Shown here: positions 1-64,000 of the stretch, piece after piece
Layout of the letters: each line of letters starts with the position of its first letter
How positions within the stretch are numbered: position 1 is the stretch's first letter
Origin: Bacilli bacterium
Lineage (GTDB): Bacteria > Bacillota_I > Bacilli_A > RFN20 > DUOF01
DNA: 64,000 bases
Assembly (NCBI GenBank): GCA_045119835.1
Contig: JBGVED010000040.1
Coordinates: forward strand, 388 to 64,387
Direction: 5' to 3'
Notes under the pieces: generated by a model
What the model was told of the DNA's origin: nothing
Database searches by the model: none
The model's input: the letters and a program-made list of their open reading frames with translations, nothing else
Translations under genes and position numbers: made by a program

Positions 1-2996
1 ACGTCACTAACCGATAAAGTACCTGTATTATAAATTGCATACATCGTACCCGAATAAGAAGCATTAGCAACAATGCTTCCCCCATTTATTGTTAAAGTTC
101 CCTTATTTTCAATACCATAATAAGTATCATAACCAGTACTACAAGAAGAAGTATAAGTCATTCCATTCAAATCTAATGTAAGTGTTCGACCACTCCCTAA
201 ATACACACATCCTTCAACATTATCTAAAAGTTTTATAGTATTACCATTAGTAGCACTATTAAATGCACTTAATATTGTATCATAAGATGCTACATAAGAG
301 CCACCAGAATCTAACTCTAAAACGGGACTAATCTTTAAATATACATATCCACTTTCCTCCACTATTGTAGCATACTCTTCTACATCATCCAATATAGAAG
401 CACAAGTAGTAGATGCTTCATCCTCATAACAACTTACTTGTATTTTGCCATCATAAAAATTGAAAATGGTATTAGTACTAGTTACATTGATATCACCAGA
501 TATATTAGGCTCAGTTAATGAGATAACTCCATCTTTTTTACCTATAGTAAAAGTTCCTCCACTTATATAAGCTGCAAAAGCCTCGAGTTCGCTATATTCT
601 GTTGTAGAGATATCACCATCTATCATTGTCATAACGCCAGGAGAAACATTATACAAGCCATAATTTTTAACCGCTCCATCAAGATCCATTTGAATATAAT
701 CTATTGTTATTTTGCCGCTATTATGCACCCCTATAGCATAAGAGTTTGATAAAATTGAAACATACATTTTTTTTATTTCAACAACCCCTGTACTAGTATT
801 CTCTATTCCATATGCAATAGCTTCTGGTGGACCAAATTCATATTTTCCATCAACTAATAAAGTTGCTTCCTCAACGATTAAGGTTCCTGAATTTTTTATT
901 CCATAAATATCCGAATATTTATAACCATTTATTATTGTTCCATTCCCTTTAATAGTTAAATTTCCTTTATTATTTATAACATCTGAATAGAAATGTTCCT
1001 GCTTAATTATTTTCCCATTCATATCTAAAATTAAAGTTTTTTGACTTGAAACTGTTCCTGAAGCATCCATTAAATCTACTAACAATTTTATCGTATTTCC
1101 ACTAGTAGCACCATTAAATGCACCCGATAATCTCGAATAATACGCTACATGTTCTCCTTCACTATTTAGCTCTTCTATCGCTAACGCTAGATAAGCTTCA
1201 TCATCTTCTTCTATAATTGTATAACCGTCTTCAAAATATTCAAATTTAGATGAACAAGACTTGTCCCTAATGCCACTACAAGTATAACTAGCATTGCTGG
1301 TACGTTGACGGTTGTAACCCTTCTTTATTATTCCATCATAAAAATTACGTCTTGGTTGCGTTGATGATACTTCTATTCCACCAACTATTTCAGGATTAGT
1401 TTTAGAAACCTCTCCATCTTTTACACCTATAGTTAAAACACTTGTACTCGATCCTACATTTTCTAATGCAATTATACGATAATACTGAAGCTTTGTTTCA
1501 TCTCCAGTTGCTTCTAAAGTTCCTTTGGTAAAATATAAACTTCCATTATTATATATACCCTCCACATAAGTTGTTTCTCCCACAGTTTGCACATCTGCGT
1601 ACACATAAATACTTGCCCCATCTATAGTTAATGTTCCTTTATTATAAATTCCATATACGGCCCTAGTTGCTGTTAGATTGACATTTATTTGTCCATCTCC
1701 AATAATTGTCAAAGTTCCATTATTATCTATCTGTTTCAATAAATCAGCACTAGAACTAGAATTGCAACTTAAAATTTTCCCATTCAAATCCAATATCAAT
1801 GTCTTTGTACTCTCTAAAGTAATCCCACACTCTTCTATATTTTCTATCAACTTAATAGTATTCCCACTTGTAGCACCACTAAAAGCAGCAGACAATGTTT
1901 TATAATATGCGACATGAATTCCACTTGAAGTTAATTCCTCTATAGGATTATTTATCTGTTGTAAATAAACAATACCACTTTGTTCTACCAATTCATTATC
2001 CACCTCAATAGAAAACATTACACTAGAACACGGAACAATGATGTTTAAATCCTGATCAGTTTTACAAACACCAGTTATCTTCCCATCATAAAAGTTAATT
2101 GATCCATAAGTATATAATATATTACCTACAATATTTGGAATACTTTGCGAAACATTTCCATCCATAACACCAATAGTTACCGAACCATTTTCAACATTTA
2201 TAGAATTATAAAAATCATCTTCACTTGCATCTATGCTAACATTTTGCTCTATATTTATGCTACCTCCAGTTGCATACAATACACTAACACCTTCAGACCC
2301 ACCAGAAGCCGTTAAAAAAGATTCAGAATGAATATATGTAGAATTAGATTTTGCCTCTATCGCATAAGCGCGAAAAGAGGAATTTGATTGAATATTAACA
2401 TCGTACAAATCCACCAATCCACTAGTATGTATACCCCACGCTGAAAGTTCACCACAAAAATCTCCCATACATGCAACTCCAACTCTAATCTTAACATCAC
2501 TTATATACAAAATAGCGCCAGTTGAATTTGTTACCCCATATGCATCAACACTTACTTCTTCTCCACTTGGAATATCAACCGAATAAAGAACAGTTAAATT
2601 TCCTGTCCCAAAAATATTTAAAGTACCCCTATTAACTATTCCACTATAACTAAAATGATCTCCATAAGAAAAAACATTATCAGAACAAATTATATCAAAA
2701 TCATTCATATGTAATGAAAGTATTTTTCCACTAGCTAAGGTTACATTACACTCATGTATATCACTTGTAAGCATAATAATACTTCCGCTAGCAGCATTAT
2801 TAAATGCCAATTGTAGAGAATCATATGATTCAATAGTATTACCACGGCCATCAACTTCTTCAACATTAGCGCTAACTTTACTACTATTACTAACCATTCC
2901 CACGACTAAAAAAGTAATTATTAAAATAAGATATTTTAATAGTGATAATATACTCATTAATTTTTTATTTGCTTCTAAATTATCAAACGAATACAT
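1..2996 (-). CDS. Secreted or cell-surface repeat protein (N-terminal signal/anchor plus four tandem ~250-300 aa beta-helix-like modules). The 3' end runs off the window, so it is partial. It is absent from the supplied ORF track.
   Basis: Own reverse-complement translation. The ATG at 2996-2994 is preceded by GAGGTGG (complement of 3001-3007). The product begins MYSFDNLEANKKLMSILSLLKYLILIITFLVVGMVSNSSKVSANVEEV. Any ORF from this ATG with an in-window stop would have been listed in the track, so the frame must stay open to position 1. Repeated module headers are IEELTSSGIHVAYYKTLSAAFSGATSGNTIKL, IEELNSEGEHVAYYSRLSGAFNGATSGNTIKL and LELDSGGSYVASYDTILSAFNSATNGNTIKL. Repeated NxGTLTIxG and FYDGKI motifs are also present. 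Confidence 0.8.
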   Translation of the reverse strand, partial: MYSFDNLEANKKLMSILSLLKYLILIITFLVVGMVSNSSKVSANVEEVDGRGNTIESYDSLQLAFNNAASGSIIMLTSDIHECNVTLASGKILSLHMNDFDIICSDNVFSYGDHFSYSGIVNRGTLNIFGTGNLTVLYSVDIPSGEEVSVDAYGVTNSTGAILYISDVKIRVGVACMGDFCGELSAWGIHTSGLVDLYDVNIQSNSSFRAYAIEAKSNSTYIHSESFLTASGGSEGVSVLYATGGSINIEQNVSIDASEDDFYNSINVENGSVTIGVMDGNVSQSIPNIVGNILYTYGSINFYDGKITGVCKTDQDLNIIVPCSSVMFSIEVDNELVEQSGIVYLQQINNPIEELTSSGIHVAYYKTLSAAFSGATSGNTIKLIENIEECGITLESTKTLILDLNGKILSCNSSSSADLLKQIDNNGTLTIIGDGQINVNLTATRAVYGIYNKGTLTIDGASIYVYADVQTVGETTYVEGIYNNGSLYFTKGTLEATGDETKLQYYRIIALENVGSSTSVLTIGVKDGEVSKTNPEIVGGIEVSSTQPRRNFYDGIIKKGYNRQRTSNASYTCSGIRDKSCSSKFEYFEDGYTIIEEDDEAYLALAIEELNSEGEHVAYYSRLSGAFNGATSGNTIKLLVDLMDASGTVSSQKTLILDMNGKIIKQEHFYSDVINNKGNLTIKGNGTIINGYKYSDIYGIKNSGTLIVEEATLLVDGKYEFGPPEAIAYGIENTSTGVVEIKKMYVSILSNSYAIGVHNSGKITIDYIQMDLDGAVKNYGLYNVSPGVMTMIDGDISTTEYSELEAFAAYISGGTFTIGKKDGVISLTEPNISGDINVTSTNTIFNFYDGKIQVSCYEDEASTTCASILDDVEEYATIVEESGYVYLKISPVLELDSGGSYVASYDTILSAFNSATNGNTIKLLDNVEGCVYLGSGRTLTLDLNGMTYTSSCSTGYDTYYGIENKGTLTINGGSIVANASYSGTMYAIYNTGTLSVSD
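225..2865 (-). repeat. Four tandem protein-level repeat modules inside the surface protein gene. Module headers lie near 2765-2865, 1846-1950, 1085-1180 and 225-323.
   Basis: Related DNA strings recur, for example ccactagtagcaccattaaatgcac (about 1100), cccacttgtagcaccactaaaagcagc (about 1863) and ccattagtagcactattaaatgcac (about 243). The period is about 760-910 nt. Confidence 0.7.
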
Positions 2997-3112
2997 ACTA
3001 CCACCTCTTTTCCACTACAAAAAAATCCCTAAAGACTTATTAAAATAATAAATCAAAAAAGGATAAAACTCAATGAAACCAAACGAATATGTTAAAAACA
3101 TCCTCTATTCTT

Positions 3113-3159
3113 CACAAAAAAAGGTAATAAATACGTTATTAACATAAATTATTACCCTT
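3113..3159 (-). terminator. Rho-independent terminator after the coiled-coil protein gene
   Basis: On the minus strand, the stem GGTAATAA/TTATTACC (3123-3130 with 3149-3156) is followed by a T8 run (complement of 3113-3120). Confidence 0.6.
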
Positions 3160-3163
3160 AAAA

Positions 3164-4816
3164 TTACTTCTTTTTAATAGTTATCCTATTATTTAAAACA
3201 TCTATAACTCTATCTACAAATTCTTCTTCATTTAGTTTATCATCAACTGCATCAGGAACTATCTTTTTAGCCTCTTCTACTGCTTTATCAATAATTTTTT
3301 GTATTTGTTTATCATCAAATCCTACAAGTTTCTTCTTTAATTGGATTCCGATTCTAACAGAAATACTTTTATTTAAAGAAATTTTCATTTCTTCAATTTC
3401 TTTTTTTATACTAACATCAATACGACCATAAACCTCTTGATATGCTTTTGTTAACTCTTCTAACTTAACAGATAAACTTGCTAAATCCAAAGAAGTTAAA
3501 TGCTCTTTAAATCCACTAACAATTTGACTAATCTCTTCTTTATAAGTATCAAGTTCTACTCTATCTACTTTACCTTTAACAGCAGCATTTATCTTTTTAG
3601 TTACTGAAGACATAATATTTTTCTTCATTGCCTCTACTTCTTTCTTAACACTTTCATCAATACGACCATTTACTTCTTCATACGATTTTGTCAATTCATC
3701 TAGTTTAAGATACAAACTTGATAAATCGTTAGAATTCAAACGATGATTAAAACCATCTAAAATACCTCTAACTTCTGCCATAAATACATTCAAATCGGTT
3801 CTACTAACTGTATTTTTAATAACCTCATTAATTTTTCTATTAGTCATAATCGCAACATTAGATTTAAATTTCTTTAATTTTGCATCTAAAGAAGCATCCA
3901 ATCCTTTAAAATCCTTCTCAAGTTTGTCTAAAGAATCATTAATTGCTTTTAAATCTATCAAATCAACTTTTTCTTTATATTGACCGACAACTTTTGCAAG
4001 CTCATTTATCTTTTCATCAACATCTTCTTTACTAGCCTTACTCTTATCTAATTTAGCAACACTAGATAAAGATAACTCAAGAGCTCTTTTTATTTTCATA
4101 AATTCGTTAATGTTTTCAACTTCATTTTTAATTGTTCTAAAGTTTGTTGTTGCATTAACTTTAAAGTCATCTACCTTAGTATCATTAATAATCATATTTA
4201 TCGTTTCATCAAATAAAGAATCAATCATATCTTTTGAGGCAATTATCTTAGCTGTTCTATTCTTTTTATTACTTAAATCAACATTATCAAGAGAAATTTT
4301 TTTTCTTTCATTCTCATAAAATCTATACTTTTCAGATACATTTGCTAAAACGCTTTTCTCACACTTATCAACAAAGCTTTCAACCCCAACAAATGGTTTA
4401 TTAGTATCTAACACAGCTTGAAGATCACTCTTATTATTTAAAGTTTCTATAGAATTTTGAACTTTAGCAATATATTTTTGAGAAACAGAATTCCATCTAC
4501 TTTTAATTGCTTTTTCTAACAACTCTCTATGTTCTTTAGTATCTGGATCTATCTTAACAGAATCTAATTTTTTAGCAATAACAGCATCAATTCTAGCACT
4601 ATCTTTTTCAACAGCAGCAATCCTGTCTTGCAATGTCTTTCTAACCTTTTCTACTGTCAAAGTACGTTGTGGCTTAGGAGTTGGTTTTGGAAGTGTAGGT
4701 ACTGTTTTATTAGTTGTTTTTCTATTTTTGATTTTTTTTACAACAGCAGCAATTGTTCCCCCTACAACAGTAACACCAAACGTTCCTCCTACAATAACTA
4801 AAACAGATGTTAACAT
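3164..4816 (-). CDS. Membrane-anchored coiled-coil protein of unknown function, with an internal ~80 aa tandem duplication
   Basis: The N-terminal TM segment is MLTSVLVIVGGTFGVTVVGGTIAAVV. A PKPTPKP linker follows, then a long charged heptad-like sequence. The SD AAGGAGTGG lies upstream and overlaps the end of the preceding gene. Confidence 0.7.
   Translation of the reverse strand: MLTSVLVIVGGTFGVTVVGGTIAAVVKKIKNRKTTNKTVPTLPKPTPKPQRTLTVEKVRKTLQDRIAAVEKDSARIDAVIAKKLDSVKIDPDTKEHRELLEKAIKSRWNSVSQKYIAKVQNSIETLNNKSDLQAVLDTNKPFVGVESFVDKCEKSVLANVSEKYRFYENERKKISLDNVDLSNKKNRTAKIIASKDMIDSLFDETINMIINDTKVDDFKVNATTNFRTIKNEVENINEFMKIKRALELSLSSVAKLDKSKASKEDVDEKINELAKVVGQYKEKVDLIDLKAINDSLDKLEKDFKGLDASLDAKLKKFKSNVAIMTNRKINEVIKNTVSRTDLNVFMAEVRGILDGFNHRLNSNDLSSLYLKLDELTKSYEEVNGRIDESVKKEVEAMKKNIMSSVTKKINAAVKGKVDRVELDTYKEEISQIVSGFKEHLTSLDLASLSVKLEELTKAYQEVYGRIDVSIKKEIEEMKISLNKSISVRIGIQLKKKLVGFDDKQIQKIIDKAVEEAKKIVPDAVDDKLNEEEFVDRVIDVLNNRITIKKK
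3317..3754 (-). repeat. Tandem duplication inside the coiled-coil gene (aa 355-434 and aa 435-500)
   Basis: FNHRLNSNDLSSLYLKLDELTKSYEEVNGRIDESVKKEVEAMKKNI aligns with FKEHLTSLDLASLSVKLEELTKAYQEVYGRIDVSIKKEIEEMKISL. Confidence 0.75.
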
Positions 4817-4827
4817 ACTACCACTCC

Positions 4828-5298
4828 TTATCTACCCTTGCGAGTTACAGGCTTCTTAACTTCTCTTTTCTCTTCCTCAAAATTAAGATCTACATCTTCT
4901 ACTTCTTCAACAACTTTTGTTTTAGGTGCAGTTCTAACTGTTTTCACCTCTGGAGCCAAACTAATTGTTTGTTCTTCTTCTCTTTCTTGTTCCAACTCTT
5001 GTTCTTGTGTTCTTTCACGATTTAATTCTTTATCTCTTTTATTTGATTTTTCTTTAGAATCTCCATTTATCAAGCGATTAATACCTTTAACAACTAAAGA
5101 AGCTAATCCAACACCAGCTCCTCCAGCACCCATCAAAATAGCAACATTTCTAAGAAACATAGCAGGACTAAGAAGTGAAGGCCCAACCAAAACAAGCGTC
5201 AAAACAGAAGCAAGCACAAAAGCAAGCAATATCAACCCTGCAACCAAAAATGGTTTCTTTTTCTTAGTTTCATTAGATTTATTATTCTTAATAGCCAT
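4828..5298 (-). CDS. Small membrane protein with a highly charged C-terminal tail, function unknown
   Basis: Two hydrophobic segments (PFLVAGLILLAFVLASVLTLVLVG and AILMGAGGAGVGLASLVV) are followed by an E/K/R-rich tail. The SD AAGAGGT lies upstream. The gap to the next gene is 11 nt, so an operon is likely. Confidence 0.6.
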   Translation of the reverse strand: MAIKNNKSNETKKKKPFLVAGLILLAFVLASVLTLVLVGPSLLSPAMFLRNVAILMGAGGAGVGLASLVVKGINRLINGDSKEKSNKRDKELNRERTQEQELEQEREEEQTISLAPEVKTVRTAPKTKVVEEVEDVDLNFEEEKREVKKPVTRKGR

Positions 5299-5379
5299 CT
5301 TAATTACCTCTTTTCATTTATTATTTAAAATAATTATACCATGTTGTAAGCAAAATTCAACAATTAATTACACAAAGCC

Positions 5380-5817
5380 CTAATTTTCAAGAGTCAAAGT
5401 AAATGGTCCATCATTAACAATATTTACTATCATATCTGCTCCAAATTCCCCTCTTTGGACCACAAAGCCATTACTTTTCAAACGTTCATTAAATAATTCA
5501 TATAATTTAATTGCTTTTTCCCTATTTGCTGATTTAGTAAAACTAGGCCTATTGCACCCATTTAAATCCGCACACAAAGTAAATTGAGAAATTGAAAGAA
5601 TACTACCGTCAACATCCTTTAAAGAAATATTTGTTTTACCAAATTCATCCTTAAAAACCCTAAGCTTAGAAATCTTATCGGCTAATTTTATCACTTTTTC
5701 CTCACTATCATCCTCAAAGACACCTACAAAAAGCAAATATCCCTTACCTATTTCTCCTATTATTTTACTATCAACTTCAACACTAGCTTTTCTTACAACC
5801 TGTAAAACAACTTTCAT
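5380..5817 (-). CDS. dtd: D-aminoacyl-tRNA deacylase
   Basis: The motifs SQFTL, NRPSF and GEFGADMIVNIVNDGPFTL are present and the length is about 145 aa. The start was moved to the MKVV ATG at 5817, which has the SD GGGGTG. Confidence 0.9.
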   Translation of the reverse strand: MKVVLQVVRKASVEVDSKIIGEIGKGYLLFVGVFEDDSEEKVIKLADKISKLRVFKDEFGKTNISLKDVDGSILSISQFTLCADLNGCNRPSFTKSANREKAIKLYELFNERLKSNGFVVQRGEFGADMIVNIVNDGPFTLTLEN

Positions 5818-5921
5818 CTTAAACACCCCATTTAAGTTTACTAATAACAATAATTATTTTCAATAAATAAATGACTAAATTAAAGTTTGCTATTATAATA
5901 AAGAAGATTGGAAGTGAATTT

Positions 5922-7184
5922 ATGAATAAAGAACCATTAGCATATCGCCTTAGACCTACCACAATAGATGATGTATATGGTCAAGAACATTTAACAGACT
6001 CAAATGGATTTATAAGAAAATGCATTGAAAACAATACTATATTTTCAATGATATTTTATGGTAATCCAGGATGTGGCAAAACAACTTTAGCAACAATAAT
6101 AGCACAAAGTTTAAACATACATTACAGATTCTTAAATGCCACTACTTCTAACAAAAAAGACATGGAAATAGTAATAGAAGAAGCCAAAATGTATGGTCAT
6201 TTAATAGTAATAATAGATGAAGTACACCGATTAAATAAAGACAAACAAGACTACTTACTATCATACATAGAAAGTGGGTTAATAACCTTAATTGGAGCAA
6301 CTACCGCAAATCCATACCACTCAATAAACCCTGCTATTAGATCTAGATGCCACATATTAGAAATAAAGCCGTTAAATAAAGAAGCTATAGTTAAAATACT
6401 AAAAAATGCTCTAATAAATGAAAAAGGATTAAATAATAATTACTCGTGTGATGAAAAAGTACTAGAAATTCTAGCAACAAAAAGCAATGGAGATGTAAGA
6501 TTTGCTCTAAATAATCTTGAAGTATTATCAATAACATGCTCAAATAACCAAATAACTACAGATGATTTAAAAAGGAATTTAAGAATACCAAACTATATGT
6601 TCGATAAAAACGAAGATGGTTACTACAATTCACTAAGTGCCTTACAAAAATCAATAAGAGGAAGTGATGTAGATGCTGCTTTATACTACCTAGCAAGACT
6701 CTGCGAAGCAGAAGATCTTATTTCAATTGAAAGAAGACTTTTAGTTATAGCATACGAAGATATAGGTCTAGGAAACCCTAATGCCGTAGATAGAACATTT
6801 AATGCTATAGAAACAGCAAAAAAAGTGGGATTCCCAGAAGCTATAATCCCACTCTCATTCGCTGTTATTGATTTAGCGCTATCTCCTAAATCTAAAAGTG
6901 CATATTTATCAATCAATAAGGCAGTAGAACTATACAGACAAAAACCAATAGATATGCCAGATTACTTACACTTAACACCTGCTAACTTAAATGACAATCA
7001 AAAATACCCTTATGATAAAAGTGAATCATGGATAAAAATAGCCTACCTTCCTTACCAGTTAAGAAAAGAAAAATTATATCAATACGCCACCAACGGAAAC
7101 TATGAAAAAGCACTAGTAGACAACTATTTGAAAATATCTAAAATACAAAGAACTTATAATTTAGAAGAAATAAACAAAAACTAA
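5922..7184 (+). CDS. rarA: Replication-associated recombination protein A (AAA+ ATPase RarA/MgsA)
   Basis: Walker A is GNPGCGKTTLA and Walker B is IIDEVHRLNK. The C-terminal MgsA-like region includes SIRGSDVDAALYYLARL. The start was moved to the ATG at 5922, after GGAAGTGA. Confidence 0.9.
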   Translation: MNKEPLAYRLRPTTIDDVYGQEHLTDSNGFIRKCIENNTIFSMIFYGNPGCGKTTLATIIAQSLNIHYRFLNATTSNKKDMEIVIEEAKMYGHLIVIIDEVHRLNKDKQDYLLSYIESGLITLIGATTANPYHSINPAIRSRCHILEIKPLNKEAIVKILKNALINEKGLNNNYSCDEKVLEILATKSNGDVRFALNNLEVLSITCSNNQITTDDLKRNLRIPNYMFDKNEDGYYNSLSALQKSIRGSDVDAALYYLARLCEAEDLISIERRLLVIAYEDIGLGNPNAVDRTFNAIETAKKVGFPEAIIPLSFAVIDLALSPKSKSAYLSINKAVELYRQKPIDMPDYLHLTPANLNDNQKYPYDKSESWIKIAYLPYQLRKEKLYQYATNGNYEKALVDNYLKISKIQRTYNLEEINKN

Positions 7185-7197
7185 AAATAATTTCAAT

Positions 7198-7262
7198 AAA
7201 AAGCCTGCAAAAAAATGAAGTGAACCCCAAATAGTTCACAATACAAAAAGCAGGCTTTTTTA
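7198..7262. terminator. Bidirectional terminator between convergent rarA and spoVAF
   Basis: AAAAGCCTGC (7198-7208) pairs with GCAGGCTTTT (7250-7260). An inner hairpin gtgaac/gttcac is present, with A and T runs on both sides. Confidence 0.65.
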
Positions 7263-7265
7263 TAC

Positions 7266-8612
7266 TTAATTTACCCCAGACCTAAATACAACCTTACAAA
7301 ACTCTTTATAATCAAATGGTAAAAGAGGATACAAATAAGGCATTCCATATATCTTTATAGAACCTAGTAATACAACTAACAAAGTAAACGAAACTATAAA
7401 ACCAATAGAGCCAAACAAACCAACTATCACAATTAAAAATAATTTAACAAGTTTATTAGCTAAAGATAATTCATAAGAAGGGGTAGCAAACCCTCCAATC
7501 GAAGATATTGAACAATATAATAATATTTCAGATTGAAATAAACCAATTTCTACTGCCATTTGCCCTAAAATAAGGGTAGCAATAAGTCCCATCGCACTAG
7601 ATAAATGATTTGGTGTATGAATAGTCGCTATTCTTAAAAGTTCTATAACTAATTCAACAATAATAATCTGCACTAACACAGGTATTGGAGACTCATTACT
7701 AAGCTTAACAAAAATATTACTAGTAAAACTATCATTATTTAAAGTTAACATCCATAATGGGACTAAAAAAACAGACATAAAAATAGCAAAATATCTTAAA
7801 AGTCTAATAAAAGTACCAACACTAGGAACCTGCCTATATTCCTCAACGTGCTTTGTATGTTCAAATAAAGTAGTCGGAGTAATAATAACACTTGAAGAAG
7901 TATCTACAATTATCGCAATATGCCCCTTTAATAAATGAGCTGCAACTATATCGGGACGTTCGCTATACCTAACAAGAGGAAACGGATTAAATCTTTGCTT
8001 AAATATTTTCTCTTCTAGTGCCCTATCCGACATAACAAGACCATCAATTTTAATATTTTTAATCTTATCTATTATCATTTTTAAACTCTTTTTATTTACC
8101 TTATTATCCAAATACGAAACAACCACATCCGTATTAGAATTATCTCCAACCTTCATAATCTCACACTTAAAATATTCACTTCTTACCCTTCTTCTAATAA
8201 GTCCAACATTTATAATAATATTCTCATTAAAACCATCCTTACTACCTCTAATTGTCTTCTCAGTATCCGGTTCCCCTACACTTCTACCAGGATAATTTCT
8301 GGTTTCAACAACATATATTTTGTCATTTAAAAGCAAAACGCTCATACCACTACTAATAGCTAAAAAAGCTTTATAAACATCGCTTTCTTCTTCAACTGCT
8401 CCACTACTAATTTGCTCTTTTAAATACTCTTCGCTACCACTAAGCATCAAAGAAACATTTAACTCATTTACCCTCTCGCTATCTGCTAAACTAGACAAAA
8501 AATATAAAACTACCTTAATCTCCTTACCCACTTCTCTTCTAATAACATCAAAACTTACTCCTACATTTAATAACTTGGCAAGCCTCTGATCTGTATTATT
8601 ATAATATTTCAT
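7266..8612 (-). CDS. spoVAF: Stage V sporulation protein AF (GerA-family spore germination protein)
   Basis: It shows GerA-family architecture: a soluble N-domain (GRSVGEPDTEKTIRGSKDGF) and a C-terminal multi-TM region. It is the last gene of the spoVA operon and has an ATGA start/stop overlap with spoVAEb. Confidence 0.8.
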   Translation of the reverse strand: MKYYNNTDQRLAKLLNVGVSFDVIRREVGKEIKVVLYFLSSLADSERVNELNVSLMLSGSEEYLKEQISSGAVEEESDVYKAFLAISSGMSVLLLNDKIYVVETRNYPGRSVGEPDTEKTIRGSKDGFNENIIINVGLIRRRVRSEYFKCEIMKVGDNSNTDVVVSYLDNKVNKKSLKMIIDKIKNIKIDGLVMSDRALEEKIFKQRFNPFPLVRYSERPDIVAAHLLKGHIAIIVDTSSSVIITPTTLFEHTKHVEEYRQVPSVGTFIRLLRYFAIFMSVFLVPLWMLTLNNDSFTSNIFVKLSNESPIPVLVQIIIVELVIELLRIATIHTPNHLSSAMGLIATLILGQMAVEIGLFQSEILLYCSISSIGGFATPSYELSLANKLVKLFLIVIVGLFGSIGFIVSFTLLVVLLGSIKIYGMPYLYPLLPFDYKEFCKVVFRSGVN

Positions 8613-8962
8613 GATTTAGGCTTAAAAATAAGAGCTACTAAAAATGCAAAAAGAATTGCACTAGTAATACCAGTCGCAGTCATATCAAATAACCCCGAAG
8701 CAACCCCAAGTAGCCCCTTTTCTCCTCTCATAGCCTCATTTGCTGCGTGCATTAAAGAATGCCCAAAACTAGTAATAGGTAAGCTTGCTCCAACTCGAGA
8801 AATACTAAGAATCTTATCATAAATACCAAAAACATCCAAAAAAGAACCAATAACAACAAACAAACTAGTAATATGCCCTGGAGTTAATTTACTATTATCA
8901 TAAATAATCTGTCCTATCGTACATATAGAGCCACACACAATAAACGCTAATAAATAACTCAT
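8609..8962 (-). CDS. spoVAEB: Stage V sporulation protein AEb
   Basis: The 117-aa product contains CGSICTIGQIIYD, LPITSFGHSL and ILFAFLVALIFKPK, all typical of SpoVAEb. Confidence 0.85.
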   Translation of the reverse strand: MSYLLAFIVCGSICTIGQIIYDNSKLTPGHITSLFVVIGSFLDVFGIYDKILSISRVGASLPITSFGHSLMHAANEAMRGEKGLLGVASGLFDMTATGITSAILFAFLVALIFKPKS

Positions 8963-9951
8963 TCAAGCACCTCCAAACTAACAGCATGAGCAATACATGG
9001 AATACTCTCTTTTTGCTGAATCAACGTAGGTGAAAGCAAAGCACCTGTCGCAACAACCAAAACCTTTTTAAACTCTTTTTTTCTCATCTTTTCTAAAATA
9101 TAACTATAAGTAGTAAGTGCACAACAAGCACACCCACTTCCCCCAGCAAAAACATTTTGATTTACTCTATCATAAATAATTAACCCACAATCATCATAAT
9201 TACTTAACCTAATATTATCCTTTTTAAATAATTCCAAAATAATTCTTTTACCATACGTAGACAAATCACCTGTAAGTATTAAATCATAATAATCGGGATC
9301 CCTATTTAAATCTTTAAAATGCTTTTTTAAAGTACTATATGCTGCCGGCGCCATTGCTACACCCATATTATTAGCATCACTAACTTCATAATCAGTAACT
9401 TCTCCAAATGTCGCACTAGTAACCTTAATATCACTTATAACATTACTAACAACAATAGCACCTGCTCCAGTTGCCGTATAAGTTGTGGTCTCTGGCTTTT
9501 GAATACCATATTCATTTGGATATCTATATTGTCTTTCTGCCGTTGCATTGTGAGATGAAGTAAAAGCAAGAGCTTTATTTGCAAAACCAGCCTCTACATA
9601 ACTTGAAGCCAACGCTAAAGTTAACATTGAAGAAGAACACGCTCCATACGTTCCAATAAGAGGTATCTTGTAGTCCCTTGAAACATAAGTAGATGAAGTA
9701 ATCTGATTTAATAAATCCCCTCCAAACATTATATCTATATCTTTATCATGTAATTTGCTCTTTTTTAACACCAAATCAATCGCTTCTTTTAACATCGTTT
9801 GCTCAGCCTTCTCAAACGTCTTACATCCACAATATAAATCATCATAAGTTTTATCATAATATTCCCCAAGAGGACCTTGCTTCTCAACTAACCCCGCTAC
9901 TGTCGCACTATTAGTCACATAAACATTATTAAAAATTATTGAATTAGACAC
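8959..9951 (-). CDS. spoVAD: Stage V sporulation protein AD (thiolase-like)
   Basis: The 330-aa product has thiolase-like motifs (GTYGACSS and AGGSGCACCA) and sits between spoVAC and spoVAEb. Confidence 0.85.
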   Translation of the reverse strand: MSNSIIFNNVYVTNSATVAGLVEKQGPLGEYYDKTYDDLYCGCKTFEKAEQTMLKEAIDLVLKKSKLHDKDIDIMFGGDLLNQITSSTYVSRDYKIPLIGTYGACSSSMLTLALASSYVEAGFANKALAFTSSHNATAERQYRYPNEYGIQKPETTTYTATGAGAIVVSNVISDIKVTSATFGEVTDYEVSDANNMGVAMAPAAYSTLKKHFKDLNRDPDYYDLILTGDLSTYGKRIILELFKKDNIRLSNYDDCGLIIYDRVNQNVFAGGSGCACCALTTYSYILEKMRKKEFKKVLVVATGALLSPTLIQQKESIPCIAHAVSLEVLE

Positions 9952-10412
9952 TATAAAGCACCTCCAATAACTAAAACAACATATCTAAGAATTCCTAAAA
10001 TATAAGCACTTACAATTCCATAAGTAATTACACTACCTGCAAGTTTAAACATATTAGAGCCAATACCATATATTAACCCTTCACTTTTACTCTCTAATGC
10101 ACTAGAAGTTAAAGCATTAGCAAAGCCCGATATTGGAATAAAAGTACCTGCACCTGTTTTTTGAGCTATTTTATCAAACAAACCAAAACCTGTTAAAACA
10201 GCAGTTATAAATATAATGGTAACTAACATTAAAGATATAGAGTCTTTTTCATTAATATAAAATCCTCTACTATATAAATCAAAAAACAATTGTCCAATTA
10301 TAGCTACTATTCCACCACTAAAAAAAGCAACTAAAGCTCTACCAAGTTTATCTTTCTTATCTTCCGTTTTCTTTACAATATCCTTAAATCTTTGCTTATT
10401 ATTCATATTCAT
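9951..10412 (-). CDS. spoVAC: Stage V sporulation protein AC
   Basis: The 153-aa product contains GGIVAIIGQLF, PISGFANALTSSALESKSEG and NMFKLAGSVI. Confidence 0.85.
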   Translation of the reverse strand: MNMNNKQRFKDIVKKTEDKKDKLGRALVAFFSGGIVAIIGQLFFDLYSRGFYINEKDSISLMLVTIIFITAVLTGFGLFDKIAQKTGAGTFIPISGFANALTSSALESKSEGLIYGIGSNMFKLAGSVITYGIVSAYILGILRYVVLVIGGAL

Positions 10413-10459
10413 TCTCCATTCTTTATTATTATTTGTAAGAATGAAAAATTAATTCATTA

Positions 10460-11146
10460 TTATAAAAGTGTAGAAATAAAATAAATAACCAACAAATGAA
10501 CTGGATAAAACATATAAAATAGATATTTTAAATTATATTTCCCTTTTTTACCATTATATATAACTAATAAAGGAACTGTTAAAAATAATCCATTAAAAAC
10601 AATAAAAGTTAAAATAGACTCACTAATAAATGTCCTATAAACTATATAAATCAAACTAATCAAACAATAACAAACTATTTTCAAGTTCTTACTATTACAA
10701 AAATAAAACATTAATATCATAACTAATGCAAATATCCCATAATCACAAAAGCAAACTAAAGAAAAACATAAAAAAACTAATAAAAGTCTATAAAAAATAT
10801 TTTTTATATCCACTAAAGCATATAAACACATAAACCCTAAAAACAAAGTAAAGATAATATTATAAAAATCAAACATAAAAACAGTTCCCACTTTATATAA
10901 AGAATAAGGAATTTGAGAAATAATAGCAAAAACAAGTAACCTCATACCATATTTAAATTTATTACTTGTAAATCTAAAACCATTTGCTATCCCCATAAAC
11001 ATAATAGGAGCGCAAACTCTCCCTATCATCCTAAAAATAATATATAAAGAAAGATTATTTCCTAAAAAACTTATCGCTACATGATCTAACACCATTGCAC
11101 TAATTGCAATAATCTTTAAAACATTACTATTTAAACATCTACTCAT
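10460..11146 (-). CDS. TraX-family integral membrane protein
   Basis: The N-terminus LKIIAISAMVLDHVA is characteristic of the TraX family. The protein is multi-TM and the gene overlaps the helD 3' end by 8 nt. Confidence 0.6.
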   Translation of the reverse strand: MSRCLNSNVLKIIAISAMVLDHVAISFLGNNLSLYIIFRMIGRVCAPIMFMGIANGFRFTSNKFKYGMRLLVFAIISQIPYSLYKVGTVFMFDFYNIIFTLFLGFMCLYALVDIKNIFYRLLLVFLCFSLVCFCDYGIFALVMILMFYFCNSKNLKIVCYCLISLIYIVYRTFISESILTFIVFNGLFLTVPLLVIYNGKKGKYNLKYLFYMFYPVHLLVIYFISTLL

Positions 11147-13142
11147 TTAAACCACCAACAAAACTAGTAAACAATCCATCACTTAAAATCTCTAATTCAT
11201 TAATTGCTCTACTACAAGCAATATAAAAATAATTCTTATCTATTTCACTACAATAATTTTTATCATTTGCACCAAAAACAACAACCTTATCAAACTCTAA
11301 ACCTTTAACTATACTTACCCCACTTACCACTACACCTTTTTTAATTTCTTTATTTTTCACATTTAAAAAAGATATATTAGTAAATCCTTCTAACTTTACA
11401 TACAACTTACTAGCCTTTTTCTGACTCTTGCAAATAATAGCCAAACTTTTACCCTTATAATTCTTGATTACATCTTTTAAATACGCAATTTCGTCATCCT
11501 CACTAGCAAACGATCTAAACTTTACTTCCTTACCTTCTCTTTTAACTCCGTTTATACCCTTACTAGAAATTATTTTTTCTAAAAATCTAAATATTTGAAT
11601 CGTAGATCTATAAGAATTATTAAGTTCTACTACTTTAAAATTATTAAAAACATCATCATAATTTTGCAAAAACAACTTCTGATTCAAATCTCCAACAAAA
11701 GTTTTACTACAATTAAAAGATAGTTGAATAACGCTTCTTTCAATCACATTTAAATCTTGATATTCATCTATAAGCAAATGATTATACTTATCAAATAACT
11801 TACACCCTCTAAAGAAAATCTTTACATAACACAATGGGAAAATATGTTCATATCCAATAATATTTCTCTTAATAACTTCACCATTATAACCAATAGTTTT
11901 TAAAAATTCATTATAGATTTCAAAACAGTTAACATCTGGCAATAACTTATTAACAAAAGTTTCAATAACGTCCACATCATTTTTACTCACTTTTTTCTCA
12001 TTACTAATTCTATCTTTTAAAAACTCTTTAATAAATCTTCTTCTCTCACTATAATTTCTTCTTTTGAATTTATTAAAATATAACTCTTTAAATAACTCAT
12101 TAGAAAAAGTCAATCCAGCTAATTTAAGCCCGATTTTTTCAGTAAACAACTCCGATAATTTATTATCTAAAAAAGTTTTCAAATTACAAAAAAAAGAATC
12201 ACTCTCAAACTCCTTTTTCCCATTAATTAAATTCTCTAAATAATCAATTTTATTTTCTACTCTAAGTTTATTCTTATATAAATCCATCTTCAAAATAGTA
12301 CGTGCGATCTCATTCATTGTCATATTAACAACATTTTCTTCTCCAAGTTCAGGTAAAACATTATCAATATATTTAAAAAACACCTCATTTGGAGTAATAA
12401 AACAAACTTTATTAGCCTCATATTTAACGCTATCTTTATAAACCAAATAAGCAATTCTATGTAACGCAATAGAAGTCTTACCACTACCAGCAACACCAAG
12501 AACTAGCAAATCATTATCACCAATATATCTAATAGCTTCATTTTGTTCTTTCTGAATTGTACTTACAATATTTTGCATAACTACATCACTATTTTTCCCT
12601 AGAACATCTAGTAACAATTCATCACTTATATTCATACCCATATCGACAAAACATTCAAGGTTGCCCTCATTAAATTTATATTGTCTTTTTAATGTGATTT
12701 CACCATCCACCTTGCCTTTAGGAGACTCATAACTGGATTTTCCTAAACTTCCTTCATAATACAAATTAGCAATCGGACTCCTCCAATCATTAACTATAAC
12801 TTCATTATTATCAATTAAAGTTTCAATTCCAAAATAATAAGGAAACTCTCCCCATTCATTTTTAAAATCAACACGCGAAAAATAAGGCTTTGACACCATC
12901 ATCAAATACCTATTAAGCTGCCTATTAGCCATATTATTTATTGCCCTATCATAATTTATATAATCAATCATTTGATTACCAGTCATATCAATACTAGATG
13001 AATCTTTTGCATTAAAAAAACTATTAAAAGTTTCACTAATTGCTTTACTCTTTTCTTTAATTAAATCTTTATTAGATGCAATTTTCTCTTTTAACATCTC
13101 AATTGTTTCATTTGCCTTTTTATACTCATCTATATTTATCAT
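11139..13142 (-). CDS. helD: HelD-type UvrD-like helicase (RNA polymerase recycling motor)
   Basis: An N-terminal coiled coil is followed by KPYFSRVDF, NDWRSPIANLYYEG, EITLKRQY and TIQKEQNEAIR. Walker A is GVAGSGKTSIALHRIAYL. A UvrD-like C-terminal domain is present. Confidence 0.75.
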   Translation of the reverse strand: MINIDEYKKANETIEMLKEKIASNKDLIKEKSKAISETFNSFFNAKDSSSIDMTGNQMIDYINYDRAINNMANRQLNRYLMMVSKPYFSRVDFKNEWGEFPYYFGIETLIDNNEVIVNDWRSPIANLYYEGSLGKSSYESPKGKVDGEITLKRQYKFNEGNLECFVDMGMNISDELLLDVLGKNSDVVMQNIVSTIQKEQNEAIRYIGDNDLLVLGVAGSGKTSIALHRIAYLVYKDSVKYEANKVCFITPNEVFFKYIDNVLPELGEENVVNMTMNEIARTILKMDLYKNKLRVENKIDYLENLINGKKEFESDSFFCNLKTFLDNKLSELFTEKIGLKLAGLTFSNELFKELYFNKFKRRNYSERRRFIKEFLKDRISNEKKVSKNDVDVIETFVNKLLPDVNCFEIYNEFLKTIGYNGEVIKRNIIGYEHIFPLCYVKIFFRGCKLFDKYNHLLIDEYQDLNVIERSVIQLSFNCSKTFVGDLNQKLFLQNYDDVFNNFKVVELNNSYRSTIQIFRFLEKIISSKGINGVKREGKEVKFRSFASEDDEIAYLKDVIKNYKGKSLAIICKSQKKASKLYVKLEGFTNISFLNVKNKEIKKGVVVSGVSIVKGLEFDKVVVFGANDKNYCSEIDKNYFYIACSRAINELEILSDGLFTSFVGGLNE

Positions 13143-13146
13143 AGTC

Positions 13147-13737
13147 CTATCCTCTATAATAACTTTCCTCTATTTCGCTAAACAAAATAGCGCCTTCTCT
13201 AATTAAAATAAGCTTATCTTCTTTTAATTCCACTATAGTAGACTCCTTTTCTACTAATTTATCACCCATTATAACCATATCAATTAAACCATCAAATTCA
13301 TCTATAATTTTTAAAATATCATTACTTGTCTTCTTACCACTAATATTCGCACTTGTAAGCATAAGTGGACGATCTAGTTTTTCTATTATTCTATTTATTA
13401 TCTCATTATTAATCATCCTAACTGCAACTGTTTCTTCACTATCTTTTCTTTTTAATACAAGCGTTAACTTACCTGGATAATATTTTTGTAACCTTCTTAA
13501 CTGTTCTTTATTTACATCACAAAGAGAAATTAACCTATCATAAGTGTCCACAACTAAAGGTAATTTTTTATTTAAATTTCTCTTCTTAATTTCATAAATC
13601 TTATTAAACGCCTTTTCACTACTACTATCTATAGCCAAACCATAAATAGTATCCGTAGGAACAACAATAATTCCATCATTTTTAAGAACCATCACAGCAT
13701 CATCAATTATTTTGTTATTGTAATCCTCTTTAGTCAT
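13147..13737 (-). CDS. tsaC: L-threonylcarbamoyladenylate synthase (YrdC/TsaC type, single domain)
   Basis: The product is 196 aa and contains IIVVPTDTIYGLA, VAVRM and LMLTSANISG. Confidence 0.8.
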   Translation of the reverse strand: MTKEDYNNKIIDDAVMVLKNDGIIVVPTDTIYGLAIDSSSEKAFNKIYEIKKRNLNKKLPLVVDTYDRLISLCDVNKEQLRRLQKYYPGKLTLVLKRKDSEETVAVRMINNEIINRIIEKLDRPLMLTSANISGKKTSNDILKIIDEFDGLIDMVIMGDKLVEKESTIVELKEDKLILIREGAILFSEIEESYYRG

Positions 13738-14671
13738 GAAATTTTCTTCCCTTCAAATCTTTATTTCCATTTAAAAAATCTCTAACTAACATTCTTTTTT
13801 TTCCTGATGGCTGAACTTCTTTAATGGCAATCGCTCCATCTTTTACTTTAACTACAATTTTATCCTTTAAAACTTCTACTATTTCTCCATTTTCACCATC
13901 ATAGTCTTTAAAAATCTCCTCACTATCGTATATTTTAATACTTGTTTCATCCAAAAGCGCATAAGCTCCAGGAATAGAATTTAAAGCTCTTATTTTATTA
14001 TAAATATTTCTTTTACTATCATTCCAATTTATTATTTCTTCTTCTCTTTTAATTGAAGGAGCAAAACTAACTTTATCCTCATCTTGCTTTTCCCCTTTAA
14101 GCTTGCCATTTAAATAATCAGGCAAAACATCAATAAGAAGATTTGAAGCCACTTCTTCCATCTTCTTAAATAAACTATCGCCTGTATCTGTATTACTAAC
14201 CTCAACTTCTCTTTTAGCAAACATATCGCCTGCATCCATCTTTTTAACCATTTGCATAATCGTAACACCTGTTACTTTTAAATCATTTAAAATGGCATAT
14301 TGAATAGGAGCAGCACCCCTTAAATCCGGCAATAAAGAACCATGAACATTAATACACCCAAAACGAGGTATATCAAGCACTTTTTGAGGAACAATTTGCC
14401 CATAAGCACAAGTTATTATTAAATCAGGACTCTTACTAACAAGCCACTCATTATCTTCTCTTATACTAAGAGGTTGGAAAACTTCAATATTATGTTCCAA
14501 AGCTATCTTTTTTGTAAAAGTAGCCTCTAATATTTTCTTTCTTCCAACAGGTTTATCCGGCTGACTAACAACACCTATAATATTATAACCATTAGATATA
14601 AGAGCATTTAAAATACCACCAGCAAACTCTGTAGTACCCATAAACACAATCTTCACATTATTTTCATTCAT
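13730..14671 (-). CDS. fmt: Methionyl-tRNA formyltransferase
   Basis: VFMGTTEFA, NVHGSLLPDLRGAAPIQYAI and VQPSGKKRM are present. Confidence 0.92.
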   Translation of the reverse strand: MNENNVKIVFMGTTEFAGGILNALISNGYNIIGVVSQPDKPVGRKKILEATFTKKIALEHNIEVFQPLSIREDNEWLVSKSPDLIITCAYGQIVPQKVLDIPRFGCINVHGSLLPDLRGAAPIQYAILNDLKVTGVTIMQMVKKMDAGDMFAKREVEVSNTDTGDSLFKKMEEVASNLLIDVLPDYLNGKLKGEKQDEDKVSFAPSIKREEEIINWNDSKRNIYNKIRALNSIPGAYALLDETSIKIYDSEEIFKDYDGENGEIVEVLKDKIVVKVKDGAIAIKEVQPSGKKRMLVRDFLNGNKDLKGRKFHD

Positions 14672-14741
14672 TAACCATCACCATTTATTATTATAAACAA
14701 AAGTTTATATCAAATAAATATTTACAAAACAAAAGATGCAA

Positions 14742-15407
14742 TTACTTGCATCCAACCTTAATATTTTTTTCCTTGTTATACTCTTGTAAAATCTCTTTAA
14801 CTATTTCTATTTTAGCTTTACTACGCTTCCTTATCTCAACACATTCTGTTTTTCTATATTTTTGATACAACTTCATCTTATATTTTAAAGTTTTAAGAGG
14901 ATTTTTAGAATTTTCCATTTCATGTAACAGCTCATTTAAAAAAGCTACTAAATGCTTATATTTAGCCTTAGTTACATCATTACAATAAATCATCTTATCT
15001 ATCCTTTTTCTAATAATAGAGCAAAACAATTCATTATCAAAAATACCAGTTATCCCTACATATTTGTTATTAAAATAATTTTTTCTATATTCGCTAGTAT
15101 ACTCTCTAATTAATTCTTTAACTATTTTATACTTGCTAAGTTTAGTCTTATTAAAACGATTATCACTAACCTTATTATCTTTAAGATAGTTCTTTAAATA
15201 ACGAAGACCTTCTTCTTTTTCAAAAACAGACAATAAAAAAGTTAAAAATTCAATATCTTCCTTCTTATCAAGAATTTGTGCCTCATAAATATAAACCTTG
15301 GATTCATCTACTTTATCAATAGAATTAGTAAGCTCATCTAAAAAAGAAGTTAAATACTTTTTTTTCTTACAAACAATATCAAATAACAAACTATTATCTG
15401 TCTTCAT
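14742..15407 (-). CDS. Hypothetical protein (221 aa, K/E-rich, helical)
   Basis: This is a long ORF with coding-like composition. I recognise no family motif. Confidence 0.5.
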   Translation of the reverse strand: MKTDNSLLFDIVCKKKKYLTSFLDELTNSIDKVDESKVYIYEAQILDKKEDIEFLTFLLSVFEKEEGLRYLKNYLKDNKVSDNRFNKTKLSKYKIVKELIREYTSEYRKNYFNNKYVGITGIFDNELFCSIIRKRIDKMIYCNDVTKAKYKHLVAFLNELLHEMENSKNPLKTLKYKMKLYQKYRKTECVEIRKRSKAKIEIVKEILQEYNKEKNIKVGCK

Positions 15408-15474
15408 AAAACTATCTCACCTACACTACTAAAATACTACCACACAAAAAAGCCACTTTCAATCACAAAATTAG

Positions 15475-15765
15475 CTAATTAATGACTTTCCTAATAAAAT
15501 TCATGCCTAATTCAAAAACACTATTAAGGCCACTTACAATCATATTGGCTATTTTACAATTAATGCGAGAAATCAAATTAGAACTATCCGCTTCACTAAT
15601 CTCTACATCTTCAATATTACCATCTTCAACTTCTTCTCCACTTTCAAGCGAATTTTCAAACTCTACTATAACGTCATTAACACCACCGTCACTAGGAATA
15701 AAAATAGAAATACCAATTAATACAAGCAAAATAATAATTCCACCTTCTAATAGTACCCTTGTCAT
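15475..15765 (-). CDS. Small membrane-anchored acidic protein, function unknown
   Basis: The N-terminal TM segment LEGGIIILLVLIGISIFI is followed by an acidic stretch (EEVEDGNIEDVEISEAD). The overlapping plus-strand ORF looks like its antisense shadow. Confidence 0.5.
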   Translation of the reverse strand: MTRVLLEGGIIILLVLIGISIFIPSDGGVNDVIVEFENSLESGEEVEDGNIEDVEISEADSSNLISRINCKIANMIVSGLNSVFELGMNFIRKVIN

Positions 15766-15836
15766 TTATTTTCTCCTTTTATAATGCATAAAAAATATAT
15801 ATAAAACAAATACAAAAATATGTCGAAGTTTATCTT

Positions 15837-16772
15837 TTATAAATAAAAACTTTGATTATGCAAAGATTCATTAATTGAACTTCCAATAACATATGCTATA
15901 TTTTTAACATCTTCATCAATTTGTTTAGGGGTAACAACCATATTAAGTCCCCTTTGTTCTAAAACATCCGCTATTACCTGATACCTATTCCTATCTTTAA
16001 AAATAGAATGATTAAGCGGCAACTCGCCATACATTTTTTCAATTATATTTATCGTTTCATCAACTATACTACTAGCCCCAACAACCGTAGCTACACCTAT
16101 TGCAACACAAGGAGCACCTAAGTATTCTTCATCCATTGCCTTTCTATTATTACCAATACCACTACCAGGTTCAATTCCTGTATTACAAATTTGTATTACC
16201 TTATTAACACGCGTAATACTTCTTGAAGCAAGTGCATCAATAAAAATAACTAAATCAGGCTTATAAAAATTTGAAACTGACTTAACAATATCTGCAGTTT
16301 CCATTCCCGTTTGTCCCATAACTCCAGGAACTAGTAAAGAAACACATTTAGTTCCTTTTTTTATACTACCTGGATCAAACTCAAATATATGACTAGTAAC
16401 AATAACTTCTTTAGCGCTCATCGGTCCTAATGCATCTGCCATAAAGTTTTCATTCCCTAATCCTACAACTAAAATCTTTGAATCAGAATTCAATTTGTAC
16501 TTCAAAAACATTTCTTTTAAATTATCAACAAGAACATCAATTACATCATACCTACCTTTTTGATCTTCAATATTATCAAACTCAATAGAAACATAATCGC
16601 CCTTTTTCTTGTTAAAAGAATTATCTTCTTTATGTATCGTTATATAACTTATCTTTATTCCCTTATATTCTTTATTAACAACACTATACTCACTTGTATC
16701 ATTACTAGAAGTAACAATTTCATCTGCTAAATCACTACGAGGAGCAAATTTAGATAAATCTATTTCTTTCAT
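15837..16772 (-). CDS. gpr: Germination protease (GPR endopeptidase)
   Basis: VVGLGNENFMADALGP, IFIDALASRS and GIEPGSGIGN are present. The start was moved to the ATG at 16772, after AGGTGAGAATA. The track start is a GTG inside the SD. Confidence 0.88.
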   Translation of the reverse strand: MKEIDLSKFAPRSDLADEIVTSSNDTSEYSVVNKEYKGIKISYITIHKEDNSFNKKKGDYVSIEFDNIEDQKGRYDVIDVLVDNLKEMFLKYKLNSDSKILVVGLGNENFMADALGPMSAKEVIVTSHIFEFDPGSIKKGTKCVSLLVPGVMGQTGMETADIVKSVSNFYKPDLVIFIDALASRSITRVNKVIQICNTGIEPGSGIGNNRKAMDEEYLGAPCVAIGVATVVGASSIVDETINIIEKMYGELPLNHSIFKDRNRYQVIADVLEQRGLNMVVTPKQIDEDVKNIAYVIGSSINESLHNQSFYL

Positions 16773-16811
16773 TATTCTCACCTAAATTTAGTATTTCCTC
16801 TTTATTATATT

Positions 16812-17771
16812 TTATTTACAAGCATTTAATAAAAATAATTCAAAACCTACAAATTTATCTATTTGACCACTTTTTATCTTTATATCTAAATCAGATAATT
16901 CTTCTAATAAACCAGTTAAATCCATTTTATTTAAACGATAAACTTTTTCAAGGGCAACCTTTACTCTATAAGGATGACAAGAAAGCTCATTAGCAATATT
17001 ACTCTCACTATAACCTTTATCCTTTAAAACCATTACCTGATACATAAATCTAACTTGACTAGCAATTAAAGAAATTAAAGTAAGAGGCTCATTATTATTA
17101 ACCTTTAAATCATAGTAAATAGTAAAAACTTTATCTAATTTTTTAGAAAATATATAATCTATCATTTCAAAAACATTATCATCTAACTTTTTACAGACCA
17201 TTAAATCTACATCTTTAACATCTATTTCTTTTTTATAACAAGAAAGTTTTTCTATCTCATTATTTATTAAATACATATCATCGCCACATCTAACAATAAA
17301 CTCATTTAAAGCATCACTAGTAATACTAATCCCTTGCCTATCAAACATTTGCTTAACTACTCTAGGTAAATCTTTTTTGTTAATACTGTCTAAGGCATAT
17401 ATCTTTGATTTTTCTTTGATTTTTTTCACTAATGCACTCTTATCATCTAACTTTGGACTCACAACACTAAAAATAACAGTCGTAGAGTTATTTTCATTTT
17501 CTAAATACTCTTCAAGTTCATTAAAAGACTGGTCAAACTCTAATTTAGGATTTTCCGATGTTAAAAAATAACTATTTTTAATAACCACTACTTTTTTATC
17601 TGCCATAAAAGGTAATGTTGAAGCATCATTAACAATCTCATGTAAAGGAGTTTTATATCCATCAAAAAACACCAAATTAAAATCATCAATAACTTCTAAT
17701 TCACTTTTTGCTAATTTATCAATCATTTTATTAACAAGCAACTCTTGTTCACCAAAAACTAAATACATCAT
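16812..17771 (-). CDS. holA: DNA polymerase III subunit delta
   Basis: Size and position between comEC and gpr fit. The N-terminus YLVFGEQELL is HolA-like. The start was moved to the ATG at 17771, after AGAGGTG. Confidence 0.75.
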   Translation of the reverse strand: MMYLVFGEQELLVNKMIDKLAKSELEVIDDFNLVFFDGYKTPLHEIVNDASTLPFMADKKVVVIKNSYFLTSENPKLEFDQSFNELEEYLENENNSTTVIFSVVSPKLDDKSALVKKIKEKSKIYALDSINKKDLPRVVKQMFDRQGISITSDALNEFIVRCGDDMYLINNEIEKLSCYKKEIDVKDVDLMVCKKLDDNVFEMIDYIFSKKLDKVFTIYYDLKVNNNEPLTLISLIASQVRFMYQVMVLKDKGYSESNIANELSCHPYRVKVALEKVYRLNKMDLTGLLEELSDLDIKIKSGQIDKFVGFELFLLNACK

Positions 17772-17829
17772 TATCTTCACCTCTTAAATTATACTACATA
17801 TATTTTTTAAAAGACAACTTTACTTTATC

Positions 17830-19818
17830 TTATTTAAAATATTCAATAACATGTATCCCAAAATAACTCTTATAAAAACCAATATCATTATTCTCATCAG
17901 TCCTTAAAATGATATATCCAAGTTCATTTAATCTATTAACAACATCCTTATGAGGGTGCCTATAAATATTGTTCTTCCCAACACTAATAATAGCAAATTT
18001 TCCATTAATGCTTTTCAAAAATTCATAGCTACTAGAGGTATCACTCCCATGATGACCAATTTTAACAACATCAACACCATCTAATTTTTCTATAATTTTA
18101 TTTTCTATTTCTACCGATGCATCCCCCATTAAAAGAATATCATATCCAACATACTCACCATACAAAACAATACTTCCATCATTATCCCTATCCTCACTAA
18201 TATTTAAGTTTTTAAAATACTTTTCTCCTATATAAACCCCTTCAATTAAAGAGCTAGTAACAACACTTTCAACTAAAAAATTATCCTTTAAAGAAACATA
18301 AGCCCCCACATGATCAAAATCATCATGTGTCAAAATAACTTTTCTTATCTTATTAACACCATTACTCTCCAAAAAAGGAATTATTTCCTTCACAGCAACA
18401 TCTTTATACAAACTCCCTCCAGTATCAACAATAACAACCTCCTTACTATTAGGAATAAAAAACACACTACAATCTCCTTGACCAACATTTAAAAAATAAA
18501 ATTTCTCACCACCCATTAAAACAGGTTTGTAATACAAATACCCAAGCACACTAAACAACAATAAAAGAAAAATAAACCTTATCTTCCTTCTCCTTTCTTT
18601 AAAAATAAAGTAACCAACCAAAAATAAATAATATATTAAAACAATAACAACACTAGGCTTACCAAACACCAAAACCAAATTAAATTTATTTAAAACGTTA
18701 AAAAGTTTATAAAATAAACCTATAACAAATTCATACAACAAATAAAATTTATCCAAAAATAAATATATAAAAGAAAAAACATAAAGAAAAGAAATAGGTA
18801 AACTTAAAAATATCCCAAAAATAACTGTAAACACATTTAACTTATAATAACTAATAAGAAGCAAAGGTATATTAACTAAATAAATATAAATAGAAACAAT
18901 CATCTTTTTACACTTATAGAGCCTAAATATCTCTAAAACAAAACAAGATAAAAATGAAAATATAAAACTATAAGAAAAAATTATTGATGGATCCCTAATT
19001 ATAAAAACACTACCAATTAAACTTACTACTTCTAAATTAGACAAACTAAAACCGGCTTTCTTATTAAAAGATTTAAAAACATAACACAAAAAAGCTCTTA
19101 AACTAGAAATAGAGAAATCAAGCAAATATAAATAAAAGCAAACAAGACTAATCCCAATACAATTATTATGAAATAACTTCTTAAAAAATTTTAACAATAA
19201 ATTAATATGAAACCCAGAAACCGCTATTAAATAAGTTAAAGAATATAAAGAAAAATTATTATAAAAATCAAGATTACCTTCATCTTTATCATTAAATAAA
19301 ATTAATTTTAAATAACTTTTAGATTTTTCACTTTTATTCTCCAGCAATCTATAAACGATTTCAATATTTAAACTAACACTAGAGTCTAAAATTACTAATT
19401 CATAAACCTCAATTTCATAATTAATATTCTTTTTATTAAGATAGTTATAAAAATCATTATAACTTCCTCTAATATCCTTAACTTCTCCCTTTATTAAAAT
19501 CTTATTACCTTTATTAAAATTTTCCTTTCCATTGTAAACAACATATTTATACTCACCATCACTAACAATGCTATAATTATCGTAACTTTCAATAACCTCA
19601 AAATCCTTTACGAACTCACCAATTATAATATTTGATTTATAAAAATTTATATTAAAAGTTAAAAACAAAGAAATAGCCAAACAACATAAAATATACAATT
19701 TAAAACATACTCTTTTGCCCAACAAACACAAAAACAATAACAAAAACACTAAATAAACATAATTATGATAATAAATAAACAAACCACCAAAAACTAAACA
19801 CAAAAAAAGATAAAACAT
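17830..19818 (-). CDS. comEC: DNA internalization competence protein ComEC/Rec2
   Basis: A polytopic membrane region is followed by a C-terminal metallo-beta-lactamase domain (LNVGQGDC, THDDFDHVG, GHHGS). The gene lies directly after comEA. Confidence 0.85.
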   Translation of the reverse strand: MFYLFLCLVFGGLFIYYHNYVYLVFLLLFLCLLGKRVCFKLYILCCLAISLFLTFNINFYKSNIIIGEFVKDFEVIESYDNYSIVSDGEYKYVVYNGKENFNKGNKILIKGEVKDIRGSYNDFYNYLNKKNINYEIEVYELVILDSSVSLNIEIVYRLLENKSEKSKSYLKLILFNDKDEGNLDFYNNFSLYSLTYLIAVSGFHINLLLKFFKKLFHNNCIGISLVCFYLYLLDFSISSLRAFLCYVFKSFNKKAGFSLSNLEVVSLIGSVFIIRDPSIIFSYSFIFSFLSCFVLEIFRLYKCKKMIVSIYIYLVNIPLLLISYYKLNVFTVIFGIFLSLPISFLYVFSFIYLFLDKFYLLYEFVIGLFYKLFNVLNKFNLVLVFGKPSVVIVLIYYLFLVGYFIFKERRRKIRFIFLLLLFSVLGYLYYKPVLMGGEKFYFLNVGQGDCSVFFIPNSKEVVIVDTGGSLYKDVAVKEIIPFLESNGVNKIRKVILTHDDFDHVGAYVSLKDNFLVESVVTSSLIEGVYIGEKYFKNLNISEDRDNDGSIVLYGEYVGYDILLMGDASVEIENKIIEKLDGVDVVKIGHHGSDTSSSYEFLKSINGKFAIISVGKNNIYRHPHKDVVNRLNELGYIILRTDENNDIGFYKSYFGIHVIEYFK

Positions 19819-19819
19819 A

Positions 19820-20350
19820 CTATAAACAAACTAAATCTTTTAAACTTTGATACAAACTCTCGCCTATCCCACTGACTTTCTTTAAGTCTTCTATAGTCTT
19901 AAATCCTCCATTAACTGTTCTATACTCTACTATTCTTTTAGAAAAAACTTCTCCAATTCCTGGCAAATTCTCATCTAAACTAGCTGCCGTCGCAGTATTT
20001 AAAGATATTTTTTTTGTTTTATTATTCTCATCAACATCAATATAAGGAATATAATAGTTTCCATTATTCTCCAAAATAGCATTAGAATTAAAGCAAGCAA
20101 TATCTGCATCTGCATCTAATCCTCCTGCCAAAGAAATAAGCTCACCCATTGTAGTATTCTTTTTAACCTTATACGTTCCTGGACTAACAACCTCCCCGCT
20201 AATAGTAACAGAATAAACACTTGAAGAACTAACCGTTTGACTCTCTCCATTTACTGTTTCAAACTCAATACTACTCATATACTTATTTACTAAATCCATA
20301 CATACAACATAACAAATTGTAAAAAAAGCCACTAAAACTATCGTTTTCAT
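19820..20350 (-). CDS. comEA: Competence protein ComEA (SLBB plus helix-hairpin-helix DNA-binding domain)
   Basis: ISGEVVSPGTYKV (SLBB), SLNTATAASLDENLPGIGEVFSKRIVEYR and GFKTIEDLKKVSGIGESL (HhH) are present. The start was moved to the ATG at 20350, after GGAGGGAGAG. Confidence 0.85.
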   Translation of the reverse strand: MKTIVLVAFFTICYVVCMDLVNKYMSSIEFETVNGESQTVSSSSVYSVTISGEVVSPGTYKVKKNTTMGELISLAGGLDADADIACFNSNAILENNGNYYIPYIDVDENNKTKKISLNTATAASLDENLPGIGEVFSKRIVEYRTVNGGFKTIEDLKKVSGIGESLYQSLKDLVCL

Positions 20351-20448
20351 AAATTTCTCTCCCTCCATTAATATAAATAAGGAAGAAAACTTTATTTGTA
20401 ACAAAATTTATTCTAAAATAATTAAAGTTAAAATGAGGTAAGATAAAA

Positions 20449-21003
20449 ATGAAAAAATATTTAAAATTATTTTGGACTTTCTTTAAAATCGGTCTTTTCA
20501 CTTTTGGTGGAGGATATGCAATGATTTCAATAATCCATAAAGAAAGCGTAGAAAAAAACAAATGGATATCTAATGAAGATATGAATAATATAATTGTTGT
20601 TGCGGAGTCAACACCTGGACCAATCGCTATAAACTCATCAACTTTTATAGGGTATAAAGTAGGAAAACTTCTAGGAGCCATAGTTGCCGTTCTAGGAGTT
20701 TCTTTACCATCTTTATTAATTATCACTCTAATATCAATTTTTATAAAAGATTTTAAAAATATAACTATAATAAAATACGCTTTTGAAGGAATACGCGCTG
20801 CTATTATAATACTAATGATTGAAGCCATCATAAAATTATCAAAACCATTAAATAAAAATGCACTTTTCTATTCTCTTTTAATAACCTCATTCATATTAAA
20901 CTATTTCTTTAATATAAATGCTATTTTAATAATAATCGCAGGTATATTTTTAGGTATATTAAAAGAAATATTCAGTGGTAAGAAGGTGAATATAAATGGC
21001 TAA
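20449..21003 (+). CDS. chrA: Chromate transporter family protein (short CHR, half 1)
   Basis: FTFGGGYAMISII and AESTPGPIAINSSTFIGY are present. It is paired with a second half-size CHR gene and overlaps it by 8 nt. Confidence 0.8.
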   Translation: MKKYLKLFWTFFKIGLFTFGGGYAMISIIHKESVEKNKWISNEDMNNIIVVAESTPGPIAINSSTFIGYKVGKLLGAIVAVLGVSLPSLLIITLISIFIKDFKNITIIKYAFEGIRAAIIILMIEAIIKLSKPLNKNALFYSLLITSFILNYFFNINAILIIIAGIFLGILKEIFSGKKVNING

Positions 21004-21583
21004 TTTATTAAATCTTTTTATTACATTTTTTAAAATAGGACTCTTCACTTTTGGCGGAGGCTATTCAATGATTCCTATGATTATCGAAGAAACAAAAAAA
21101 TTTAATGTCTTAAGCGAAACCGATATAATTGACTTCATTGCTATAAGTGAATCAACACCTGGACCATTTGCCATAAACATCGCAACATTAATTGGCTACT
21201 CACAAGAAGGACTACTAGGAGCAATAACAGCTACTGCCGGAGTTATTCTTCCTTCTTTTATAATTATTTTACTACTAGTAAACATAATTGAAAAAATAAA
21301 AGATAATCGTTTCTTCAAATCAATGATAAAAACTGTCATGCCTTTAGTTATTGGTCTTATTTTATCAACTGTATTAAATATTACCTTAACTAATTTATTT
21401 AATATAGAAAATTTATCTAACATAAAAAATGAGTTTAGCATTAACTTTACTACACTCATTTCTCTATTATTAATAATTATTTTTACAATCACATTAAAAT
21501 TATTAAAAAAGAAAAAGCCCACACCTATATTAATAATATTAATATGTGCAGGCTTAGGAATAATTATCTCAAGTTTGCTCTAA
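20996..21583 (+). CDS. chrA: Chromate transporter family protein (short CHR, half 2)
   Basis: FTFGGGYSMIPMI and SESTPGPFAINIATLIGY are present. Confidence 0.8.
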   Translation: MANLLNLFITFFKIGLFTFGGGYSMIPMIIEETKKFNVLSETDIIDFIAISESTPGPFAINIATLIGYSQEGLLGAITATAGVILPSFIIILLLVNIIEKIKDNRFFKSMIKTVMPLVIGLILSTVLNITLTNLFNIENLSNIKNEFSINFTTLISLLLIIIFTITLKLLKKKKPTPILIILICAGLGIIISSLL

Positions 21584-21875
21584 GAGATTTTGCGTTGCTG
21601 AAGTCTTTAGAAATTCTTTCTAATACCTCATCATATTTAACAACTTCTAGAATACTCCCCATTTGAACTCTATCAACATTCTCTAGAAGTTTTTTTGTTT
21701 CTTGGCAACATTTTGCTGCTATACTCATCATTGAATCATTCTCTGTTATACCTAATTTTATAAAATTAAGAATAGCAACTTTACCCTCAACTACAATACT
21801 AGCCTCGCAAATCTTTTCGTCTCCATTAAACATTGCAATAAGATTTTCACCCTTATTTAATACATAATTATACAT
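21564..21875 (-). CDS. Hypothetical protein (about 103 aa)
   Basis: The ORF has the SD GGTGATAGAA before the ATG at 21875 (the track start is a GTG inside the SD). Its 3' end overlaps the chrA 3' end convergently by 20 nt. Confidence 0.45.
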   Translation of the reverse strand: MYNYVLNKGENLIAMFNGDEKICEASIVVEGKVAILNFIKLGITENDSMMSIAAKCCQETKKLLENVDRVQMGSILEVVKYDEVLERISKDFSNAKSLRANLR

Positions 21876-21970
21876 TTCTATCACCTACTATTTAAATTTT
21901 ATCATAATATTTCAATATTACAATCTTTTTTTATTCAACTAATACTTATTTGTTGTTACATTTTATTATT

Positions 21971-22480
21971 TTATTTATCTTCTAATGTAAAAGTAGAACC
22001 AATACCAACTATACTAATTAAAATAATAAATATATAACCCCATCCAAAAACATTCAAATAACGTATAGTATTACCAGCATCATATTTATTGAAACTAACA
22101 AAACTAAGAATTAAAATTGCCCCTAGTAGTAAACCATTACCAATTTTAGAAATAACACTTCTCTTCATAAACACACCAACAGTTAAAACTATAATACTTG
22201 CTAGACACAAAACAAAACTAACCCACATAATTACATAAGAAAAAGTAAAAACATCCCTTAAAACACTGACCTTTGCATCTAAAACCTCAAGATCTCCATT
22301 AAATAAAAAACTAAACAAAGAAACTTTATCATCCCAAGTAATAGAAGTTCCACTAGCAAGAGAAGAACTTGAAGTATATGTAATGAAATTAACAAGCATT
22401 AAAAGAATACATAAAATACCACTACCCAAGCCAATCAATTTTTTAATTAATATTAATTTTTCTTTACTCAAACTTTTCAC
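21971..22480 (-). CDS. Integral membrane protein, function unknown
   Basis: About four hydrophobic segments are present. The likely start is the GTG at 22480, after AGGTGATATAT, but the start is uncertain. Confidence 0.5.
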   Translation of the reverse strand: MKSLSKEKLILIKKLIGLGSGILCILLMLVNFITYTSSSSLASGTSITWDDKVSLFSFLFNGDLEVLDAKVSVLRDVFTFSYVIMWVSFVLCLASIIVLTVGVFMKRSVISKIGNGLLLGAILILSFVSFNKYDAGNTIRYLNVFGWGYIFIILISIVGIGSTFTLEDK

Positions 22481-22512
22481 ATATATCACCTAATTTAAGA
22501 TTATCACAATAT

Positions 22513-22548
22513 AATAAAAAAAATCTAGTTTCGCAACTAGATTTTAAA
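22513..22548 (-). terminator. Rho-independent terminator
   Basis: AAATCTAGTT (22521-30), loop tcgc, AACTAGATTT (22535-44). A T-run follows on the minus strand. Confidence 0.7.
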
Positions 22549-22567
22549 AAATATAAACTTAAATAAA

Positions 22568-23071
22568 CTATTTAGAAGTTATTACTTTAACTGACATACA
22601 TAATGCTGCAAGTATAGAAGCTACAGCTGAAACAATGCCACCAATAGCAAGAGTATAATCAACTTCATTAACTATTTTTCCAAGTATTGTATCGGCACCA
22701 ACAACAAAACCTGGCATTAAGAAACAAAATACTCCAGCAACAACAAATAAAGCTACAGCGAAAACATCAAAAACTTTATTATTCTTTTTAGCTTTATAAC
22801 TAGAAATTGAAAGAGCAACACCTAATATCATTAGTAAATATGTTAATAAAGCCATAAATGAAAAGCCAAATACTGCAACATCATCACTTTTAAAACCAAA
22901 AACAACTTTTAATCCAGTATAACCTTCTCCTTCAATAACATTACCTAATACTTTAGTATCAGGAACTTTAACTGTTTCAACAAAAATCATGCAAATCGCA
23001 ACAATGCCCAAAATAGCACCAATAAGTCCTAAAATCTTTCTTGTATTTGATTTAGCTTTTTTCTTCGCCAT
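22568..23071 (-). CDS. Integral membrane protein, function unknown
   Basis: A strong SD (AAGGAGGAG) is present. A K-rich N-terminus is followed by four hydrophobic segments. Confidence 0.55.
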   Translation of the reverse strand: MAKKKAKSNTRKILGLIGAILGIVAICMIFVETVKVPDTKVLGNVIEGEGYTGLKVVFGFKSDDVAVFGFSFMALLTYLLMILGVALSISSYKAKKNNKVFDVFAVALFVVAGVFCFLMPGFVVGADTILGKIVNEVDYTLAIGGIVSAVASILAALCMSVKVITSK

Positions 23072-23103
23072 AATATCTCCTCCTTAAAAATATTTTATCA
23101 ATT

Positions 23104-23769
23104 TTACATTAACACATAAAGCAAAATGCTAATAAATTGAAACATTGTTCCTACCAAGCAAAACAAATGCCACACAGAATGAATATACTTTTTCTTGCTA
23201 CCAAAAAGATAAAATATAGCACCAATAGTATACATTACCCCACCCATAAGCAACCATACAAAACCAGCTGTCGGTAAATTATCTAGCAAAGGACCTAAAG
23301 CAATAACAACACACCACCCCATCGCTAAATAACAAATCATACTAAGAACTTTGATTATAGGTTTATGCATATTTATCGCATTGAACACTATACCTAAAAC
23401 AGCAAAACCCCAAACAACACCAAATAAAGACCAGCCCCAGCCTCCAGCTTCCCTTAAAGTAACTAAACAATACGGAGTATAAGTGCCAGCAATAAGCAAA
23501 AATATAGTACAATGATCAAATATTCTAAACACTTTTTTAGCTTTGTTTTTTCTTAAAAAATGATAAATTGCACTCATAGTATAAAGCAAAATCATAGATG
23601 ATCCATACAAAGACATACTAACAACACCATATGCATTACTATGAATACATGCAACCACTAAGCCAACAACTAAAGCAACAATTCCAAATGCTCCCCCAAC
23701 AATATGTGAAACCGCATTAAATATTTCTTCTCCCTTTGTATAATTAGGAAGTTCTTTACTGTACTTCAT
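23104..23769 (-). CDS. Hemolysin III / PAQR family channel protein
   Basis: The protein has 7 TM segments and contains SAIYHFL, FDHCTIFLLIAGTYTP and HLFCLVG. Confidence 0.8.
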   Translation of the reverse strand: MKYSKELPNYTKGEEIFNAVSHIVGGAFGIVALVVGLVVACIHSNAYGVVSMSLYGSSMILLYTMSAIYHFLRKNKAKKVFRIFDHCTIFLLIAGTYTPYCLVTLREAGGWGWSLFGVVWGFAVLGIVFNAINMHKPIIKVLSMICYLAMGWCVVIALGPLLDNLPTAGFVWLLMGGVMYTIGAIFYLFGSKKKYIHSVWHLFCLVGTMFQFISILLYVLM

Positions 23770-25179
23770 TTACGCATTCAACTCTTCTTTCCTTTTAAGA
23801 ATACTCCTAGCCACGCTTATTCCATTAGCAGACGCTTGCATTAATCCTCTAGTAACACTTGCTCCATCGCCAATAGCTCTAAGACCTTTAATACTAGTTT
23901 CAAAATCTTTATTTACTACTACTTTATTTGAATAAAATTTAACTTCCACTCCATACAACAGTGTTTCGTCACTTGCAATTCCCGGAGTAACTTTATCTAA
24001 TGCCCACAACATTTCCTCAATATCAACCATGATTCTATGAGGAAATACTAATGATAAATCACCAGGGACAGCATCCTTTAATGTAGGTATTATATTATTT
24101 CTACATAATCTTTCCTCTGTTGTCCTTCTTCCCTTTTTAAAATCACCAAATGTTTGAACAAGAATTCTGCCATCACACAACAAATTACTAAGTTCTGCTA
24201 TCTTTCTACCATACTCAATAGGATTTTTAAATGGTTTAGTAAAATTTTTAGACACAAGTAAAGCAAAATTAGTATTATTCGTTTTGTATTCCTTCGACTT
24301 ATAAGCATGACCATTTACTACAGCCAAACCATTTTCATAATACTCAGTAGCAACCTCTCCTGATGGATTAGAGCAAAATGTTCTAACCTTATCATCAAAA
24401 GTCGGAGTATGATAAACAAGTTTTGCTTCATATAAATTTTTATTTAATTCTTCCATTATTTCATCTCTAACTTCAACTCTAACTCCAACATCTACAGTCC
24501 CTGGTTCTGTTTCAATATTATGCTCCTCGCATATATTATAGAACCATTCCGCTCCTTCTCTACCTACTGCGCTAACTACTTCATCAGCATAATATTCATC
24601 TTTATCAGTAGCAATACCTTCTATTTTACCATCATGAATAATAAGATTCTTAACCATTGTATTAAAAATGATTTCCACACCTTGTTCCAATAAAAACTCT
24701 TGAATCTTACTATATATTTTATACCCTTCTTCAGTACCCAAATGTCTTATAGGACATTCAATTAATTTAAGATTAGCTCCAATTGCAGATCTTCTAATCT
24801 TTTCTATTTCCTTCTCCTTATCCAAGCCATATATCTTTGTATCTGCACCAAAACTTAAATAAACATCATCTGATTCTTTAATAAGTTTTTTGGTTTCATC
24901 ATATCCTAAAATTTCAGGAAGATGTCCTCCAACATCAGGTGATAAAGATAGTTTCCCATCACTAAAAGCACCAGCCCCAGCAAAACCTGTAGTAATAGCA
25001 CAAGGTTTACAACTGACGCACTTTAAAGTCTTCCTTTTAGGACACATCCTTTTATCTATCGATCTACCCTTTTCAATCATTAAAACTTTTAAATCTTTAT
25101 TTTGTTTCTTTAACTCATAAGCACAAAAAATCCCTGAAGGACCCGCTCCAACAATAATTACATCATACTTCATATTCAA
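23770..25179 (-). CDS. NAD(P)/FAD-dependent oxidoreductase (uncharacterised FAD-dependent dehydrogenase type)
   Basis: It has the dinucleotide-binding N-terminus YDVIIVGAGPSGIFCAYEL and a C-terminal GDGASVTRG. It abuts the hemolysin III gene with no intergenic base. Confidence 0.7.
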   Translation of the reverse strand: MNMKYDVIIVGAGPSGIFCAYELKKQNKDLKVLMIEKGRSIDKRMCPKRKTLKCVSCKPCAITTGFAGAGAFSDGKLSLSPDVGGHLPEILGYDETKKLIKESDDVYLSFGADTKIYGLDKEKEIEKIRRSAIGANLKLIECPIRHLGTEEGYKIYSKIQEFLLEQGVEIIFNTMVKNLIIHDGKIEGIATDKDEYYADEVVSAVGREGAEWFYNICEEHNIETEPGTVDVGVRVEVRDEIMEELNKNLYEAKLVYHTPTFDDKVRTFCSNPSGEVATEYYENGLAVVNGHAYKSKEYKTNNTNFALLVSKNFTKPFKNPIEYGRKIAELSNLLCDGRILVQTFGDFKKGRRTTEERLCRNNIIPTLKDAVPGDLSLVFPHRIMVDIEEMLWALDKVTPGIASDETLLYGVEVKFYSNKVVVNKDFETSIKGLRAIGDGASVTRGLMQASANGISVARSILKRKEELNA

Positions 25180-25275
25180 CCCTACTTTCTAAAACAAACT
25201 AATAGTATTATAAATAAAAACTAAAATCAATCAAAAATCTATAGGGACCAAAAATAATAAAAAGTCAAGAAAAAT

Positions 25276-26577
25276 TTAAATAATAAGCAAAGATATAGAA
25301 GAAACGAATAACAAAACAAATGTAATAATAAACCCATTCTTCATAAAACTAGCAAAACTATAATTAACCTTTTTATCCTTAAGCATCCTTATCCACATTA
25401 TCCCCGCTAACGCACCAATTGGAGTAAATAATGCACCCAGATTAGAACCCATAATAGTAGCATAAACCAAATCTAAATTCGCAGAATTAGAGAGAATTGA
25501 GCCAAAAGCTAAACTCATTGGAATATTATTCACAATATTACAAAACAACGTTGATGCAACTAAATAAACTATAGATAAATATTTTCCATTTGAAAACACA
25601 TTTAACAATTCATATATTTCTTTAAAAAACTCAAACGAATCAAGTGCCATAATTATCGTAAACATCGATAAAATAAAAGGAATTAAATTATATGGAATTC
25701 TTTTAAGACCAGACTTAATATAATTAAAATCGTTTTTATACACTGCACAACAAAAAAATATAATAAGCAAAGAAAAAGAAAAAACAAAACAAATAAGCCA
25801 CATTTCCAAACCAACATAATTTGAAACAGCAAGCAAAAATATGGTTAAAACTAAATGAACTAATGATACAATACACAATGGTTTATTTTTTAAATTAATT
25901 ACATCATTATCGAAGACTTCTATTTTTTCTTTTAACTGCTTATTAAAAACAATCACTAAAACCACTAAAGAACTTATCCCGCAAAATAACGTTGGAACAA
26001 CCATTTTTACAATATAATCAAAAAAATCAATACTAAATATAGATGATAAATAAATATTAGTAGGATTACCTATTGGCAATACCATTGAATATGTATTAGC
26101 AGCAACAAATTGCATCACTAAATAAGGAATAGGATTTATATTACCATTTCTACAAAAATGAATAATAAAAGGAGTAAATGTTAAAATTATAATGTCGTTA
26201 GATGTAAAAATAGTCAATACAGATATAAGCAAATATAAAACAATAAATAATTTGATTTGAGATTGCTTATACTTCCTTATAAACACATTAGCAATATATT
26301 CAAAAAATCCCGTTTCATCCAAAAATATAGACAAGACCGAAACACATATAAACAAAACAAGAATTTTCAAAGGATTTAAACTATTATTAGAAAATAAAAT
26401 ATCAAAAAAATCACTTTTATCAAATATTGGCAATACCAATAAAGTAATAGCAACAATTAAAAGTGGAACAAAAAATGAATCTATTTTAAATTTAAATACT
26501 TTTATTACAGGATACTTTAAAACACATATAAACATCCCCACTATCCCTAGCAAACTCAATATTAACGTTAAAGTCAT
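25276..26577 (-). CDS. ArsB/NhaD-superfamily (citrate-transporter-like) anion permease
   Basis: The product is 433 aa and polytopic. Its repeat-like halves contain PIGNPTNIY and GSNLGALFTPIGALAG. Confidence 0.5.
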   Translation of the reverse strand: MTLTLILSLLGIVGMFICVLKYPVIKVFKFKIDSFFVPLLIVAITLLVLPIFDKSDFFDILFSNNSLNPLKILVLFICVSVLSIFLDETGFFEYIANVFIRKYKQSQIKLFIVLYLLISVLTIFTSNDIIILTFTPFIIHFCRNGNINPIPYLVMQFVAANTYSMVLPIGNPTNIYLSSIFSIDFFDYIVKMVVPTLFCGISSLVVLVIVFNKQLKEKIEVFDNDVINLKNKPLCIVSLVHLVLTIFLLAVSNYVGLEMWLICFVFSFSLLIIFFCCAVYKNDFNYIKSGLKRIPYNLIPFILSMFTIIMALDSFEFFKEIYELLNVFSNGKYLSIVYLVASTLFCNIVNNIPMSLAFGSILSNSANLDLVYATIMGSNLGALFTPIGALAGIMWIRMLKDKKVNYSFASFMKNGFIITFVLLFVSSISLLII

Positions 26578-26589
26578 AAAATCACCACA

Positions 26590-27120
26590 TTAATTATTAT
26601 AATTTTTAATTTTTTCTTTTAATCTATTAGCCATATATTCATTAACTCCACCTAATTCATTTAAAATTATTATAGCTTCTACCCTATATTCTCTAATCCT
26701 CTCTTCGTTCCACATAGAAGGAATATCTTTTAAATTAAATAAACGATCTGCTAATTTTACAATTGAAACCTCTACACTTTGCTTCTTTATTCTATCTAAA
26801 CTATCCTTCATTTGATCACAATGTTGAAGATTAAAATTTTTAGTAAGTGCTAAAACACCATCTGCAATATCCTTACCAAATAATTCCTTAACTTCTTCAT
26901 AACTAGTAGAAGTATCCTCTATAGTATCATGCAACAAAGATAAAATAATGACTTTTTCTAAATTAACATTACTATTATTATTTAAGCATCCACTAACAGC
27001 CTCTAAGCAAACACCTTGCAAATGAGCCACATAGCTAACATTAGGTTGCTTCATCTTTATCCCTTCATGTTTTAATGCCGCAAATAACAAAGCTTCATTA
27101 ATTTTATCTTGATTAATCAT
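26590..27120 (-). CDS. HD-domain protein, RelA/SpoT-type small (p)ppGpp hydrolase-like
   Basis: AALKHEG, YVAHLQGV, LLHDTIEDT and VKLADRLFNL match the RelA/SpoT HD hydrolase signature. Confidence 0.7.
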   Translation of the reverse strand: MINQDKINEALLFAALKHEGIKMKQPNVSYVAHLQGVCLEAVSGCLNNNSNVNLEKVIILSLLHDTIEDTSTSYEEVKELFGKDIADGVLALTKNFNLQHCDQMKDSLDRIKKQSVEVSIVKLADRLFNLKDIPSMWNEERIREYRVEAIIILNELGGVNEYMANRLKEKIKNYNN

Positions 27121-27174
27121 AATACTATCACCAATATAAACAATACACTAATTTTATCCAAAAAAAAAGATTAA

Positions 27175-27573
27175 TTAGAATTTATCTACATAATCGCTAA
27201 CTAATCCTACAAGTTCTTTACACGCTTCAAATTTTGCTTCTTCAATACAAGTTCCATTATTAATCCATTGTTTATTAACCATTAATTGCTTTACAAATTT
27301 CCAAAACACTTTTATCTCAATTTCATCATCCATTGTAACATAATCAGTATCAATATATTCTAAAAGATTAATATCTAAAACAGCCAAAACTTGACCAAAT
27401 TTTCCCATAGTAAAATCCACTGTTCCTTTTTCCCAAGACCAAATGGTACCTGGCTTCATGCCTAATAGTCTAGCTAACTCATTTTGCTTGTAGCCTCTTT
27501 CCTTCCTTAAAAACACCAAACATTGTCCTCTATATTTAGCATCTTTAAACAATAAATTAATATCAATCCTCAT
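27175..27573 (-). CDS. XRE-family helix-turn-helix transcriptional regulator
   Basis: The HTH is LRKERGYKQNELARLLGMKPGTIWSWEKG. The start was moved to the ATG at 27573 because a TATAAT box lies inside the track N-terminal extension. Confidence 0.7.
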   Translation of the reverse strand: MRIDINLLFKDAKYRGQCLVFLRKERGYKQNELARLLGMKPGTIWSWEKGTVDFTMGKFGQVLAVLDINLLEYIDTDYVTMDDEIEIKVFWKFVKQLMVNKQWINNGTCIEEAKFEACKELVGLVSDYVDKF

Positions 27574-27779
27574 ACACCACATATCCTTTTTTATAATTAT
27601 ACTAATCGCGCTTTTCAAACTTGATTTAAAATAGAATTAAATCTATTATAAAAAGAACCGCCTAAAACATAAATTTTGTTAACAATAGATTATACTTTTA
27701 TTAAAAATAGATTTAACTAAAAAATTAACAATTAAAAACTAAGAAGATTTCTCCTCTTAGTTTAACAAATATAATTTAA

Positions 27780-27921
27780 TTACATCGAAAAGTTCGAATT
27801 ACCAGTATTTGTTTGGCCTGGACATTGTGTTTCTTGATCTGTAGTGTGTTGATAATAATATCTATTAACAGGTACATATCTATTTACTACATGTGTATGA
27901 GACTAGTACAAATAACTGGTT
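27780..27921 (-). pseudogene. Decayed 3' fragment of a second cotD-like gene
   Basis: The minus strand reads SHTHVVNRYVPVNRYYYQHTTDQETQCPGQTNTGNSNFSM-stop (stop at 27780-27782). Upstream of 27900 there is a 2-nt insertion relative to the intact copy, plus in-frame stops, and no start codon. Confidence 0.7.
27820..27921 (-). repeat. Direct repeat copy A (matches 28842..28941)
   Basis: 27820-27900 is identical base for base to 28842-28922 (81 bp). Similarity continues to 27921/28941 across a 2-nt indel. Confidence 0.85.
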
Positions 27922-27940
27922 AACTTAGTTCAAATTGGTA

Positions 27941-27965
27941 TTTAAAAAGGGCTTTTTTCAGCCCT
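27941..27965 (-). terminator. Rho-independent terminator after the 239-aa membrane protein gene
   Basis: AGGGC (27948-52) pairs with GCCCT (27961-65) and a T5 run follows on the minus strand. The right arm overlaps the stop codon. Confidence 0.55.
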
Positions 27966-28683
27966 ATTTTGAACTAAGTACTTTATCTGATTTATTAAGT
28001 ATCTTTTGATAGAAATACCCTATAAATAAAACTATTACTGCACCTAAAATATATATAATTGCATTAAAAATACTGCTTTCTACTAAAACCAAATTATATA
28101 TATAATGATCACCATACATAGAAAGACCAAAAAAAGCTGTTTTGAAAATCAAATTAACAATTATCATAATATTTGCCACTAGCAATATTAACCCACCAGA
28201 AATAATTAGCACTTTATTATTTTTGAAATCAATTTGCTTACTTTTTGCAAGATAAACACCAAATATCGACAATAGTACATGAATAAATGCATCTAAAAAT
28301 ATGGTTAAGTGAAATGTATAATCTCTGATAATATAACCTATACATGAAATTAATCCTGCACATAGCATCGGAAAAGAAAGTAATCCAACTAAAGAAAAAA
28401 CATATTTTTTGATATTTTGGGGTAATACAAGAGAAATAAAAACTAAAGTATACATAAAAGGAGACATATTACCAGTTGGTAAAGCATTTTGAAAGTTCCA
28501 ATCATAAAATCCAACATCTAAATAAATAGAAACAAGACAAAAAAGATATAGCAAGAAAATTGTCATGCTAAAGACGCTATTTACAAATTTGGATTTTTTA
28601 TTATATTTAAAAATCACTAAAACTCCTATAACATAAAAAACAATCAATGAAACTAAAGATATCCAATAATACATTAAATTCAC
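27964..28683 (-). CDS. Integral membrane protein (about 7 TM), function unknown
   Basis: The 239-aa product is hydrophobic throughout. The gene is flanked by the two cotD-like repeat copies. Confidence 0.55.
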   Translation of the reverse strand: MNLMYYWISLVSLIVFYVIGVLVIFKYNKKSKFVNSVFSMTIFLLYLFCLVSIYLDVGFYDWNFQNALPTGNMSPFMYTLVFISLVLPQNIKKYVFSLVGLLSFPMLCAGLISCIGYIIRDYTFHLTIFLDAFIHVLLSIFGVYLAKSKQIDFKNNKVLIISGGLILLVANIMIIVNLIFKTAFFGLSMYGDHYIYNLVLVESSIFNAIIYILGAVIVLFIGYFYQKILNKSDKVLSSK

Positions 28684-28735
28684 TCCTAATTTATTATTAT
28701 ATTGTCATTTTATCAGTATTTAAACAATACAACAA

Positions 28736-28770
28736 CATAAAAACCAAGAGAAAAAATCACTCTTGGTTTT
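28736..28770 (-). terminator. Rho-independent terminator after the cotD-like gene
   Basis: AACCAAGAG (28742-50) pairs with CTCTTGGTT (28760-68). T-runs are present on both strands. Confidence 0.65.
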
Positions 28771-28786
28771 TTATATACAAATTTAT

Positions 28787-29059
28787 TTACATTCCAAAGT
28801 TATTTGTGTTCATTCCAATATTAGTATTTCCTGCATTTCCAGGACATTGTGTTTCTTGATCTGTAGTGTGTTGATAATAATATCTATTAACAGGTACATA
28901 TCTATTTACTACATGTGTATGACTAGGGCAAATAACTGGTTGCTCTATTGGAAAACATCTTACAATGGTACTAGTTCTACAAGGCATAACAATTGGCTCT
29001 AATGGTGGACAAGTATTGTTGTTTCCGCAACCACAACCCATATTCATATTTTGATTCAT
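28787..29059 (-). CDS. CotD-family spore coat protein-like
   Basis: The 90-aa product is Cys/Pro/His/Asn-rich: GCGCGNNNTCPPLEPIVMPCRT..VICPSHTHVVNRYVPVNRYYYQHT. This resembles the CotD repeats of P.V.P..H.H. A GGAGG SD and a SigK-like promoter lie upstream. Confidence 0.6.
   Translation of the reverse strand: MNQNMNMGCGCGNNNTCPPLEPIVMPCRTSTIVRCFPIEQPVICPSHTHVVNRYVPVNRYYYQHTTDQETQCPGNAGNTNIGMNTNNFGM
28842..28941 (-). repeat. Direct repeat copy B (inside the intact cotD-like gene)
   Basis: See copy A. The two copies are spaced 1022 bp apart. Confidence 0.85.
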
Positions 29060-29084
29060 AATATATAACCTCCTTCTTTCACTA

Positions 29085-29111
29085 TAATTTATGTAATATA
29101 TTTTTTTTGGT
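29085..29111 (-). promoter_or_regulatory. Candidate SigK-type (mother-cell late) promoter for the cotD-like gene
   Basis: The minus strand reads AC, 16 nt, CATAAATTA. This matches the SigK consensus of AC, 16-17 nt, CATAnnnTA, and lies 25 nt upstream of the ATG. Confidence 0.4.
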
Positions 29112-29162
29112 ATAGTTTATAACCTATTTATCATTTTTTGAGTAAAAAGAAAATAAAATTAA

Positions 29163-30104
29163 ATGGTGAAAGCAATGAAAAAATACAACACTATAATTTC
29201 CATATTCTTCTTGATATTCTTAATATATTCTTTACTAAATATAAATGAGATAAGAAACTCAACACTAAATATACTTATGACATTTTCAAAAACAATATTC
29301 CCTTCTTTATTACCATTTCTAATAATTAATCAAATAATCATAAGTTTAGGACTTATTGATTTATTGTCATATTTTCTTCAATATATAAGCATACCTTTAT
29401 TTAAAATAAGTGGAAAAGGAGCCAGTATAATTATAATTGGAATTTTAAACGGTTTTCCAAGCAGTGCCATTTTCACTTCTATTATGCTAACAAATAAACA
29501 AATAGAAAAAAAAGAAGCTCAAAGACTAATAAACGCTATCTTCTTTCCATCAATCAGTTTTCTCTTTTCTATATTATTACCTAATATAAATAACAATAAA
29601 CTATTCACACTTCTAATATTATCAATATACATGAGTGGATTTATTATCCTTTATATTTCCTCATTTAAAATTTGTTCTCCCCAAATAATAACCTTTAAAC
29701 AAACATTAAATAATACCAAAAATAAACTCAATAATTTCTCGCTTCCATTAAAATTAAAAGAAATCATAAATTATTCCTTTAATACCCTGTTAAATATCTT
29801 AGGAATTATTGTAATATTTTCAATTCCCTGCAACATTATAAATAAAATTTTAACTAACAACATCTCATATCTATTTAAAGGGTTAATAGAATTCTCAATA
29901 CCATCAATAACATTATCCCTATCATCTTTAAATAAAAAAACGATAGTACTCTTCTTAAGTACTATCCTCTCTTTCTCCTCACTATCTTCTATTATGCAAG
30001 CAACAATTTTTATAAATGAAGCTTCTTTAAACAGTAAACAATTTATTACTAATAGAATCATAATCACTCTATTAAGTGTTTTTTTATTGTATTTAATTAT
30101 TTAA
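29163..30104 (+). CDS. ylbJ: Sporulation integral membrane protein YlbJ-like (nucleoside-recognition/Gate domain)
   Basis: TIFPSLLPFLIINQIII, PLFKISGKGASIIIIGILNGFPSSA. It is oriented opposite to ylbF, as in Bacillus. The start could instead be the ATG at 29175. Confidence 0.65.
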   Translation: MVKAMKKYNTIISIFFLIFLIYSLLNINEIRNSTLNILMTFSKTIFPSLLPFLIINQIIISLGLIDLLSYFLQYISIPLFKISGKGASIIIIGILNGFPSSAIFTSIMLTNKQIEKKEAQRLINAIFFPSISFLFSILLPNINNNKLFTLLILSIYMSGFIILYISSFKICSPQIITFKQTLNNTKNKLNNFSLPLKLKEIINYSFNTLLNILGIIVIFSIPCNIINKILTNNISYLFKGLIEFSIPSITLSLSSLNKKTIVLFLSTILSFSSLSSIMQATIFINEASLNSKQFITNRIIITLLSVFLLYLII

Positions 30105-30435
30105 TGTCTTCAAAAATACACTCTTCTACACATTTTAATTGAGCCTTCATTTTTTTATACGCCAAATTATAAGCTTTAACAAAACTATTTTCATCTAACT
30201 GGTATTTAACTTCACTAAGTTTTTTTTGAACTAAAGAAACATCACTACCATATTTTTCAAATCGTTTTACTTGACTATACTCCTCTTTTAAACTATCAAA
30301 TAAAAGCAAAAGTTTACTGACCTCTTGATTTTCTAACATTTTCTTTTCTTTTTCCTTCATATCCAAATATAATTCGCTTTTTAAAATAGTTTCTTTTAAT
30401 TTAAATGTAGTTGACAAAATATCACTATAATCCAT
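30097..30435 (-). CDS. YlbF/YmcA/YheA-family (UPF0342) regulatory protein-like
   Basis: The product is 112 aa and helical. It fits the family pattern of the I..S..Y..... region, followed by F..LKEEY and a C-terminal helix. Synteny with ylbD, ylbE and ylbJ supports the call. Confidence 0.55.
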   Translation of the reverse strand: MDYSDILSTTFKLKETILKSELYLDMKEKEKKMLENQEVSKLLLLFDSLKEEYSQVKRFEKYGSDVSLVQKKLSEVKYQLDENSFVKAYNLAYKKMKAQLKCVEECIFEDIK

Positions 30436-30465
30436 TAATATCGCCTCTTTATTTATTATAACATT

Positions 30466-32175
30466 TTATTTATTTTTTTTACCCTTATTATAATAAAGAT
30501 TATATAGATTATCATTTATTTTTTCTATAATACCTTCAACTTCTTCTTCTACATCTTTTTCATCTATTTTAAGAAAAAAAGCAATTTCATCATTACTACT
30601 TTTAACAAAACTATCCAATCCATAATACATAGCTAACACCTTTTCTTCTTTTTTATTTAAAAAAGACATAGCCTTCTTAACTTTAACCTTATCTTTAGTC
30701 ATAAGTTCACTTAAAAAAGCATCCATATTTTTTTTCTTCTTATTTAAGAATTCTAAATTTGTTAAATTATCATCCATATCCTTTTCTATATCTTCAACAA
30801 TTAACCCAATACTTAAAGGATCAATATCTAAATTTCTAGCAATTTCATCTATTTCTTGCTCCTTATATCCCAAAAGGCCATAATACCTAACAATTATTTC
30901 TTTTTCTTCTCTAGATAAAACATCTAAATAACTTTTAAAATTATCTAAATCATATTTTAAAGATTTATCATTAAATTTTCCCTCATCTATTATATCTTTT
31001 ATTCTTTTTACACTAAAATCTAAAATTCTATCTAAAGAATCATCATCAATATTATATTTAGAACAAATTTTTTCCCTACTTAAAACTTTATAACCATTAA
31101 ATCCATAACTTTCTTTTAAAATTTCCTGATGCATTAAACTAAACTTAACAAGCACTTTTTCTACCAAATCTTTTTCATAACCAGAAAAATCTTTAAAAAA
31201 TCTTCTTTTCATACTAATTTCATTTGGATGCTTAAGTAAAAATTTCAACTTTTCACTATCTCTTCTTATGCTAAAACTTACCCATGAGACTGAAACATCT
31301 AAAATCTTTGCTATATCTTTCATTTCCGTGCAATTATAGCCATTAATACCATAATATCTAGATATTATTTCCTTTCTTTTTTCTCCAAAAGTATCCAAAG
31401 TTGAATTTATCTCTTCTAAACTATAATTTCCAAAAAGTTCATAAAAGAGAACATTATTTCTATTAAATTTATTAATTTTATCGACTGTTTTTTTTATGTT
31501 TCTAATACATTCATTAATCATTTTTCTAGCTTCACTATAATTAACATTAAAACTTTTAGTAACCCTATAAAAAAGATCATTAACACTGCTACACTCATAA
31601 TAAATATCAATAATCTTTTTATCTCTAATATTTAAATAATTATCTACAATATGCAAACTTTCAGCAAACTCAGCTAAAGAATCTTGAAAAATATTCATAT
31701 CATTTAAAATATTAACAAGCCTTTCGTTTCCATAAATTAAAGTTGAATTAACTGTATTTATATCAACACCACATTCAATAGCAATATCTTTCATATCCAT
31801 CTCATCATTACCATTTAGCCCATAATAAAGCTCTAAAACTTTCTTACATCTAGCTGTCAAATACCCAAGCGTTCTAAAAACATCTTGAGTATTATATTTG
31901 CTATACATTTTATAAAACATCTCATTATTACTATATATACCATTAGGGTTAACAAGAATATTAGCAATTTTATCTACACAAGATTGTCTTTTATGTCGAA
32001 CACCAGAAGCAGTGATTCCATATTTTTCTACAAGTTCTTCTATTTTTAATCTATTAAATCCTCTTACACCATAATACTGACAAATAAACTCTCTATCATT
32101 TTTTCTTAACCTTTCAACTGCTAAATCAATTTTTTCTCTATCGTACCCGTCAAACAAGTCATAAAATTCACTCAT
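30466..32175 (-). CDS. Protein made of seven tandem sigma-70 region-4-like HTH modules (no sigma region 2)
   Basis: Repeat units start at about aa 4, 87, 168, 244, 326, 413 and 487. The recurrent core is L..L....R...I...YYG[LIV].G....[ST]..EIA......S...V. The YYG motif occurs as QYYGV, LYYGL, IYYEC (degenerate), RYYGI, ESYGF, RYYGL and MYYGL. The SD AAGGAGT is present. Confidence 0.75.
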   Translation of the reverse strand: MSEFYDLFDGYDREKIDLAVERLRKNDREFICQYYGVRGFNRLKIEELVEKYGITASGVRHKRQSCVDKIANILVNPNGIYSNNEMFYKMYSKYNTQDVFRTLGYLTARCKKVLELYYGLNGNDEMDMKDIAIECGVDINTVNSTLIYGNERLVNILNDMNIFQDSLAEFAESLHIVDNYLNIRDKKIIDIYYECSSVNDLFYRVTKSFNVNYSEARKMINECIRNIKKTVDKINKFNRNNVLFYELFGNYSLEEINSTLDTFGEKRKEIISRYYGINGYNCTEMKDIAKILDVSVSWVSFSIRRDSEKLKFLLKHPNEISMKRRFFKDFSGYEKDLVEKVLVKFSLMHQEILKESYGFNGYKVLSREKICSKYNIDDDSLDRILDFSVKRIKDIIDEGKFNDKSLKYDLDNFKSYLDVLSREEKEIIVRYYGLLGYKEQEIDEIARNLDIDPLSIGLIVEDIEKDMDDNLTNLEFLNKKKKNMDAFLSELMTKDKVKVKKAMSFLNKKEEKVLAMYYGLDSFVKSSNDEIAFFLKIDEKDVEEEVEGIIEKINDNLYNLYYNKGKKNK

Positions 32176-32237
32176 ATAACACTACTCCTTAACTACAAAC
32201 AATTATAATACAACTAATACAACTAATAAACACTTTT

Positions 32238-32453
32238 TTACTCCTCCATCATCGTTGAAACAAGGGTAAGTAAATTAGAGGCATCTTCCACCTTATCAAT
32301 AAATCTTTTTCTTCTAACAATTTTATACTCCTGTAAAAAGTCCTTTATTTTATTCCTATCAACACTTAATATTCTATACCAATAAGTCCTCTCTCTTAAA
32401 AAATGCCAATAATCAGGATTTTTATCCAAAATAAAAATTATATCATTTTTCAT
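32238..32453 (-). CDS. ylbE: YlbE-like small protein
   Basis: The product is 71 aa. HFLRERTYWYRILS resembles the YlbE FLRE.P.WYR.LSR core. The gene lies directly after the ylbD-like gene with a 1-nt overlap. Confidence 0.55.
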   Translation of the reverse strand: MKNDIIFILDKNPDYWHFLRERTYWYRILSVDRNKIKDFLQEYKIVRRKRFIDKVEDASNLLTLVSTMMEE

Positions 32454-32803
32454 TAGTCATCATATCCCCTTGGTGCTTTATACGAAGTTCGTCTACCATT
32501 TACTTTAGAATCTTCTTTTTTACCAAACTCTCCTAATACCCCTAAAATTTTTTTCATTCCTTCCAAATTCTCATTAATCTTATCCAAATTTACTCCCTCA
32601 AGCATCTTAAGTAAACTATTGGAGCTATTTCTTGTTTGCGTAGATGTTGTATTTTCTTTTTTTTCTTTGAAAACATCTGCTTCCTTTCCAAATAAATCAT
32701 AAGTTTCATATAAACTTTGCCAAGTAGTCTCCTTCTTATCTACTCTCTCTTTTAAAAAAGGTTTATCCTTTATAAATTCTTTAAATTCATCTAGTTTATC
32801 CAT
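32453..32803 (-). CDS. ylbD: YlbD-like putative spore coat protein
   Basis: FKEFIKDKPFLKERVDKKETTWQSLYETYDLFGKE matches the YlbD N-terminal pattern FKEFVKKHP.L...V..G..TWQ..YE.W.L.GE. Confidence 0.55.
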   Translation of the reverse strand: MDKLDEFKEFIKDKPFLKERVDKKETTWQSLYETYDLFGKEADVFKEKKENTTSTQTRNSSNSLLKMLEGVNLDKINENLEGMKKILGVLGEFGKKEDSKVNGRRTSYKAPRGYDD

Positions 32804-32951
32804 TTATAATCACCCATTAAAGTATATGCTTTAAATTTTATCCTAGTGATATTTTATTTAGTTATATAATTTTCAAAGATTCTTTTTTCTACAGCAATAT
32901 AAAACATCAAATAATGTTTTTGTTTTTATAAAAATTAAAAACACATTTTTA

Positions 32952-34961
32952 TTATCTCTTATTTATTGCTAAATTTTGTTTGATTATTTCTATAAGTTCA
33001 CAAATTTTTTTATCTACAATATCTTCGCTCACGTTAAATTTCTCACTAATTTCTAATCTAGACATAACATCCACACCATTTAAACCATAATATAAACTTA
33101 TTAATTTTAAGTCCCTTTCATTTAAATCCCTCATAGCTTTTTTCACTGCTATTATATCTGTGCAATCAACATCAACCAAAAAACGTTGATTCATATTTTT
33201 TAAAATACCTTTTTTAATCAATATAATATTTTTATTCAATGTTTCAGAAATAATAGACTTATAAGAATGATATTTTTTAGCAATATATTCTACTCCCTTT
33301 GATTCCCCTTTTAGGCCATAATACATAACAATAATATCAAAACTTTTTACGTTTAAGCCCATCATACCTTCTCTTATTTGTTTTGCAGAAAAACCTCTAA
33401 ACAAATTATAGAATTCTTCCTTATTTGACCCTTTGTTAGCATCAGGAGAAATTAAAAATTTCTCAATTTTTTTCATCCTACTATCTATATAATAATAAAC
33501 ATGCGATTCATCCATATAAAATCTACTAGCAATCTCCTTCATCGTCAAGCATTCCATTCCCAACCCATAATACAAAGATAAAATTCTCTTATCATAATAT
33601 TCTAATTTATTAAATGCCTTATCAACTTCCTCTTTAGAATAATTTTCAAATCTTTTATAAAAACCTTTTTTACTAATACTTCTTTTTAAAGAAGGATCCT
33701 TTAAAATATTAGAAATAACTTCCATTTTTCTCTTTATTAATCCACTAACAGATGAATAACCTAAATAATATTTACTAGCCAATTGATGAATATCCAACAA
33801 CTCATCCTCAAATCCATAATAATAACGAATTATCTCCATATCCCTCTTTTTCAAATCAAGCAAGGCACTATCAATTTCTTCTTTTGAATAGCCATCAAAA
33901 CTTTTATAAAATTCTTCTTGCATTTCCCTTTTTTTATCCTCTGGAGATTTAAGAAGTTCTTTTAATTTATCTAAATCCGCTTTCATTATTTGATTAATTC
34001 TAGATCTAGTTAAATCATATTTTTTGCCAATAGCATCCATAGTTAAAACACAACAACCAAGTCCATAATAAGATTTAAATATATCCTGCCTTCTTTTATC
34101 TAAATTTGTTAAAGCTTGATTAACTTGCTCCTCACTACAACCTTCAAACATACTATAAAATTCTTTTTTTCTTTCTTCTTCTTTTTTTTCTTTTTTTAAA
34201 ATCTTGGAAATTTTCAATATTGCATTATCAACTATTTCATGAATCATAGAAATGTCTACGCTATATTTTTCAGCAATCTCACTAGCAGTAAAACTATCAC
34301 CCTTCAAACCATAAAAATAATTTAATATATCTTGTATTTTTGAATTCAACCCCAAAACACATTCATCAATTTCCTCTTTTGAAAAGCCTTTAAACTTAGC
34401 ATAAAAATATTGTGGAGCATAAACAATCTCTTTTTCATTCCTTTTATTATTTAAATGCCTTTCAAAAATTTTCAATCCATTTTTCAAGTAATTATAAACA
34501 GTATGATATTTTATATCATATTTATAGCTAATATCTACAGGTCGTAAACATTCTCTGCCTATACCATAATAAGAAAGTATAACCTCCTTACCTAACCCCT
34601 CCATTTTATCAAAAGCATTATTAATTTCTTCTAAAGAATAATTTTTATACTTGTCAAAAAATTCTTCTTTTCTATCCACTACTACAGAAACTTTTTTCTT
34701 TTCACCTAGTAGTTCATCTATTTTATTCATACAAAAAGACAAATGATAGTGAACATTGTAAGTTTCACGATTAGACTTAAGAGAAATTTCTTTAACAGAT
34801 AATTTTTCTCCGCCAATTCCAAAATACAAACACATTATTTCTCTGTTTTGAGGAGATAATTTTTCAATACAATCATACACTTTTTCCTTCCCATACTTAG
34901 CTATAAGAGAATTATATCTTTCAAAATGTATACTTAAATCATTATTTTCGTTTTCCTTCAT
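32952..34961 (-). CDS. Protein made of eight tandem sigma-70 region-4-like HTH modules (no sigma region 2)
   Basis: Repeat units start at aa 13, 101, 186, 268, 351, 434, 517 and 594, with a period of 77-88 aa. An example is FYSMFEGCSEEQVNQALTNLDKRRQDIFKSYYGLGCCVLTMDAIGKKYDLTRSRINQIMKADLDKLKELL. The SD GAGGTGA is present. Confidence 0.75.
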   Translation of the reverse strand: MKENENNDLSIHFERYNSLIAKYGKEKVYDCIEKLSPQNREIMCLYFGIGGEKLSVKEISLKSNRETYNVHYHLSFCMNKIDELLGEKKKVSVVVDRKEEFFDKYKNYSLEEINNAFDKMEGLGKEVILSYYGIGRECLRPVDISYKYDIKYHTVYNYLKNGLKIFERHLNNKRNEKEIVYAPQYFYAKFKGFSKEEIDECVLGLNSKIQDILNYFYGLKGDSFTASEIAEKYSVDISMIHEIVDNAILKISKILKKEKKEEERKKEFYSMFEGCSEEQVNQALTNLDKRRQDIFKSYYGLGCCVLTMDAIGKKYDLTRSRINQIMKADLDKLKELLKSPEDKKREMQEEFYKSFDGYSKEEIDSALLDLKKRDMEIIRYYYGFEDELLDIHQLASKYYLGYSSVSGLIKRKMEVISNILKDPSLKRSISKKGFYKRFENYSKEEVDKAFNKLEYYDKRILSLYYGLGMECLTMKEIASRFYMDESHVYYYIDSRMKKIEKFLISPDANKGSNKEEFYNLFRGFSAKQIREGMMGLNVKSFDIIVMYYGLKGESKGVEYIAKKYHSYKSIISETLNKNIILIKKGILKNMNQRFLVDVDCTDIIAVKKAMRDLNERDLKLISLYYGLNGVDVMSRLEISEKFNVSEDIVDKKICELIEIIKQNLAINKR

Positions 34962-34990
34962 AACTTCACCTCAAAACCTAACTGCAAATT

Positions 34991-35019
34991 ATTATAAAAC
35001 AACAAAAATAAATGAACAA
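34991..35019 (-). promoter_or_regulatory. Candidate SigA-type promoter for the 8-module gene
   Basis: The minus strand reads TTGTTC, 17 nt, TATAAT. It lies about 30 nt upstream of the SD. Confidence 0.45.
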
Positions 35020-35070
35020 CTGTTTTTTTTACTCACACAACCAAATTATATTTAAAAATATAAATATACC

Positions 35071-35099
35071 TTGATTAGTTTAATAGTATATGATAAAAT
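35071..35099 (+). promoter_or_regulatory. SigA-type promoter for the rpsB-tsf operon (extended -10)
   Basis: TTGATT (35071-76), 17 nt, TAAAAT (35094-99), with TG at 35091-92. This leaves a 5' UTR of about 130 nt. Confidence 0.6.
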
Positions 35100-35234
35100 A
35101 CACGAGGTTGCAAAGCAACTAATACACACATTAGTAGGTAGTTTTCTCTAGTGCTTCTAGGCAAAGGTGCCAAATTAGAAGTGGGAAAATGGTGACTAAT
35201 GGAGGGCAAAACAAAAGAAGGAGGACTTTACTAA

Positions 35235-36053
35235 ATGAGTGAAGAAAATAGCATGCCAGTAGTAGAAACTGAAACTGCTCCAGTTATTACTACAAGAAAA
35301 TTATTAGAAGCAGGAGTTCATTTCGGACACCAAACTAGACGTTGGAATCCTAAAATGAAAAAATATATTTATACTGCAAGAAACGGTATTTATATAATTG
35401 ATTTAGAAAAATCAGCATCAAAAATTGAAGAAGCTTACAATGCTTTAAAGAAAATTGTTGAAGATGGAGGAAAAGTATTATTCGTTGGTACTAAAAGAAC
35501 ATCTCAAGAAATCATTAGAGAAGAAGCTTTAAGAAGTGGTTCTTTCTATGTAACTAGCAGATGGTTAGGTGGAACAATGACTAACTTCAAAACAATTCAA
35601 AGAAGTATTAAAAGATTAAAAGATATCGAAAAAATGGAAGAAGACGGAACATTCGAAGTATTACCTAAAATTGAAGTTATCGGTTTAAAAAGAGAAGCTG
35701 AAAAACTTGAAAAGAACTTAGGTGGTATTAAAGAAATGAGAAAAGTTCCTAACGCAATCTTCGTTGTAGATCCTCGCGTTGAACACAATGCAATCTTAGA
35801 AGCAAGAAAATTAAACATTCCTGTATTCGGTATTGTAGATACAAATAGTGATCCAGATGATGTTGATTACATTATCCCTGGTAACGACGATGCAACTAAG
35901 GCTGTAAAATTATTAGTAACTGTTATGGCTGATGCTGTTGTAGAAGGTAGAGGCGGACAACCTGTTATCGCTTATACACCAGACGCAGAAGGCGAAGTTT
36001 CAATGAATGACGCTTTAAAAGAAGAAGAAAAATCTGAAAAAGTGGAGGGTTAA
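35235..36053 (+). CDS. rpsB: 30S ribosomal protein S2
   Basis: [29 protein letters not shown] and [10 protein letters not shown] are present. The SD is GAAGGAGG. Confidence 0.97.
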
Positions 36054-36057
36054 TTAA

Positions 36058-36945
36058 ATGATAACTACTGAATTAATTAAAAATTTACGTGAACGTACAG
36101 GCGCTGGTATGATGGACTGTAAAAAAGCTTTAGTTGAATGTAATGGTGATATCGATAAAGCTGGCGACTGGTTAAGAGAAAAAGGTATTGCTAAAGCTGC
36201 TAAAAAAGCTGACAGAATAGCTGCTGAAGGTTTAACAACAGTAGTAACAGAAGGAAATTATGCATTAATTTGTGAAATTAACTCTGAAACTGACTTCGTT
36301 GCTAAAAACGAAAAATTCATCAACTTTGTTAACGATGTTGCTACAGCTGCTTTAAAAGCAAAAGCTACAACATTAGAAGAAGCTTTAAATGCTCCATTAA
36401 ATGATGGAACTGTAAATGATGCAATCGTATCAAACACAGCTACAATCGGAGAAAAATTATCTTTAAGAAGAATTAACTTAGTAGAAAAATCTGATAGTGA
36501 TTCATTTGGTAGTTACTTACACATGGGTGGTAAAATTGGTGCTGTTTGTGTATTATCTAACACAGACAATACTTCTGTTGCTAAAGATGTAGCTATGCAT
36601 ATTGCTGCTTCTAACCCACAATATACTAACACTACAGATATCCCTGCTAGTGAAGTAGAAAAAGAATTACACATCCAAACTGAAGCTGCTAAAAACGACG
36701 AAAAATTAGCAGGTAAACCTGAAGCTGCTTTAACAAAAATTCTTGAAGGAAAAATTAATAAATGGAAAGCTGAAATTAGTTTAGTTGAACAACCATTTGT
36801 AAAAGATCCAGGATTAACTGTTGGAAAATATGTTAAACAAGTTGGAGCAACTGTTTCTAATTTTGTAAGATATGCAGTAGGAGAAGGATTACAAAAAAGA
36901 GAAGATAACTTCGCTGAAGAAGTTATGAACCAAGTAGGAAAATAA
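36058..36945 (+). CDS. tsf: Elongation factor Ts
   Basis: LRERTGAGMMDCKKAL, EINSETDFVAKN and HIAASNPQY are present. Confidence 0.97.
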   Translation: MITTELIKNLRERTGAGMMDCKKALVECNGDIDKAGDWLREKGIAKAAKKADRIAAEGLTTVVTEGNYALICEINSETDFVAKNEKFINFVNDVATAALKAKATTLEEALNAPLNDGTVNDAIVSNTATIGEKLSLRRINLVEKSDSDSFGSYLHMGGKIGAVCVLSNTDNTSVAKDVAMHIAASNPQYTNTTDIPASEVEKELHIQTEAAKNDEKLAGKPEAALTKILEGKINKWKAEISLVEQPFVKDPGLTVGKYVKQVGATVSNFVRYAVGEGLQKREDNFAEEVMNQVGK

Positions 36946-36958
36946 CTAATAAATGAAG

Positions 36959-36982
36959 GATGCTCTAACGAGCATCTTTTTT
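36959..36982 (+). terminator. Hairpin/terminator between tsf and pyrH
   Basis: GATGCTC (36959-65), loop taac, GAGCATC (36970-76), then T6. Confidence 0.7.
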
Positions 36983-36998
36983 GAAAGGGGAAATTGTA

Positions 36999-37718
36999 GT
37001 GAAATATAAACGCGTTTTAATCAAATTAAGCGGAGAAGCCTTAATGGGCCAAACAAAATCCAGTAAAGTATTAGATAGAGACATAATGTTTGAAACAGCA
37101 TCTCAAATAAAAGAACTCGTAGATTTAGGCTTAGAAATAGGAATAGTCATAGGCGGAGGTAACATTTTTAGAGGTAAATATTGCGATGAATTATCAATTA
37201 AAAGAGCACCAGCAGATTACATGGGAATGGTAGCAACAATCTTCAATTCCCTTGCCTTTAAAGCTGTTTTAGATTCATTAAATGTAGACAACGTTGTAAT
37301 GAGTGCACTTAATATCAATCAAGTATGTGAGCCATATTATCACTTAAAAGCTTTAAGCCATTTAGACAAGAAAAAAGTCGTTATTTTTGCTGGAGGAACA
37401 GGAAACCCATATTTTTCAACAGACACAGCTTCAGCTCTAAGAGCAAGTGAAATAGGTGCCGATGTGATATTAATGGCTAAAAATGGCGTTGATGGTGTAT
37501 ACAATAAAGATCCACGCAAATATAGCGATGCAATAATGTACGATTCAATTACATTTGATGAAGTTTTAAATCAAAAATTAGAAGTAGTAGATTTAAACGC
37601 AATTAACTTATGTCAAAGTAATAAAATTAATTTAATTATCTTTAACATGGACAAAAAAAATGCTATAATTGACGTTGTCAAAGGTGAAAAATTAGGAACC
37701 TTTGTAGGAGAGGAATAG
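36999..37718 (+). CDS. pyrH: UMP kinase
   Basis: YKRVLIKLSGEAL, VIGGGNIFRG, FAGGTGNPYFSTDTA and VDGVYNKDP are present. The probable start is the GTG at 36999, after GAAAGGGG. The track used the TTG at 36981, which lies in the terminator T-run. Confidence 0.93.
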   Translation: MKYKRVLIKLSGEALMGQTKSSKVLDRDIMFETASQIKELVDLGLEIGIVIGGGNIFRGKYCDELSIKRAPADYMGMVATIFNSLAFKAVLDSLNVDNVVMSALNINQVCEPYYHLKALSHLDKKKVVIFAGGTGNPYFSTDTASALRASEIGADVILMAKNGVDGVYNKDPRKYSDAIMYDSITFDEVLNQKLEVVDLNAINLCQSNKINLIIFNMDKKNAIIDVVKGEKLGTFVGEE

Positions 37719-37724
37719 ATATAT

Positions 37725-38270
37725 ATGGATAATTTAGTAGAACTAACAAAAAGTAAAATGACAAAATCAGTAGAATCATTTGAAAGTGAATTAGCAACTG
37801 TAAGAACAGGTATTGCAAGCGCTAGTATTCTTGATAGAATTGAAGTTATGTATTATGGATTTAAAACACCTTTAAACCAAGTTGCTTCAATTTCTGTACC
37901 AGAACCAAGAATGTTAGTAATTAAACCTTATGAAAAAGGAACATTAAAAGATATCGAAAAAGCAATTGTTGAAGCAAACATCGGTTTAACACCAAATAAT
38001 GATGGTACTATAATAAGAATCATTATCCCTGCTCTAACAGAAGAGAGAAGAAAAGAACTTTGTAAACAAGTATCACGTTACAGTGAAGACGCTAAAGTTT
38101 CTATAAGAAACATTAGAAGAGACGCTAATGATACAGTAAAAAAGAACAAAGAAGTTTCTGAAGATACTAGAAAAAATCTAGAAGAAAACATTCAAAAACT
38201 TACTGATGAATTTGTTAAAAAAATTGATACAATAGCAAAAGATAAAGAAAAAGATATAATGAGCATTTAA
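37725..38270 (+). CDS. frr: Ribosome recycling factor
   Basis: LATVRTGIASASILD, PEPRMLVIKPYE and IRNIRRDAND are present. Confidence 0.96.
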   Translation: MDNLVELTKSKMTKSVESFESELATVRTGIASASILDRIEVMYYGFKTPLNQVASISVPEPRMLVIKPYEKGTLKDIEKAIVEANIGLTPNNDGTIIRIIIPALTEERRKELCKQVSRYSEDAKVSIRNIRRDANDTVKKNKEVSEDTRKNLEENIQKLTDEFVKKIDTIAKDKEKDIMSI

Positions 38271-38299
38271 TATTTAAATCACATTAAGCATAAAATATT

Positions 38300-38328
38300 A
38301 AGGAGTAGTAATACTCCTTTTATTTTTC
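38300..38328 (+). terminator. Rho-independent terminator after frr
   Basis: AAGGAGTA (38300-07), loop gtaa, TACTCCTT (38312-19), then a T-rich run. A second 10-bp inverted repeat (ttcttatatt/aatataagaa) follows at about 38326-38347. Confidence 0.7.
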
Positions 38329-38414
38329 TTATATTTTAATATAAGAAAATAATATTTTAAGTTACTATTAAGCAATTTTATGGTATTATAAATAAGTAAC
38401 TAGGAGGTCTTAAA

Positions 38415-39263
38415 ATGAAAACAAGAATACTAACAGGATTATTAATTGGAATTATCGTCATACCTTTATTACTATTAGGAAACATTCCATTTTTAGTTGG
38501 AATAACATTATTATTATCAGGAGTTGCTTATGAAATAAGTAACATGAAACAAAATCCTTTATTTATAAAAATAATAACTATATTATTAATTGGAGGCACA
38601 TGTATATACAATTATTTCAATATAAACAACAATATATACTTACCTTTGACTTCAATTTTTCTACCTATACTTATTTATTATGCAATAGCAGTATGGTATG
38701 AAAAATTTGAATTTAGAGAAGCAACTTTTTTAAGCTTATTCGCAATATTAATGAATATTTTTAGTCAAAGCATCTTATATATAAGAAGTATAAATGATAA
38801 CGCTAATGCCTTAGCATTCCTAATAATTACGACTTGCTCTGTTGACGTTTTTGCTTTATTCGTAGGATGCAAATTTGGAAAGCACAAATTAAATCCTCGA
38901 ATTTCTCCAAAAAAATCAATAGAAGGTTCAATTGGAGGAATAGTATGCGCAACTATACTAGCATTCATTTTTAACTGGTTTTTCCCAATATTTGAAACAA
39001 ACAATACATCAAATTTCTTAAATTTAGCATTCAACTCAAACTTGACTATAGTCGAACCATTAAAAGTATTACTTATAACATTATTTTTAACAACTATCGG
39101 ACAACTTGGAGATTTAGTTTTCAGTATGATTAAAAGAAACTATGAAATTAAAGATTTTGGGAGTCTATTACCAGGACATGGAGGATTAACAGATAGAATT
39201 GATAGCGTTTGCTTCAATAGTATCGTATTCCAAATCCTATTTGTATTACTACTAACATTATAA
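38415..39263 (+). CDS. cdsA: Phosphatidate cytidylyltransferase
   Basis: SPKKSIEGSIGG and FSMIKRNYEIKDFGSLLPGHGGLTDRIDS (the CDS signature) are present. Confidence 0.9.
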   Translation: MKTRILTGLLIGIIVIPLLLLGNIPFLVGITLLLSGVAYEISNMKQNPLFIKIITILLIGGTCIYNYFNINNNIYLPLTSIFLPILIYYAIAVWYEKFEFREATFLSLFAILMNIFSQSILYIRSINDNANALAFLIITTCSVDVFALFVGCKFGKHKLNPRISPKKSIEGSIGGIVCATILAFIFNWFFPIFETNNTSNFLNLAFNSNLTIVEPLKVLLITLFLTTIGQLGDLVFSMIKRNYEIKDFGSLLPGHGGLTDRIDSVCFNSIVFQILFVLLLTL

Positions 39264-39281
39264 AAAAGAAAGGGTGTTTAA

Positions 39282-40400
39282 ATGTTTATCTTTAACCTAT
39301 TACTATTTTTAATAGCTTTATCTTTACTAATATTTATTCACGAATTTGGCCATTTTTTATTTGCTAAAATATTTAATGTTTACTGTATGGAATTTTCTTT
39401 AGGAATGGGGCCTGCCATATTTAGCAAAAAATTCAAAAAAGATCCAGAAACAACATACTCTTTAAGAAGTTTGCCAATAGGTGGCTATGTTGCCATGGCT
39501 GGCGAAATAGAAGGCGACGAAAAAGAAAAAGAATTAAATATTCCTTACCATCGAACAATAAATGGAATCAAAGCTTGGAAAAGAGCAATTGTTGTCGTTG
39601 CTGGAGTAACATTTAATTTTATATTTGCTTTAATACTAATTGCCATTTACATTTTTGCAAGTGGCGTAAGCTCTAACGATAATAGAATTACTATTCAAAA
39701 AGACTCTATTGCATATAACGCAGGACTTAGAAGTGGAGATAAAATAGTATCAGTTACAAGCAATATTGTAAAAGATGGGGAAACAATAGTTTACAGCAGC
39801 TGTATAGAACAATCTTGCCCTATTTCTAAAATTACTGAATTAGTAGAAATTGTTAATAATCAAACACCAAGCAGCGAAAACAAAACGCAAATAATAACAA
39901 TAAATTATTACCACAATAATGAATTATTAGAAAAAACAATTACTAGAAGTTATGATAATAAAACTGAATCTGCTCAAATAATAGGATTAAGTAATTATCT
40001 AGTAACACCTAGCTTTTTTGAAGGCCTTAGCTTAACCTTTAAAACATTCGGTGAAATCATAGTTTTGATGTTTCAAGCTATAGGTTCTTTATTCACTAAA
40101 GAAGGCTTCAGCCAGGTTGGAGGTCCTATACAAGTTTATAGTGTTAGTGCTCAAATGGCTAGTGAAGGTGTATTGTCATATATTTGGTTTTTAGCAATAA
40201 TTTCTGTAAATTTAGGATTTTTCAACTTGTTACCTATTCCTGGACTTGATGGAGCAAGATTTTATTTATCTATCGGCGAAACTCTTACAAATAAAAAATT
40301 CAACCCTAAAGTAGAAAGTTATATAAATATGGTAGGAATGTTCTTCTTATTTGGATTGATGATTATAGTTACAATTAAAGATGTATTTATGTTATTTTAA
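39282..40400 (+). CDS. rseP: RIP (site-2) zinc metalloprotease RseP/RasP, M50 family
   Basis: HEFGHFLFAK (HExxH in TM1), a PDZ-like middle region and a C-terminal NLLPIPGLDG are present. Confidence 0.9.
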   Translation: MFIFNLLLFLIALSLLIFIHEFGHFLFAKIFNVYCMEFSLGMGPAIFSKKFKKDPETTYSLRSLPIGGYVAMAGEIEGDEKEKELNIPYHRTINGIKAWKRAIVVVAGVTFNFIFALILIAIYIFASGVSSNDNRITIQKDSIAYNAGLRSGDKIVSVTSNIVKDGETIVYSSCIEQSCPISKITELVEIVNNQTPSSENKTQIITINYYHNNELLEKTITRSYDNKTESAQIIGLSNYLVTPSFFEGLSLTFKTFGEIIVLMFQAIGSLFTKEGFSQVGGPIQVYSVSAQMASEGVLSYIWFLAIISVNLGFFNLLPIPGLDGARFYLSIGETLTNKKFNPKVESYINMVGMFFLFGLMIIVTIKDVFMLF

Positions 40401-40428
40401 TTATTGATTTTAGAAGTAGGTGATGTAA

Positions 40429-43400
40429 ATGGATTCAAAATTAAAAGACTTTTTATCAACATTTAAATTAAAAGATAGTGAATATGAATTGTTTGAAAGT
40501 GCTAAATTAACAAATGCAACATACATAACTTCTTTACAAAAATTCATTATCGATTTATCTTTTGATTCTTTGTGTAATCCTTCTTTGTATTTCGTTTTAG
40601 AAAAAATTAAAAATAATGAAATGTATAATATAAACATTAACATAAATCAACACGAAACATTAATGGGAAGCGATTATTTAAAAGAAATATTCCAAAAAGT
40701 TATATTATTAAAATACAAAAATAGTGCGATGATGCAATCTATAAAAAATATTAATATTGAAGTTTTAAATAACAGAATAAACTTTATCTTTACAAGTGAA
40801 ATGCAAAGAGACTCTTTCTTATCATATAAAAAAGAATTCCAAAATATCTATGCTTGTTTAGGAGCAAATAAAATACTAGAATTTTTAGTATCAAAGCCAC
40901 AAGATATAGACGTAAAAAAAGAATTTGAAGATGAAGTAAATGAAATAATAAAAAATACGATGCCTACTCCCCCTCAAACAATAAAAAGAGAAATTGCTCC
41001 TGAAAAACTACAAAACAATTATTATAGTCACGGAGAAGATGAAGTAGCAATAGCAACATTAAATCAAAATGATAAAAACGTTACCATCTCAGGTAAAGTC
41101 TTTGCAATTGAAGAAAAAGAATACAACAATAGACTTATAATGAGTTATTATATAACTGACTATAATGATTCAATAAGTGTCAAATGTTTTGAAAGTGCTA
41201 AATTAACTCGTGAAATATTAAAAGATATAAAGACTGGATCTTGGTTAAAAATTAAAGGAAATGTAACTTACGACAATTATGAAAAAGAAGATGTTTTAAC
41301 AGCTAACTACATTGAAGAAATAGATGTAAATGAAAAAATATTAGATACTGCTGAAACAAAAAGAGTAGAATTACATACACACACTAAAATGTCTAACATG
41401 GATGGCGTTGTAGACGCAAGCGACTACATAAAACAAGCTATTGAATGGGGACACAAAGCTATAGCAATAACAGATCATGGAGTTGTTCAAGCTTATCCTG
41501 ACGCAAACAATGCATCTAAAGGAAAAGATATTAAAGTTATATATGGATTAGAAGCTTATGTAATTGAAGAACACAGCAAACACATCCTAAATCCTACTAA
41601 CATTGATTTAGAACAAGCCACCTTCGTTTCTTTTGACTTAGAAACTACAGGTCTATCTTCAAGAATGGAAGAAATAATAGAAATTGGTGCCGTAAAAATG
41701 AAAAACGGTATGCAAGAAGATACATTTCAAACATTTGTAAATCCAGGTAAACCATTGTCTAAATTCACAACAGAATTAACAAATATAACAAATAACGACG
41801 TAAAAGATGCCCCAACACTTGAAGAAGCCATATCCAAATTTTTAGAGTTTTCTAAAGATTGCATATTAGTTGCACATAACGCTATATTCGATATATCTTT
41901 TATAAAAAATGCTATAAATAAACTAGGATTCCCTAAACTAACAAATCCAATTATAGATACATTACCATTATCTAGATATTTATATAGCGAGCACCGTTCA
42001 CACACTTTAGGGGCTGTAGCAAGAAGATTTAACATAGAGTATGATGAAGATACTGCTCACCGAGCTATTTACGATGCTAAAGTACTAGCAAACGTATTTG
42101 AAGTACTATTAAATGAAATTGTCCATAACAGAGGAATCAAAAAACATTGCGATATAGAAACATTCCAAGATTATGACAACCTAAAAAAAAGACCATTCCA
42201 TGTAAATATTTTAGTTAAAAATCAACAAGGAATAAAAGACCTATACAAACTAGTATCAAAATCAAATGTCGAGTATTATAACGAAGTACCCCTAATTCCT
42301 AGAAAAGAATTAGAAGCGCACAGAGAAAACTTGTTATTAGGAAGTGCTTGCTTTAAAGGAGAAGTATGGGATATAGCCTCTACTAGAAATCATGAAGATT
42401 TATTAGAAACTGCTAAATTCTACGACTTCCTTGAAGTACAACCTCTTGATAATTACTCCTTTTTAGTAGACACAGGTTCAGTGGATGGAAATGAAACCTT
42501 AAAGAAAATTATTAATTTTATAATAGATGTTGGAAAAGAATTAAATATTCCTGTCGTTGCTACAGGAGACGCACACTACGTAAATCCAAAAGAAAAAATA
42601 TTTAGGGATGTTTATATAACTGCACAAGCAATTGGAGGAAAACATCACCCTCTATACGATTTCAAGAAAAGAGTAAAAGAAAATCCAAATCAACACCTAA
42701 GAACAACAAATGAAATGCTAGAAGCATTTGAATTTTTAGGAAAAGATTTAGCTTATGAAATCGTAGTAACAAATTCCAACGCAATAGCCGATTCCATTGA
42801 TAAAGTCATTCCTCTTAAAGATGGCACATATTCTCCTAGAATAGAAAATGATAAGGAAGAATTAACTAGAATTTGCTGGGAAACAGCACATAAACTATAT
42901 GGTGAAAACATACCTGAAATTGTTGTAAAAAGAGTAGAAAAAGAACTAAACAGTATAATAGGAAACGGATTTGCCGTAATGTACTATATTGCACATAAAT
43001 TAGTTAAAAAGTCCAATGATGATGGATATATCGTAGGATCTAGAGGATCAGTAGGTTCATCCCTTGTAGCACACTTTACAGGTATTACAGAAGTTAATGC
43101 ACTAGAGCCACATTATATTTGCGATAATTGTAAACACAGCGAATTTGATAACTTACCAGAAGGAATATACAGCGGATATGACTTACCAGAAAAAGTATGT
43201 CCAAAATGTGGAATGGTAATGAGAGGCGAAGGTCATAACATTCCCTTTGAAACATTCTTAGGATTTAAAGGAGACAAAGTCCCTGATATAGACTTAAACT
43301 TTTCAGGTGATTATCAACCACGAGCTCATGACTATACAAAAGTATTGTTTGGCGAAGAAAATGTTTATAGAGCAGGTACAATTGGTACTGTCGCAGAAAA

Positions 43401-44739
43401 AACTGCCTATGGATACGTAAAAGGCTATTTTGAAGAATTAGGAAAAGAAAACCAAACAAGAAAAGCAGAAATGAGAAGAATTGCTATGGGATGTGGAGGA
43501 ATAAAACGAACTACTGGACAGCATCCAGGTGGCATTATTGTTATTCCAAACTATATGGATGTTTACGATTTTACTCCAATTCAATACCCAGCAGACTCTT
43601 TAGACGCCAACTGGAAAACAACACACTTTGACTTCCATGCAATACACGATAACGTCTTAAAACTAGATATTTTAGGACACGTTGATCCAACAGCTTTAAG
43701 AATGTTACAAGATATAACAGGTATAAACCCAAAAGATATAGATTGCAGTGATAAAAGAGTCATCTCTTTATTTACAAGTTGCAAAGAGCTTGGGGTTACA
43801 AAAGAAGATATTCTAAATGAAAATGGAGTTGTCGGAATACCTGAATTTGGTACTAACTTCGTCAGAAAAATGGTTTTAGAATGTCAACCTACAAGTTTTG
43901 CGGAATTAGTTCAAATTTCTGGATTATCACACGGAACAGACGTATGGAATAATAATGCACAAGAATTAATAAACAATAAAACATGCAAACTAATGAATGT
44001 TATAGGATGTCGTGACGATATAATGGTTGAACTAATTAAAATGGGATTAGAACCTTCTATGGCCTTTAAAATAATGGAATCTGTAAGAAAAGGAAAAGGA
44101 TTAAGTCCAGAATTTGAAGAAGCTATGATAGCTAATAATGTTCCAAGTTGGTATATTGCCTCTTGTAAAAAAATAAAATATATGTTCCCTAAAGCCCATG
44201 CTGTAGCATATGTTACAATGGCTATGCGTGTAGCGTGGTTTAAAGTATATCGACCTTTAGAGTACTATGCAGTTTATTTTTCAACTAGATGTGATGCCTA
44301 CGATATTGAAACAATGATACAAGGAAAAGATGCTATAAAAGCAAAATTCCTTGATATACAGTCAAGAAAAAGCAGTTATGAAACAGCAAAAGATGTAACA
44401 AATAAAGAAGAAAGTTTACTAACAACACTAGAAAGTGCAATTGAAATGACTGCTCGAGGATACACATTCTCTAACATTGATTTATATAGATCAGATGCAA
44501 AGAATTTTATCGTAGATCACGAAACAAAATCACTAATCCCACCTTTTAGTGCAATTGATGGTTTAGGTGAAGCCGCTGCAAAAACTGTAATAGAAGCTAG
44601 AAAAAATGGCGAATTCTTATCAATTGAAGATTTAACAATTAGAACTCAACTTAATGGAACAAATATAAAAATGTTAGAAAAAATCGGCGTGTTAAAAAAC
44701 ATGCAACAAAAAAACCAATTAGAATTAGATTTATTTTAA
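40429..44739 (+). CDS. polC: DNA polymerase III PolC-type (PHP, 3'-5' exonuclease and polymerase domains)
   Basis: The product is 1436 aa. It contains VELHTHTKMSNMDG (PHP), FVSFDLETTGLS and AHNAIFDISF (exonuclease), and HPGGIIV and DFHAIHDNVLKLDILGHVDPT (polymerase). Confidence 0.97.
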   Translation: MDSKLKDFLSTFKLKDSEYELFESAKLTNATYITSLQKFIIDLSFDSLCNPSLYFVLEKIKNNEMYNINININQHETLMGSDYLKEIFQKVILLKYKNSAMMQSIKNINIEVLNNRINFIFTSEMQRDSFLSYKKEFQNIYACLGANKILEFLVSKPQDIDVKKEFEDEVNEIIKNTMPTPPQTIKREIAPEKLQNNYYSHGEDEVAIATLNQNDKNVTISGKVFAIEEKEYNNRLIMSYYITDYNDSISVKCFESAKLTREILKDIKTGSWLKIKGNVTYDNYEKEDVLTANYIEEIDVNEKILDTAETKRVELHTHTKMSNMDGVVDASDYIKQAIEWGHKAIAITDHGVVQAYPDANNASKGKDIKVIYGLEAYVIEEHSKHILNPTNIDLEQATFVSFDLETTGLSSRMEEIIEIGAVKMKNGMQEDTFQTFVNPGKPLSKFTTELTNITNNDVKDAPTLEEAISKFLEFSKDCILVAHNAIFDISFIKNAINKLGFPKLTNPIIDTLPLSRYLYSEHRSHTLGAVARRFNIEYDEDTAHRAIYDAKVLANVFEVLLNEIVHNRGIKKHCDIETFQDYDNLKKRPFHVNILVKNQQGIKDLYKLVSKSNVEYYNEVPLIPRKELEAHRENLLLGSACFKGEVWDIASTRNHEDLLETAKFYDFLEVQPLDNYSFLVDTGSVDGNETLKKIINFIIDVGKELNIPVVATGDAHYVNPKEKIFRDVYITAQAIGGKHHPLYDFKKRVKENPNQHLRTTNEMLEAFEFLGKDLAYEIVVTNSNAIADSIDKVIPLKDGTYSPRIENDKEELTRICWETAHKLYGENIPEIVVKRVEKELNSIIGNGFAVMYYIAHKLVKKSNDDGYIVGSRGSVGSSLVAHFTGITEVNALEPHYICDNCKHSEFDNLPEGIYSGYDLPEKVCPKCGMVMRGEGHNIPFETFLGFKGDKVPDIDLNFSGDYQPRAHDYTKVLFGEENVYRAGTIGTVAEKTAYGYVKGYFEELGKENQTRKAEMRRIAMGCGGIKRTTGQHPGGIIVIPNYMDVYDFTPIQYPADSLDANWKTTHFDFHAIHDNVLKLDILGHVDPTALRMLQDITGINPKDIDCSDKRVISLFTSCKELGVTKEDILNENGVVGIPEFGTNFVRKMVLECQPTSFAELVQISGLSHGTDVWNNNAQELINNKTCKLMNVIGCRDDIMVELIKMGLEPSMAFKIMESVRKGKGLSPEFEEAMIANNVPSWYIASCKKIKYMFPKAHAVAYVTMAMRVAWFKVYRPLEYYAVYFSTRCDAYDIETMIQGKDAIKAKFLDIQSRKSSYETAKDVTNKEESLLTTLESAIEMTARGYTFSNIDLYRSDAKNFIVDHETKSLIPPFSAIDGLGEAAAKTVIEARKNGEFLSIEDLTIRTQLNGTNIKMLEKIGVLKNMQQKNQLELDLF

Positions 44740-44740
44740 A

Positions 44741-44771
44741 AGGATTGCATAAAACAGCAATCCTTTTTTTC
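44741..44771 (+). terminator. Rho-independent terminator after polC
   Basis: AGGATTGC (44741-48), loop ataaaaca, GCAATCCT (44757-64), then T7. Confidence 0.8.
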
Positions 44772-44781
44772 TATTCTATAT

Positions 44782-45375
44782 TTATCTTTTGTTAGATACA
44801 TTCATCAAAGCTTCAGCTCTTTTTGTATTATACTCATCTTTGGTAATCATACCAGATTTTAACAACTCTGCTAATTCCTCTAACTTTTTATTAAGTTCTA
44901 CAGTATTCTCAATTTTTATTTTTCCTTGTACACCATGAATAGGTTTGTAATTAGATAAAAATGACATAGTACCAACTTTAGCCAAAGAATGCTTAATCAA
45001 TAATTGGGTATCTATTTCACTATATGGTACATAACCTTTTTTTCTAAGCAAAACTCTAGCAACTACTTTAGAAGAAATAAAAGATAAAACAATGTGAATT
45101 CCTATAACAATTCCTAAAGTGATATAATAATGTTCTCCTGGAAATTTCAAGAAAGAAACATACTTCTCATCAATTCCAAAAGAAACTAATAATTCAATTA
45201 ACTTAATACCGGCCTCTTTCCATATACCATAAACATAAATCAATAATAAAACAAGAAATCTGCCAAGAAAACCATTAAATAAATAATAAAATGGTCCAAA
45301 AAGGAAGTAACCCCAAGAAAAAGTTAAAAACAACTCCCTTTGTTCTCCTGTTCTTTTTACAAGTTTAGCCTTCAT
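44782..45375 (-). CDS. Membrane protein with C-terminal SHOCT domain
   Basis: Hydrophobic segments are followed by LEELAELLKSGMITKDEYNTKRAEAL, which matches the SHOCT short C-terminal domain pattern. The start was moved to the ATG at 45375, after AAGGGGG. Confidence 0.65.
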   Translation of the reverse strand: MKAKLVKRTGEQRELFLTFSWGYFLFGPFYYLFNGFLGRFLVLLLIYVYGIWKEAGIKLIELLVSFGIDEKYVSFLKFPGEHYYITLGIVIGIHIVLSFISSKVVARVLLRKKGYVPYSEIDTQLLIKHSLAKVGTMSFLSNYKPIHGVQGKIKIENTVELNKKLEELAELLKSGMITKDEYNTKRAEALMNVSNKR

Positions 45376-45395
45376 CACAATTACCCCCTTAACAA

Positions 45396-48320
45396 TTAAA
45401 CCATACTACCATCAAATTTTAATTCGATTAATTCTTCTGTATAAATTGAACTAGCATTAGTCACAATATCTTCTCCATCTTCAGTTTTCTCAAGTATATT
45501 AGCAGTAAAATAAATAGGTATATAAGCGTGATAATAAGTAACATCGTCTAACGCAGCTGCTATTCCATCAATATGTTCCTCAATGCTTTCAATACTTAAT
45601 CCACCCTTAATTGATTCCCTTAATCCTACAATATAAGAATCTATTTGCGTTGTTGCATATCCTCCCATTAAATAATTTAATCCATTAGATATAGTTGTTA
45701 ATTCGGTTATTGTTTCAGCAACACAATAAACAGAATATCCTCCTTCTCCATGAGTTAAAGCATATGTAACATTCTCATAAACAAATCGTTCATTAACAAT
45801 ATCAATGCGAGTTACACCATTGCTAAGATAATATTGACCTGAATCTTCATGTATTCTATATCTATCACCGCTCAAATTAACATAATAAAGTCCATTTTCC
45901 TGTTCAATACTAACCTGTGTTCTCCTAGCAATACTTAAAAGTTCACTCTTATAATCACGAATTGCATCATAATTAAACTTATGCGCCTCTTCTAATTTAA
46001 CTAACTGAGTATTTCTTATTGAATTAACTTGATTTATAAAACTCGTAGTTACTCCAATATTTTTAACACCATTGCTAAAACTACTATATCCATTTACATT
46101 AACATCAATAGGATTAGAACAAGATTTTCCATACTCAATTGAAGCACAGTATTCGATTTTCTCTAACGTAGTTTTTCTTTCTGAATTTCCTGCCAACAAA
46201 TCGAAAATAGAAAATCCAGTAACATTATTATTAGCATCTTTGTTCGTACTAGCATAGAATTTCATATGCGCAGCAGACGTTACACCCCATGAATCTAGAA
46301 TAGCATAAATATAAGACCACGAAGAAGCACCATAAATTTCATCAACAAATTTTCCATCCGAGTACAACCTAATAGAAGGAGAACCGGTTAATTGTTTCAA
46401 TTTATTAACATCGCTAATATTTGCCATTTTGAAAACAGGAATACTAGATGCTTCTTTAAATTCATTTGTCTTTTTATCCAAAGTTCCACATTTTGGAATT
46501 TTATTTCCGTTTTCATCAGTAAAATATACAATATCCTCATAACACAATGTTGTAGAAACTTCTTTATCTTCTGGAATATTATAATTATAAATAGGGATTT
46601 TTAAATAATTTTCTGCAATAATGTCATCCATTGCTTCTTTATAAACTTCACAGAAATTAGCACTATTTGTATCATTTATAGCCTTTTTAGTAGAAATAGC
46701 CGCATACAAAGCAATACCACCAGCAACTAAAAGCAACGCCGCTCCTACAATCCAACCAACACCTGGAACACTAAGCGAAGCAGCACCAACAGCTGCAAGC
46801 ATAGAACTAACAACAGCTGTTTGAGTAATAAGAGCAACAGCAGTATAAGCTAATACGCCAACTCCAACAGCTACAGCAATTCCACCTACCCCAATTCCAA
46901 CATTAGCAAGAACTTCTGCTAAATAACTGGCCAATGTTCTATTAGTACAAGCATCCATTTGAGTCATCATCTCTAAGAAATTAGTATTAAATAAGAAATC
47001 TTCTCCTGCCTGACTTACAATATTTCCTCTATCAATAATAAATCCATCAGCAGTTGTAAAAGCTATATAATCCCCTTTATTACCTCGATCAATAGTACCA
47101 TCTAAAATTTTAGAATACTCATTTACATCAGTAATTTGAGTAACAGAATTCGTTACCTTTGTACTAGAATTAAAATCCAAAATTGTAGTATAGTAAATTC
47201 TTTTTATTCTACCTAACAAAGAAAAATCATACTTAAATTTATAAACAGTTTGAGCAACATAATTATTTATAGCAGAAGCACTACAAAAGTCTTCAGCTGC
47301 ATTCGCTCCACTACAAAGATAAGTGTTAACAACATTTTTTACATAATTTTCTACGGTTCCTCCTTTATCAGAACCAATTAATTCATTAAACCACCCAACG
47401 TTATCAAAACTATATCCTAAAACTTGTTCATGAGTAAAATATCCAAAAAGAGCCCCTTCACCATATAATAAAGTAACACCTTCAGAAGTTCCTTTACCAA
47501 CATTAGCCACTACATTTTGTCCATCCGGCTTATTATCATAGTTTTTATCTCCACATTTAGTTAAAGCAGAACTATCAATTCCAGTATAATCAACAATATT
47601 ATAATTAGAATCAACGCGTAAAAAATCACATTCAGAAACATATCGTTTAGCATTTACAATATTCTTCAAATTATATTGTTCTTCATTTCTAACAACTTTT
47701 GCTCGTTTTGAAGGTTCAAGTTTACTATTTTCATCAATAAATGTTGCAAGACCTGCTTTCTGCATTTCTTCATATGTATGATAATTATCAGCATCCGAAG
47801 GACCTAAAAAATCTAAAGCGTTTTCTATAAATCCTTTATCAGCTTCCTCATTTGCCATATCCTCCCAAGCTAAAAAATTATCTACTAAAACATAATATAT
47901 TAAAATTTTATATTGTGGTTTATCAAACAAAAACTTACCATCAACAACTTCCTCTGCATAAGGAATTACACCATTATACGTAGCATTGAACATTAAATTT
48001 GATTTGTCTGGAAAGCACTTATCTTCATTTCCATCGCCATCCGTATCACTACACTCACCTTTTGGCAAAACAACCAAAATAAAATCTCTCATACTAAGCA
48101 AATAGCTATAGTACATATCCTTATCCATTTCAATAAATTGTGCTTGAGCATACGTAGAATACGCATAAATATTTTTTCCTTTTCCTATAATAGAATTTTG
48201 CCTACTTTCTTTTAAGTTATTCTCATTGTCTCCACAAGCACTAAGTAAAGGAATAGTAACACAAACAACAATCAACAAACTAACAACTTTTCTAACTTTT
48301 CTAAAAAATTTATACAACAT
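45396..48320 (-). CDS. Large lipoprotein with central Gly/Ala-rich membrane-spanning bundle, function unknown
   Basis: The signal peptide carries the lipobox LLSAC (Cys29). The hydrophobic region at aa 463-543, VGIGVGGIAVAVGVGV...VPGVGWIVGAALLLVAGGIALYAAI, separates two Cys-rich domains of about 430 aa each. The SD is GGAGG. Confidence 0.7.
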   Translation of the reverse strand: MLYKFFRKVRKVVSLLIVVCVTIPLLSACGDNENNLKESRQNSIIGKGKNIYAYSTYAQAQFIEMDKDMYYSYLLSMRDFILVVLPKGECSDTDGDGNEDKCFPDKSNLMFNATYNGVIPYAEEVVDGKFLFDKPQYKILIYYVLVDNFLAWEDMANEEADKGFIENALDFLGPSDADNYHTYEEMQKAGLATFIDENSKLEPSKRAKVVRNEEQYNLKNIVNAKRYVSECDFLRVDSNYNIVDYTGIDSSALTKCGDKNYDNKPDGQNVVANVGKGTSEGVTLLYGEGALFGYFTHEQVLGYSFDNVGWFNELIGSDKGGTVENYVKNVVNTYLCSGANAAEDFCSASAINNYVAQTVYKFKYDFSLLGRIKRIYYTTILDFNSSTKVTNSVTQITDVNEYSKILDGTIDRGNKGDYIAFTTADGFIIDRGNIVSQAGEDFLFNTNFLEMMTQMDACTNRTLASYLAEVLANVGIGVGGIAVAVGVGVLAYTAVALITQTAVVSSMLAAVGAASLSVPGVGWIVGAALLLVAGGIALYAAISTKKAINDTNSANFCEVYKEAMDDIIAENYLKIPIYNYNIPEDKEVSTTLCYEDIVYFTDENGNKIPKCGTLDKKTNEFKEASSIPVFKMANISDVNKLKQLTGSPSIRLYSDGKFVDEIYGASSWSYIYAILDSWGVTSAAHMKFYASTNKDANNNVTGFSIFDLLAGNSERKTTLEKIEYCASIEYGKSCSNPIDVNVNGYSSFSNGVKNIGVTTSFINQVNSIRNTQLVKLEEAHKFNYDAIRDYKSELLSIARRTQVSIEQENGLYYVNLSGDRYRIHEDSGQYYLSNGVTRIDIVNERFVYENVTYALTHGEGGYSVYCVAETITELTTISNGLNYLMGGYATTQIDSYIVGLRESIKGGLSIESIEEHIDGIAAALDDVTYYHAYIPIYFTANILEKTEDGEDIVTNASSIYTEELIELKFDGSMV

Positions 48321-48413
48321 TGTCAGTCGCCTCCATTCAATAACTAATTAACAATATTTTATCATGCCACTTTACAACTAGCAATAAAATAAAGTACACT
48401 TGAGGAATAAAAG

Positions 48414-48926
48414 TTAATTATTTTCTAAAAAATTCTCTCCTTTAATCGTTTCTGTATACGACAAATTAGGATATTTCTTTTGCCTTAATATTTCATAAAC
48501 AACAATCGCAACACAATTAGATAAATTCAAACTTCTAACACCTTCTATCATAGGTATTCTAAAACAATAATTCAAATTGCTTTTCAATATTTCTTTTGGA
48601 ATGCCTGTGCTCTCTTTTCCAAACATAACAAACACATCTTCTTCTATACTAGAAAAATCAATATCACTTGGAGCCTTTTTACCATATCGTGTTATATAAT
48701 AAACGATAGGATTATTATTCTTAATCATAAAATCCTCATAACTATCATAATAATCAAAATTAAAGCCAACTAAATAATCCATTCCGGCTCTTTTTAACCC
48801 TTTATCATCAATTTTATATGTTAAAGGTCCAATAATATGTAACTTAGTACCACTAGCCACACATGTTCTCATTATATTACCTGTATTTAATGGTTTCTCT
48901 GGTTGAAATAAAACAACATTAATCAT
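48414..48926 (-). CDS. trmL: tRNA (cytidine/uridine-34 2'-O)-methyltransferase TrmL (SpoU/TrmH family)
   Basis: LFQPEKPLNTGNIMRTC, LKRAGMDY, FGKESTGIP and RSLNLSNCVAIVVYEILRQ are present. Confidence 0.88.
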   Translation of the reverse strand: MINVVLFQPEKPLNTGNIMRTCVASGTKLHIIGPLTYKIDDKGLKRAGMDYLVGFNFDYYDSYEDFMIKNNNPIVYYITRYGKKAPSDIDFSSIEEDVFVMFGKESTGIPKEILKSNLNYCFRIPMIEGVRSLNLSNCVAIVVYEILRQKKYPNLSYTETIKGENFLENN

Positions 48927-48985
48927 CTAAAAAACACCCCTTATATCTATATAAATAGCAAAAGCCCCAAAAAGGGACTATTTTA

Positions 48986-50203
48986 TTAAAACTTTAATAA
49001 TGGTTTATGCAACAATTTAGAAACTCTTTCCTGAAGATCTTCCTTCCTTTGAGTTCCATACAAAGCATTTATAATTATTTTAGCAACTTCTTCAAAATCC
49101 TTCTCTTTAAAACCTTTTGTTGTCATAGCAGGTGTTCCTATTCTAATACCTGAAGTAACATTTGGTTTTAATGTATCAAATGCAATCATATTTTTATTAC
49201 ATGCAATCCCAATATCCTCTAATATTTTTTCTGCTTCCTTACCTGTAACTCCAAAAGAATCTTTAACGTTAATTAATAACATATGATTGTCGCTTCCTCC
49301 ACTAATAAGCTTTACTCTATTAGCTAAAAAAACTTTTTCCATAGCTTTAACATTACTTACGACCTGTTTTTGATACTCTCTAAATTCACTAGTAGATGCT
49401 TCATGAAAACATTGTGCTTTAGCAGCTATTATATGCATTAAAGGTCCTCCTTGAATTCCTGGGAAAACCGCCTTATCTATAAGTTCAGCATACTCTTCCT
49501 TACAAAGAATAACACCACCTCTAGGTCCCCTTAATGTTTTGTGTGTTGTACTAGTAATAAAATCTGCATATCCTACTGGCGAAGGATGTAAACCTGCAAC
49601 AATTAATCCTGCAATATGAGCAACATCACACATTAAGTATGCTTTAACAGAATCAGCAATTTCCTTACACTTAGCAAAATCTATTTTTCTAGTATAAGAA
49701 CTTGCACCTACAATTATCATTTTAGGTTTATATTTTTTTGCTTTTTCTTGCATATCATCATAATCAAGAGTTTCATCGTCTTTTAATCCATATGATATAA
49801 TATCATATTCCTTACCACTAAAACTAACTGGACTGCCATGAGTTAAATGACCACCACTATTTAAATCCATAGATAAAACTGTATCTCCAACATCAAGCAT
49901 TGCCTTATATACAGCCATATTTGCCTGAGATCCTGAATGTGGTTGAACATTAGCGTGATACCCTTTTGCCCTAAAAATCGAAAGAAGGTTTCCTCTAGCA
50001 ATCTCTTCTATCTTATCTACTTCTTTACAACCACCATAATATCTATTTCCTGGGTAACCTTCTGCATATTTATTTGTTAAAACACTTCCCATTAACTTCA
50101 TTACTTCTTTTGAAACATAATTTTCAGAAGCAATAAGTTCAATTGTATTAGATTGTCTTCTTTTTTCTAAATTAATTATATCTTTTATTTCTTTAGCTAT
50201 CAT
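48986..50203 (-). CDS. glyA: Serine hydroxymethyltransferase
   Basis: [38 protein letters not shown] and [12 protein letters not shown] are present. The start was moved to the ATG at 50203, after GGAGTGA. Confidence 0.96.
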
Positions 50204-50270
50204 GTTAATCACTCCTACATTAAATATACCTTTTTTTACATTTTTTATAAAGATATTGATATCATTATTT

Positions 50271-50298
50271 AAAAAATAAAAAGGAGAAGAACTCCTTT
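50271..50298 (-). terminator. Rho-independent terminator after the P-type ATPase gene
   Basis: AAGGAG (50281-86) pairs with CTCCTT (50292-97). A T-run follows on the minus strand. Confidence 0.6.
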
Positions 50299-52860
50299 TT
50301 ACTGTTTAGCTTTTTTTTCCTTTTCTACAAGTATAATTCTTACTCGTTTAAACCTCAATTTTTCAACAATGGAAGAATATATCTTTCCTGGAAATGTTGT
50401 AAAAAACTCTAACAAACTATTCGTTAATACCACTAAAAGTAAAACCAATAATATTTGAGGAACATCTAGTGGAACTATATGAAGGGCACTTCTCATTACT
50501 GGAACAAATATACATAACAAATAAGCCAAGAACATTGCACCAAACAATAACCTTCTATACAAATTAAATGGATTACAAATACGATATAAAACCATTAAAC
50601 ACGTAAACGCTGCAACAATTATAGACATTGTAGATATTGCCTCTGTAGAAATATTTAAACTATTTCTAAAACAGAACACTGTTATACAATAAATAGTTAC
50701 AACTAAAGCACCAGGGAACGCTCTTTTTAAGACATTTAATAAGAAATTACCTTTTATCATATTGTTATTAGATTCTAAAGCCAAGAAAAACGCCGGAATA
50801 CCAACTGCCAAGAAATCTATAATCATAAGTTGATTTAATTCAATTGGATATGCCATATTTATTTTCAAAACATACGCCGAGAAAATAATAGTAATTGCTA
50901 ATAAGAACGAAAATATCGTCTTAGTTAAAAATAGCGTTGCCACTCTTTGAATATTATTAATAACTCTTCTACCTTCTTGAACTACTTTTGGCATTGAAGA
51001 AAAATTAGAATCGAGCAAAACTAAATGAGAAACATTTCTTGCAGCCTCACTACCACTAGCCATTGCAATACTACAATCAGCTTCTTTTAACGCCAATATA
51101 TCATTAACTCCATCACCTGTCATCGCAACAGTTTTTCCCTTACTCTTTAACGCCTCTACCAAAATTCTTTTTTGATTAGGAGTAACTCTACCAAAAACAG
51201 TATATTGATCTGCAATTTCATAAAGTTTATCATCACTAACTCTATCTAAGCTAATATATTTTTCAGAATTCTCAATACCTGCCCTTTTAGCAACCATTGA
51301 AACAGTAAGAGGATTATCTCCAGAAATAACTTTTACATCAACACCACTACTCTTAAAATATTCAATAGTACTAAGGGCATCAGGTCTTATAGTATCTTCA
51401 ATCAAAATAAGCGCTAATGGGTCAGCTTTTAATTTAGTGGCATCTTCCTGATCCTTTAATTGCTCTTTATTATGCCCTATCAATAAAACTCTATATCCTT
51501 TCCTAGCATACTTATCAACACTAGGCTTTACAAGATCATATTCTTTTTTCAAAATAAATTCAGGAGCCCCCAAAAAGAAAGTGCCATATTTATCTAACGT
51601 AACAGCACTAAACTTTCTAGCACTTGAGAAAGGGACAACAAATAAAGGAGTAACCCTTTTAGCTTTTCCAAACTCTTTTTCTAAAGCAACTGAAGTCATA
51701 TTATTGTCATTTAAACTACCTAGCATCAATGCTATTATCTGTTTAATTGTTAATCCAGAATCATTTTTTATTTCTTCAATTCCTTTAACTGTCATAGTAC
51801 CATCCGTAATAGTACCAGTTTTATCCAGACACAAAACATTAACTCTAGCTAGCATTTCAATACAATATAATTCTTGAACTAATGTATTATTTTTTGCTAA
51901 TCTAAGTACACTAACAGCCAAAGCAACACTAGTAGTTAAAAATAACCCTGAAGGTATCATCGAAATAATAAGTGAAGCAGTACGCCTAACGGTAGAAGCA
52001 TATACTTCATATGAATCAACACCAATAAGTTCCTCTTTAAAATGTCCTTGGTGAATCAAAAATAAACATATTGTAATAGGAATTAATAAAACTAAAACTA
52101 CTCTTATAATCTTTTTAAGTGAAGATAATATTTTAGAATTAGGTTTTTTATAAACCTTTGCTTGTTTAGCAAGTTTTTCTATATAACTATCTCCACCAAT
52201 TTTTTCAACCTTAGCTTTACATGTTCCAGAAACAACAAAACTTCCAGAAAATAAAGATGAACCAACTTTTTTTACTAATGCATCAGATTCTCCAGTAAGC
52301 AAAGACTCATTAACTTCCACGCCGCCTTCTTTTAATATGCAATCTGCACATATTTGTTTACCAGCACTCAAAACTAATAAATCATCTAAAACAATCTCAT
52401 TAACAGGTATCTCAATTTGTCTACCATTTCTAATAACAACCGCATTAGGAGCAGACAAAAGTGATAATTTATCAATTGTAATTTTAGCTCTAATTTCTTG
52501 AACAATACCTACAATAATATTCGCACTAACAATAACTAAAAAGAACAAATCTTTAACTGCACCTACAGATATTAACCAAAAAGCAACAGAAAAAGTTATC
52601 AGATTAAAAACAGTTAAAATATTTGAAAGTATTATTTGAAAAACCGTTTTTGTACTACCTTGACCTATATTATTAACTAAACCTTCTTCAATTCTAGTTT
52701 GAACTTGCTCATCACTCAAACCTCTTTTTAAATCCGTACGAAAACGAGTCGCACCAATTGTCGATATTTCTTGAGTTTCTCCGCTCATTCTCTTTATTTG
52801 AGAAGTCTTTTTTGTACTCTCATCAACAACAATTTCTTCTATTTCTTTCTCTTTTTTCAT
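50299..52860 (-). CDS. Cation-translocating P-type ATPase (Ca2+/Mg2+-type)
   Basis: [16 protein letters not shown] (phosphorylation site), [21 protein letters not shown] and 10 predicted TM segments are present. Confidence 0.88.
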
Positions 52861-52975
52861 TTGTGAAACTCACCACTTTTCCTTTATAAATTCTAACATT
52901 TAAGACTTTTTAATTCAATAAATACGTATTTTTTTAATAACGATGTAAAAAATAAAATAGATAGGATGGGATAAC

Positions 52976-53734
52976 ATGAAATATAAAATAAAAATTTATA
53001 CTCTATACCTGCTTATTTTCACTTTTTTAATTGTATCATCACTATATTTTACAATAGAAAAAAATGACTTAAAAACAAACACCATAATAACAGAAAAAAA
53101 CAATAAAACTGCTTATTTAACATTTGATGATGGCCCCTCAAAAAATACCGATAAAATATTAAATATTTTAGATAAATACAATATAAAAGCCACTTTTTTT
53201 GTCGTTGGCCCTAGCTATAAATTAAAAAATGACTATTTAAAAAAAATAGTTGAAAATGGACATCAAATAGCAATACACTCATACAATCACAATTATAATC
53301 AAATATATTCATCAAAAGAAAATTATATAAAAGATTTTAACGAATGTTTAAATTGGATAAAAAACACAACCGGAATAACACCATCCATTTATAGATTTCC
53401 TGGAGGATCATCAAATACAATAGCAAACAAAGATCTAATAAAATCAATAATAAAAGATTTAACCGCTTTAAATTTTGAACATACAGATTGGAATGTAGAC
53501 ACCCTAGATTCATACAGCACTGATTACAAAAAAATAATAGAAAATGCATTAACTTCAATAAAAAAGAATGAAAACAACAATAATTTTCATCAAACCATAT
53601 TGATGCACGATGACATAAAAAAAAGTGCCACCATAACAGCTTTACCATTACTAATTGAAAAATTAATTTCACTAGGATACCACTTCGAAATACTAACAAA
53701 AGAAAAAACTCTTGTTAAACATATAAAATTATAA
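52976..53734 (+). CDS. Polysaccharide deacetylase (NodB homology domain), membrane-anchored
   Basis: The N-terminal TM segment is followed by YLTFDDGP, IAIHSYNHNY, YRFPGGS and ILMHD. Confidence 0.85.
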   Translation: MKYKIKIYTLYLLIFTFLIVSSLYFTIEKNDLKTNTIITEKNNKTAYLTFDDGPSKNTDKILNILDKYNIKATFFVVGPSYKLKNDYLKKIVENGHQIAIHSYNHNYNQIYSSKENYIKDFNECLNWIKNTTGITPSIYRFPGGSSNTIANKDLIKSIIKDLTALNFEHTDWNVDTLDSYSTDYKKIIENALTSIKKNENNNNFHQTILMHDDIKKSATITALPLLIEKLISLGYHFEILTKEKTLVKHIKL

Positions 53735-53760
53735 AAAAAGTGCCACACTGGCACTTTTTA
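53733..53760. terminator. Bidirectional terminator between the deacetylase gene and rpsO
   Basis: AGTGCCA (53739-45), loop cac, TGGCACT (53749-55). An A-run precedes it and a T-run follows. Confidence 0.8.
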
Positions 53761-53780
53761 AAATCAAACAAAAACTTAAA

Positions 53781-54050
53781 TTATTTTCTAATATTTAATG
53801 CTTCAATTAAAGATAAATATTCTTCAGCACTTCTTGCTTTGATGTAATCCAATAAACTTCTTCTTTTACTAACCATAGCAAGTAATCCTCTACGAGAATG
53901 TTTGTCATTCTTGTGCTCTTTTAAGTGTTCAGTTAAAGAATTAATTCTTTGAGTTAAAATAGCTACTTGAACAGCAGGATTTCCTGTATCTTTTTCACTA
54001 GCACCGAACTTTTTAACTAATTGAGCAGTTTTTTCTTTAGTTATTGTCAT
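53781..54050 (-). CDS. rpsO: 30S ribosomal protein S15
   Basis: [43 protein letters not shown]. Confidence 0.97.
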
Positions 54051-54133
54051 TCTTTTTTCCTCCTTTTATATTTCTTATCTAAATCCACGTAACAAGTCGG
54101 AGACTCTTAAAACCTAGAAATAGACGCACAATT

Positions 54134-54162
54134 AATATACCCTAATTATCAAAATTATGCAA
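54134..54162 (-). promoter_or_regulatory. SigA-type promoter for rpsO
   Basis: The minus strand reads TTGCAT (54162-57), 17 nt, TATATT (54139-34). Confidence 0.5.
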
Positions 54163-54169
54163 GTGTAAA

Positions 54170-54745
54170 TTAATTTATTTTTCGTGTAATTGCAAACCCA
54201 TCACCAATACTTAAAAATTCACTTTTATAATCTTTTAATTTTAATAAATAATCCCTATATTCATTCATTTTTAAAACTAATCTTTTACTTTTTTTACTAT
54301 CAGTTAATTTTTGTAAATCAAGTAATTCAATATTATCAGAAATAATTACTCCATTTTCACTAAGAAAAGGAGAAAATTTTTCAAAAAACTTTATATATTG
54401 AGCTTTAGCAGCATCAATAAATATTAAATCAAAACTTTTATTATCCAAACAAACATTAAAAGCATCATCAAAAATAATATTAATTTGCTTATCAAAACCA
54501 GCACTGCCAATATTTTTAACTGCTTCTTTATACATTTTTTCATCTCGTTCAATAGTAGTTATTTTAACTTTCTCACTAACACTTGCCATACAAATCGCAC
54601 TATAACCTATTGCAGTACCTAACTCTAAAATATTATATAAATTTTCTTCCTTAATTATTTTTTTTAAATATTCAATATTATCTTTTCTAGCTATAGGAAC
54701 ATAGTTTTCTTTAGCGTATTTTTCCATATTTTCTATTAACCCCAT
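54170..54745 (-). CDS. Class I SAM-dependent O-methyltransferase (family 3, TrmR/YrrM-like)
   Basis: ILELGTAIGYSAI (motif I), DLIFIDAAKAQY and GVIISDN are present. Confidence 0.7.
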   Translation of the reverse strand: MGLIENMEKYAKENYVPIARKDNIEYLKKIIKEENLYNILELGTAIGYSAICMASVSEKVKITTIERDEKMYKEAVKNIGSAGFDKQINIIFDDAFNVCLDNKSFDLIFIDAAKAQYIKFFEKFSPFLSENGVIISDNIELLDLQKLTDSKKSKRLVLKMNEYRDYLLKLKDYKSEFLSIGDGFAITRKIN

Positions 54746-54818
54746 AAAATCACCGATTAAATTATACTTTATATACTTAAAATAATAAATATAATGTTAT
54801 AATTAAAAAGGTGATTTT

Positions 54819-55514
54819 ATGACAAAAGAAGAATTAAAAAATATAGTTTTAAACTCTTTAATTAACAAAGATCCTAACAAAGAATATTTTAAAAACAGAA
54901 TGATTTATCATCTTAATGATGACAACCCTGAAATAATTTATAGTGCTCCAGTTAACCCAAATTACCTTCAACCAATAGATGCTAAGCATTCTATAATACT
55001 TGAAAGCAACGTTTACGATGCGCTTACAACAATTGATCAATACAACATTGATCACAAAAAAGAAGTTCCTTTTATCTTATATGGATACGAAACAAAGGGA
55101 GGAGCTATCGTTTTTGATGATATTTACTGTGATTTTCATAAACTAAAAGAAAGCAGCGCAACATTTGATAAACTAGAAGAATTTTTAAAATTAAGAATGC
55201 AAGTTTTTATAACCGACAACATGAAAAACAAAGTTATTTGTATTGGACATACTCACCCATTTACAGGAAAAGTATCCTACAATTACTCTATCGCTGATTT
55301 ATGTGTACATTTACATTACTATAGTTACAACGCTTTTGCCGATTCAAAGTATAATAACAAAGTTTTTTCCTTAATGAAATCAGTATCTAATGACTATAAT
55401 TTCATCTATTATGATGCTTTCTCACAAACTTTTAGAAAAGTAAGCAAAGTTTATTTAAGAGAAAAAAAGAAGGAATTTATCCTTCTTGATAGTTATAAAA
55501 ATTGTGATAATTAA
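54819..55514 (+). CDS. Hypothetical protein with JAMM/MPN+-like metalloprotease motif
   Basis: EVPFILYGYE (E82) is followed by CIGHTHPFTGKVSYNYSIADL (H144, H146, S157, D160). The His-to-Ser spacer is 10 residues instead of the canonical 7. Confidence 0.5.
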   Translation: MTKEELKNIVLNSLINKDPNKEYFKNRMIYHLNDDNPEIIYSAPVNPNYLQPIDAKHSIILESNVYDALTTIDQYNIDHKKEVPFILYGYETKGGAIVFDDIYCDFHKLKESSATFDKLEEFLKLRMQVFITDNMKNKVICIGHTHPFTGKVSYNYSIADLCVHLHYYSYNAFADSKYNNKVFSLMKSVSNDYNFIYYDAFSQTFRKVSKVYLREKKKEFILLDSYKNCDN

Positions 55515-56092
55515 TTTAATTGCTGCCCTAATTTTGTTAAAGCTTCAATTCTAGCACTATAATTTAATATTTCTTCTGGACTATGATGTGATAAGTATTT
55601 ACCATCATCAACAATAAATACTGAATCATAACCTTCTCCATTTCTTTCTTTTACTTTTTTAGCTAGATATCCATATGTTTTACCGCTTGTAATTTTAGCT
55701 TTTCCGTCTTTACCAATAGCAACATAAACTGCCTCATAATATATTTCTCTCTCTTTTACACCATTAAATAAATTTACCAAGGCTTCATTTCTCTCTCTTT
55801 GAGTTCCTGGCCACCAAGTATCCATTTCAACACCCAATATATTAGGAGCAAAAGTTGAAAAAAGTCCATAACCATCTGCAATAACATAATCATAATTATC
55901 TTTTTCTTTTTTCCAAATCGTTTGGGCTTTTCTTTTAGCATTTTCTTCTAAATTTTTACTTTTCACTTCAAAATCAACTTCATACTCTAAATCGAATAAA
56001 GAATCAACACTAGTTATGTCTACATGTTTTTTTAAAATTGATTTTAATTCTTTAACTTTTTTTTCGCTACCAGTTACATATAAAATTTTCAC
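55511..56092 (-). CDS. Divergent HAM1/RdgB-like (non-canonical NTP pyrophosphatase fold) protein
   Basis: It uses a GTG start. KILYVTGSEKKVKEL, ENAKRKA, IADGYGL and GEGYDSVF align with the HAM1 motifs ATGN.GK..E, ENA..KA, ADDSGL and GFGYDP.F, but key residues are substituted. Confidence 0.5.
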   Translation of the reverse strand: MKILYVTGSEKKVKELKSILKKHVDITSVDSLFDLEYEVDFEVKSKNLEENAKRKAQTIWKKEKDNYDYVIADGYGLFSTFAPNILGVEMDTWWPGTQRERNEALVNLFNGVKEREIYYEAVYVAIGKDGKAKITSGKTYGYLAKKVKERNGEGYDSVFIVDDGKYLSHHSPEEILNYSARIEALTKLGQQLN

Positions 56093-56178
56093 TAAAATCG
56101 CCCCATTTCATTACAATGATTTTATCACACAAAAAATTAATTTCCTACAAAATGCTATAATTATTTATTACTTGCAAA

Positions 56179-57216
56179 CTATCTATTACCAAGTCTTAAA
56201 TTTTCTATAACCTCATCACTTAAATCTTTAACAATACACACAAGAGCTTTTTTGGCATTATTATAATCATCTACATCCATGATTGTTGATGAAGTATGTA
56301 AATTCTTAGCGCATATACAATGAGTAAGAGTTAACACACCATCAAAAGATTTATGAATCATACCTGCATCAGTTCCGCCCATTGATATAAAATATTGATA
56401 TGGAATATTATTTTTCTCACAAATTGCTTTTTGGTAATTAATTAAAGATTTAAAAGCTAACATATTAGCGTCCTTAACTCTTAATAAAACTCCCTCTCCC
56501 AATATTCCATTTTTATTTTTAGGATCACTTGGAGAACAATCTAAAACAATCGCAAAATCCGGATTAATTTTATGAGCAATAGTTTGTGCTCCTCTACACC
56601 CAACTTCTTCTTGAACACTAACTCCTACATATAAATCAACATCTAAATCAACATCTTTTAAAGCCTCTAACAACTCCACAGTTAAAAAACAACCATATCT
56701 ATCATCAATTGCCTTAGAAACAATCCTTTTTTCATTTAACTTATAAGTATTGCCCTCTAAATAGATACTATTTCCAATACTAATATTTTCCTTTATTACT
56801 TCATCTTTACTATCAAAACCAAAATCAAATTCTAAATCACTTATTTTATCACTATTAGATGTACTGCTTATAACACCATAAAATAGTTTATCATCATTAT
56901 TTTTTAATACTACTCTATCTCCCAGTAAAGTTATAGGATTTATTCCTCCAACCGGACTAACCTTAATAATACCATTTTTTAGAACATCGTTAACAATAAA
57001 ACCTATTTCATCGCAATGAGCTACTACTAAAACTTTTTTAGCATTTTCCTTTTTACATTTTTTATGTGCAACCATGCTACCTAAATTATCATAAATTATT
57101 TCAACATCATTTTTTAAATAATATTTCTTTAAAAGAGAGCTTAACTCTCTCTCTTCTCCACTAATAGCTCTAACTTCGCATATTTCCTTAAATAATTCAA
57201 AGTTAAAATTATCCAT
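56179..57216 (-). CDS. M42-family metallo-aminopeptidase (glutamyl aminopeptidase / YsdC-like)
   Basis: VVAHCDEIGFIV, AIDDRYGC, VQEEVGCRGA and GGTDAG are present. The start was moved to the ATG at 57216, after AAGGGTGA. Confidence 0.85.
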   Translation of the reverse strand: MDNFNFELFKEICEVRAISGEERELSSLLKKYYLKNDVEIIYDNLGSMVAHKKCKKENAKKVLVVAHCDEIGFIVNDVLKNGIIKVSPVGGINPITLLGDRVVLKNNDDKLFYGVISSTSNSDKISDLEFDFGFDSKDEVIKENISIGNSIYLEGNTYKLNEKRIVSKAIDDRYGCFLTVELLEALKDVDLDVDLYVGVSVQEEVGCRGAQTIAHKINPDFAIVLDCSPSDPKNKNGILGEGVLLRVKDANMLAFKSLINYQKAICEKNNIPYQYFISMGGTDAGMIHKSFDGVLTLTHCICAKNLHTSSTIMDVDDYNNAKKALVCIVKDLSDEVIENLRLGNR

Positions 57217-57862
57217 TTTTATCACCCTTAACTGCCTTTAAATAATGAATAGGTTGCCCCATACTTCTAAATTTTCTTTCATATTCTGTTGGAACATCAT
57301 CTTCATTATCTGTTAAAGGATAATTATAGTTAACATCCTCTAAAATCCAACCATTTTCTTTAAATGTTTCTACACTATAATCAAAGAATTCTCTATTATC
57401 AGTCTTAAAAATCAAACACCCATCATCATTTAAAATATTTTTATACATTTTCAAAAATTCAGGAGAAGTAAGTCTTCTATCCTCATGTCTTGCCTTAGGC
57501 CATGGATCAGAAAAGTTAAGACGAATAATATCTATCTCTTTTGTATCAAAAATATTTAACATCTCATTTGCATTAACTCTAATAAGTTTTACATTATTTA
57601 ATTCTTTATCTATTATCTTCTTTAAAGCAATAGCTAAAACTGTTTCTACTTGCTCAATACCAATGTAATTTACATTTGGATTCTTTTGCGCTAATCCACA
57701 AATAAAATCGCCTTTTCCAGTACCAATTTCTAAAACTAGTTTATTATCATTTTTAAAAACATCCTTAATTGGATTTGTTAAAAAATCTAATTTAGTTATA
57801 ACTATCCTATTAGTATAATCGTCAATTAAAGGTCTAGCCCACGCTTTCTTTCTAAGTCTCAT
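57209..57862 (-). CDS. trmB: tRNA (guanine-N7)-methyltransferase
   Basis: LEIGTGKGDF, NFSDPWPKARHEDRRL and FKTDN are present. The start was moved to the ATG at 57862, after GGGGAGTG. Confidence 0.9.
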   Translation of the reverse strand: MRLRKKAWARPLIDDYTNRIVITKLDFLTNPIKDVFKNDNKLVLEIGTGKGDFICGLAQKNPNVNYIGIEQVETVLAIALKKIIDKELNNVKLIRVNANEMLNIFDTKEIDIIRLNFSDPWPKARHEDRRLTSPEFLKMYKNILNDDGCLIFKTDNREFFDYSVETFKENGWILEDVNYNYPLTDNEDDVPTEYERKFRSMGQPIHYLKAVKGDKNG

Positions 57863-57948
57863 AAATTCACTCCCCAATATTTCACTAATATCATAATATC
57901 ACTAATGTACTTTAATAATCTATTAAAGATACCCAAAAAAACAATTAT

Positions 57949-60162
57949 TTATCTTCTCTTAAACCCTTTTTTAGAAACTTTAGAATCATTTTCTGCCATA
58001 AATCCCAAAACTCTACCATCATATACAACATCACCAAGTTTATTTAAAACAGCATTATTAACACAAGCGTTACCACCAATTCTTTTAAGTCCACTCAAAT
58101 CTCCTATTTTAGCAGAATCAAAATGAGCATCTTCCCCTATATACTCTAAACCGCTTAAATTTCCTATTTTAGAAAAAATAAAATTTGCACTTCCCCCTAT
58201 TTTCTTTAAATTTTTCATACTAACTACTCTAGAATCATAAAAGTCTGCAATCTCACCAATAAACTTCAATTTATCCATTTTATCAATACTAATAGACGAA
58301 AAATTTGCACTTCCTCCAATAAATTCCAAATTGTTAAGGTTTTCAACCTTTGCCTTTCCAACACTAAAATTTCCAAATACTGTTCTCAAATTGCGAAAAT
58401 CATATTTACTATAATCTTCATAAGGTATCTCAACATTGCCTAAAACTATACTATATGGGAATACTTCTTCTTTTACATCTTTTCCAAAAGTTATATCCCC
58501 AATAAAAACTTTTTTATAATTACAACCATATTTTTTAGCAATAATTTTTCTTAAAAAATCTACATTTTTAATTCTATTAAGCAGTTCTTTACGATTACCA
58601 CACTGAGCATAATGAGCCTTATAATCAACAACCTCAGTTAAATCATAAATCATTTGTTTTATATCTATGCTTCCAAAATTTCCAGATTCTATCTTTTCAA
58701 TATATCCCACCAATCTCTTGTTCCACATTTCTTTGTTAAGCCATTCCTCACCAAATTTAATATTTTTATTTTTAGTTAAAAATTCAATAACAACATCTCT
58801 ATACTCTTCTTCGATTTCCTGAGCGTTGCCATTCTTTATTCCCCTAACTTCATCAATTTTCTCACCAATCAACTTAACACCAATATGAGGTTTATTATCA
58901 TTATCTACAAACAGATAAAAATCCCCTTCTACCAAATGACTAGTAGCCTGCTCTTTAGTACACCATGGAGTATCAACTACCATCGCCGATAACTTTTGAG
59001 CATTTTTCAAATAAGATAAAGGCTTATACTTTTTACCTTCAAACCTTATCCATTTCCCTTTATTAAAAGTATTCAAACCATTCAAAACGATTTCTCCACC
59101 TTCTTTCATACTCTGATAAAAAACATCTAAAGCATAAAAATAAAGAGTAGAAAAATTAGTATAAGAACCCTTATTGCTATAAATAACTTCTAAAACTTTT
59201 TCACTAAGTAACATATGAGATTTTATAGTTTCTTCAAGATTTCTTTTATCCATTAAAATTTTAACATTATCATTTTCTCTCTTTTGCCTATAAACTTTAG
59301 TTAAAGTTTCATTTAACATTAAATATTTAAAAGCATCTTCATATTCGCTATTCTTTATTGTTTCAACAATACTTTTATACTCAGCATGTAAAACCTCACT
59401 ATATTTTTTAGCCTTCTTTTTTAAAATATTTTCTTTATTTCTCAAAAAATAAGCATATTCTTTTTCCTTATCACTTAGATTGCTTAACTCCAATTCATAC
59501 TCTCTAAGAATATCTTTACTCTTAACACTTATAAAAAAGTTTAAATCACTTTCTGCTATTTCATATAATTCATCCAACTCACTCTTAATAGTTTCTCTAA
59601 CTTCTTCATATTTTGTGATTCTATTAGTAGGCACTTCATTACCATTTTTATAATAATTAGTAACAAAAATTTTTTCCCAATCACTCAATTCCCTAAAATT
59701 TTGCTTAATTTTTAAAGGAATTATTAAATTTAAATATCTTTTGCTAGTTACAACACTTATTTTTCCTTCATTAAGAATTTGAGAATATAAACAAGAAAAA
59801 TTAAATTCATCATTCATATTCCCGGCAATTAAATCAATAACAATCTCATTATCTACGATTTGCAACAAATTATTACTATCATGAAGAAATTTATAACTAT
59901 TTAAATATAAATTTCTTAACTTTTCTAATTGAAATTTAGGTAGAACACCTAAAACAAAATCCTTAAAAGTTCTAAACAAATTAGTATTTTCATAAAAATG
60001 TAAAACCTCATGCTTATTTACATCATATAAATATTCTTCATAAAAATTATTTAAATATATTGTATGACCTTCACTATATCCAAAAACGCCATTTTCTTCA
60101 TTAAAAAAAACAGTTTTAAGACCTATCTTTTTATTAAACAAAATGATGTTTCTCTCTTTCAT
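57949..60162 (-). CDS. Large cytoplasmic protein with N-terminal HExxH motif and C-terminal LRR-like (BspA/LRR_5-like) repeats, function unknown
   Basis: There is no signal peptide. HEVLH lies at aa 51-55. The central segment is TPWCTKEQATSHLVEGDFYLFVDNDNKPHIGVKLIGEKIDEVRGIKNGN. The C-terminal ~22-aa repeats follow L..L..IGG.A.F..S.I (NLEFIGGSANF, LKKIGGSANF, LEYIGEDAHF, LKRIGGNACV). Confidence 0.6.
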   Translation of the reverse strand: MKERNIILFNKKIGLKTVFFNEENGVFGYSEGHTIYLNNFYEEYLYDVNKHEVLHFYENTNLFRTFKDFVLGVLPKFQLEKLRNLYLNSYKFLHDSNNLLQIVDNEIVIDLIAGNMNDEFNFSCLYSQILNEGKISVVTSKRYLNLIIPLKIKQNFRELSDWEKIFVTNYYKNGNEVPTNRITKYEEVRETIKSELDELYEIAESDLNFFISVKSKDILREYELELSNLSDKEKEYAYFLRNKENILKKKAKKYSEVLHAEYKSIVETIKNSEYEDAFKYLMLNETLTKVYRQKRENDNVKILMDKRNLEETIKSHMLLSEKVLEVIYSNKGSYTNFSTLYFYALDVFYQSMKEGGEIVLNGLNTFNKGKWIRFEGKKYKPLSYLKNAQKLSAMVVDTPWCTKEQATSHLVEGDFYLFVDNDNKPHIGVKLIGEKIDEVRGIKNGNAQEIEEEYRDVVIEFLTKNKNIKFGEEWLNKEMWNKRLVGYIEKIESGNFGSIDIKQMIYDLTEVVDYKAHYAQCGNRKELLNRIKNVDFLRKIIAKKYGCNYKKVFIGDITFGKDVKEEVFPYSIVLGNVEIPYEDYSKYDFRNLRTVFGNFSVGKAKVENLNNLEFIGGSANFSSISIDKMDKLKFIGEIADFYDSRVVSMKNLKKIGGSANFIFSKIGNLSGLEYIGEDAHFDSAKIGDLSGLKRIGGNACVNNAVLNKLGDVVYDGRVLGFMAENDSKVSKKGFKRR

Positions 60163-60221
60163 GTTCTAACCCTCTTCTTTTATAATTATAAAAGAAAAAA
60201 GCCCTTTATACAAGGACTTTT

Positions 60222-61121
60222 TTAATAGCCATTTGATATATATTTAAGTCCAACATCATTAAGTAAAATAACTACTTTTTTATTATCATTTTCTTTTAAA
60301 TACTTAACAGCAGCACTCAAATTAGCTCCACTACTAATACCTGCATATAATCCCTCAATTTTAGCTAAATGCTTCATAAAACAAATCGCTTCTTGACTAC
60401 TTACTGTAATTTCACCATCAACTAAACCATTTTCCTCAAATGGAATATCCTTAAAATAACCGCCTCCTTGAATTAAATGTTCTTTTTTGTCGGGAACAAC
60501 CTTGTAGCACAAACAATTATGATCTTGTTTTAATCTTTTTGAAATACCAACAAAAGAACCTCCAGTCCCTACATAATCAATAAAAACGTCAATATCTCTC
60601 ACATCAGACAATATTTCTTCTGCTGTAGAATAATAATGTGCCCAAGCATTATCTATATTTTCAAATTGATTAACAGGAAAAGCATTCAATTCTAAAGTTA
60701 ACTGTTCAAATCTTTTTCTAACTTCTTCCATATCTAAATAAGAAACCCCATCACTATTACTAACCTTATCAACAAGTTCTACCTTTCCTCCAAAAGCTTC
60801 GATCATTTTAACTCTTTCGATACTATTACCCCTAGACATTACCGCTATAAAAGGATACCCTAAAATAGCACAAACAAGAGCTAAACCAATACCGGTATTC
60901 CCGCTAGTTTGCTCTATAACAGTTTGCCCTTTTTTTAATTTTCCTTCTTTGATTGCCTTTTCTATTATATATTTTGCGATTCTATCTTTCTTTGAAAACC
61001 CAGGAGAATAATATTCAACTTTAGCGTACAATTCTCCTTTTAAATTATATTTCTCTTCTATTTTGTTTAGCCTTATTAAAGGTGTATTCCCAATGATATC
61101 CAATGCACTATTAAAAATCAT
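60222..61121 (-). CDS. cysK: Cysteine synthase family PLP enzyme (CysK-like)
   Basis: NTPLIRL, SPGFSKKDRIA (PLP lysine region), TSGNTGIGLA and GISSGAN are present. Confidence 0.8.
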   Translation of the reverse strand: MIFNSALDIIGNTPLIRLNKIEEKYNLKGELYAKVEYYSPGFSKKDRIAKYIIEKAIKEGKLKKGQTVIEQTSGNTGIGLALVCAILGYPFIAVMSRGNSIERVKMIEAFGGKVELVDKVSNSDGVSYLDMEEVRKRFEQLTLELNAFPVNQFENIDNAWAHYYSTAEEILSDVRDIDVFIDYVGTGGSFVGISKRLKQDHNCLCYKVVPDKKEHLIQGGGYFKDIPFEENGLVDGEITVSSQEAICFMKHLAKIEGLYAGISSGANLSAAVKYLKENDNKKVVILLNDVGLKYISNGY

Positions 61122-61154
61122 TATTCAACCTCCCTATTTAGTATATGATTAAAA

Positions 61155-61652
61155 CTAATCTCTATTAACAGCAATCTTTGCAAATTGCTCTACACCTTTA
61201 CTACTAAAATAAATAATAAAATTATCTATTTTTTCTTTATCTGCAATAGTTAAAACACCATATTCATAAAGATTATTTTCTTTATCCTGCTCCCCTTGCT
61301 CTACTAAAGAATATCCTTTATCAGAAACAATACCAACGCTTGGAAATACCTCTACTTTTTCTTTACTACAATTTTCATCTAAAACCAATATTTTAATATT
61401 TTCCTTCTTACTAGTCACTCCACCAAATGTTACAACATATGTATATTTAGAATTATCCAACACTATCTCCTCAATACTTATATTGACATCATCTAAATAA
61501 TCTACAAACGTTTCTCTTTCAACTAACTTATTATAATATTTTTCATAATCATTTTTATTTTCTCTTTTATCAAAGAAAACAAAATAAGCACCAATAAGCA
61601 AAAAGAAAACAAAACCCACAATAATATATCTTCTATACATCAAAATCACCAT
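61155..61652 (-). CDS. Membrane-anchored hypothetical protein
   Basis: The N-terminal TM segment is YIIVGFVFFLLIGAYFVF. The start may instead be the ATG at 61640 (after GGTGAT). Confidence 0.45.
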   Translation of the reverse strand: MVILMYRRYIIVGFVFFLLIGAYFVFFDKRENKNDYEKYYNKLVERETFVDYLDDVNISIEEIVLDNSKYTYVVTFGGVTSKKENIKILVLDENCSKEKVEVFPSVGIVSDKGYSLVEQGEQDKENNLYEYGVLTIADKEKIDNFIIYFSSKGVEQFAKIAVNRD

Positions 61653-61671
61653 TTTAATATTAGCACAATAT

Positions 61672-61851
61672 TTACCCTTTATAAATAACTAACGCACTAA
61701 AACAATAAATTTGCTCTTTATCCATAAACCCTACTATACCAACACAATATTTAATGTCAACAACCTTACTCTCATCAATCTGTTTTAAAAATTCATTTAG
61801 TTTATCTTCTAAATCAAGTTCATGATTCGCATCAAATGCTTTAACCTTCAT
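61672..61851 (-). CDS. cse60: Cse60-like small sporulation protein (59 aa). It is not in the supplied ORF track.
   Basis: Own base-by-base translation: MKVKAFDANHELDLEDKLNEFLKQIDESKVVDIKYCVGIVGFMDKEQIYCFSALVIYKG-stop. It matches the remembered Cse60 pattern VK.FD..HE.DLE...N.FL......I.DIKY.........IY.FSA...Y. Confidence 0.6.
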   Translation of the reverse strand: MKVKAFDANHELDLEDKLNEFLKQIDESKVVDIKYCVGIVGFMDKEQIYCFSALVIYKG

Positions 61852-61899
61852 TCATATCACCATAAAATATAATAACAAATAAAAAGAACGTTTTTTGTA

Positions 61900-61927
61900 G
61901 AAAAAAAGAGGTGAATTAACACCTCTT
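61900..61927 (-). terminator. Rho-independent terminator after leuS
   Basis: AAGAGGTG (61906-13), loop aattaa, CACCTCTT (61920-27), with a T7 run on the minus strand. The stem overlaps the leuS stop codon. Confidence 0.75.
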
Positions 61928-64000
61928 AAATAGCTACAATATTAACTATTTTATTTTTAACAACGATAACCTTTTTAATTTCCTTACCTACTATATTATT
62001 TTTTACATTTTCAACTTCAAATGCATATTTTTTAACAAGTTCATCATCTTCATCTTTATTAACTTTGATTGTCCCTCTAAGTTTACCATTAACTTGAATT
62101 GCTATTTCAACATCATTTTTAACAGTTTTACTTTCTTCATAAACAGGCCAAGTTGAATTAGCTAAACATTCATTATTACCTAACATCTCATTTAATTCTT
62201 CAGTTATATGAGGAGCAATTGGATTTAATAATTTCAAGAAACCTTCCGCATAAACTCTAGGAAATACTTCTTGCTTATAAACAGCATTAATAAAAATCAT
62301 CATTTGACTAATAGCAGTATTGAAATTTAAAGATTCATAATCTTCACTAACTTTTTTAACAGTATAATGATAAATATACTCTAATTCTTTATTTTCTTCA
62401 TCTCTAATCTTACCTTCATCGTATAATCTATAAACTCTATCCAAGAATTTTTTGCTTCCTTCAACTCCAGTACTACTCCAAGGTTTACTAGCCTCAAGTG
62501 GTCCCATAAACATTTCATAAAGTCTTAAAGTATCTGCACCATACTCTCTTACAATATCACTTGGATTAACTACATATTCAGGATATCTTTTACCCATCTT
62601 TATACCATTTTCACCTAAAATCATACCTTGATGAACAAGTTTCTTAAATGGCTCTTTAACAGGAGACAACCCTTTATCAAACAAATAATTGTTCCAAATT
62701 CTAGAATACATCAAGTGCCCTACTGCGTGTTCTGGTCCACCAATATATAAATCAATAGGCATCCAATGTTTTAAAAGCTCATAATTAGCAAACTCTTTAT
62801 CGTTGTGTGGATCAATGTATCTTAAATAATACCAGCTACTACATGCGCTACCTGGCATAGTAGAAGTTTCTCTAAGTCCCTTTTTACCATTCTTGTTATA
62901 AACTTTCCACTCTTCAGCATTTTCAAGAGGAGCCTTACCATTGTGACCTTTATAATCAGTTAATTCAGGTAAAATAAGTGGTAATTCTTCATCACTTAAA
63001 ATCATATCCTCCCCATTTTCCAAGTGAACAATAGGAATAGGAGCTCCCCAATATCTTTGTCTAGCAAAAATCCATTCTCTAAAACGATAATTAGTTGTTT
63101 TTCTAGCTACACCACATTTTTCAAGTTTATCAGTAATTGCCTCTTTTGCTTCTTCAACTGTTAAACCACTAAATTCTTCTGAATTAATTAACTTACAACC
63201 TTTACCTAAATAATCTTGTTTTTCAAAAGCACACTCACTAACATCTCTTCCTTCAATTACTTGAATCATATCAATATTATGCGCAATTGCATATTCAAAA
63301 TCTCTTTGATCGTGACTTGGAACTGCCATTACTGCTCCTGTTCCATAACTTGCTAAAACAAAATCCCCAATAAATACTGGAACTTCTTTACCATTAACAG
63401 GATTAATAGCGTAAATTCCTTTAAGCGGACAACCACTTTTACCTTTATTAAGTTCAGTTCTATCCATATCAGATTTCTTTAAAGTCTCATCAATATATGC
63501 TTTAACCTCTTCTTTATTTTCAATACGAGGCATTAATTTTTGAACCAAATCACTTTCGGGTGCTAAAACCATAAAAGTAATACCATAAATAGTCTCAATA
63601 CAAGTAGTATAAATAGAAAATTTACCTCCACCTACTATATCAAAATCAACTTCAACACCACTAGATTTACCAATCCAGTTTCTTTGCATCTCCTTAGTAG
63701 ACTCTGGCCAATCAATTTCATTTAAGCCTTCTAATAATCTTTCAGCAAAAGCTACTTGATCGATACAAAGTTGTTTCATGTTCTTTCTAACAACAGGATA
63801 TCCTCCTCTTTCACTTTTACCATCTATAACTTCATCATTAGATAAAACTGTTCCAAGCTCCTCACACCAGTTAACAGGCATATCTACATATTTAGCATAA
63901 CCATCTTTATATAATTGAGAAAATATCCATTGAGTCCATTTATAATAACTAGGATCACTAGTACAAAACATTCTATCCCAATCATAATCAAAGCCCAATT
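61926..64000 (-). CDS. leuS: Leucyl-tRNA synthetase (the 5' end lies beyond the window; partial)
   Basis: The class I aaRS C-terminal two-thirds includes the CP1 editing domain (GTGAVMAVPSHDQRDFEYA), the KMSKS-equivalent GIKMGKRYPEY and the anticodon-binding domain. The frame is open to the window edge. Confidence 0.95.
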   Translation of the reverse strand, partial: LGFDYDWDRMFCTSDPSYYKWTQWIFSQLYKDGYAKYVDMPVNWCEELGTVLSNDEVIDGKSERGGYPVVRKNMKQLCIDQVAFAERLLEGLNEIDWPESTKEMQRNWIGKSSGVEVDFDIVGGGKFSIYTTCIETIYGITFMVLAPESDLVQKLMPRIENKEEVKAYIDETLKKSDMDRTELNKGKSGCPLKGIYAINPVNGKEVPVFIGDFVLASYGTGAVMAVPSHDQRDFEYAIAHNIDMIQVIEGRDVSECAFEKQDYLGKGCKLINSEEFSGLTVEEAKEAITDKLEKCGVARKTTNYRFREWIFARQRYWGAPIPIVHLENGEDMILSDEELPLILPELTDYKGHNGKAPLENAEEWKVYNKNGKKGLRETSTMPGSACSSWYYLRYIDPHNDKEFANYELLKHWMPIDLYIGGPEHAVGHLMYSRIWNNYLFDKGLSPVKEPFKKLVHQGMILGENGIKMGKRYPEYVVNPSDIVREYGADTLRLYEMFMGPLEASKPWSSTGVEGSKKFLDRVYRLYDEGKIRDEENKELEYIYHYTVKKVSEDYESLNFNTAISQMMIFINAVYKQEVFPRVYAEGFLKLLNPIAPHITEELNEMLGNNECLANSTWPVYEESKTVKNDVEIAIQVNGKLRGTIKVNKDEDDELVKKYAFEVENVKNNIVGKEIKKVIVVKNKIVNIVAI

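Follow-up and report, generated by a model that had tools for sequence, protein, structure and literature searches.

Tandem arrays of SigA-type region 4 domains occupy two slots in the ylbD-ylbE-ylbF/ylbJ neighbourhood of a sub-clade of gut Bacilli

The 64,000-nucleotide stretch of a Bacilli bacterium genome analysed here (the window) contains two genes, referred to as A8 and B7, for proteins composed of repeated sigma factor region 4 (σ4) modules, and these are interleaved with genes resembling ylbD, ylbE, ylbF and ylbJ of Bacillus subtilis. The arrangement raises the question of what such proteins might do, and of whether they form part of a sporulation or developmental regulatory module, as the original prediction proposed from the gene neighbourhood. 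The layout of the locus is given in Table 1. The gene order initially described, together with the intervals separating A8 from ylbD (148 nt), ylbE from B7 (62 nt) and B7 from ylbF (30 nt), the 1-nt overlap between ylbD and ylbE, and the eight plus seven modules, proved exact to the base, with the module counts agreeing by motif and by HMM.

Table 1. Features of the array locus, in window coordinates.
Feature	Position	Strand	Description
Slot-1 array gene A8	32952-34961	-	669 aa; eight ~83-aa SigA-region-4 modules, without sigma region 2
A8 modules, first four	34686-34934, 34431-34679, 34179-34424, 33930-34178	-	
A8 modules, last four	33681-33929, 33432-33680, 33201-33431, 32955-33200	-	
ylbD-like gene	32453-32803	-	116 aa; putative outer spore-coat protein family; PF14071
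ylbE-like gene	32238-32453	-	71 aa; PF14003; 1-nt overlap with ylbD
Slot-2 array gene B7	30466-32175	-	569 aa; seven modules; pI 5.6
ylbF/yheA-like gene	30097-30435	-	112 aa; Com_YlbF family (PF06133), no conserved cysteines
ylbJ-like gene	29163-30104	+	Integral membrane protein; convergent with ylbF, 8-nt tail overlap
Small Cys/Asn-rich ORF ('cotD-like')	28787-29059	-	90 aa; kept beside ylbJ in relatives
Candidate σA-type promoter, slot-1 array	34991-35019	-	TTGTTC-17 nt-TATAAT; A-tract precedes
Putative σK-like promoter, ylbD-ylbE	32818-32850	-	AC (32847-32846), 17 nt, CATATACT (32828-32821)
Candidate promoter region, slot-2 array	32202-32224	-	TATAAT ~30 nt 5' of ATG
Extended -10 element of ylbF	30455-30463	-	TGTTATAAT = TGnTATAAT, directly 5' of ylbF
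Terminator-like hairpin and T-run	29942-29966	-	~130 nt past ylbF stop, within ylbJ 3' end

The modules span 97-100% of each array protein, leaving no room for another domain. Pfam and NCBIfam searches returned solely region-4 matches for both proteins, with PF04545 (region 4 HTH) scoring 88.9 bits for A8 and 56.4 bits for B7 against a cutoff of 24.1, accompanied by weak Pfam cross-matches to GerE and UPF0122. Sigma region 2 (PF04542), which is responsible for core binding, -10 recognition and melting, was not found in either protein by these searches, and the array proteins therefore cannot be promoter-melting sigma factors. Each module of ~83 residues comprises a complete SigA-type region 4 plus ~15 extra N-terminal residues. 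Indeed, the best matches in a profile search of the PDB were to SigA region 4, module positions 16-73 aligning with residues 300-358 of the SigA chain of 7ckq. A single module was modelled with AF2 at a pLDDT of 86, and the top 50 Foldseek matches to this model were all sigma region 4, mostly from primary sigma factors, the best having an rmsd of 1.5-2 Å at ~33% identity. Complexes of σ4 with WhiB1, WhiB3, WhiB6, WhiB7, phage G1 ORF67 and λ cI were among the structural matches. The σ4 domain is a regulatory docking hub, being acted on by AsiA, Rsd, WhiB-family proteins, phage G1 ORF67, λ cI and Spo0A.

The arrays, then, are tandem SigA-type σ4 domains only, arranged as beads on a string. The AF2 model of full-length A8 (pLDDT 81, pTM 0.33) predicts no rigid superhelix or fixed geometry between modules. 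The arrays do not fit the logic of TALE-like modular DNA readers, in which near-identical repeats form a rigid superhelix with a few specificity-determining positions, on this ground and also because the modules are only 12-33% identical to one another. The modules are old, median identity within arrays being 23-33%, and Tandem Repeats Finder detected no repetition of modules at the DNA level in the window. In relatives, a single pair of modules with 79% identity in locus L019 and pairs with 52% identity in the largest arrays indicate that recent duplication has happened occasionally.

The residues with which σ70 reads the -35 element (R584, E585, R586, R588 and Q589) were compared with their equivalents in the 15 modules. 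Only module A4 keeps R584, R586 and Q589, within a σ70-like TRxRIxQ helix; position 584 is R or K in 2/15 modules, R586 is present in 1/15, R588 in 2/15 and Q589 in 1/15. The equivalent of R562, which contacts the DNA backbone, is Tyr in 13/15 modules, while a basic residue is frequent at the R554- and K597-equivalent positions (nine modules each). The equivalents of G564, I587 and L598 are retained, and every module preserves the fold-determining core. Recognition-helix net charge ranges from +5 to -7, the helices of the last two modules of the slot-2 protein being strongly acidic (B6, -6; B7, -7) and that of module A8 standing at -2. Protein A8 is basic overall (pI 8.6), whereas protein B7 is acidic. 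Five modules (A1, A2, A4, B2 and B4) have recognition helices that are conserved between orthologs (0.62-0.90). Across modules, ortholog conservation at exposed recognition-helix positions was 0.44 versus 0.53 at other variable positions, a modest drop, and at the exposed positions the comparison gave no clear sign that an interface is conserved or that selection is diversifying.

Since just one of the 15 modules retains the -35-reading residues and acidic helices are present, although the σ4 fold is preserved throughout, the arrays most likely serve as multivalent mimics of σ4, or as adaptors, binding σ4-docking proteins and not themselves reading promoters; this is a tentative reading with somewhat less than an even chance of being right. 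Candidate partners would include the β-flap tip of RNA polymerase, activators and anti-sigma-type regulators that target σ4, and binding of such proteins by the arrays would modulate transcription. Family members in which a genuine σ2 or regions 1.2-3 precede the modules are consistent with this reading, in that they link the modules to RNAP-binding sigma factors. The TRxRIxQ helix of A4, the pI of A8 and the basic positions at R554 and K597 argue against it, and some DNA binding by the arrays is plausible.

The interleaving of arrays with ylbD-ylbE is not a one-off. Arrays occupy the same two slots, rpsB|ylbD and ylbE|ylbF, in seven genomes (the window and six others), even where they are just 21-28% identical. 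Array-bearing genomes belong to one sub-clade of uncultured gut Bacilli that carry sporulation genes, and formed a single clade in 60% of bootstraps. The number of modules per gene varies from 0 to 21+ and the number of genes per slot from one to three, with gene fission and fusion evident within slots; slot 2 is empty in L019, and arrays also occur away from ylb genes in L006, L023 and L029. Each slot has a recognisable identity, slot-1 arrays ending in an A8-type terminal module across genomes and slot-2 arrays keeping the B1-B2...B7 module order in L003, L004 and L005. The A8 orthologs P0002-P0004 are collinear module for module, and module order persists between orthologs that are 25-45% identical.

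The arrays are 21-68% identical between genomes compared with 72-89% for YlbD and YlbE, and so diverge several-fold faster; within the close group YlbD identity is 75-87% whether or not arrays are present, and YlbE identity is 72-89% among array-bearing relatives. Array orthologs, at 51-68% amino-acid identity, are too divergent for unsaturated dS. The array ORFs are long and intact (569-1,946 aa) in DNA of ~27% GC, which argues for selection on coding. The family is rare and fast-evolving, comprising ~70-300 clusters among 1.8 billion, and appears to be undescribed. A literature search returned nothing relevant on tandem, multiple or decoy σ4 domains, a paper on ECF evolution giving no description of poly-σ4 proteins, and we know of no decoy built of σ4 copies. 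Defence-system and phage origins were rejected, the PADLOC and PHROGs matches being generic and at the level of σ4. In the case of MzaA of the MZA anti-phage system, NF041931 scored 61.8 bits against a cutoff of 800 over a single σ4 stretch, and the PADLOC match (21.6 bits) was at domain level only.

The ylbD, ylbE and ylbF assignments, whose failure in profile searches had been named as telling against the original prediction, were upheld by Pfam, all three products scoring above cutoff: 47.2 bits versus 27 for PF14071 (YlbD_coat), 30.7 versus 27 for PF14003 (YlbE), and 44.5 versus 23.9, with full-length alignment, for PF06133 (Com_YlbF; YlbF/YmcA/YheA). The ylbJ assignment is tentative: the match to TIGR02871 is nearly full-length (residues 10-312, E=6e-29), but its score of 101.2 bits lies below the curated cutoff of 304.65. 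The convergent position of the gene is kept in nearly all related loci. The adjacent small ORF could not be confirmed as cotD-like: Pfam listed no family for it other than CotD (PF11122), with an E of 0.53 and a score of 11.3 bits versus a cutoff of 22. Homologs of this ORF are present in L003, L004, L007-L009, L019, L021 and L026-L028.

YlbD is listed as an outer coat protein (PMC7725329), ylbJ is under σE control (PMC517825), and the window organism has the sporulation genes for SpoVAD, GPR and a GerXA-like protein. The original prediction also drew on the role of YlbF in controlling entry to sporulation. In the functional YlbF protein, RicF of the RicAFT complex, the C-terminal residues C134 and C146 ligate a [4Fe-4S] cluster and are essential for function (PMC6751060). 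An alignment of 19 orthologs showed that the window protein has two cysteines, neither of them conserved in 18 orthologs, and no C-terminal Cys-rich tail. This part of the argument is accordingly weak, because the cluster-ligating cysteines are absent.

Promoters were assigned by phylogenetic footprinting, and are to be read as sequence footprints marking candidate promoters. A consensus scan was uninformative in this AT-rich region (49 matches versus 48.8 in shuffled sequences), and the TTGTTC of slot 1, with 3/6 matches to TTGACA, is not significant as a single-sequence match. The SigA-like promoter originally proposed for the eight-module gene thus has a weak -35 element, but is credible because L002 keeps the motif and L019 has it in the form TTGTTT-17-TATAAT. 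The position of the slot-2 TATAAT is shared by the window, L003, L002, L004 and L005, and the element is overlapped by a 9-bp direct repeat (AGTTGTATT x2) detected by Tandem Repeats Finder, which found no other repeated DNA target near the arrays in the window. Each array therefore seems, on these footprints, to have its own putative σA-like TATAAT promoter.

Upstream of ylbD, judged against a published consensus (PMC3789822) for mother-cell-type promoters, the element gCATAnnnTa lies at a fixed distance from the ATG in 20/21 loci with readable upstream sequence, L010 being the one that deviates, and its conservation spans array-bearing and array-less loci down to 36% YlbD identity. Similarly, TGnTATAAT is clear upstream of ylbF in the window, L003, L002, L004, L019 and array-less L007 and L008, and less clear in L009; the L021 extract ends before the site. 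The arrays would thus lie upstream of what are probably retained ancestral promoters, σK-like for ylbD-ylbE and extended -10 for ylbF. A model in which arrays and ylbD/E/F form one operon with a single promoter was downgraded, given that ylbD and ylbF each retain a conserved promoter. Downstream of the five-gene block, the hairpin at 29942-29966 was the sole site resembling an intrinsic terminator, and read-through from the array promoters into ylbD/E/F could occur, since no terminator is predicted before this hairpin.

Whether the arrays are functional, co-expressed components of a ylbD/E/F-ylbJ sporulation or developmental module can be considered in this light. The same two slots are filled in seven genomes despite extreme array divergence, the array genes share the orientation of ylbD/E/F across short gaps (23-148 nt) with no predicted terminator before the hairpin, and the organism carries sporulation genes. 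However, 17 array-less relatives retain ylbD-E(-F)/ylbJ, with ylbD-ylbE-ylbF contiguous, and three of these (L007-L009) match the array-bearing L002, L004 and L005 in closeness to the window organism. Absence from close relatives that keep the ylb cluster was half of what had been named, alongside a lack of co-expression, as telling against the original prediction, and such absence is what these relatives show. When the empty slot 2 of L019, the separate promoters 3' of the arrays, the σA-like and not σE/K-like character of the array promoters, the arrays found without ylb genes and the missing RicF cysteines are also taken into account, membership of such a module seems unlikely. Array-less relatives and the arrays' own promoters together indicate that the arrays are a lineage-specific insertion outside the core of the ylb module, and any sporulation role is so far only positional.

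An alternative to σ4 mimicry with a modest chance of being correct is that each module, having the fold of a DNA-binding HTH, reads its own short non-TTGACA element, the array as a whole recognising long composite sites or coating DNA in an architectural or nucleoid role, possibly in the sporangium. The helix of A4, the basic A8, the five ortholog-conserved recognition helices and a module identity that is position-specific and conserved between orthologs all fit this model, but the acidic helices of B6, B7 and A8, the acidic B7 protein, the replacement of R562 by Tyr, the lack of a predicted superhelical arrangement and a repeated target limited to one two-copy 9-mer do not. In a very unlikely scenario, for which SigO-RsoA is the comparison case, the arrays would supply interchangeable σ4 domains to a separate σ2 partner, giving several -35 specificities per head; family members with σ2 or r1.2-r2-r3 fused before 4-12 modules (P0048, P0022, P0054, P0072, P0096 and P0152) lend it some support, yet no σ2-only gene lies beside the arrays in any of the seven loci and most modules are without basic recognition helices. 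Hardly credible is the notion of largely functionless, self-expanding repeat ORFs drifting in permissive intergenic sites: such ORFs would be expected to diverge very fast, to vary in copy number, to split and fuse within slots and to be patchily distributed, but not to show long open frames in AT-rich DNA, a fold core conserved in every module, a module order conserved between divergent orthologs, or a conserved promoter and RBS.

The σ4 domain is among the best-studied of bacterial regulatory surfaces, and no description was found of proteins made of many σ4 copies alone. Should the arrays prove to be σ4 mimics, transcription control would gain a new layer, and orthogonal σ4 variants would be available as a natural toolkit. 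A bolder version, to which a distinctly low probability is attached, is that poly-σ4 arrays modulate transcription as a class of their own, new to biology, namely as multivalent decoys assembled from region 4 of the housekeeping sigma factor that titrate or cluster σ4-docking factors (the β-flap, Spo0A-type activators, anti-sigma or phage proteins), with fast module diversification and copy-number change reflecting an arms race or rapid regulatory rewiring in spore-forming gut Bacilli, and σ2-headed relatives being 'multi-headed' sigma factors. The locus provides a clean natural experiment, in that close genomes have zero, one, two or three array genes in defined slots adjoining a coat operon whose σK-type promoter is so widely conserved. 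Annotation is likely to give array genes the label 'sigma-70 family RNA polymerase sigma factor' through TIGR02937-type matches, and this label is functionally wrong because region 2 is absent.

With respect to known systems, the modules resemble region 4 of the primary sigma factor (SigA/RpoD) in covering the whole of regions 4.1-4.2 with the same fold and core residues, but the domain is present in seven to eight copies (21+ in relatives) without regions 1-3, 14 of 15 modules are without the -35-reading residues, and each has an extra N-terminal helix (FY..F.GYS). The poly-σ4-tailed sigma factors (P0048, with r1.2-r2-r3-r4 and ~12 modules; P0054 and P0072, with σ2 and 4-6 modules) share the same type of tandem module, including the N-terminal FY..F.GY(S/T)KEE segment, but have a genuine RNAP-binding σ2 head and could act as sigma factors, whereas the window proteins are headless; their genomic context also differs (L023). 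GerE/LuxR-type and YlxM/UPF0122 regulators likewise have a stand-alone σ4-like helix-turn-helix without σ2, although these are single-domain DNA-binding dimers as opposed to chains of seven or eight divergent domains, and the array modules mostly do not have basic recognition helices and are nearer in sequence to SigA than to GerE. AsiA, Rsd and the other σ4-acting proteins work in the regulatory layer to which a σ4 mimic would also belong, with the difference that they bind σ4 whereas the arrays themselves are σ4. Finally, the neighbourhood has the gene families and order of B. subtilis ylbD-ylbE-ylbF, with ylbJ nearby on the opposite strand and a mother-cell-type element upstream of ylbD, but differs in its array genes before ylbD and between ylbE and ylbF, in a YlbF-like protein of 112 aa without the RicF Fe-S cysteines, and in a ylbJ that is directly convergent on ylbF.

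The two array genes, placed around a coat operon with predicted mother-cell expression, constitute a lineage-specific, fast-evolving pair of σ4-only (sigma region 4) repeat genes, inserted so that two ancestral promoters lie downstream of them. Re-derivation of the coordinates reproduced exactly the minus-strand gene order, gaps and overlap of the original prediction. The counts of eight modules in A8 (669 aa; slot 1, between rpsB and ylbD) and seven in B7 (569 aa; slot 2, between ylbE and ylbF) were the same by motif counting and with an HMM built from the modules, which detected no further array ORF in the 64-kb window. The ylbD-, ylbE- and ylbF-like calls survive the profile searches proposed with the original prediction as a possible refutation, all three exceeding their gathering cutoffs. 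The match behind the ylbJ-like call is highly significant but falls short of the equivalog cutoff, and the proposed cotD-like neighbour was not borne out (CotD match E=0.53, 11.3 bits versus a cutoff of 22). The organism carries sporulation genes, the window encoding SpoVAD, GPR and a GerXA-like protein. According to Galperin et al. (PMC3533761), ylbJ is present in all spore-formers, and ylbD and ylbE in 'most bacilli, no clostridia'.

Features of the window and of related loci (L numbers), with profile scores against the respective cutoffs
Feature	Source	Position	Strand	Remarks
GerXA-like germination protein	window	7266-8612	-	
SpoVAD	window	8959-9951	-	471 bits vs 402
HelD-like RNAP recycling motor	window	11139-13142	-	349 bits, under cutoff 419
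GPR spore protease (endopeptidase)	window	15837-16781	-	300 bits vs 120
holA	window	16812-17780	-	
ComEC	window	17830-19818	-	
ylbJ-like	window	29163-30104	+	convergent with ylbF; E=6e-29, nearly full length; 101 bits vs NCBIfam equivalog 304.65
Intrinsic-terminator-like site	window	29942-29966		
ylbF-like	window	30097-30435	-	PF06133, 44.5 bits vs 23.9
TGnTATAAT upstream of ylbF	window	30463-30455		
B7, 7-module gene	window	30466-32175	-	62-nt gap after ylbE, 30-nt gap before ylbF
9-bp direct repeat	window	32206-32228	-	AGTTGTATT x2, perfect
ylbE-like	window	32238-32453	-	1-nt overlap with ylbD; PF14003, 30.7 bits vs 27
ylbD-like	window	32453-32803	-	PF14071, 47.2 bits vs 27
ylbD σK-type footprint	window	32818-32850	-	AC 32847-32846, CATATACT 32828-32821
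A8, 8-module gene	window	32952-34961	-	148-nt gap to ylbD-like
t44 (RF00127) match	window	35107-35211	+	31.4 bits vs gathering score 44, E=0.0013
Giant slot-1 array gene	L002	3395-9235	+	1,946 aa, at least 21 modules
Giant slot-1 array gene	L019	8001-13169	+	1,722 aa, 18 modules
Unrelated ORF in rpsB-ylbD gap	L007/L008	about 9300-9900	-	roughly 190-200 aa; gap ~910 nt

The 15 modules span 97-100% of each array protein and align across about 83 residues (consensus FY..F.gYs.EEi..a...L....r.II..YYGL.G..lt..EIA.ky.vs.s.V......kI...L). Their best matches in a PDB-sequence profile search were to region 4 of primary sigma factors, residues 300-358 of the SigA chain of 7ckq corresponding to module positions 16-73. 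An AlphaFold2 module model has five helices (pLDDT 86), and its top 50 Foldseek matches were all sigma region 4, mostly from primary sigma factors, the best with an rmsd of 1.5-2 Å over about 57-60 residues at ~33% identity. Together, these results indicate that each module is, as modelled, a complete σ4 (regions 4.1-4.2) with one extra N-terminal helix. In the full-length model the modules are well folded (pLDDT 81), with disordered linkers and no defined overall geometry (pTM 0.33), such that the protein looks like beads on a string and not a solenoid. No region 2 was detected in the array proteins by Pfam or NCBIfam, which means that functionally they do not count as sigma factors.

A word-indexed search of 5.8 billion proteins returned just six other relatives of A8 and four of B7, and when 1.84 billion cluster representatives were searched exhaustively with the module profile, 71 proteins scored at E<=1e-30 and 296 at E<=1e-10, as many as 18 modules being matched per protein. 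Module-by-module comparison revealed that slot-1 genes close with a terminal module of the type that ends A8, and that the order B1, B2 ... B5 ... B7 is held in slot-2 genes despite 25-45% identity. Since module types and order are slot-specific across genomes, both slots are ancestral to the array-bearing sub-clade.

Modules per array gene in the two slots
Locus	Slot 1	Slot 2
window	8	7
L003	8	7
L002	8, plus the giant gene	8
L004	at least 2 (contig edge)	8
L005	1 or more in a partial ORF opening the contig; a second gene with 12, of which 11 fall in the called 1,027-aa product	at least 5 (contig edge)
L019	18, plus two more genes (1 and 4 detected)	empty
L021	15	4

Scans for YlbD in GTDB genomes and for YlbE in metagenomes yielded 17 loci, from MAGs of uncultured gut 'Bacilli' or Erysipelotrichaceae, in which ylbD-ylbE(-ylbF) are contiguous with no array. 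Three array-less loci, L007-L009, share the rpsB, ylbDEF, ylbJ, small ORF and HTH neighbourhood with the window, and are as close to its organism as the array-bearing L002 (identities to the window of 75-78% versus 77% for YlbD, 63-65% versus 64% for YlbJ and 92-94% versus 96% for RpsB). In L007/L008 the unrelated ORF takes the place of the array, indicating that the slot accepts other insertions too. A neighbour-joining tree of YlbD+E+F+J (612 aa) placed the array-bearers in one clade in 60% of bootstraps; a single gain would agree with this weakly supported grouping. In L006, L023 (a σ2-headed member) and L029/L030, arrays are found with no ylb genes beside them. The L015 contig (CAZPLK010000001.1) is probably mis-binned or mislabelled: its ylbD-ylbE homologs are typical of Bacilli, and the MAG bears the label 'uncultured Muribaculaceae bacterium' (Bacteroidota).

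Of the 21 loci in which the sequence ahead of ylbD is readable, 20 have a gCATAnnnTa element at constant spacing to the ATG (L010 deviates), and it is kept even in the most distant loci, down to 36% YlbD identity; the close-group form of the footprint is AC-17 nt-CATATACTTTA. Mother-cell σE and σK promoters share their -10, the σK -35 being 'AC' (PMC3789822), and YlbD is an outer-coat protein (PMC7725329). By sequence, the footprint fits the mother-cell promoter type, with the σK -35; it agrees with the outer-coat role, and predicts mother-cell expression of ylbD-ylbE across this uncultured group. Most members of the close group have a conserved TGnTATAAT directly upstream of ylbF (it is less distinct in L009, and the L021 extract ends short of it). 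In array-bearing genomes the arrays precede both of these ancestral promoters. Past the block, an intrinsic-terminator-like site is present at 29942-29966 alone, and read-through is therefore possible. Each array carries a conserved σA-like signal of its own, comprising an A-tract then TTGTT(C/T)-17-TATAAT in slot 1, and TATAAT about 30 nt ahead of the ATG in slot 2. The SigA-like promoter predicted for A8, although not significant as a single-sequence match, is probably real since the motif is conserved. The 9-bp repeat overlaps the putative slot-2 promoter spacer, is single copy in L003, and could be an operator or chance. The block with the sub-threshold match to t44, the rpsB leader, lies just upstream of rpsB, is highly conserved in L002, L007-L009, L019 and L021, and fills most of the rpsB-A8 intergenic region, with about 145 nt left for the array promoter.

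Among array-bearing loci YlbD is 76-87% and YlbE 72-89% identical, whereas the arrays are 51-68% identical between close orthologs and 21-28% identical to their slot homologs from L002, L004 and L005. The window's nearest relative by flanking genes is L003 (76-97%; YlbJ 87%, HTH protein 97%), yet its A8 ortholog is 51% identical, versus 63% for that of L002, whose flanking genes (51-96%) place it further away, a discordance that suggests lineage-specific acceleration or array recombination. Judged by median identities of 23-33%, modules within arrays are old; recent duplicates are occasional, in the largest array genes, a 79%-identical pair in L019 being a sign of recent internal duplication. 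In many relatives about 135 N-terminal residues match Sigma70_r2, and one homologous protein, P0022, has TPR repeats in addition. A variant module retains the N-terminal half (TIYEYFEGYTKEEID) with the HTH half replaced; this repeat, TIYEYFEGYTKEEID..L.KL......LI.LRFGEDL..P, was observed in the exhaustive search in P0048, P0007, P0066, P0097, P0100 and P0142. In P0048 about 12 modules come after r1.2-r2-r3-r4, and the variant repeat, too, stands behind this complete sigma factor. Judging from the σ2-headed relatives and the variant module, the arrays probably arose from sigma factors as σ4 was duplicated serially; a head is absent from the window genes.

The reading preferred here, albeit tentatively, is that the arrays are multivalent σ4 mimics, which would bind not promoters but proteins that dock on σ4. 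The σ70 residues contacting the -35 element, in E. coli σ70 numbering, were mapped onto the module alignment. Two of the 15 modules have R or K at the R584 equivalent; the R586 and R588 equivalents are R in one and two, respectively, and that of Q589 is Q in one; only module A4 (TRSRINQ) keeps R584, R586 and Q589 together. In 13 of the 15 modules Tyr replaces R562, a phosphate contact, and the structural positions G564, I587 and L598 are retained. Recognition helices range in net charge from +5 to -7, and the pI is 8.6 for the A8 protein and 5.6 for B7. Mean ortholog identity is 0.44 at exposed recognition-helix positions, 0.53 at other variable positions and 0.74 in the core. A role as multi-HTH DNA-binding proteins seems rather unlikely, and would fit with A4 and with the five modules (A1, A2, A4, B2 and B4) whose exposed recognition-helix positions are conserved at 0.62-0.90.

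That the arrays genuinely belong to a sporulation module, as originally suggested, can overlap with the other readings and is considered quite unlikely: the same slots are used in other genomes, but the 17 array-less relatives keep the ylb genes. A split sigma factor, a notion to which the σ2-headed relatives lend some colour, is improbable. Functionless repeats, with which the rapid divergence might be squared, are very unlikely alongside the maintained module order. Database searches for a defence-system or phage affiliation supported neither, and literature searches found no publications describing such poly-σ4 arrays.

With regard to the YlbF-like protein (112 aa), RicF function needs C134 and C146, near the RicF C terminus (PMC6751060). 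The two cysteines of the window protein (KCVEEC) are unconserved among orthologs, indicating that it is without the RicF Fe-S ligands. It belongs to the Com_YlbF family and its gene occupies the ylbF position, but it is not demonstrably a RicF, and among the PF06133 branches resembles the Cys-less, YheA-like branch.

Follow-up and report, generated by a model that had tools for sequence, protein, structure and literature searches.

Analysis of a 64,000-nucleotide stretch of DNA (hereafter, the window) demonstrated that the 569-aa protein A569 consists of seven tandem, highly diverged sigma region-4 domains and nothing else, and that it is intact and under purifying selection. Region 4 is among the best-studied DNA- and polymerase-binding domains of bacteria and normally occurs once per sigma factor; in the literature searched we found no account of proteins with multiple copies of it. 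We use the term poly-sigma-4 array for proteins carrying at least four tandem modules of ~82 aa with an FY..F helix, YYG-L-x-G and a helix-turn-helix (HTH), a family to which A569, with seven modules, belongs.

Domain content of A569

Several lines of evidence identify the modules as sigma region 4. Firstly, Pfam Sigma70_r4 (PF04545) matches A569 with an E of 2.1e-15 (56.4 bits against a cut-off of 24.1), three stretches each passing the threshold alone, while Sigma70_r4_2 reaches 28.6 bits (cut-off 25.7) and NCBIfam TIGR02937 matches five stretches (7.7e-22, 77.7 bits against 42.9). Secondly, the best PDB sequence matches of a module profile are region 4 of SigA, RpoS and RpoD; in the top match (7l7b_F, E 3.4e-8), module positions 10-67 align to region 4 without a gap. 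Thirdly, an AF2 model of module 4 alone (pLDDT 87.9, pTM 0.71) retrieves sigma region 4 only among its top 50 Foldseek matches in the PDB (target TM <=0.83, rmsd 1.2-2.4 Å). The whole of A569 also has sigma factors as all of its top matches, but E is >=0.1 throughout and this search is not counted as evidence. The region 4 similarity on which the preliminary description depended is thus detected by profile searches, and its count of seven modules is borne out by the module profile.

Three elements make up a full module, namely a short FY..F helix, the helices of region 4.1, which end in YYG-L-x-G, and the HTH (Table 1). The modules, each of ~82 aa, begin at aa 4, 87, 168, 244, 326, 409 and 487; the starts proposed earlier, with 413 for the sixth, were correct to within a few residues by seed and profile searches. 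Specifically, when a single module of the 669-aa paralog B669 served as seed, matches were obtained in A569 at aa 4, 87, 244, 326, ~409-418 and 487. In module 3, YYE-C-S replaces YYG-x-G, one residue is deleted and the FY..F helix is gone, as the preliminary description had noted of the turn and the helix, yet the unit is still detectable: a leave-one-out HMM, from whose profile module 3 was excluded, recovered it at aa 175-242 (i-E 6e-5). It is predicted as a three-helix unit (pLDDT 83-90), and a degenerate module occupies the same position in the 28%-identical ortholog P0004. The absence of the FY..F helix from module 6 had likewise been recognized. The N-terminus of module 7 is modified, a feature absent from the earlier account, and the closest B669 counterpart of this module is the last module of B669. 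In an AF2 model of the entire protein, which is all-helical (mean pLDDT 81.9), every module is confidently folded and the junction of modules 1 and 2 has high pLDDT, while a pTM of 0.40 places low confidence in inter-module geometry.

Table 1. Features of A569 and its surroundings (positions are those of the window)
Feature	Position	Strand	Basis or remark
CDS of poly-sigma-4 protein A569	30466..32175	(-)	569-aa ORF, Pfam Sigma70_r4, seven modules by profile
Module 1 (aa 4-86)	31918..32166	(-)	FY..F helix and sigma-4; basic recognition helix TASGVRHKRQ (+3)
Module 2 (aa 87-167)	31675..31917	(-)	profile-defined
Module 3 (aa 168-243), degenerate	31447..31674	(-)	YYE-C-S, no FY..F helix
Module 4 (aa 244-325)	31201..31446	(-)	best-conserved module; dN 0.057 against ortholog
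Module 5 (aa 326-408)	30952..31200	(-)	SYG replaces YYG
Module 6 (aa 409-486)	30718..30951	(-)	without FY..F helix; acidic recognition helix (-5)
Module 7 (aa 487-569), C-terminal cap	30469..30717	(-)	acidic recognition helix (-6)
AAGGAG ribosome-binding site of A569	32190-32185	(-)	9 nt 5' of ATG
TATAAT of A569	32207-32202	(-)	sequence; own expression signals span 32185..32207
ylbF/ricF-like gene	30097..30435	(-)	Pfam Com_YlbF, 44.5 bits; 30-nt gap, directly downstream of A569
ylbE-like gene	32238-32453	(-)	Pfam YlbE, 30.7 bits
ylbD-like gene	32453-32803	(-)	Pfam YlbD_coat, 47.2 bits
B669, 669-aa paralog with eight modules	32952..34961	(-)	ORF, Pfam, NCBIfam, profile

No Pfam match to Sigma70_r2 was observed in A569 at E<=1, and a profile of sigma-2 made from relatives in the family had no match in A569, B669, their orthologs or the six-frame ORFs of the window. 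Lacking sigma region 2, A569 is not a sigma factor and is unable to direct promoter melting itself; the plain "sigma factor" label that automatic annotation gives to these proteins is wrong for A569. Its modules share with region 4 of the sigma-70 family (SigA, RpoD, RpoS; SigK, SigE) the fold and the motif L..L....+.I..L.YGL.G....T..EIA.....S...V, and their recognition helix is followed by an LK.P tail similar to the KLRHPSRS of primary sigma factors. Unlike sigma-70 factors, however, A569 has seven copies of region 4 and is without regions 1.2, 2 and 3; in array modules, moreover, sigma-70 R562/F563 become YY and an extra FY..F helix lies ahead of each module.

An HTH without sigma-2 is also found in stand-alone sigma-4-like proteins (YlxM/p13 UPF0122, GerE/LuxR HTH and the 'positive control sigma-like factor' PRK06930), but these are single-domain whereas A569 is multi-module, and A569 falls below the cut-offs of the stand-alone models, with 27.5 against 136 bits for PRK06930 and 17.3 against 23.5 bits for GerE (PF00196), so that a LuxR/GerE HTH regulator was rejected. 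Also rejected were the MZA anti-phage sigma factor MzaA, as NF041931 scores 17.5 bits where 800 are required, and a mobile-element gene: tblastn gave no match in 50,697 phage and 72,556 plasmid records, and the flanks are the core chromosomal genes rpsB-tsf-pyrH-frr-cdsA-rseP-polC.

Selection, the B669 paralog and the chromosomal locus

Comparison of A569 with a 69%-identical ortholog yields a dN/dS of ~0.26, which fits the maintenance by selection proposed in the preliminary description, and values below 1 in every module; module 3 evolves fastest (dN 0.37). Intact ORFs of 569, 570 and 569 aa are present in three genomes, a 672-aa ortholog at 28% identity is intact and colinear with A569, and among the orthologs, which are intact, syntenic and colinear, no frameshifted relative was seen. 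Upstream of the ATG start codon lies a ribosome-binding site (RBS), and a TATAAT-like element ~25 nt 5' of the RBS is repeated in five related loci; a promoter-consensus scan returned 40 sites against 36.5 +/- 5.7 expected, which is not above chance. Although the degeneracy and rapid evolution of module 3 and the unstable array length among relatives are what might be expected of repeat debris without function or of a pseudogene in decay, the intact and colinear ORFs, the dN/dS values, the RBS and conserved -10 element, and the confident folding predicted for all modules make such an origin highly improbable. Searches with the ortholog alignment returned an unrelated Gemmatimonadota sigma as the sole match among GTDB genomes and nothing in JGI metagenomes.

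B669 had been described as a paralog of the same all-sigma-4 architecture, and both domain matches and protein alignment agree: the two proteins are 23-26% identical over ~550 aa (E 9e-30). At the DNA level, the lack of long identical strings was confirmed, the longest exact string common to both genes measuring 15 nt, the level of shuffled controls (mean 12.8, maximum 16), and the best blastn match 26 nt. The proposal of an old duplication maintained by selection therefore holds with respect to age, given the low protein identity and absence of DNA likeness, and to purifying selection, but a clean duplication of a whole array is not supported. Pairwise alignment of modules reveals no colinear match between the proteins except at the C-terminal cap (A569 module 7 against B669 module 8, 33%), and the internal modules of B669 are closer to each other (25-41% identity); derivation of A569 from B669 by whole-array duplication was rejected as unsupported by this module identity matrix.

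The ylbD-like and ylbE-like genes (32238..32803) sit between A569 and B669, and the order YlbD-YlbE-[gene]-YlbF is conserved in relatives. The position held by A569 contains arrays of 0, 4, 7 or 8 modules among these relatives, the gene being missing in locus L009, so that the obligate pairing implied by an earlier suggestion of a functional pair is unsupported. Upstream of YlbD, relatives carry one to three genes with arrays of 8 to 21 modules, some with embedded sigma-2; fusions of sigma-2 at the same locus comprise 7M-S2-14M in L004, 11M-S2-4M in L007 and S2+4M in L009, and L006 has two neighbouring sigma-2-plus-array genes. The A569/B669 locus is a hotspot of array-length change. An anti-sigma-like gene conserved beside the arrays was not seen in the loci compared. 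The window also holds ylbJ, encoding a sporulation membrane protein, and a GerXA-like gene; other family members adjoin cotJB/cotJC or, in another lineage, lie inside the dcw cluster.

The wider family and its sigma-2-bearing members

An exhaustive profile search returned 6854 matches at E<=1e-3 and, at E<=1e-10, 277 representative clusters, in which a protein may have as many as 18 modules. In the 160 sequences analysed, which are the best matches plus members of their clusters, at least four modules are present in 127 and a sigma-2-like domain in 77, approximately half of the best relatives. The sigma-2 profile of the family matches sigma-K (8vjl, E 8.8e-23) and sigma-F, and the order of domains in the members bearing it is a SigK-type sigma-2, one canonical sigma-4, and then a derived array of FY..F helices and sigma-4. 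The first module after sigma-2 has no FY..F, and its recognition helix is canonical (S/T at position 52 in 85%, R/Q at 53 in 60% and R/K/Q at 58 in 70%), with a mean charge of +2.8 against +1.2 in later modules. Two such members, P0025 and P0065, end in TPR repeats. The bacteria that carry this family, which is lineage-restricted and quickly expands and contracts, are uncultured spore-formers of the gut.

Sigma factors with C-terminal extensions (ECF with TPR or SnoaL) are similar in organization to half of the array family, in which sigma-2 and sigma-4 are followed by an extension; an example with SnoaL_2 has been described (PMC7730460). The extension of the array family differs in being made of additional sigma-4-like modules, as many as 17, and A569 corresponds to the extension without the sigma core.

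The fusions of sigma-2 with arrays in L004, L007 and L009, and the two adjoining sigma-2-plus-array genes of L006, raise the idea that A569 is half of a split sigma factor, providing sigma-4 function in trans to a sigma-2-only or sigma-2-bearing protein encoded elsewhere in the genome. The modules of A569, however, are all of the derived type and none of the canonical first-module type, the six-frame translation of the 64-kb window contains no sigma-2-like ORF, and we know of no precedent for sigma-2 and sigma-4 working together as separate polypeptides; we consider a split factor very unlikely.

Recognition helices and possible modes of action

The preliminary description had counted 15 HTH modules in A569 and B669. 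The modules are present, but DNA binding by all of them was overstated: a sigma-A-like recognition helix, with partial retention of the -35-reading residues, is found in B669 module 4 (TRSRINQ) only, and in A569 the helices of modules 6 and 7 are acidic. The residues that we take to read the -35 element in E. coli sigma-70 (R584, E585, R586, R588, Q589) are kept in none of the seven A569 modules, four of which have net-negative recognition helices while those of modules 1, 3 and 4 are basic. Across the family, conservation is lowest (0.43-0.49 bits) at the positions equivalent to R584, R586 and Q589, and among orthologs these positions are less conserved than other non-core positions (48% against 57%), a difference that fits a loosened constraint on a surface that once read DNA as well as it fits diversified specificity.

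Given that the -35-equivalent positions are the most variable and that the C-terminal modules are acidic, the mechanism of A569 is one that we infer: A569 may be a trans-acting multivalent transcription accessory factor at or beside RNA polymerase, a proposal we put forward tentatively. Modules 1, 3 and 4 would contact DNA near promoters through their basic recognition helices, much as the extra modules of sigma-2-bearing relatives may reach further upstream than the -35 element; modules 6 and 7, which are acidic, would bind protein partners, and the FY..F helices could serve as connectors between modules. Weighing against this proposal are the variability of the DNA-reading positions, the acidity of A569 and of four of its recognition helices, and the lack of an encoded sigma-2 partner in the window. 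It is only a lead that the FY..F helix (EE-FY..F.G) might mimic the tip helix of the beta-flap, whose sequence we assume to be EE-LL..IFG. Searches for a DNA target found no tandem arrays in the DNA whose period would suit the modules and no tandem DNA repeats inside the A569 gene; a 9-bp x2.6 repeat 5' of the gene is kept in the closest relative and no further. Rfam at its gathering threshold had no match within the window.

It is also conceivable, though rather doubtful, that DNA binding has been lost and that the modules act as a protein-only scaffold or decoy, binding partners of sigma-4 (the beta-flap tip, anti-sigma factors, or activators like Spo0A) and so clustering RNA polymerases or titrating regulators. 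Such a role would account for the variability of the DNA-reading positions in the family and their lack of preferential conservation among orthologs, for recognition helices in modules 6 and 7 that remain acidic in orthologs, and for the retention of fold-determining residues, including an aromatic at the equivalent of sigma-70 F563, presumably important for beta-flap binding. It is harder to reconcile with the net-positive recognition helices of 70% of 535 family modules, with the basic residues persisting at positions 23 and 25, equivalent to backbone contacts, and with the lack of a conserved anti-sigma-like neighbour.

With respect to physiology, the chromosomal setting (ylbD-ylbE-ylbF-ylbJ for A569 and, in another lineage, the dcw cluster) suggests that an accessory factor such as A569 could have a role tied to sporulation or the cell cycle. 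The same neighbours, among them ylbD (Pfam 'putative coat protein'), together with the GerXA-like gene of the window, the cotJB/cotJC and dcw surroundings of relatives and a multivalent HTH architecture suited to bridging, would agree with an architectural chromosome protein or spore-associated structural protein that, during sporulation, coats or bridges DNA non-specifically or belongs to a spore structure. We regard this as improbable: A569 is acidic overall (pI 5.6), module number is very variable among close relatives, to the extent that L009 is without the gene, and genomic adjacency by itself is weak evidence.

Beyond A569, we raise as a speculative and somewhat unlikely idea that the arrays may constitute a new class of component of the transcription machinery, in which the canonical sigma-4 would read the -35 element, up to 17 derived modules would read or grip upstream DNA or other polymerases, and arrays without sigma-2, such as A569, would work in trans at these same sites, with hypervariable recognition-helix positions as specificity determinants. 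Myb R1R2R3 proteins, zinc-finger arrays and TALEs offer an analogy only, in that a repeated scaffold is most variable at putative ligand-facing helix positions; their folds and origins are unrelated to those of sigma-4 arrays, and a DNA code in the arrays is not demonstrated, because the variable positions are no more conserved among orthologs than the remaining surface.

The family comprises proteins with 4 to 21 copies of sigma-4, with or without a sigma core, and at a single conserved hotspot in the chromosome the number of copies differs among close relatives. Arrays that bind DNA would amount to a tandem-HTH reader in bacteria, with variable positions that look programmable; arrays that bind RNA polymerase or partners of sigma-4 would be multivalent regulators or decoys of a new kind. 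In both cases, the members with sigma-2 challenge the view of promoter recognition in which each sigma factor has one sigma-4, and, should the arrays indeed form a new class, uncultured spore-formers would gain a layer of promoter control that is modular and evolves rapidly.

Architecture and identity of the modules

A569, the 569-aa protein, is a seven-fold array of sigma region 4-like modules (m1 to m7) that lacks a sigma-2 domain and is maintained by selection. The protein exceeds the Pfam cut-offs for both Sigma70_r4 (56.4 bits against 24.1) and Sigma70_r4_2 (28.6 against 25.7), is matched by the NCBIfam model TIGR02937 in five separate stretches, and is matched by the SigK, SigE, RpoS and RpoD models within region 4 only, bearing out the region 4 similarity proposed in the preliminary description. 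An independent seed, consisting of one module of the 669-aa, eight-module paralog B669, found modules at aa 4, 87, 244, 326, approximately 409-418 and 487, and a profile made without m3 recovered m3 at aa 175-242 (i-E 6e-5); the unit boundaries first assigned are therefore correct. Equally accurate were the descriptions of m3, which carries YYE-C-S and no FY..F helix, and of m6, from which the FY..F helix is absent, while the N-terminus of m7 is also modified.

The AlphaFold2 model of A569, based on a four-sequence ortholog alignment, is all-helical (mean pLDDT 81.9, pTM 0.40), with modules that are predicted confidently and a mutual arrangement that is not; pLDDT drops at the linkers after m2, m3, m4, m5 and m6, and the m1-m2 junction is of high confidence. 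When a single module (aa 244-325) was modeled from the alignment of all 15 modules (pLDDT 87.9, pTM 0.71), the top 50 PDB matches returned by Foldseek were all sigma region 4, with target-normalised TM values of up to 0.83 and rmsd of 1.2-2.4 Å over 57-69 residues, the E-values being weak (at least 0.02) for this short query. Among PDB sequences, the module profile matches region 4 of SigA, RpoS and RpoD, the best match being C. difficile SigA (7l7b_F, E 3.4e-8), with whose region 4 positions 10-67 of the module align gap-free.

Overlapping the presumed -10 element of A569 are 2.6 copies of a 9-bp unit (gene strand: GTTGTATTA); the repeat is present but degenerate in L001, the closest relative, and cannot be recognised in L002-L004.

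Coordinates of features in the window and in related contigs
Feature	Location	Strand	Remark
A569 ORF	30466-32175	-	569 aa
A569 ribosome-binding site	9 nt upstream of ATG	-	AAGGAG
TATAAT upstream of A569	further 11 nt 5' of AAGGAG	-
9-bp repeat	32206-32228
B669 ORF	32952-34961	-	669 aa
rpsB 5' leader	35107-35211	+	in 34962-35234 intergenic region
Cys/His/Asn-rich ORF	28787-29059	-	90 aa
HelD-like gene	11139-13142	-
ORF	45396-48320	-	974 aa
ORF	57949-60162	-	737 aa
ORF	3164-4816	-	550 aa
Giant relative	L004:3395-9235		7M-S2-14M
Giant relative	L007:425-4798		11M-S2-4M
Giant relative	L009:8001-13169		1722 aa
P0055	L008:3417-7814
Adjacent sigma-2-plus-array genes	L006:6700-12488
M, region 4-like module; S2, sigma-2 domain.

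Selection, module genealogy and a variable locus

Orthologs of A569 measure 570 aa (69% identity), 569 aa (57%) and, colinear, 672 aa (28%), the last with one additional N-terminal module and a position equivalent to m3 that is also degenerate. Against the 69% ortholog, dN/dS is 0.26 (Nei-Gojobori), an approximate value because dS (0.77) is near saturation; m4 is nearly frozen (dN 0.057) and m3, the fastest module, still has a dN (0.37) below dS. Together with the dN of neighbouring genes (0.05-0.16), this ratio points to a functional gene that evolves faster than its neighbours, in keeping with the selective maintenance originally proposed, and the notion that A569 is mere debris is scarcely credible.

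The A569 and B669 genes are, as first described, diverged in DNA, with a similarity no greater than chance (longest common string 15 nt; shuffled mean 12.8, maximum 16), and the proteins are 23-26% identical. Module identities between the two range from 10 to 38% and are not colinear apart from the C-terminal cap (33% between m7 of A569 and m8 of B669; 36% between m8 of P0004, the 28%-identical ortholog, and m8 of B669), while modules 3-7 of B669 are 21-41% identical to one another. These patterns favor arrays that share a cap and have each expanded internally on their own over a clean duplication of the whole array, the divergence being too deep for this to be firm.

The minus-strand gene order is B669, ylbD, ylbE, A569, ylbF, and the cluster is transcribed divergently from rpsB-tsf-pyrH-frr-cdsA-rseP-polC and convergently with ylbJ. 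Genes for GerXA-like, HelD, ComEC, Fmt and LeuRS proteins also lie in the window, which belongs to the core chromosome of a spore-forming, low-GC (about 28%) Bacillota bacterium; no homologs were found in the phage and plasmid records searched. Synteny extends to six further contigs, which come from metagenomes and an NCBI assembly (GCA_045128835.1), and the locus is a hotspot of a variable multigene family. Array content is fluid among these loci, and an obligate version of the functional A569/B669 pair envisaged earlier is therefore not supported.

Array content of the syntenic loci
Locus	Upstream of ylbD	Between ylbE and ylbF
Window	8 M (B669)	7 M (A569)
L001	8 M	7 M
L002	partial gene, at least 2 M	8 M
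L003	11 M (1027 aa)	partial gene, at least 5 M
L004	8 M + 1946-aa 7M-S2-14M protein	8 M
L007	11M-S2-4M (1457 aa)	4 M, aligning to A569 aa 218-560
L009	1722 aa, 229 aa, 465 aa (S2+4M)	none

Three giant relatives at this locus (L004, L007, L009) carry a SigK-like sigma-2 domain in mid-array; they look like fusions in which an array gene upstream has joined a sigma-like gene downstream, or else like sigma proteins of highly unusual architecture.

Several other features of the window deserve mention. The rpsB leader, strongly conserved across four related loci (81% mean column identity), scores below threshold against Rfam t44/RF00127 (31.4 bits, E 5e-5; gathering score 44) and probably represents a diverged Bacillota version of the usual S2 autoregulatory leader. 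The 90-aa ORF (MNQNMNMGCGCGNNNTCPP...HTHVVNRYVPVNRYYY) has no Pfam match and by eye resembles small CotD-type spore-coat proteins; its position is occupied in L001, L002 and L007 by an 80-86-aa gene, likewise with no Pfam match. Another RNA-polymerase-associated factor, encoded 17 kb from A569, is a recycling motor similar to HelD, which matches NF041464 at E 3e-104 but falls short of the equivalog cut-off. For the three large ORFs of 974, 737 and 550 aa, NCBIfam gave no match at E<=1e-10.

A wider family rooted in sporulation-type sigma factors

When 1.84 billion representative proteins were searched exhaustively with the 15-module profile, 6854 matched at E<=1e-3, the majority presumably ordinary sigma factors, 277 matched at <=1e-10 and 68 matched at <=1e-30; a single protein contained as many as 18 matching stretches, and the only source names were automatic "sigma subunit" ones. 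Within a set of 160 sequences, composed of the best matches and members of their clusters, 127 have at least four modules and 77 a sigma-2-like domain, for which profile comparison with the PDB gives sigma-K (8vjl, E 8.8e-23), sigma-F and region 2 of SigA. In proteins with sigma-2, the module directly following that domain has no FY..F helix; its recognition helix is canonical and sporulation-sigma-like (GISQSYVSRI type; S/T in 85% at position 52, R/Q in 60% at 53, R/K/Q in 70% at 58) and has a mean charge of +2.8. In later modules, which belong to the FY..F type and vary in their helices, the mean charge is +1.2. The family is rooted in sporulation-type sigma factors, and A569 is made of the derived FY..F module type only; an architectural or spore-associated role for A569 itself is unlikely.

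In a few members (P0055), about 11 shorter related repeats come after a complete sigma factor of primary-like type, with regions 1.2, 2, 3 and 4, and TPR repeats end P0025 and P0065. In P0055 and P0062 the repeat, a unit of ~74 aa (IYE.F..YTKEEVD...L...D.E.I.L+YGEDL..P...), keeps the portion with FY..F and region 4.1 and has no recognisable HTH; the P0055 gene adjoins cotJB/cotJC/yqfQ. In another lineage (L006, a 1.03-Mb Hadza gut contig), adjacent genes for sigma-2-plus-array proteins of 413 aa (3 modules) and 1495 aa (17 modules) are inserted in the dcw cell-division cluster, with murD on one side and ftsW/spoVE on the other.

Recognition helices and possible function

A569 is not a sigma factor: Pfam finds neither region 2 nor region 3, and a sigma-2 profile made from relatives gives no match. 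That it might form part of a split sigma factor is improbable. When modules were placed through the gap-free alignment to region 4, none of the seven retained equivalents of R584, E585, R586, R588 and Q589, the -35-reading residues (E. coli sigma-70 numbering); TRSRINQ is kept only by B669 module 4. YY replaces R562/F563 in nearly all modules. F563Y reportedly affects flap binding, and the FY..F linker may resemble the beta-flap tip helix. A569 is acidic (pI 5.6), as are the recognition helices of m6 (net charge -5) and m7 (-6), in orthologs too. That A569 acts purely on proteins, as a scaffold or decoy whose target is the beta-flap or regulators that bind sigma-4, is a possible if doubtful reading.

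Across 535 distinct modules, fold-determining positions are conserved (F1, Y2, F5, Y8, L20, I27/28, Y31, Y32, G33, L34, I45, V/I56, I67, L71), conservation is lowest at positions 58, 53 and 55 (0.43-0.49 bits), the equivalents of sigma-70 Q589, R584 and R586, and recognition helices are net positive in 70% and net negative in 18%. Identity at seven putative DNA-facing positions, compared with that at other non-core positions, is 4% against 14% among paralogous modules of A569, 48% against 57% among A-type orthologous modules and 41% against 53% among B-type ones. At both time scales, this surface evolves faster than any other part of the domain. Such speed is compatible with quickly shifting specificities and equally so with relaxed constraint after a loss of DNA reading, and therefore does not decide between them.

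Tentatively, we favor A569 as a multivalent factor that would act in trans on transcription, its basic modules m1, m3 and m4 perhaps contacting DNA and its acidic C-terminal modules contacting proteins. In the literature searched, proteins that carry region-4 domains in tandem are not described; region 4 is itself a classical domain, whereas the architecture of these arrays, their scale and their volatility are not.

Follow-up and report, generated by a model that had tools for sequence, protein, structure and literature searches.

Tandem arrays of σ70 region 4-like domains without region 2 at an rpsB-ylbF locus of a Bacilli bacterium

Region 4 (σ4) of the σ70 family is among the best-studied DNA- and protein-interaction domains of bacteria and, to our knowledge, occurs once per σ factor. 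Phage proteins such as T4 AsiA and ORF67 of Staphylococcus phage G1 are known to target it, and a precedent for a two-subunit σ factor exists in SigO-RsoA. Here we describe two proteins, arrays A and B, in which the domain is present eight- and seven-fold without region 2 (σ2). Both are encoded in the window (the whole 64,000-nucleotide stretch of DNA that was analysed), and in close relatives as many as 21 copies of σ4 are strung together, in many cases flanking or following a complete σ module.

Eight and seven σ4 domains in two proteins

The gene of array A comprises the following elements.

32952..34961, minus strand: array A gene; 669 aa, with a 12-aa N-terminal tail followed by eight tandem σ4-like units; no σ2
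34662..34925, minus strand: unit 1, aa 13-100; N-terminus of the variant form Y..L[IV].KYG.EKV; recognition helix ETYNVHYHLSFC, 0.72 among orthologues
34407..34661, minus strand: unit 2, aa 101-185; Tyr-rich recognition helix KYHTVYNYLKNG
34161..34406, minus strand: unit 3, aa 186-267; recognition helix DISMIHEIVDNA, acidic and fast-evolving, 0.22 identity among orthologues
33912..34160, minus strand: unit 4, aa 268-350; recognition helix LTRSRINQIM, compared with SigA-type VTRERIRQIE
33663..33911, minus strand: unit 5, aa 351-433; 66 bits in the leave-one-out test
33414..33662, minus strand: unit 6, aa 434-516; recognition helix DESHVYYYIDSR, which varies between orthologues (0.25)
33183..33413, minus strand: unit 7, aa 517-593; pI 9.95, the highest among the units
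32955..33182, minus strand: unit 8, aa 594-669; last unit of the array; YYGLNG.D[IV]M motif at aa 624
34967..34972, minus strand: Shine-Dalgarno-like GAGGTG, read from the sequence, 5 nt before the array A ATG (34961)

An earlier note on this DNA had divided the protein into eight concatenated units starting at aa 13, 101, 186, 268, 351, 434, 517 and 594, and this division holds: leave-one-out HMMs built from the remaining seven units give 37-81 bits for every unit, compared to at most 11 bits for 200 shuffles per unit, and a unit HMM of the family likewise finds eight domains in array A. The units measure ~83 aa and carry a [YF][YF]G[LIF] motif, always at the same offset. The N-terminal motif that the note had given for all of them, F-[FY]-x-x-[FY]-x-[GN]-[YF]-S-x-E-E-[IV], describes units 2-7 (with single substitutions) but not unit 1 (FERYNSLIAKYGKEKV) or unit 8 (FLVDVDCTDIIAV). 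At the DNA level the array contains no tandem repeats with a ~250-bp period, which indicates that the duplications are old and do not reflect an assembly artefact.

The σ4-like character of the repeat, also proposed from the letters, is borne out by profiles and models alike. Pfam Sigma70_r4 (PF04545) matches five stretches of array A with E=1.4e-25 and 88.9 bits, and array B with 2.1e-15 and 56.4 bits (cut-off 24.1 in both cases); TIGR02937 reaches 110.7 bits in array A and 77.7 bits in array B (cut-off 42.9), and all Pfam and NCBIfam matches of the arrays concern σ region 4. Scanned one by one against Sigma70_r4, only unit 4 exceeds the cut-off (32.0 vs 24.1 bits), with units 1, 3, 6 and 8 below it at 15-20 bits (unit 1 at 4.9e-4) and no match for units 2, 5 and 7. 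A profile of all unit types retrieves only σ-factor region 4 from the PDB, the best match being 7l7b_F at 1.5e-6. A LuxR/GerE-type helix-turn-helix regulator was considered and rejected, as GerE scores 14.3 bits in array A and 17.3 in array B against a cut-off of 23.5.

The AlphaFold2 (AF2) model of array A (mean pLDDT 80.7, pTM 0.33) consists of eight helical bundles, each modelled with confidence, separated by low-confidence linkers; at this pTM, the relative placement of the units is undefined. Modelled by itself, unit 2 folds into five helices (pLDDT 92.4), and its Foldseek matches are nearly all σ4 domains, which head the list (1.4-2.0 Å over ~60 residues, probability 1.00); they also include 1s7o (SP_1288, a putative DNA-binding protein). 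For the whole array, the top Foldseek matches are all σ chains, with weak E-values (>=0.015) and an arbitrary domain placement. Together, profiles and models identify the units of array A as σ70-family region 4 domains, with predicted helices 4.1-4.2 including the helix-turn-helix, and the models string them on short flexible linkers like beads.

No σ2 accompanies these domains, as the earlier note had stated: arrays A and B give no Sigma70_r2 match in a Pfam scan at E<=1, and a custom σ2 HMM made from family members finds nothing in the six frames of the 64-kb window (best E=0.15).

Array B (569 aa), a paralogue that the note had overlooked together with the family architecture and its σ2-bearing members, has units at approximately aa 4-78, 87-160, 179-235, 244-319, 326-400, 401-473 and 492-560. 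The two proteins carry net charges of +10 (array A, pI 8.6) and -7 (array B, pI 5.6).

A conserved gene string and the family to which the arrays belong

Array B lies 777 bp downstream of array A, within the same co-directional gene string.

30466..32175, minus strand: array B gene; encodes 569 aa with seven σ4-like units in tandem and without σ2
32453..32803, minus strand: ylbD homologue; 116 aa, Pfam YlbD_coat, 3.3e-12
32238..32453, minus strand: ylbE homologue; 71 aa, 3.8e-7; its start overlaps the ylbD stop by 1 nt
30097..30435, minus strand: ylbF homologue; 112 aa, Com_YlbF, 2.3e-11; 30 bp after array B
29942..29966, both strands: terminator-like hairpin, ~130 bp past ylbF, the sole one in the region
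35085..35113, minus strand: σA-type promoter-like site (TTGCAA, 17 nt, TATACT), a consensus match only

The string array A-ylbD-ylbE-array B-ylbF, of which ylbF is the final gene, is apparently one operon. The promoter-like site is located in the 273-bp divergent intergenic region common to array A and rpsB, where σA-like consensus sites upstream of array A are no commoner than in shuffles; inspection by eye revealed no convincing sporulation-type promoter upstream of array A. An array-ylbD-ylbE-(array)-ylbF arrangement recurs in five related loci (L001-L004 and L006), all of which keep the position of ylbD; the arrangement from rpsB to ylbF is complete in L002 and L006, and its array-ylbD-ylbE part is found in L001, L003 and L004. 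On this basis, we define an rpsB-ylbF-locus array family by at least three tandem units, a terminal YYGLNG.D[IV]M and a position between rpsB and ylbD-ylbE-ylbF; array A has eight units, the terminal motif and the rpsB/ylbD-ylbE-ylbF position.

Beyond these loci, a homologue search at E<=1e-10 yields ~137 representatives (50% identity), the longest of 1722 aa and with up to 18 units each; a 1946-aa protein of L002 has 21 units and an embedded SigK-like module. Family members are all on contigs of ~25-28% GC, whose source is apparently the animal and human gut, in uncultured low-GC bacteria. None of 20 family clusters looked up has a functional name, except for an 87-aa fragment called 'sigma subunit', and literature searches for arrays of σ4 or helix-turn-helix domains, tandem or multiple, turned up no description of a poly-σ4 architecture, in agreement with the note's statement that it knew of no characterised family of this kind. 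Two motif scans of the GTDB species representatives (185,579 genomes), made with orthologue-alignment patterns and with the terminal-unit motif YYGLNG[KVE]D[IV], which could miss diverged members, confirmed no locus.

The description 'region 4 only' fits arrays A and B but covers only one end of the family, in which 57 of 153 representatives (37%) also carry σ2, some of them within full SigK/E-like or SigA-like modules. Some have regions 1.2, 2, 3 and 4 followed by extra units, and one array has region 2 and region 4 embedded in it. When three σ2-plus-first-unit segments were tested, two of them array-embedded, they gave near-full coverage of a SigK or SigE model. Individual members combine σ2 with 17 units (P0031/P0195) or a SigA-like core with about 11-13 units (P0024; the count varies with the unit HMM used). 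Arrays A and B are σ2-less members of this lineage-specific 'poly-σ4' family, which we infer to have arisen by tandem amplification of σ4, the σ modules carried being SigK/E-like or SigA-like.

This continuum from σ2 with many σ4 units to pure arrays would fit a split σ factor, in which arrays A and B would lend σ4 in trans to a σ2-only protein encoded elsewhere and thereby offer a choice of σ4 modules, hence of -35 specificities; in L002, moreover, a σ2-bearing array stands next to the σ2-less orthologue of array A. The 64-kb window contains no σ2-containing ORF, however, and the -35-reading residues are missing from most units, which makes such a division of labour very improbable.

The gene neighbourhood raises a different prospect, that of a structural or sporulation protein made with YlbD, in which the σ4 fold serves as a stable Lys- and Tyr-rich block of a spore coat or scaffold and has no role in transcription. 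Array genes stand beside ylbD, ylbE and ylbF in all relatives examined, whose loci also contain cotJB, cotJC, yqfQ and gerA; the arrays are rich in Tyr (7.6%) and Lys (13.2%) compared to the other window proteins (4.6% and 8.9%), and the rapid change of their repeat number and sequence is of a kind common in coat proteins. Nonetheless, 37% of the family has the arrays fused to a complete σ2 module, which links them to RNAP, Pfam and NCBIfam scans detect neither a signal peptide nor a cross-linking motif nor homology to coat proteins, and YlbD is itself only a 'putative coat protein' of unproven function. We regard this role as improbable.

Recognition helices, rate of evolution and candidate functions

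Unit 4, which the earlier note had lined up with σ70 regions 4.1-4.2, does align with SigA region 4.1-4.2 (7l7b_F) and keeps T-R-x-R-I-x-Q. Among the eight units of array A it is the only one with a SigA-type recognition helix, and the only one in which the -35-reading residues survive. Across the units, the equivalents of F563, I565 and L598, which are also core residues, are conserved; those of R584, E585, R586, R588 and Q589 are not, and the equivalent of R562 is Tyr in 59% of units. Entropy is highest at unit positions 52, 54 and 57, and the recognition helix, acidic in three of the eight units (3, 6 and 8), is the most variable segment. In the wider family, canonical units that follow σ2 have SQ..VSR or TRERIRQ helices, with a K+R fraction of 0.48 at the key position, and their net charge is +3.3; at that position extra units have acidic or aromatic residues, and the mean net charge of their helix-turn-helix is ~+2.0.

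The array units have, in addition, a short helix at their N-terminus, H0 (FYxxFxGYS), for which the model of a single unit gives a pLDDT of 93; its motif occurs in 0 of 52 canonical σ4 units compared to 15-31% of extra units. The idea that H0 mimics the β-flap tip was set aside and is kept as speculation only: an H0 profile retrieves no RpoB from the PDB, the E. coli flap-tip sequence having been confirmed for the comparison.

The arrays evolve fast relative to neighbouring genes: among three orthologues from a 25-28% GC background, array A is 51-68% identical, compared to 72-87% for YlbD and 96-98% for RpsB, and the number of units changes from 8 to 18-21 among genomes that share 96-98% identity in RpsB. 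With array A this divergent and the background this poor in GC, synonymous sites would be saturated for a dN/dS analysis. Only the last unit is orthologous across arrays: alone among the units of array A, unit 8 finds its best match in the terminal unit of almost all related arrays compared. Within array A, unit 2 is best conserved among orthologues (0.70); for the recognition helices of close orthologues, identity is 0.62-0.72 in units 1, 2 and 4 and 0.22-0.29 in units 3, 6 and 7.

With a σ4 scaffold that is conserved and a -35-reading face that is its most variable part, often acidic or Tyr-rich, most units probably no longer read promoters. We therefore put forward, as a tentative reading of these sequence features, that the array could take part in transcription initiation as a multivalent, σ4-type adaptor for protein interactions or as a competitor. 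Most units would have given up reading promoter DNA and would serve instead as σ4-type protein-interaction modules, engaging usual partners of σ4 such as the β-flap tip of RNAP, anti-σ factors or regulators that bind σ4. Anchoring to a -35-like site could fall to unit 4 and perhaps to units 1 and 2. In the σ2-bearing relatives, these arrays would exert their effect on the holoenzyme in cis. More speculatively, H0 might cap the hydrophobic cleft that is normally buried against the β-flap tip, so that each unit would be soluble alone.

Several observations run against an adaptor. The helix-turn-helix of the extra units still averages +2 in net charge, and array A has a pI of 8.6, which leaves room for non-specific or unit-specific DNA binding; the conservation of the helices of units 1, 2 and 4 also fits sequence-specific DNA reading; the linkers, at 10-15 aa, do not give adjacent units enough reach to bind several RNAP molecules simultaneously; and the position beside ylbD, ylbE and ylbF could indicate a sporulation or structural role unrelated to transcription.

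The first two of these points belong to a multivalent DNA-binding protein, each unit of which would have its own diverged specificity, so that the array recognises composite or dispersed sites or coats AT-rich DNA as a nucleoid organiser or modular transcription factor. σ4 is a DNA-binding fold, unit 4 retains T-R-x-R-I-x-Q, orthologues conserve the recognition helices of units 1, 2 and 4, array A has a net charge of +10 with a mean helix-turn-helix charge of +2, and hypervariable recognition helices are also expected from diversified DNA specificities. Set against this are the acidic helices of units 3, 6 and 8, the lack of Arg/Lys at canonical contact positions (with Tyr for R562 in 59% of units), the net charge of -7 and pI of 5.6 of array B, the fastest drift in the helices of units 3, 6 and 7 and a unit number that, going from 8 to 18-21 at 96-98% RpsB identity, is hard to square with fixed target sites. 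On balance, we consider a DNA-binding array somewhat doubtful. The more specific proposal of an eight-valent DNA organiser, made in the earlier note, is weakened further: with a variable recognition helix and -35-reading residues in unit 4 only, an eight-valent DNA reader is unlikely.

The rate of evolution would also suit an arms-race decoy that titrates phage or other foreign proteins hijacking host σ4 and so shields host transcription. The low identity of array A relative to YlbD and RpsB, its volatile copy number of units and its conserved scaffold with hypervariable surface residues agree with this scenario, and the matches of the unit profile include phage-protein-bound structures of σA region 4 (4g6d and 4g8x). 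A decoy should, however, mimic the σ4 surface of host σA, from which seven of the eight units have diverged; the genes belong to a conserved core-genome string by rpsB and ylbDEF and to no defence island, no effector-like gene is found among the neighbours, and the PADLOC similarity to MzaA (21.6 bits) is only at the level of σ4. We hold a decoy to be quite improbable.

A further reading sees in the family a new way of deploying σ4 and takes the σ2-bearing members as one core-binding module with a fast-evolving library of up to 17-21 σ4 domains, arrays A and B being its σ2-less counterparts in trans. The library could switch or multiply promoter and partner specificity, or act as a self-capped σ4 decoy against σ4-targeting anti-σ or phage proteins, and H0 would mimic the β-flap tip; we consider this reading rather unlikely.

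Should the arrays act on RNAP, they would constitute a new layer of control over transcription initiation through multivalent σ4 competition, libraries or decoys; if their target is DNA, they would represent a modular helix-turn-helix array of natural origin. In either case, fast evolution within a conserved core-genome string, together with the 25-28% GC of all contigs on which arrays were found, makes for a well-defined and experimentally tractable family, whose genes are open to synthesis and whose units are small domains predicted with confidence.

Relation to known systems

By analogy only, the arrays resemble Myb R1R2R3, TALE and ankyrin/TPR-type repeats in combining a conserved scaffold with a hypervariable surface and a variable repeat number; there is no homology, and the arrays consist of whole 80-aa domains on flexible linkers (pTM 0.33) rather than a continuous solenoid. 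Similarity to MzaA, the σ-like protein of the MZA anti-phage system, extends over one σ4 unit (61.8 bits with NCBIfam, 21.6 with PADLOC). Membership of the MZA system was rejected because the NCBIfam score falls far below the equivalog cut-off of 800, the match covers model positions 620-702 only and no Mza partners are encoded nearby; the same holds for defence systems in general, as PADLOC and PHROGs give generic σ4 similarity only.

Also comparable are YlxM/UPF0122, PRK06930 ('positive control sigma-like factor') and SigO-RsoA, which, like the arrays, have a σ4-type helix-turn-helix outside a full σ factor but, unlike them, as a single domain; PRK06930 itself matches weakly, at 17.6-27.5 bits against a cut-off of 136. 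The σ4 domains of the σ70 family proper (SigA of C. difficile, 7l7b chain F; SigK/SigE) share with the units the pattern L..L...E..[IV]...[YF]G[LI]....[ST]..EI[AG] and the fold. These factors have one σ4 where array A has eight and array B seven, their canonical σ4 has no H0, which the array units carry in addition, and their -35-contact residues are lost from most array copies. Moreover, arrays A and B are without σ2, σ3 and region 1.2, and so cannot bind core RNAP or the -10 element in the manner of a σ factor.

Close counterparts are the metagenomic poly-σ4 sigma factors, which have the same unit with its YYG motif, and H0 in some units; unlike arrays A and B, they possess a σ2 module and could be real σ factors. 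In L002, a σ2-bearing array adjoins the orthologue of array A. Finally, the poly-σ4 arrays of the rpsB-ylbF locus have both the terminal unit and the chromosomal neighbourhood in common with arrays A and B.

Repeat structure of array A and identity of its units

32952-34961, minus strand: array A gene, an ORF of 669 aa
30466-32175, minus strand: array B gene, 569 aa, seven units (Sigma70_r4, 2.1e-15), between ylbE and ylbF

The array A gene, whose ATG follows a GAGGTG Shine-Dalgarno sequence 5 nt upstream, encodes a protein that divides into eight pieces of 76-88 aa at the unit starts proposed in the earlier note, all of them carrying a [YF][YF]G[LIF] motif 30-33 residues past the first Phe. 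These are indeed eight homologous units: a leave-one-out HMM, built from the other seven, scored each of them at 37-81 bits, whereas 200 shuffles per unit never exceeded 11.3 bits. The N-terminal motif that had been ascribed to every unit is essentially right for units 2-7, with units 1 and 8 having different N-termini. Because no tandem repeat of ~250 bp was found at the DNA level, the unit duplications are considered old. Arrays A and B have a pI of 8.6 and 5.6, respectively; Trp, which makes up 0.4% of the window's proteins, accounts for 0% of A.

The proposed identity of the units with region 4 of σ70 (σ4) is borne out at several levels. Pfam Sigma70_r4 matches the whole of A at 1.4e-25 over five stretches and NCBIfam sigma70-ECF at 5.5e-32, the remaining notable matches being the C-terminal ends of the RpoD, RpoS, RpoH, FliA and SigK models. 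When units are scanned individually against Pfam, unit 4 passes (32.0 bits vs 24.1), units 1, 3, 6 and 8 stay below the cut-off and units 2, 5 and 7 have no match; these weak scores are made good by the mutual homology of the units, by PDB profile matches and by the model of unit 2. In the PDB, a 32-sequence profile representing each of the eight unit types in four orthologues matched σ-factor region 4 chains exclusively, with Clostridioides difficile SigA (7l7b_F; 1.5e-6, unit positions 13-70) as the top match, and the AF2 model of unit 2 (pLDDT 92.4, pTM 0.79, five helices) found almost exclusively σ4 domains in Foldseek (1.4-2.0 Å over ~60 residues, probability 1.00). The first ~12 residues of the unit, an extra N-terminal helix (H0; FYxxFxGYS), lie outside the σ4 homology.

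The AF2 prediction of full-length A (mean pLDDT 80.7, pTM 0.33), in which the linkers have low confidence, shows a string of eight helical bundles, each autonomous. Region 2 (σ2) is absent from A, as the earlier note had stated and the Pfam scan showed, and it is likewise absent from every frame of the 64-kb window; that the arrays serve as σ4 donors of a split sigma factor is highly unlikely.

An undescribed family with σ2-bearing members

Only seven relatives emerged from 5.8 billion proteins in a word-indexed search, and three of them are A orthologues of 670-671 aa (51-68% identity, eight units each). Exhaustive HMMER searching of 1.84 billion representatives with the orthologue profile gave 1421 protein matches with E≤1e-3, of which 137 reached E≤1e-10 and 47 reached E≤1e-30; the longest had 1722 aa. 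Applied to the best 153 representatives (50% identity), the unit HMM detected a median of 6 and a maximum of 18 units; homologues with three or more region 4 domains, for which the earlier note had proposed a search, make up 141 of these, and 53 have at least eight. A further protein, L002_big (L002:3395-9235, plus strand; 1946 aa), contains 21 units.

Apart from one 87-aa fragment called 'sigma subunit', no functional name occurs among the members of 20 family clusters, and the literature searched held no description of tandem σ4 arrays, in agreement with the initial statement that no characterised family was known. The members of the 20 clusters come from metagenomes or MAGs throughout, GC is 25-28.5% in all ten relatives' loci, and two motif scans of GTDB species representatives found no family member. 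Sample labels suggest a habitat in ruminant, pig and human (Hadza) gut, the Hadza origin being stated in a record name and the other two being our presumptive reading of study codes.

σ2 is present in 57 of the 153 representatives, in three layouts: σ2 at the N-terminus with 3-17 units behind it; a SigA-like r1.2-r2-r3-r4 core to which ~7-13 further units are appended (P0024, P0025, P0036, P0067, P0071); and a σ module embedded within the array (L002_big, P0008, P0009). The three σ2-plus-σ4 segments tested (the modules embedded in L002_big and P0008, and the N-terminal one of P0011) extend over nearly all of the SigK or SigE model (PRK05803, for instance, at positions 33-231 of 235, E=1.8e-32) and, because their scores are below equivalog cut-offs, are regarded as diverged SigE/K-like paralogues. 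The σ modules of the family thus appear to be SigE/K-like or SigA-like; from these relatives and their layouts, A and B therefore represent the σ2-less end of a continuum, and the arrays probably arose via amplification of a sigma factor's σ4.

The complete SigK-like module of L002_big occupies aa ~630-850, and its gene is flanked by an A orthologue and ylbD; RpsB of this genome shares 96% identity with that of the window. SigA-like genes (r1.2-r2-r3-r4) with ~7-13 C-terminal extra σ4 units occur at L005:3417-7814, L008:7001-11248 and L009:7001-12082; none adjoins dnaG, and one adjoins cotJB, cotJC and yqfQ. On a 1.03-Mb human-gut (Hadza) contig, genes for a 413-aa array and a 1495-aa σ2-plus-17-unit protein (L010:6700-12488) lie within the dcw cluster, between murD and spoVE/ftsW, and the L007 array gene is just upstream of rpmF-mraZ-rsmH. 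P0030 and P0090 combine σ2 and σ4 units with a C-terminal TPR region. The 1049-aa P0007 has a shortened repeat, LYEYFDDYTKEEIDKVLPTLT.KQKEIL..YF.KD..RNN, in which H0, H1 and H2 are kept and the shorter, diverged remainder may reflect replacement of the helix-turn-helix half.

Conserved gene order and changing arrays

The co-directional string consists of A, a 148-bp gap, ylbD, ylbE (1-nt overlap), a 62-bp gap, B, a 30-bp gap and ylbF, past which lies the only terminator-like hairpin of the region; rpsB-tsf-pyrH-frr-cdsA-rseP-polC is divergent from it. The array-ylbD-ylbE-(array)-ylbF layout recurs in L001, L002, L003, L004 and L006, adjoined by rpsB wherever the contig extends far enough. Identity to the window copies is 96-98% for RpsB, 92% for Tsf, 72-87% for YlbD and 51-68% for array A, and the arrays at this position measure 1722, 229 and 465 aa in L006 and 670, 1946 and 669 aa in L002. 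In unit-by-unit BLAST, internal units are collinear among close orthologues only, and A unit 8 and B unit 7 best match the last unit (YYGLNG.D[IV]M) of nearly every array compared. Both arrays, A with eight σ4 domains and B with seven, lack σ2, occupy a conserved locus and belong to a poly-σ4 family that is fast-evolving and undescribed. It is improbable that the arrays have a structural role or one in sporulation tied to YlbD, whose gene recurs beside them.

Short tandem repeats occupy the intergenic gaps upstream of B (TAATACAAC x2.6, 32206-32228) and of ylbD (a 16-mer x2.4, 32831-32867). ORFs of 313 aa (29163-30104, plus strand; hydrophobic, convergent with ylbF) and 974 aa (45396-48320, minus strand) have no Pfam match at E≤1e-3. 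In Firmicutes, uppS, dxr and proS are often placed among frr-cdsA-rseP-polC, which occur in this order at 37725-44739 (plus strand) without those three genes. Window GC is 23-33%, and GC skew is negative over the minus-strand blocks (1-35 kb, 45-64 kb) and positive over the plus-strand block (35-44.7 kb); since its sign tracks the coding strand, the sign change near 35 kb is not necessarily the site of a replication origin.

Residue patterns, candidate function and known systems

Units were aligned to Escherichia coli σ70, whose numbering is used for the contact positions and was checked via the unit 4-SigA alignment. Scaffold positions are conserved, among them Y/F at F563, L/I at I565 and I/L at L598. 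The equivalents of the -35-contacting R584, E585, R586, R588 and Q589 (unit positions 52-57) are not conserved and have the highest entropy of the whole unit (3.6-3.9 bits), and the backbone-contacting R562 is replaced by Tyr in 59% of units. Canonical units, defined as the first one following σ2 (n=52), retain helices of the SQ..VSR or TRERIRQ type; K+R amounts to 0.48 at the key position, and the net charge of the helix-turn-helix averages +3.3. In the extra or array units (n=770), acidic residues account for 13-17% and aromatic ones for up to 29% at these positions, and the mean charge is ~+2.0. Within A, only unit 4 has T-R-x-R-I-x-Q; recognition helices are acidic in units 3, 6 and 8 and rich in Tyr and His in units 1, 2 and 6. 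Among orthologues, these helices are conserved at 0.62-0.72 in units 1, 2 and 4, and in units 3, 6 and 7 (0.22-0.29) they change faster than any other part. Most units, then, probably no longer read -35 DNA, and a modular DNA-binding array is a rather unlikely reading.

Together with the fusions in relatives, the residue patterns lead us to favor, tentatively, the view that the arrays are multivalent interaction modules of the σ4 type that act on the machinery of transcription initiation. The β-flap tip, anti-σ factors or regulators that bind σ4 would be candidate partners, and unit 4 could tether array A to DNA. The H0 motif, found in 0/52 canonical units, 15-31% of extra units and 6/8 A units, is similar to the pattern ΦΦxxΦ(x)G in the flap tip, EEKLLRAIFGEK, whose sequence was confirmed, and we speculate that it caps the flap-binding cleft of σ4; an H0 profile search did not retrieve RpoB. 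That the arrays are decoys against σ4-hijacking phage proteins is very improbable; the similarity of A and B to PADLOC and PHROG families does not go beyond the σ4 level.

Among known systems, MzaA (61.8 bits vs a cut-off of 800, no partner genes) and GerE/LuxR regulators (scores below cut-off) are ruled out for A and B. Sigma factors have σ4 in common with both arrays, which lack the defining σ2; for this reason A and B are not sigma factors, and A cannot act as a conventional one, as originally argued. They are a real feature in which a known domain takes on a new architecture, and one that would surprise a sigma-factor specialist.
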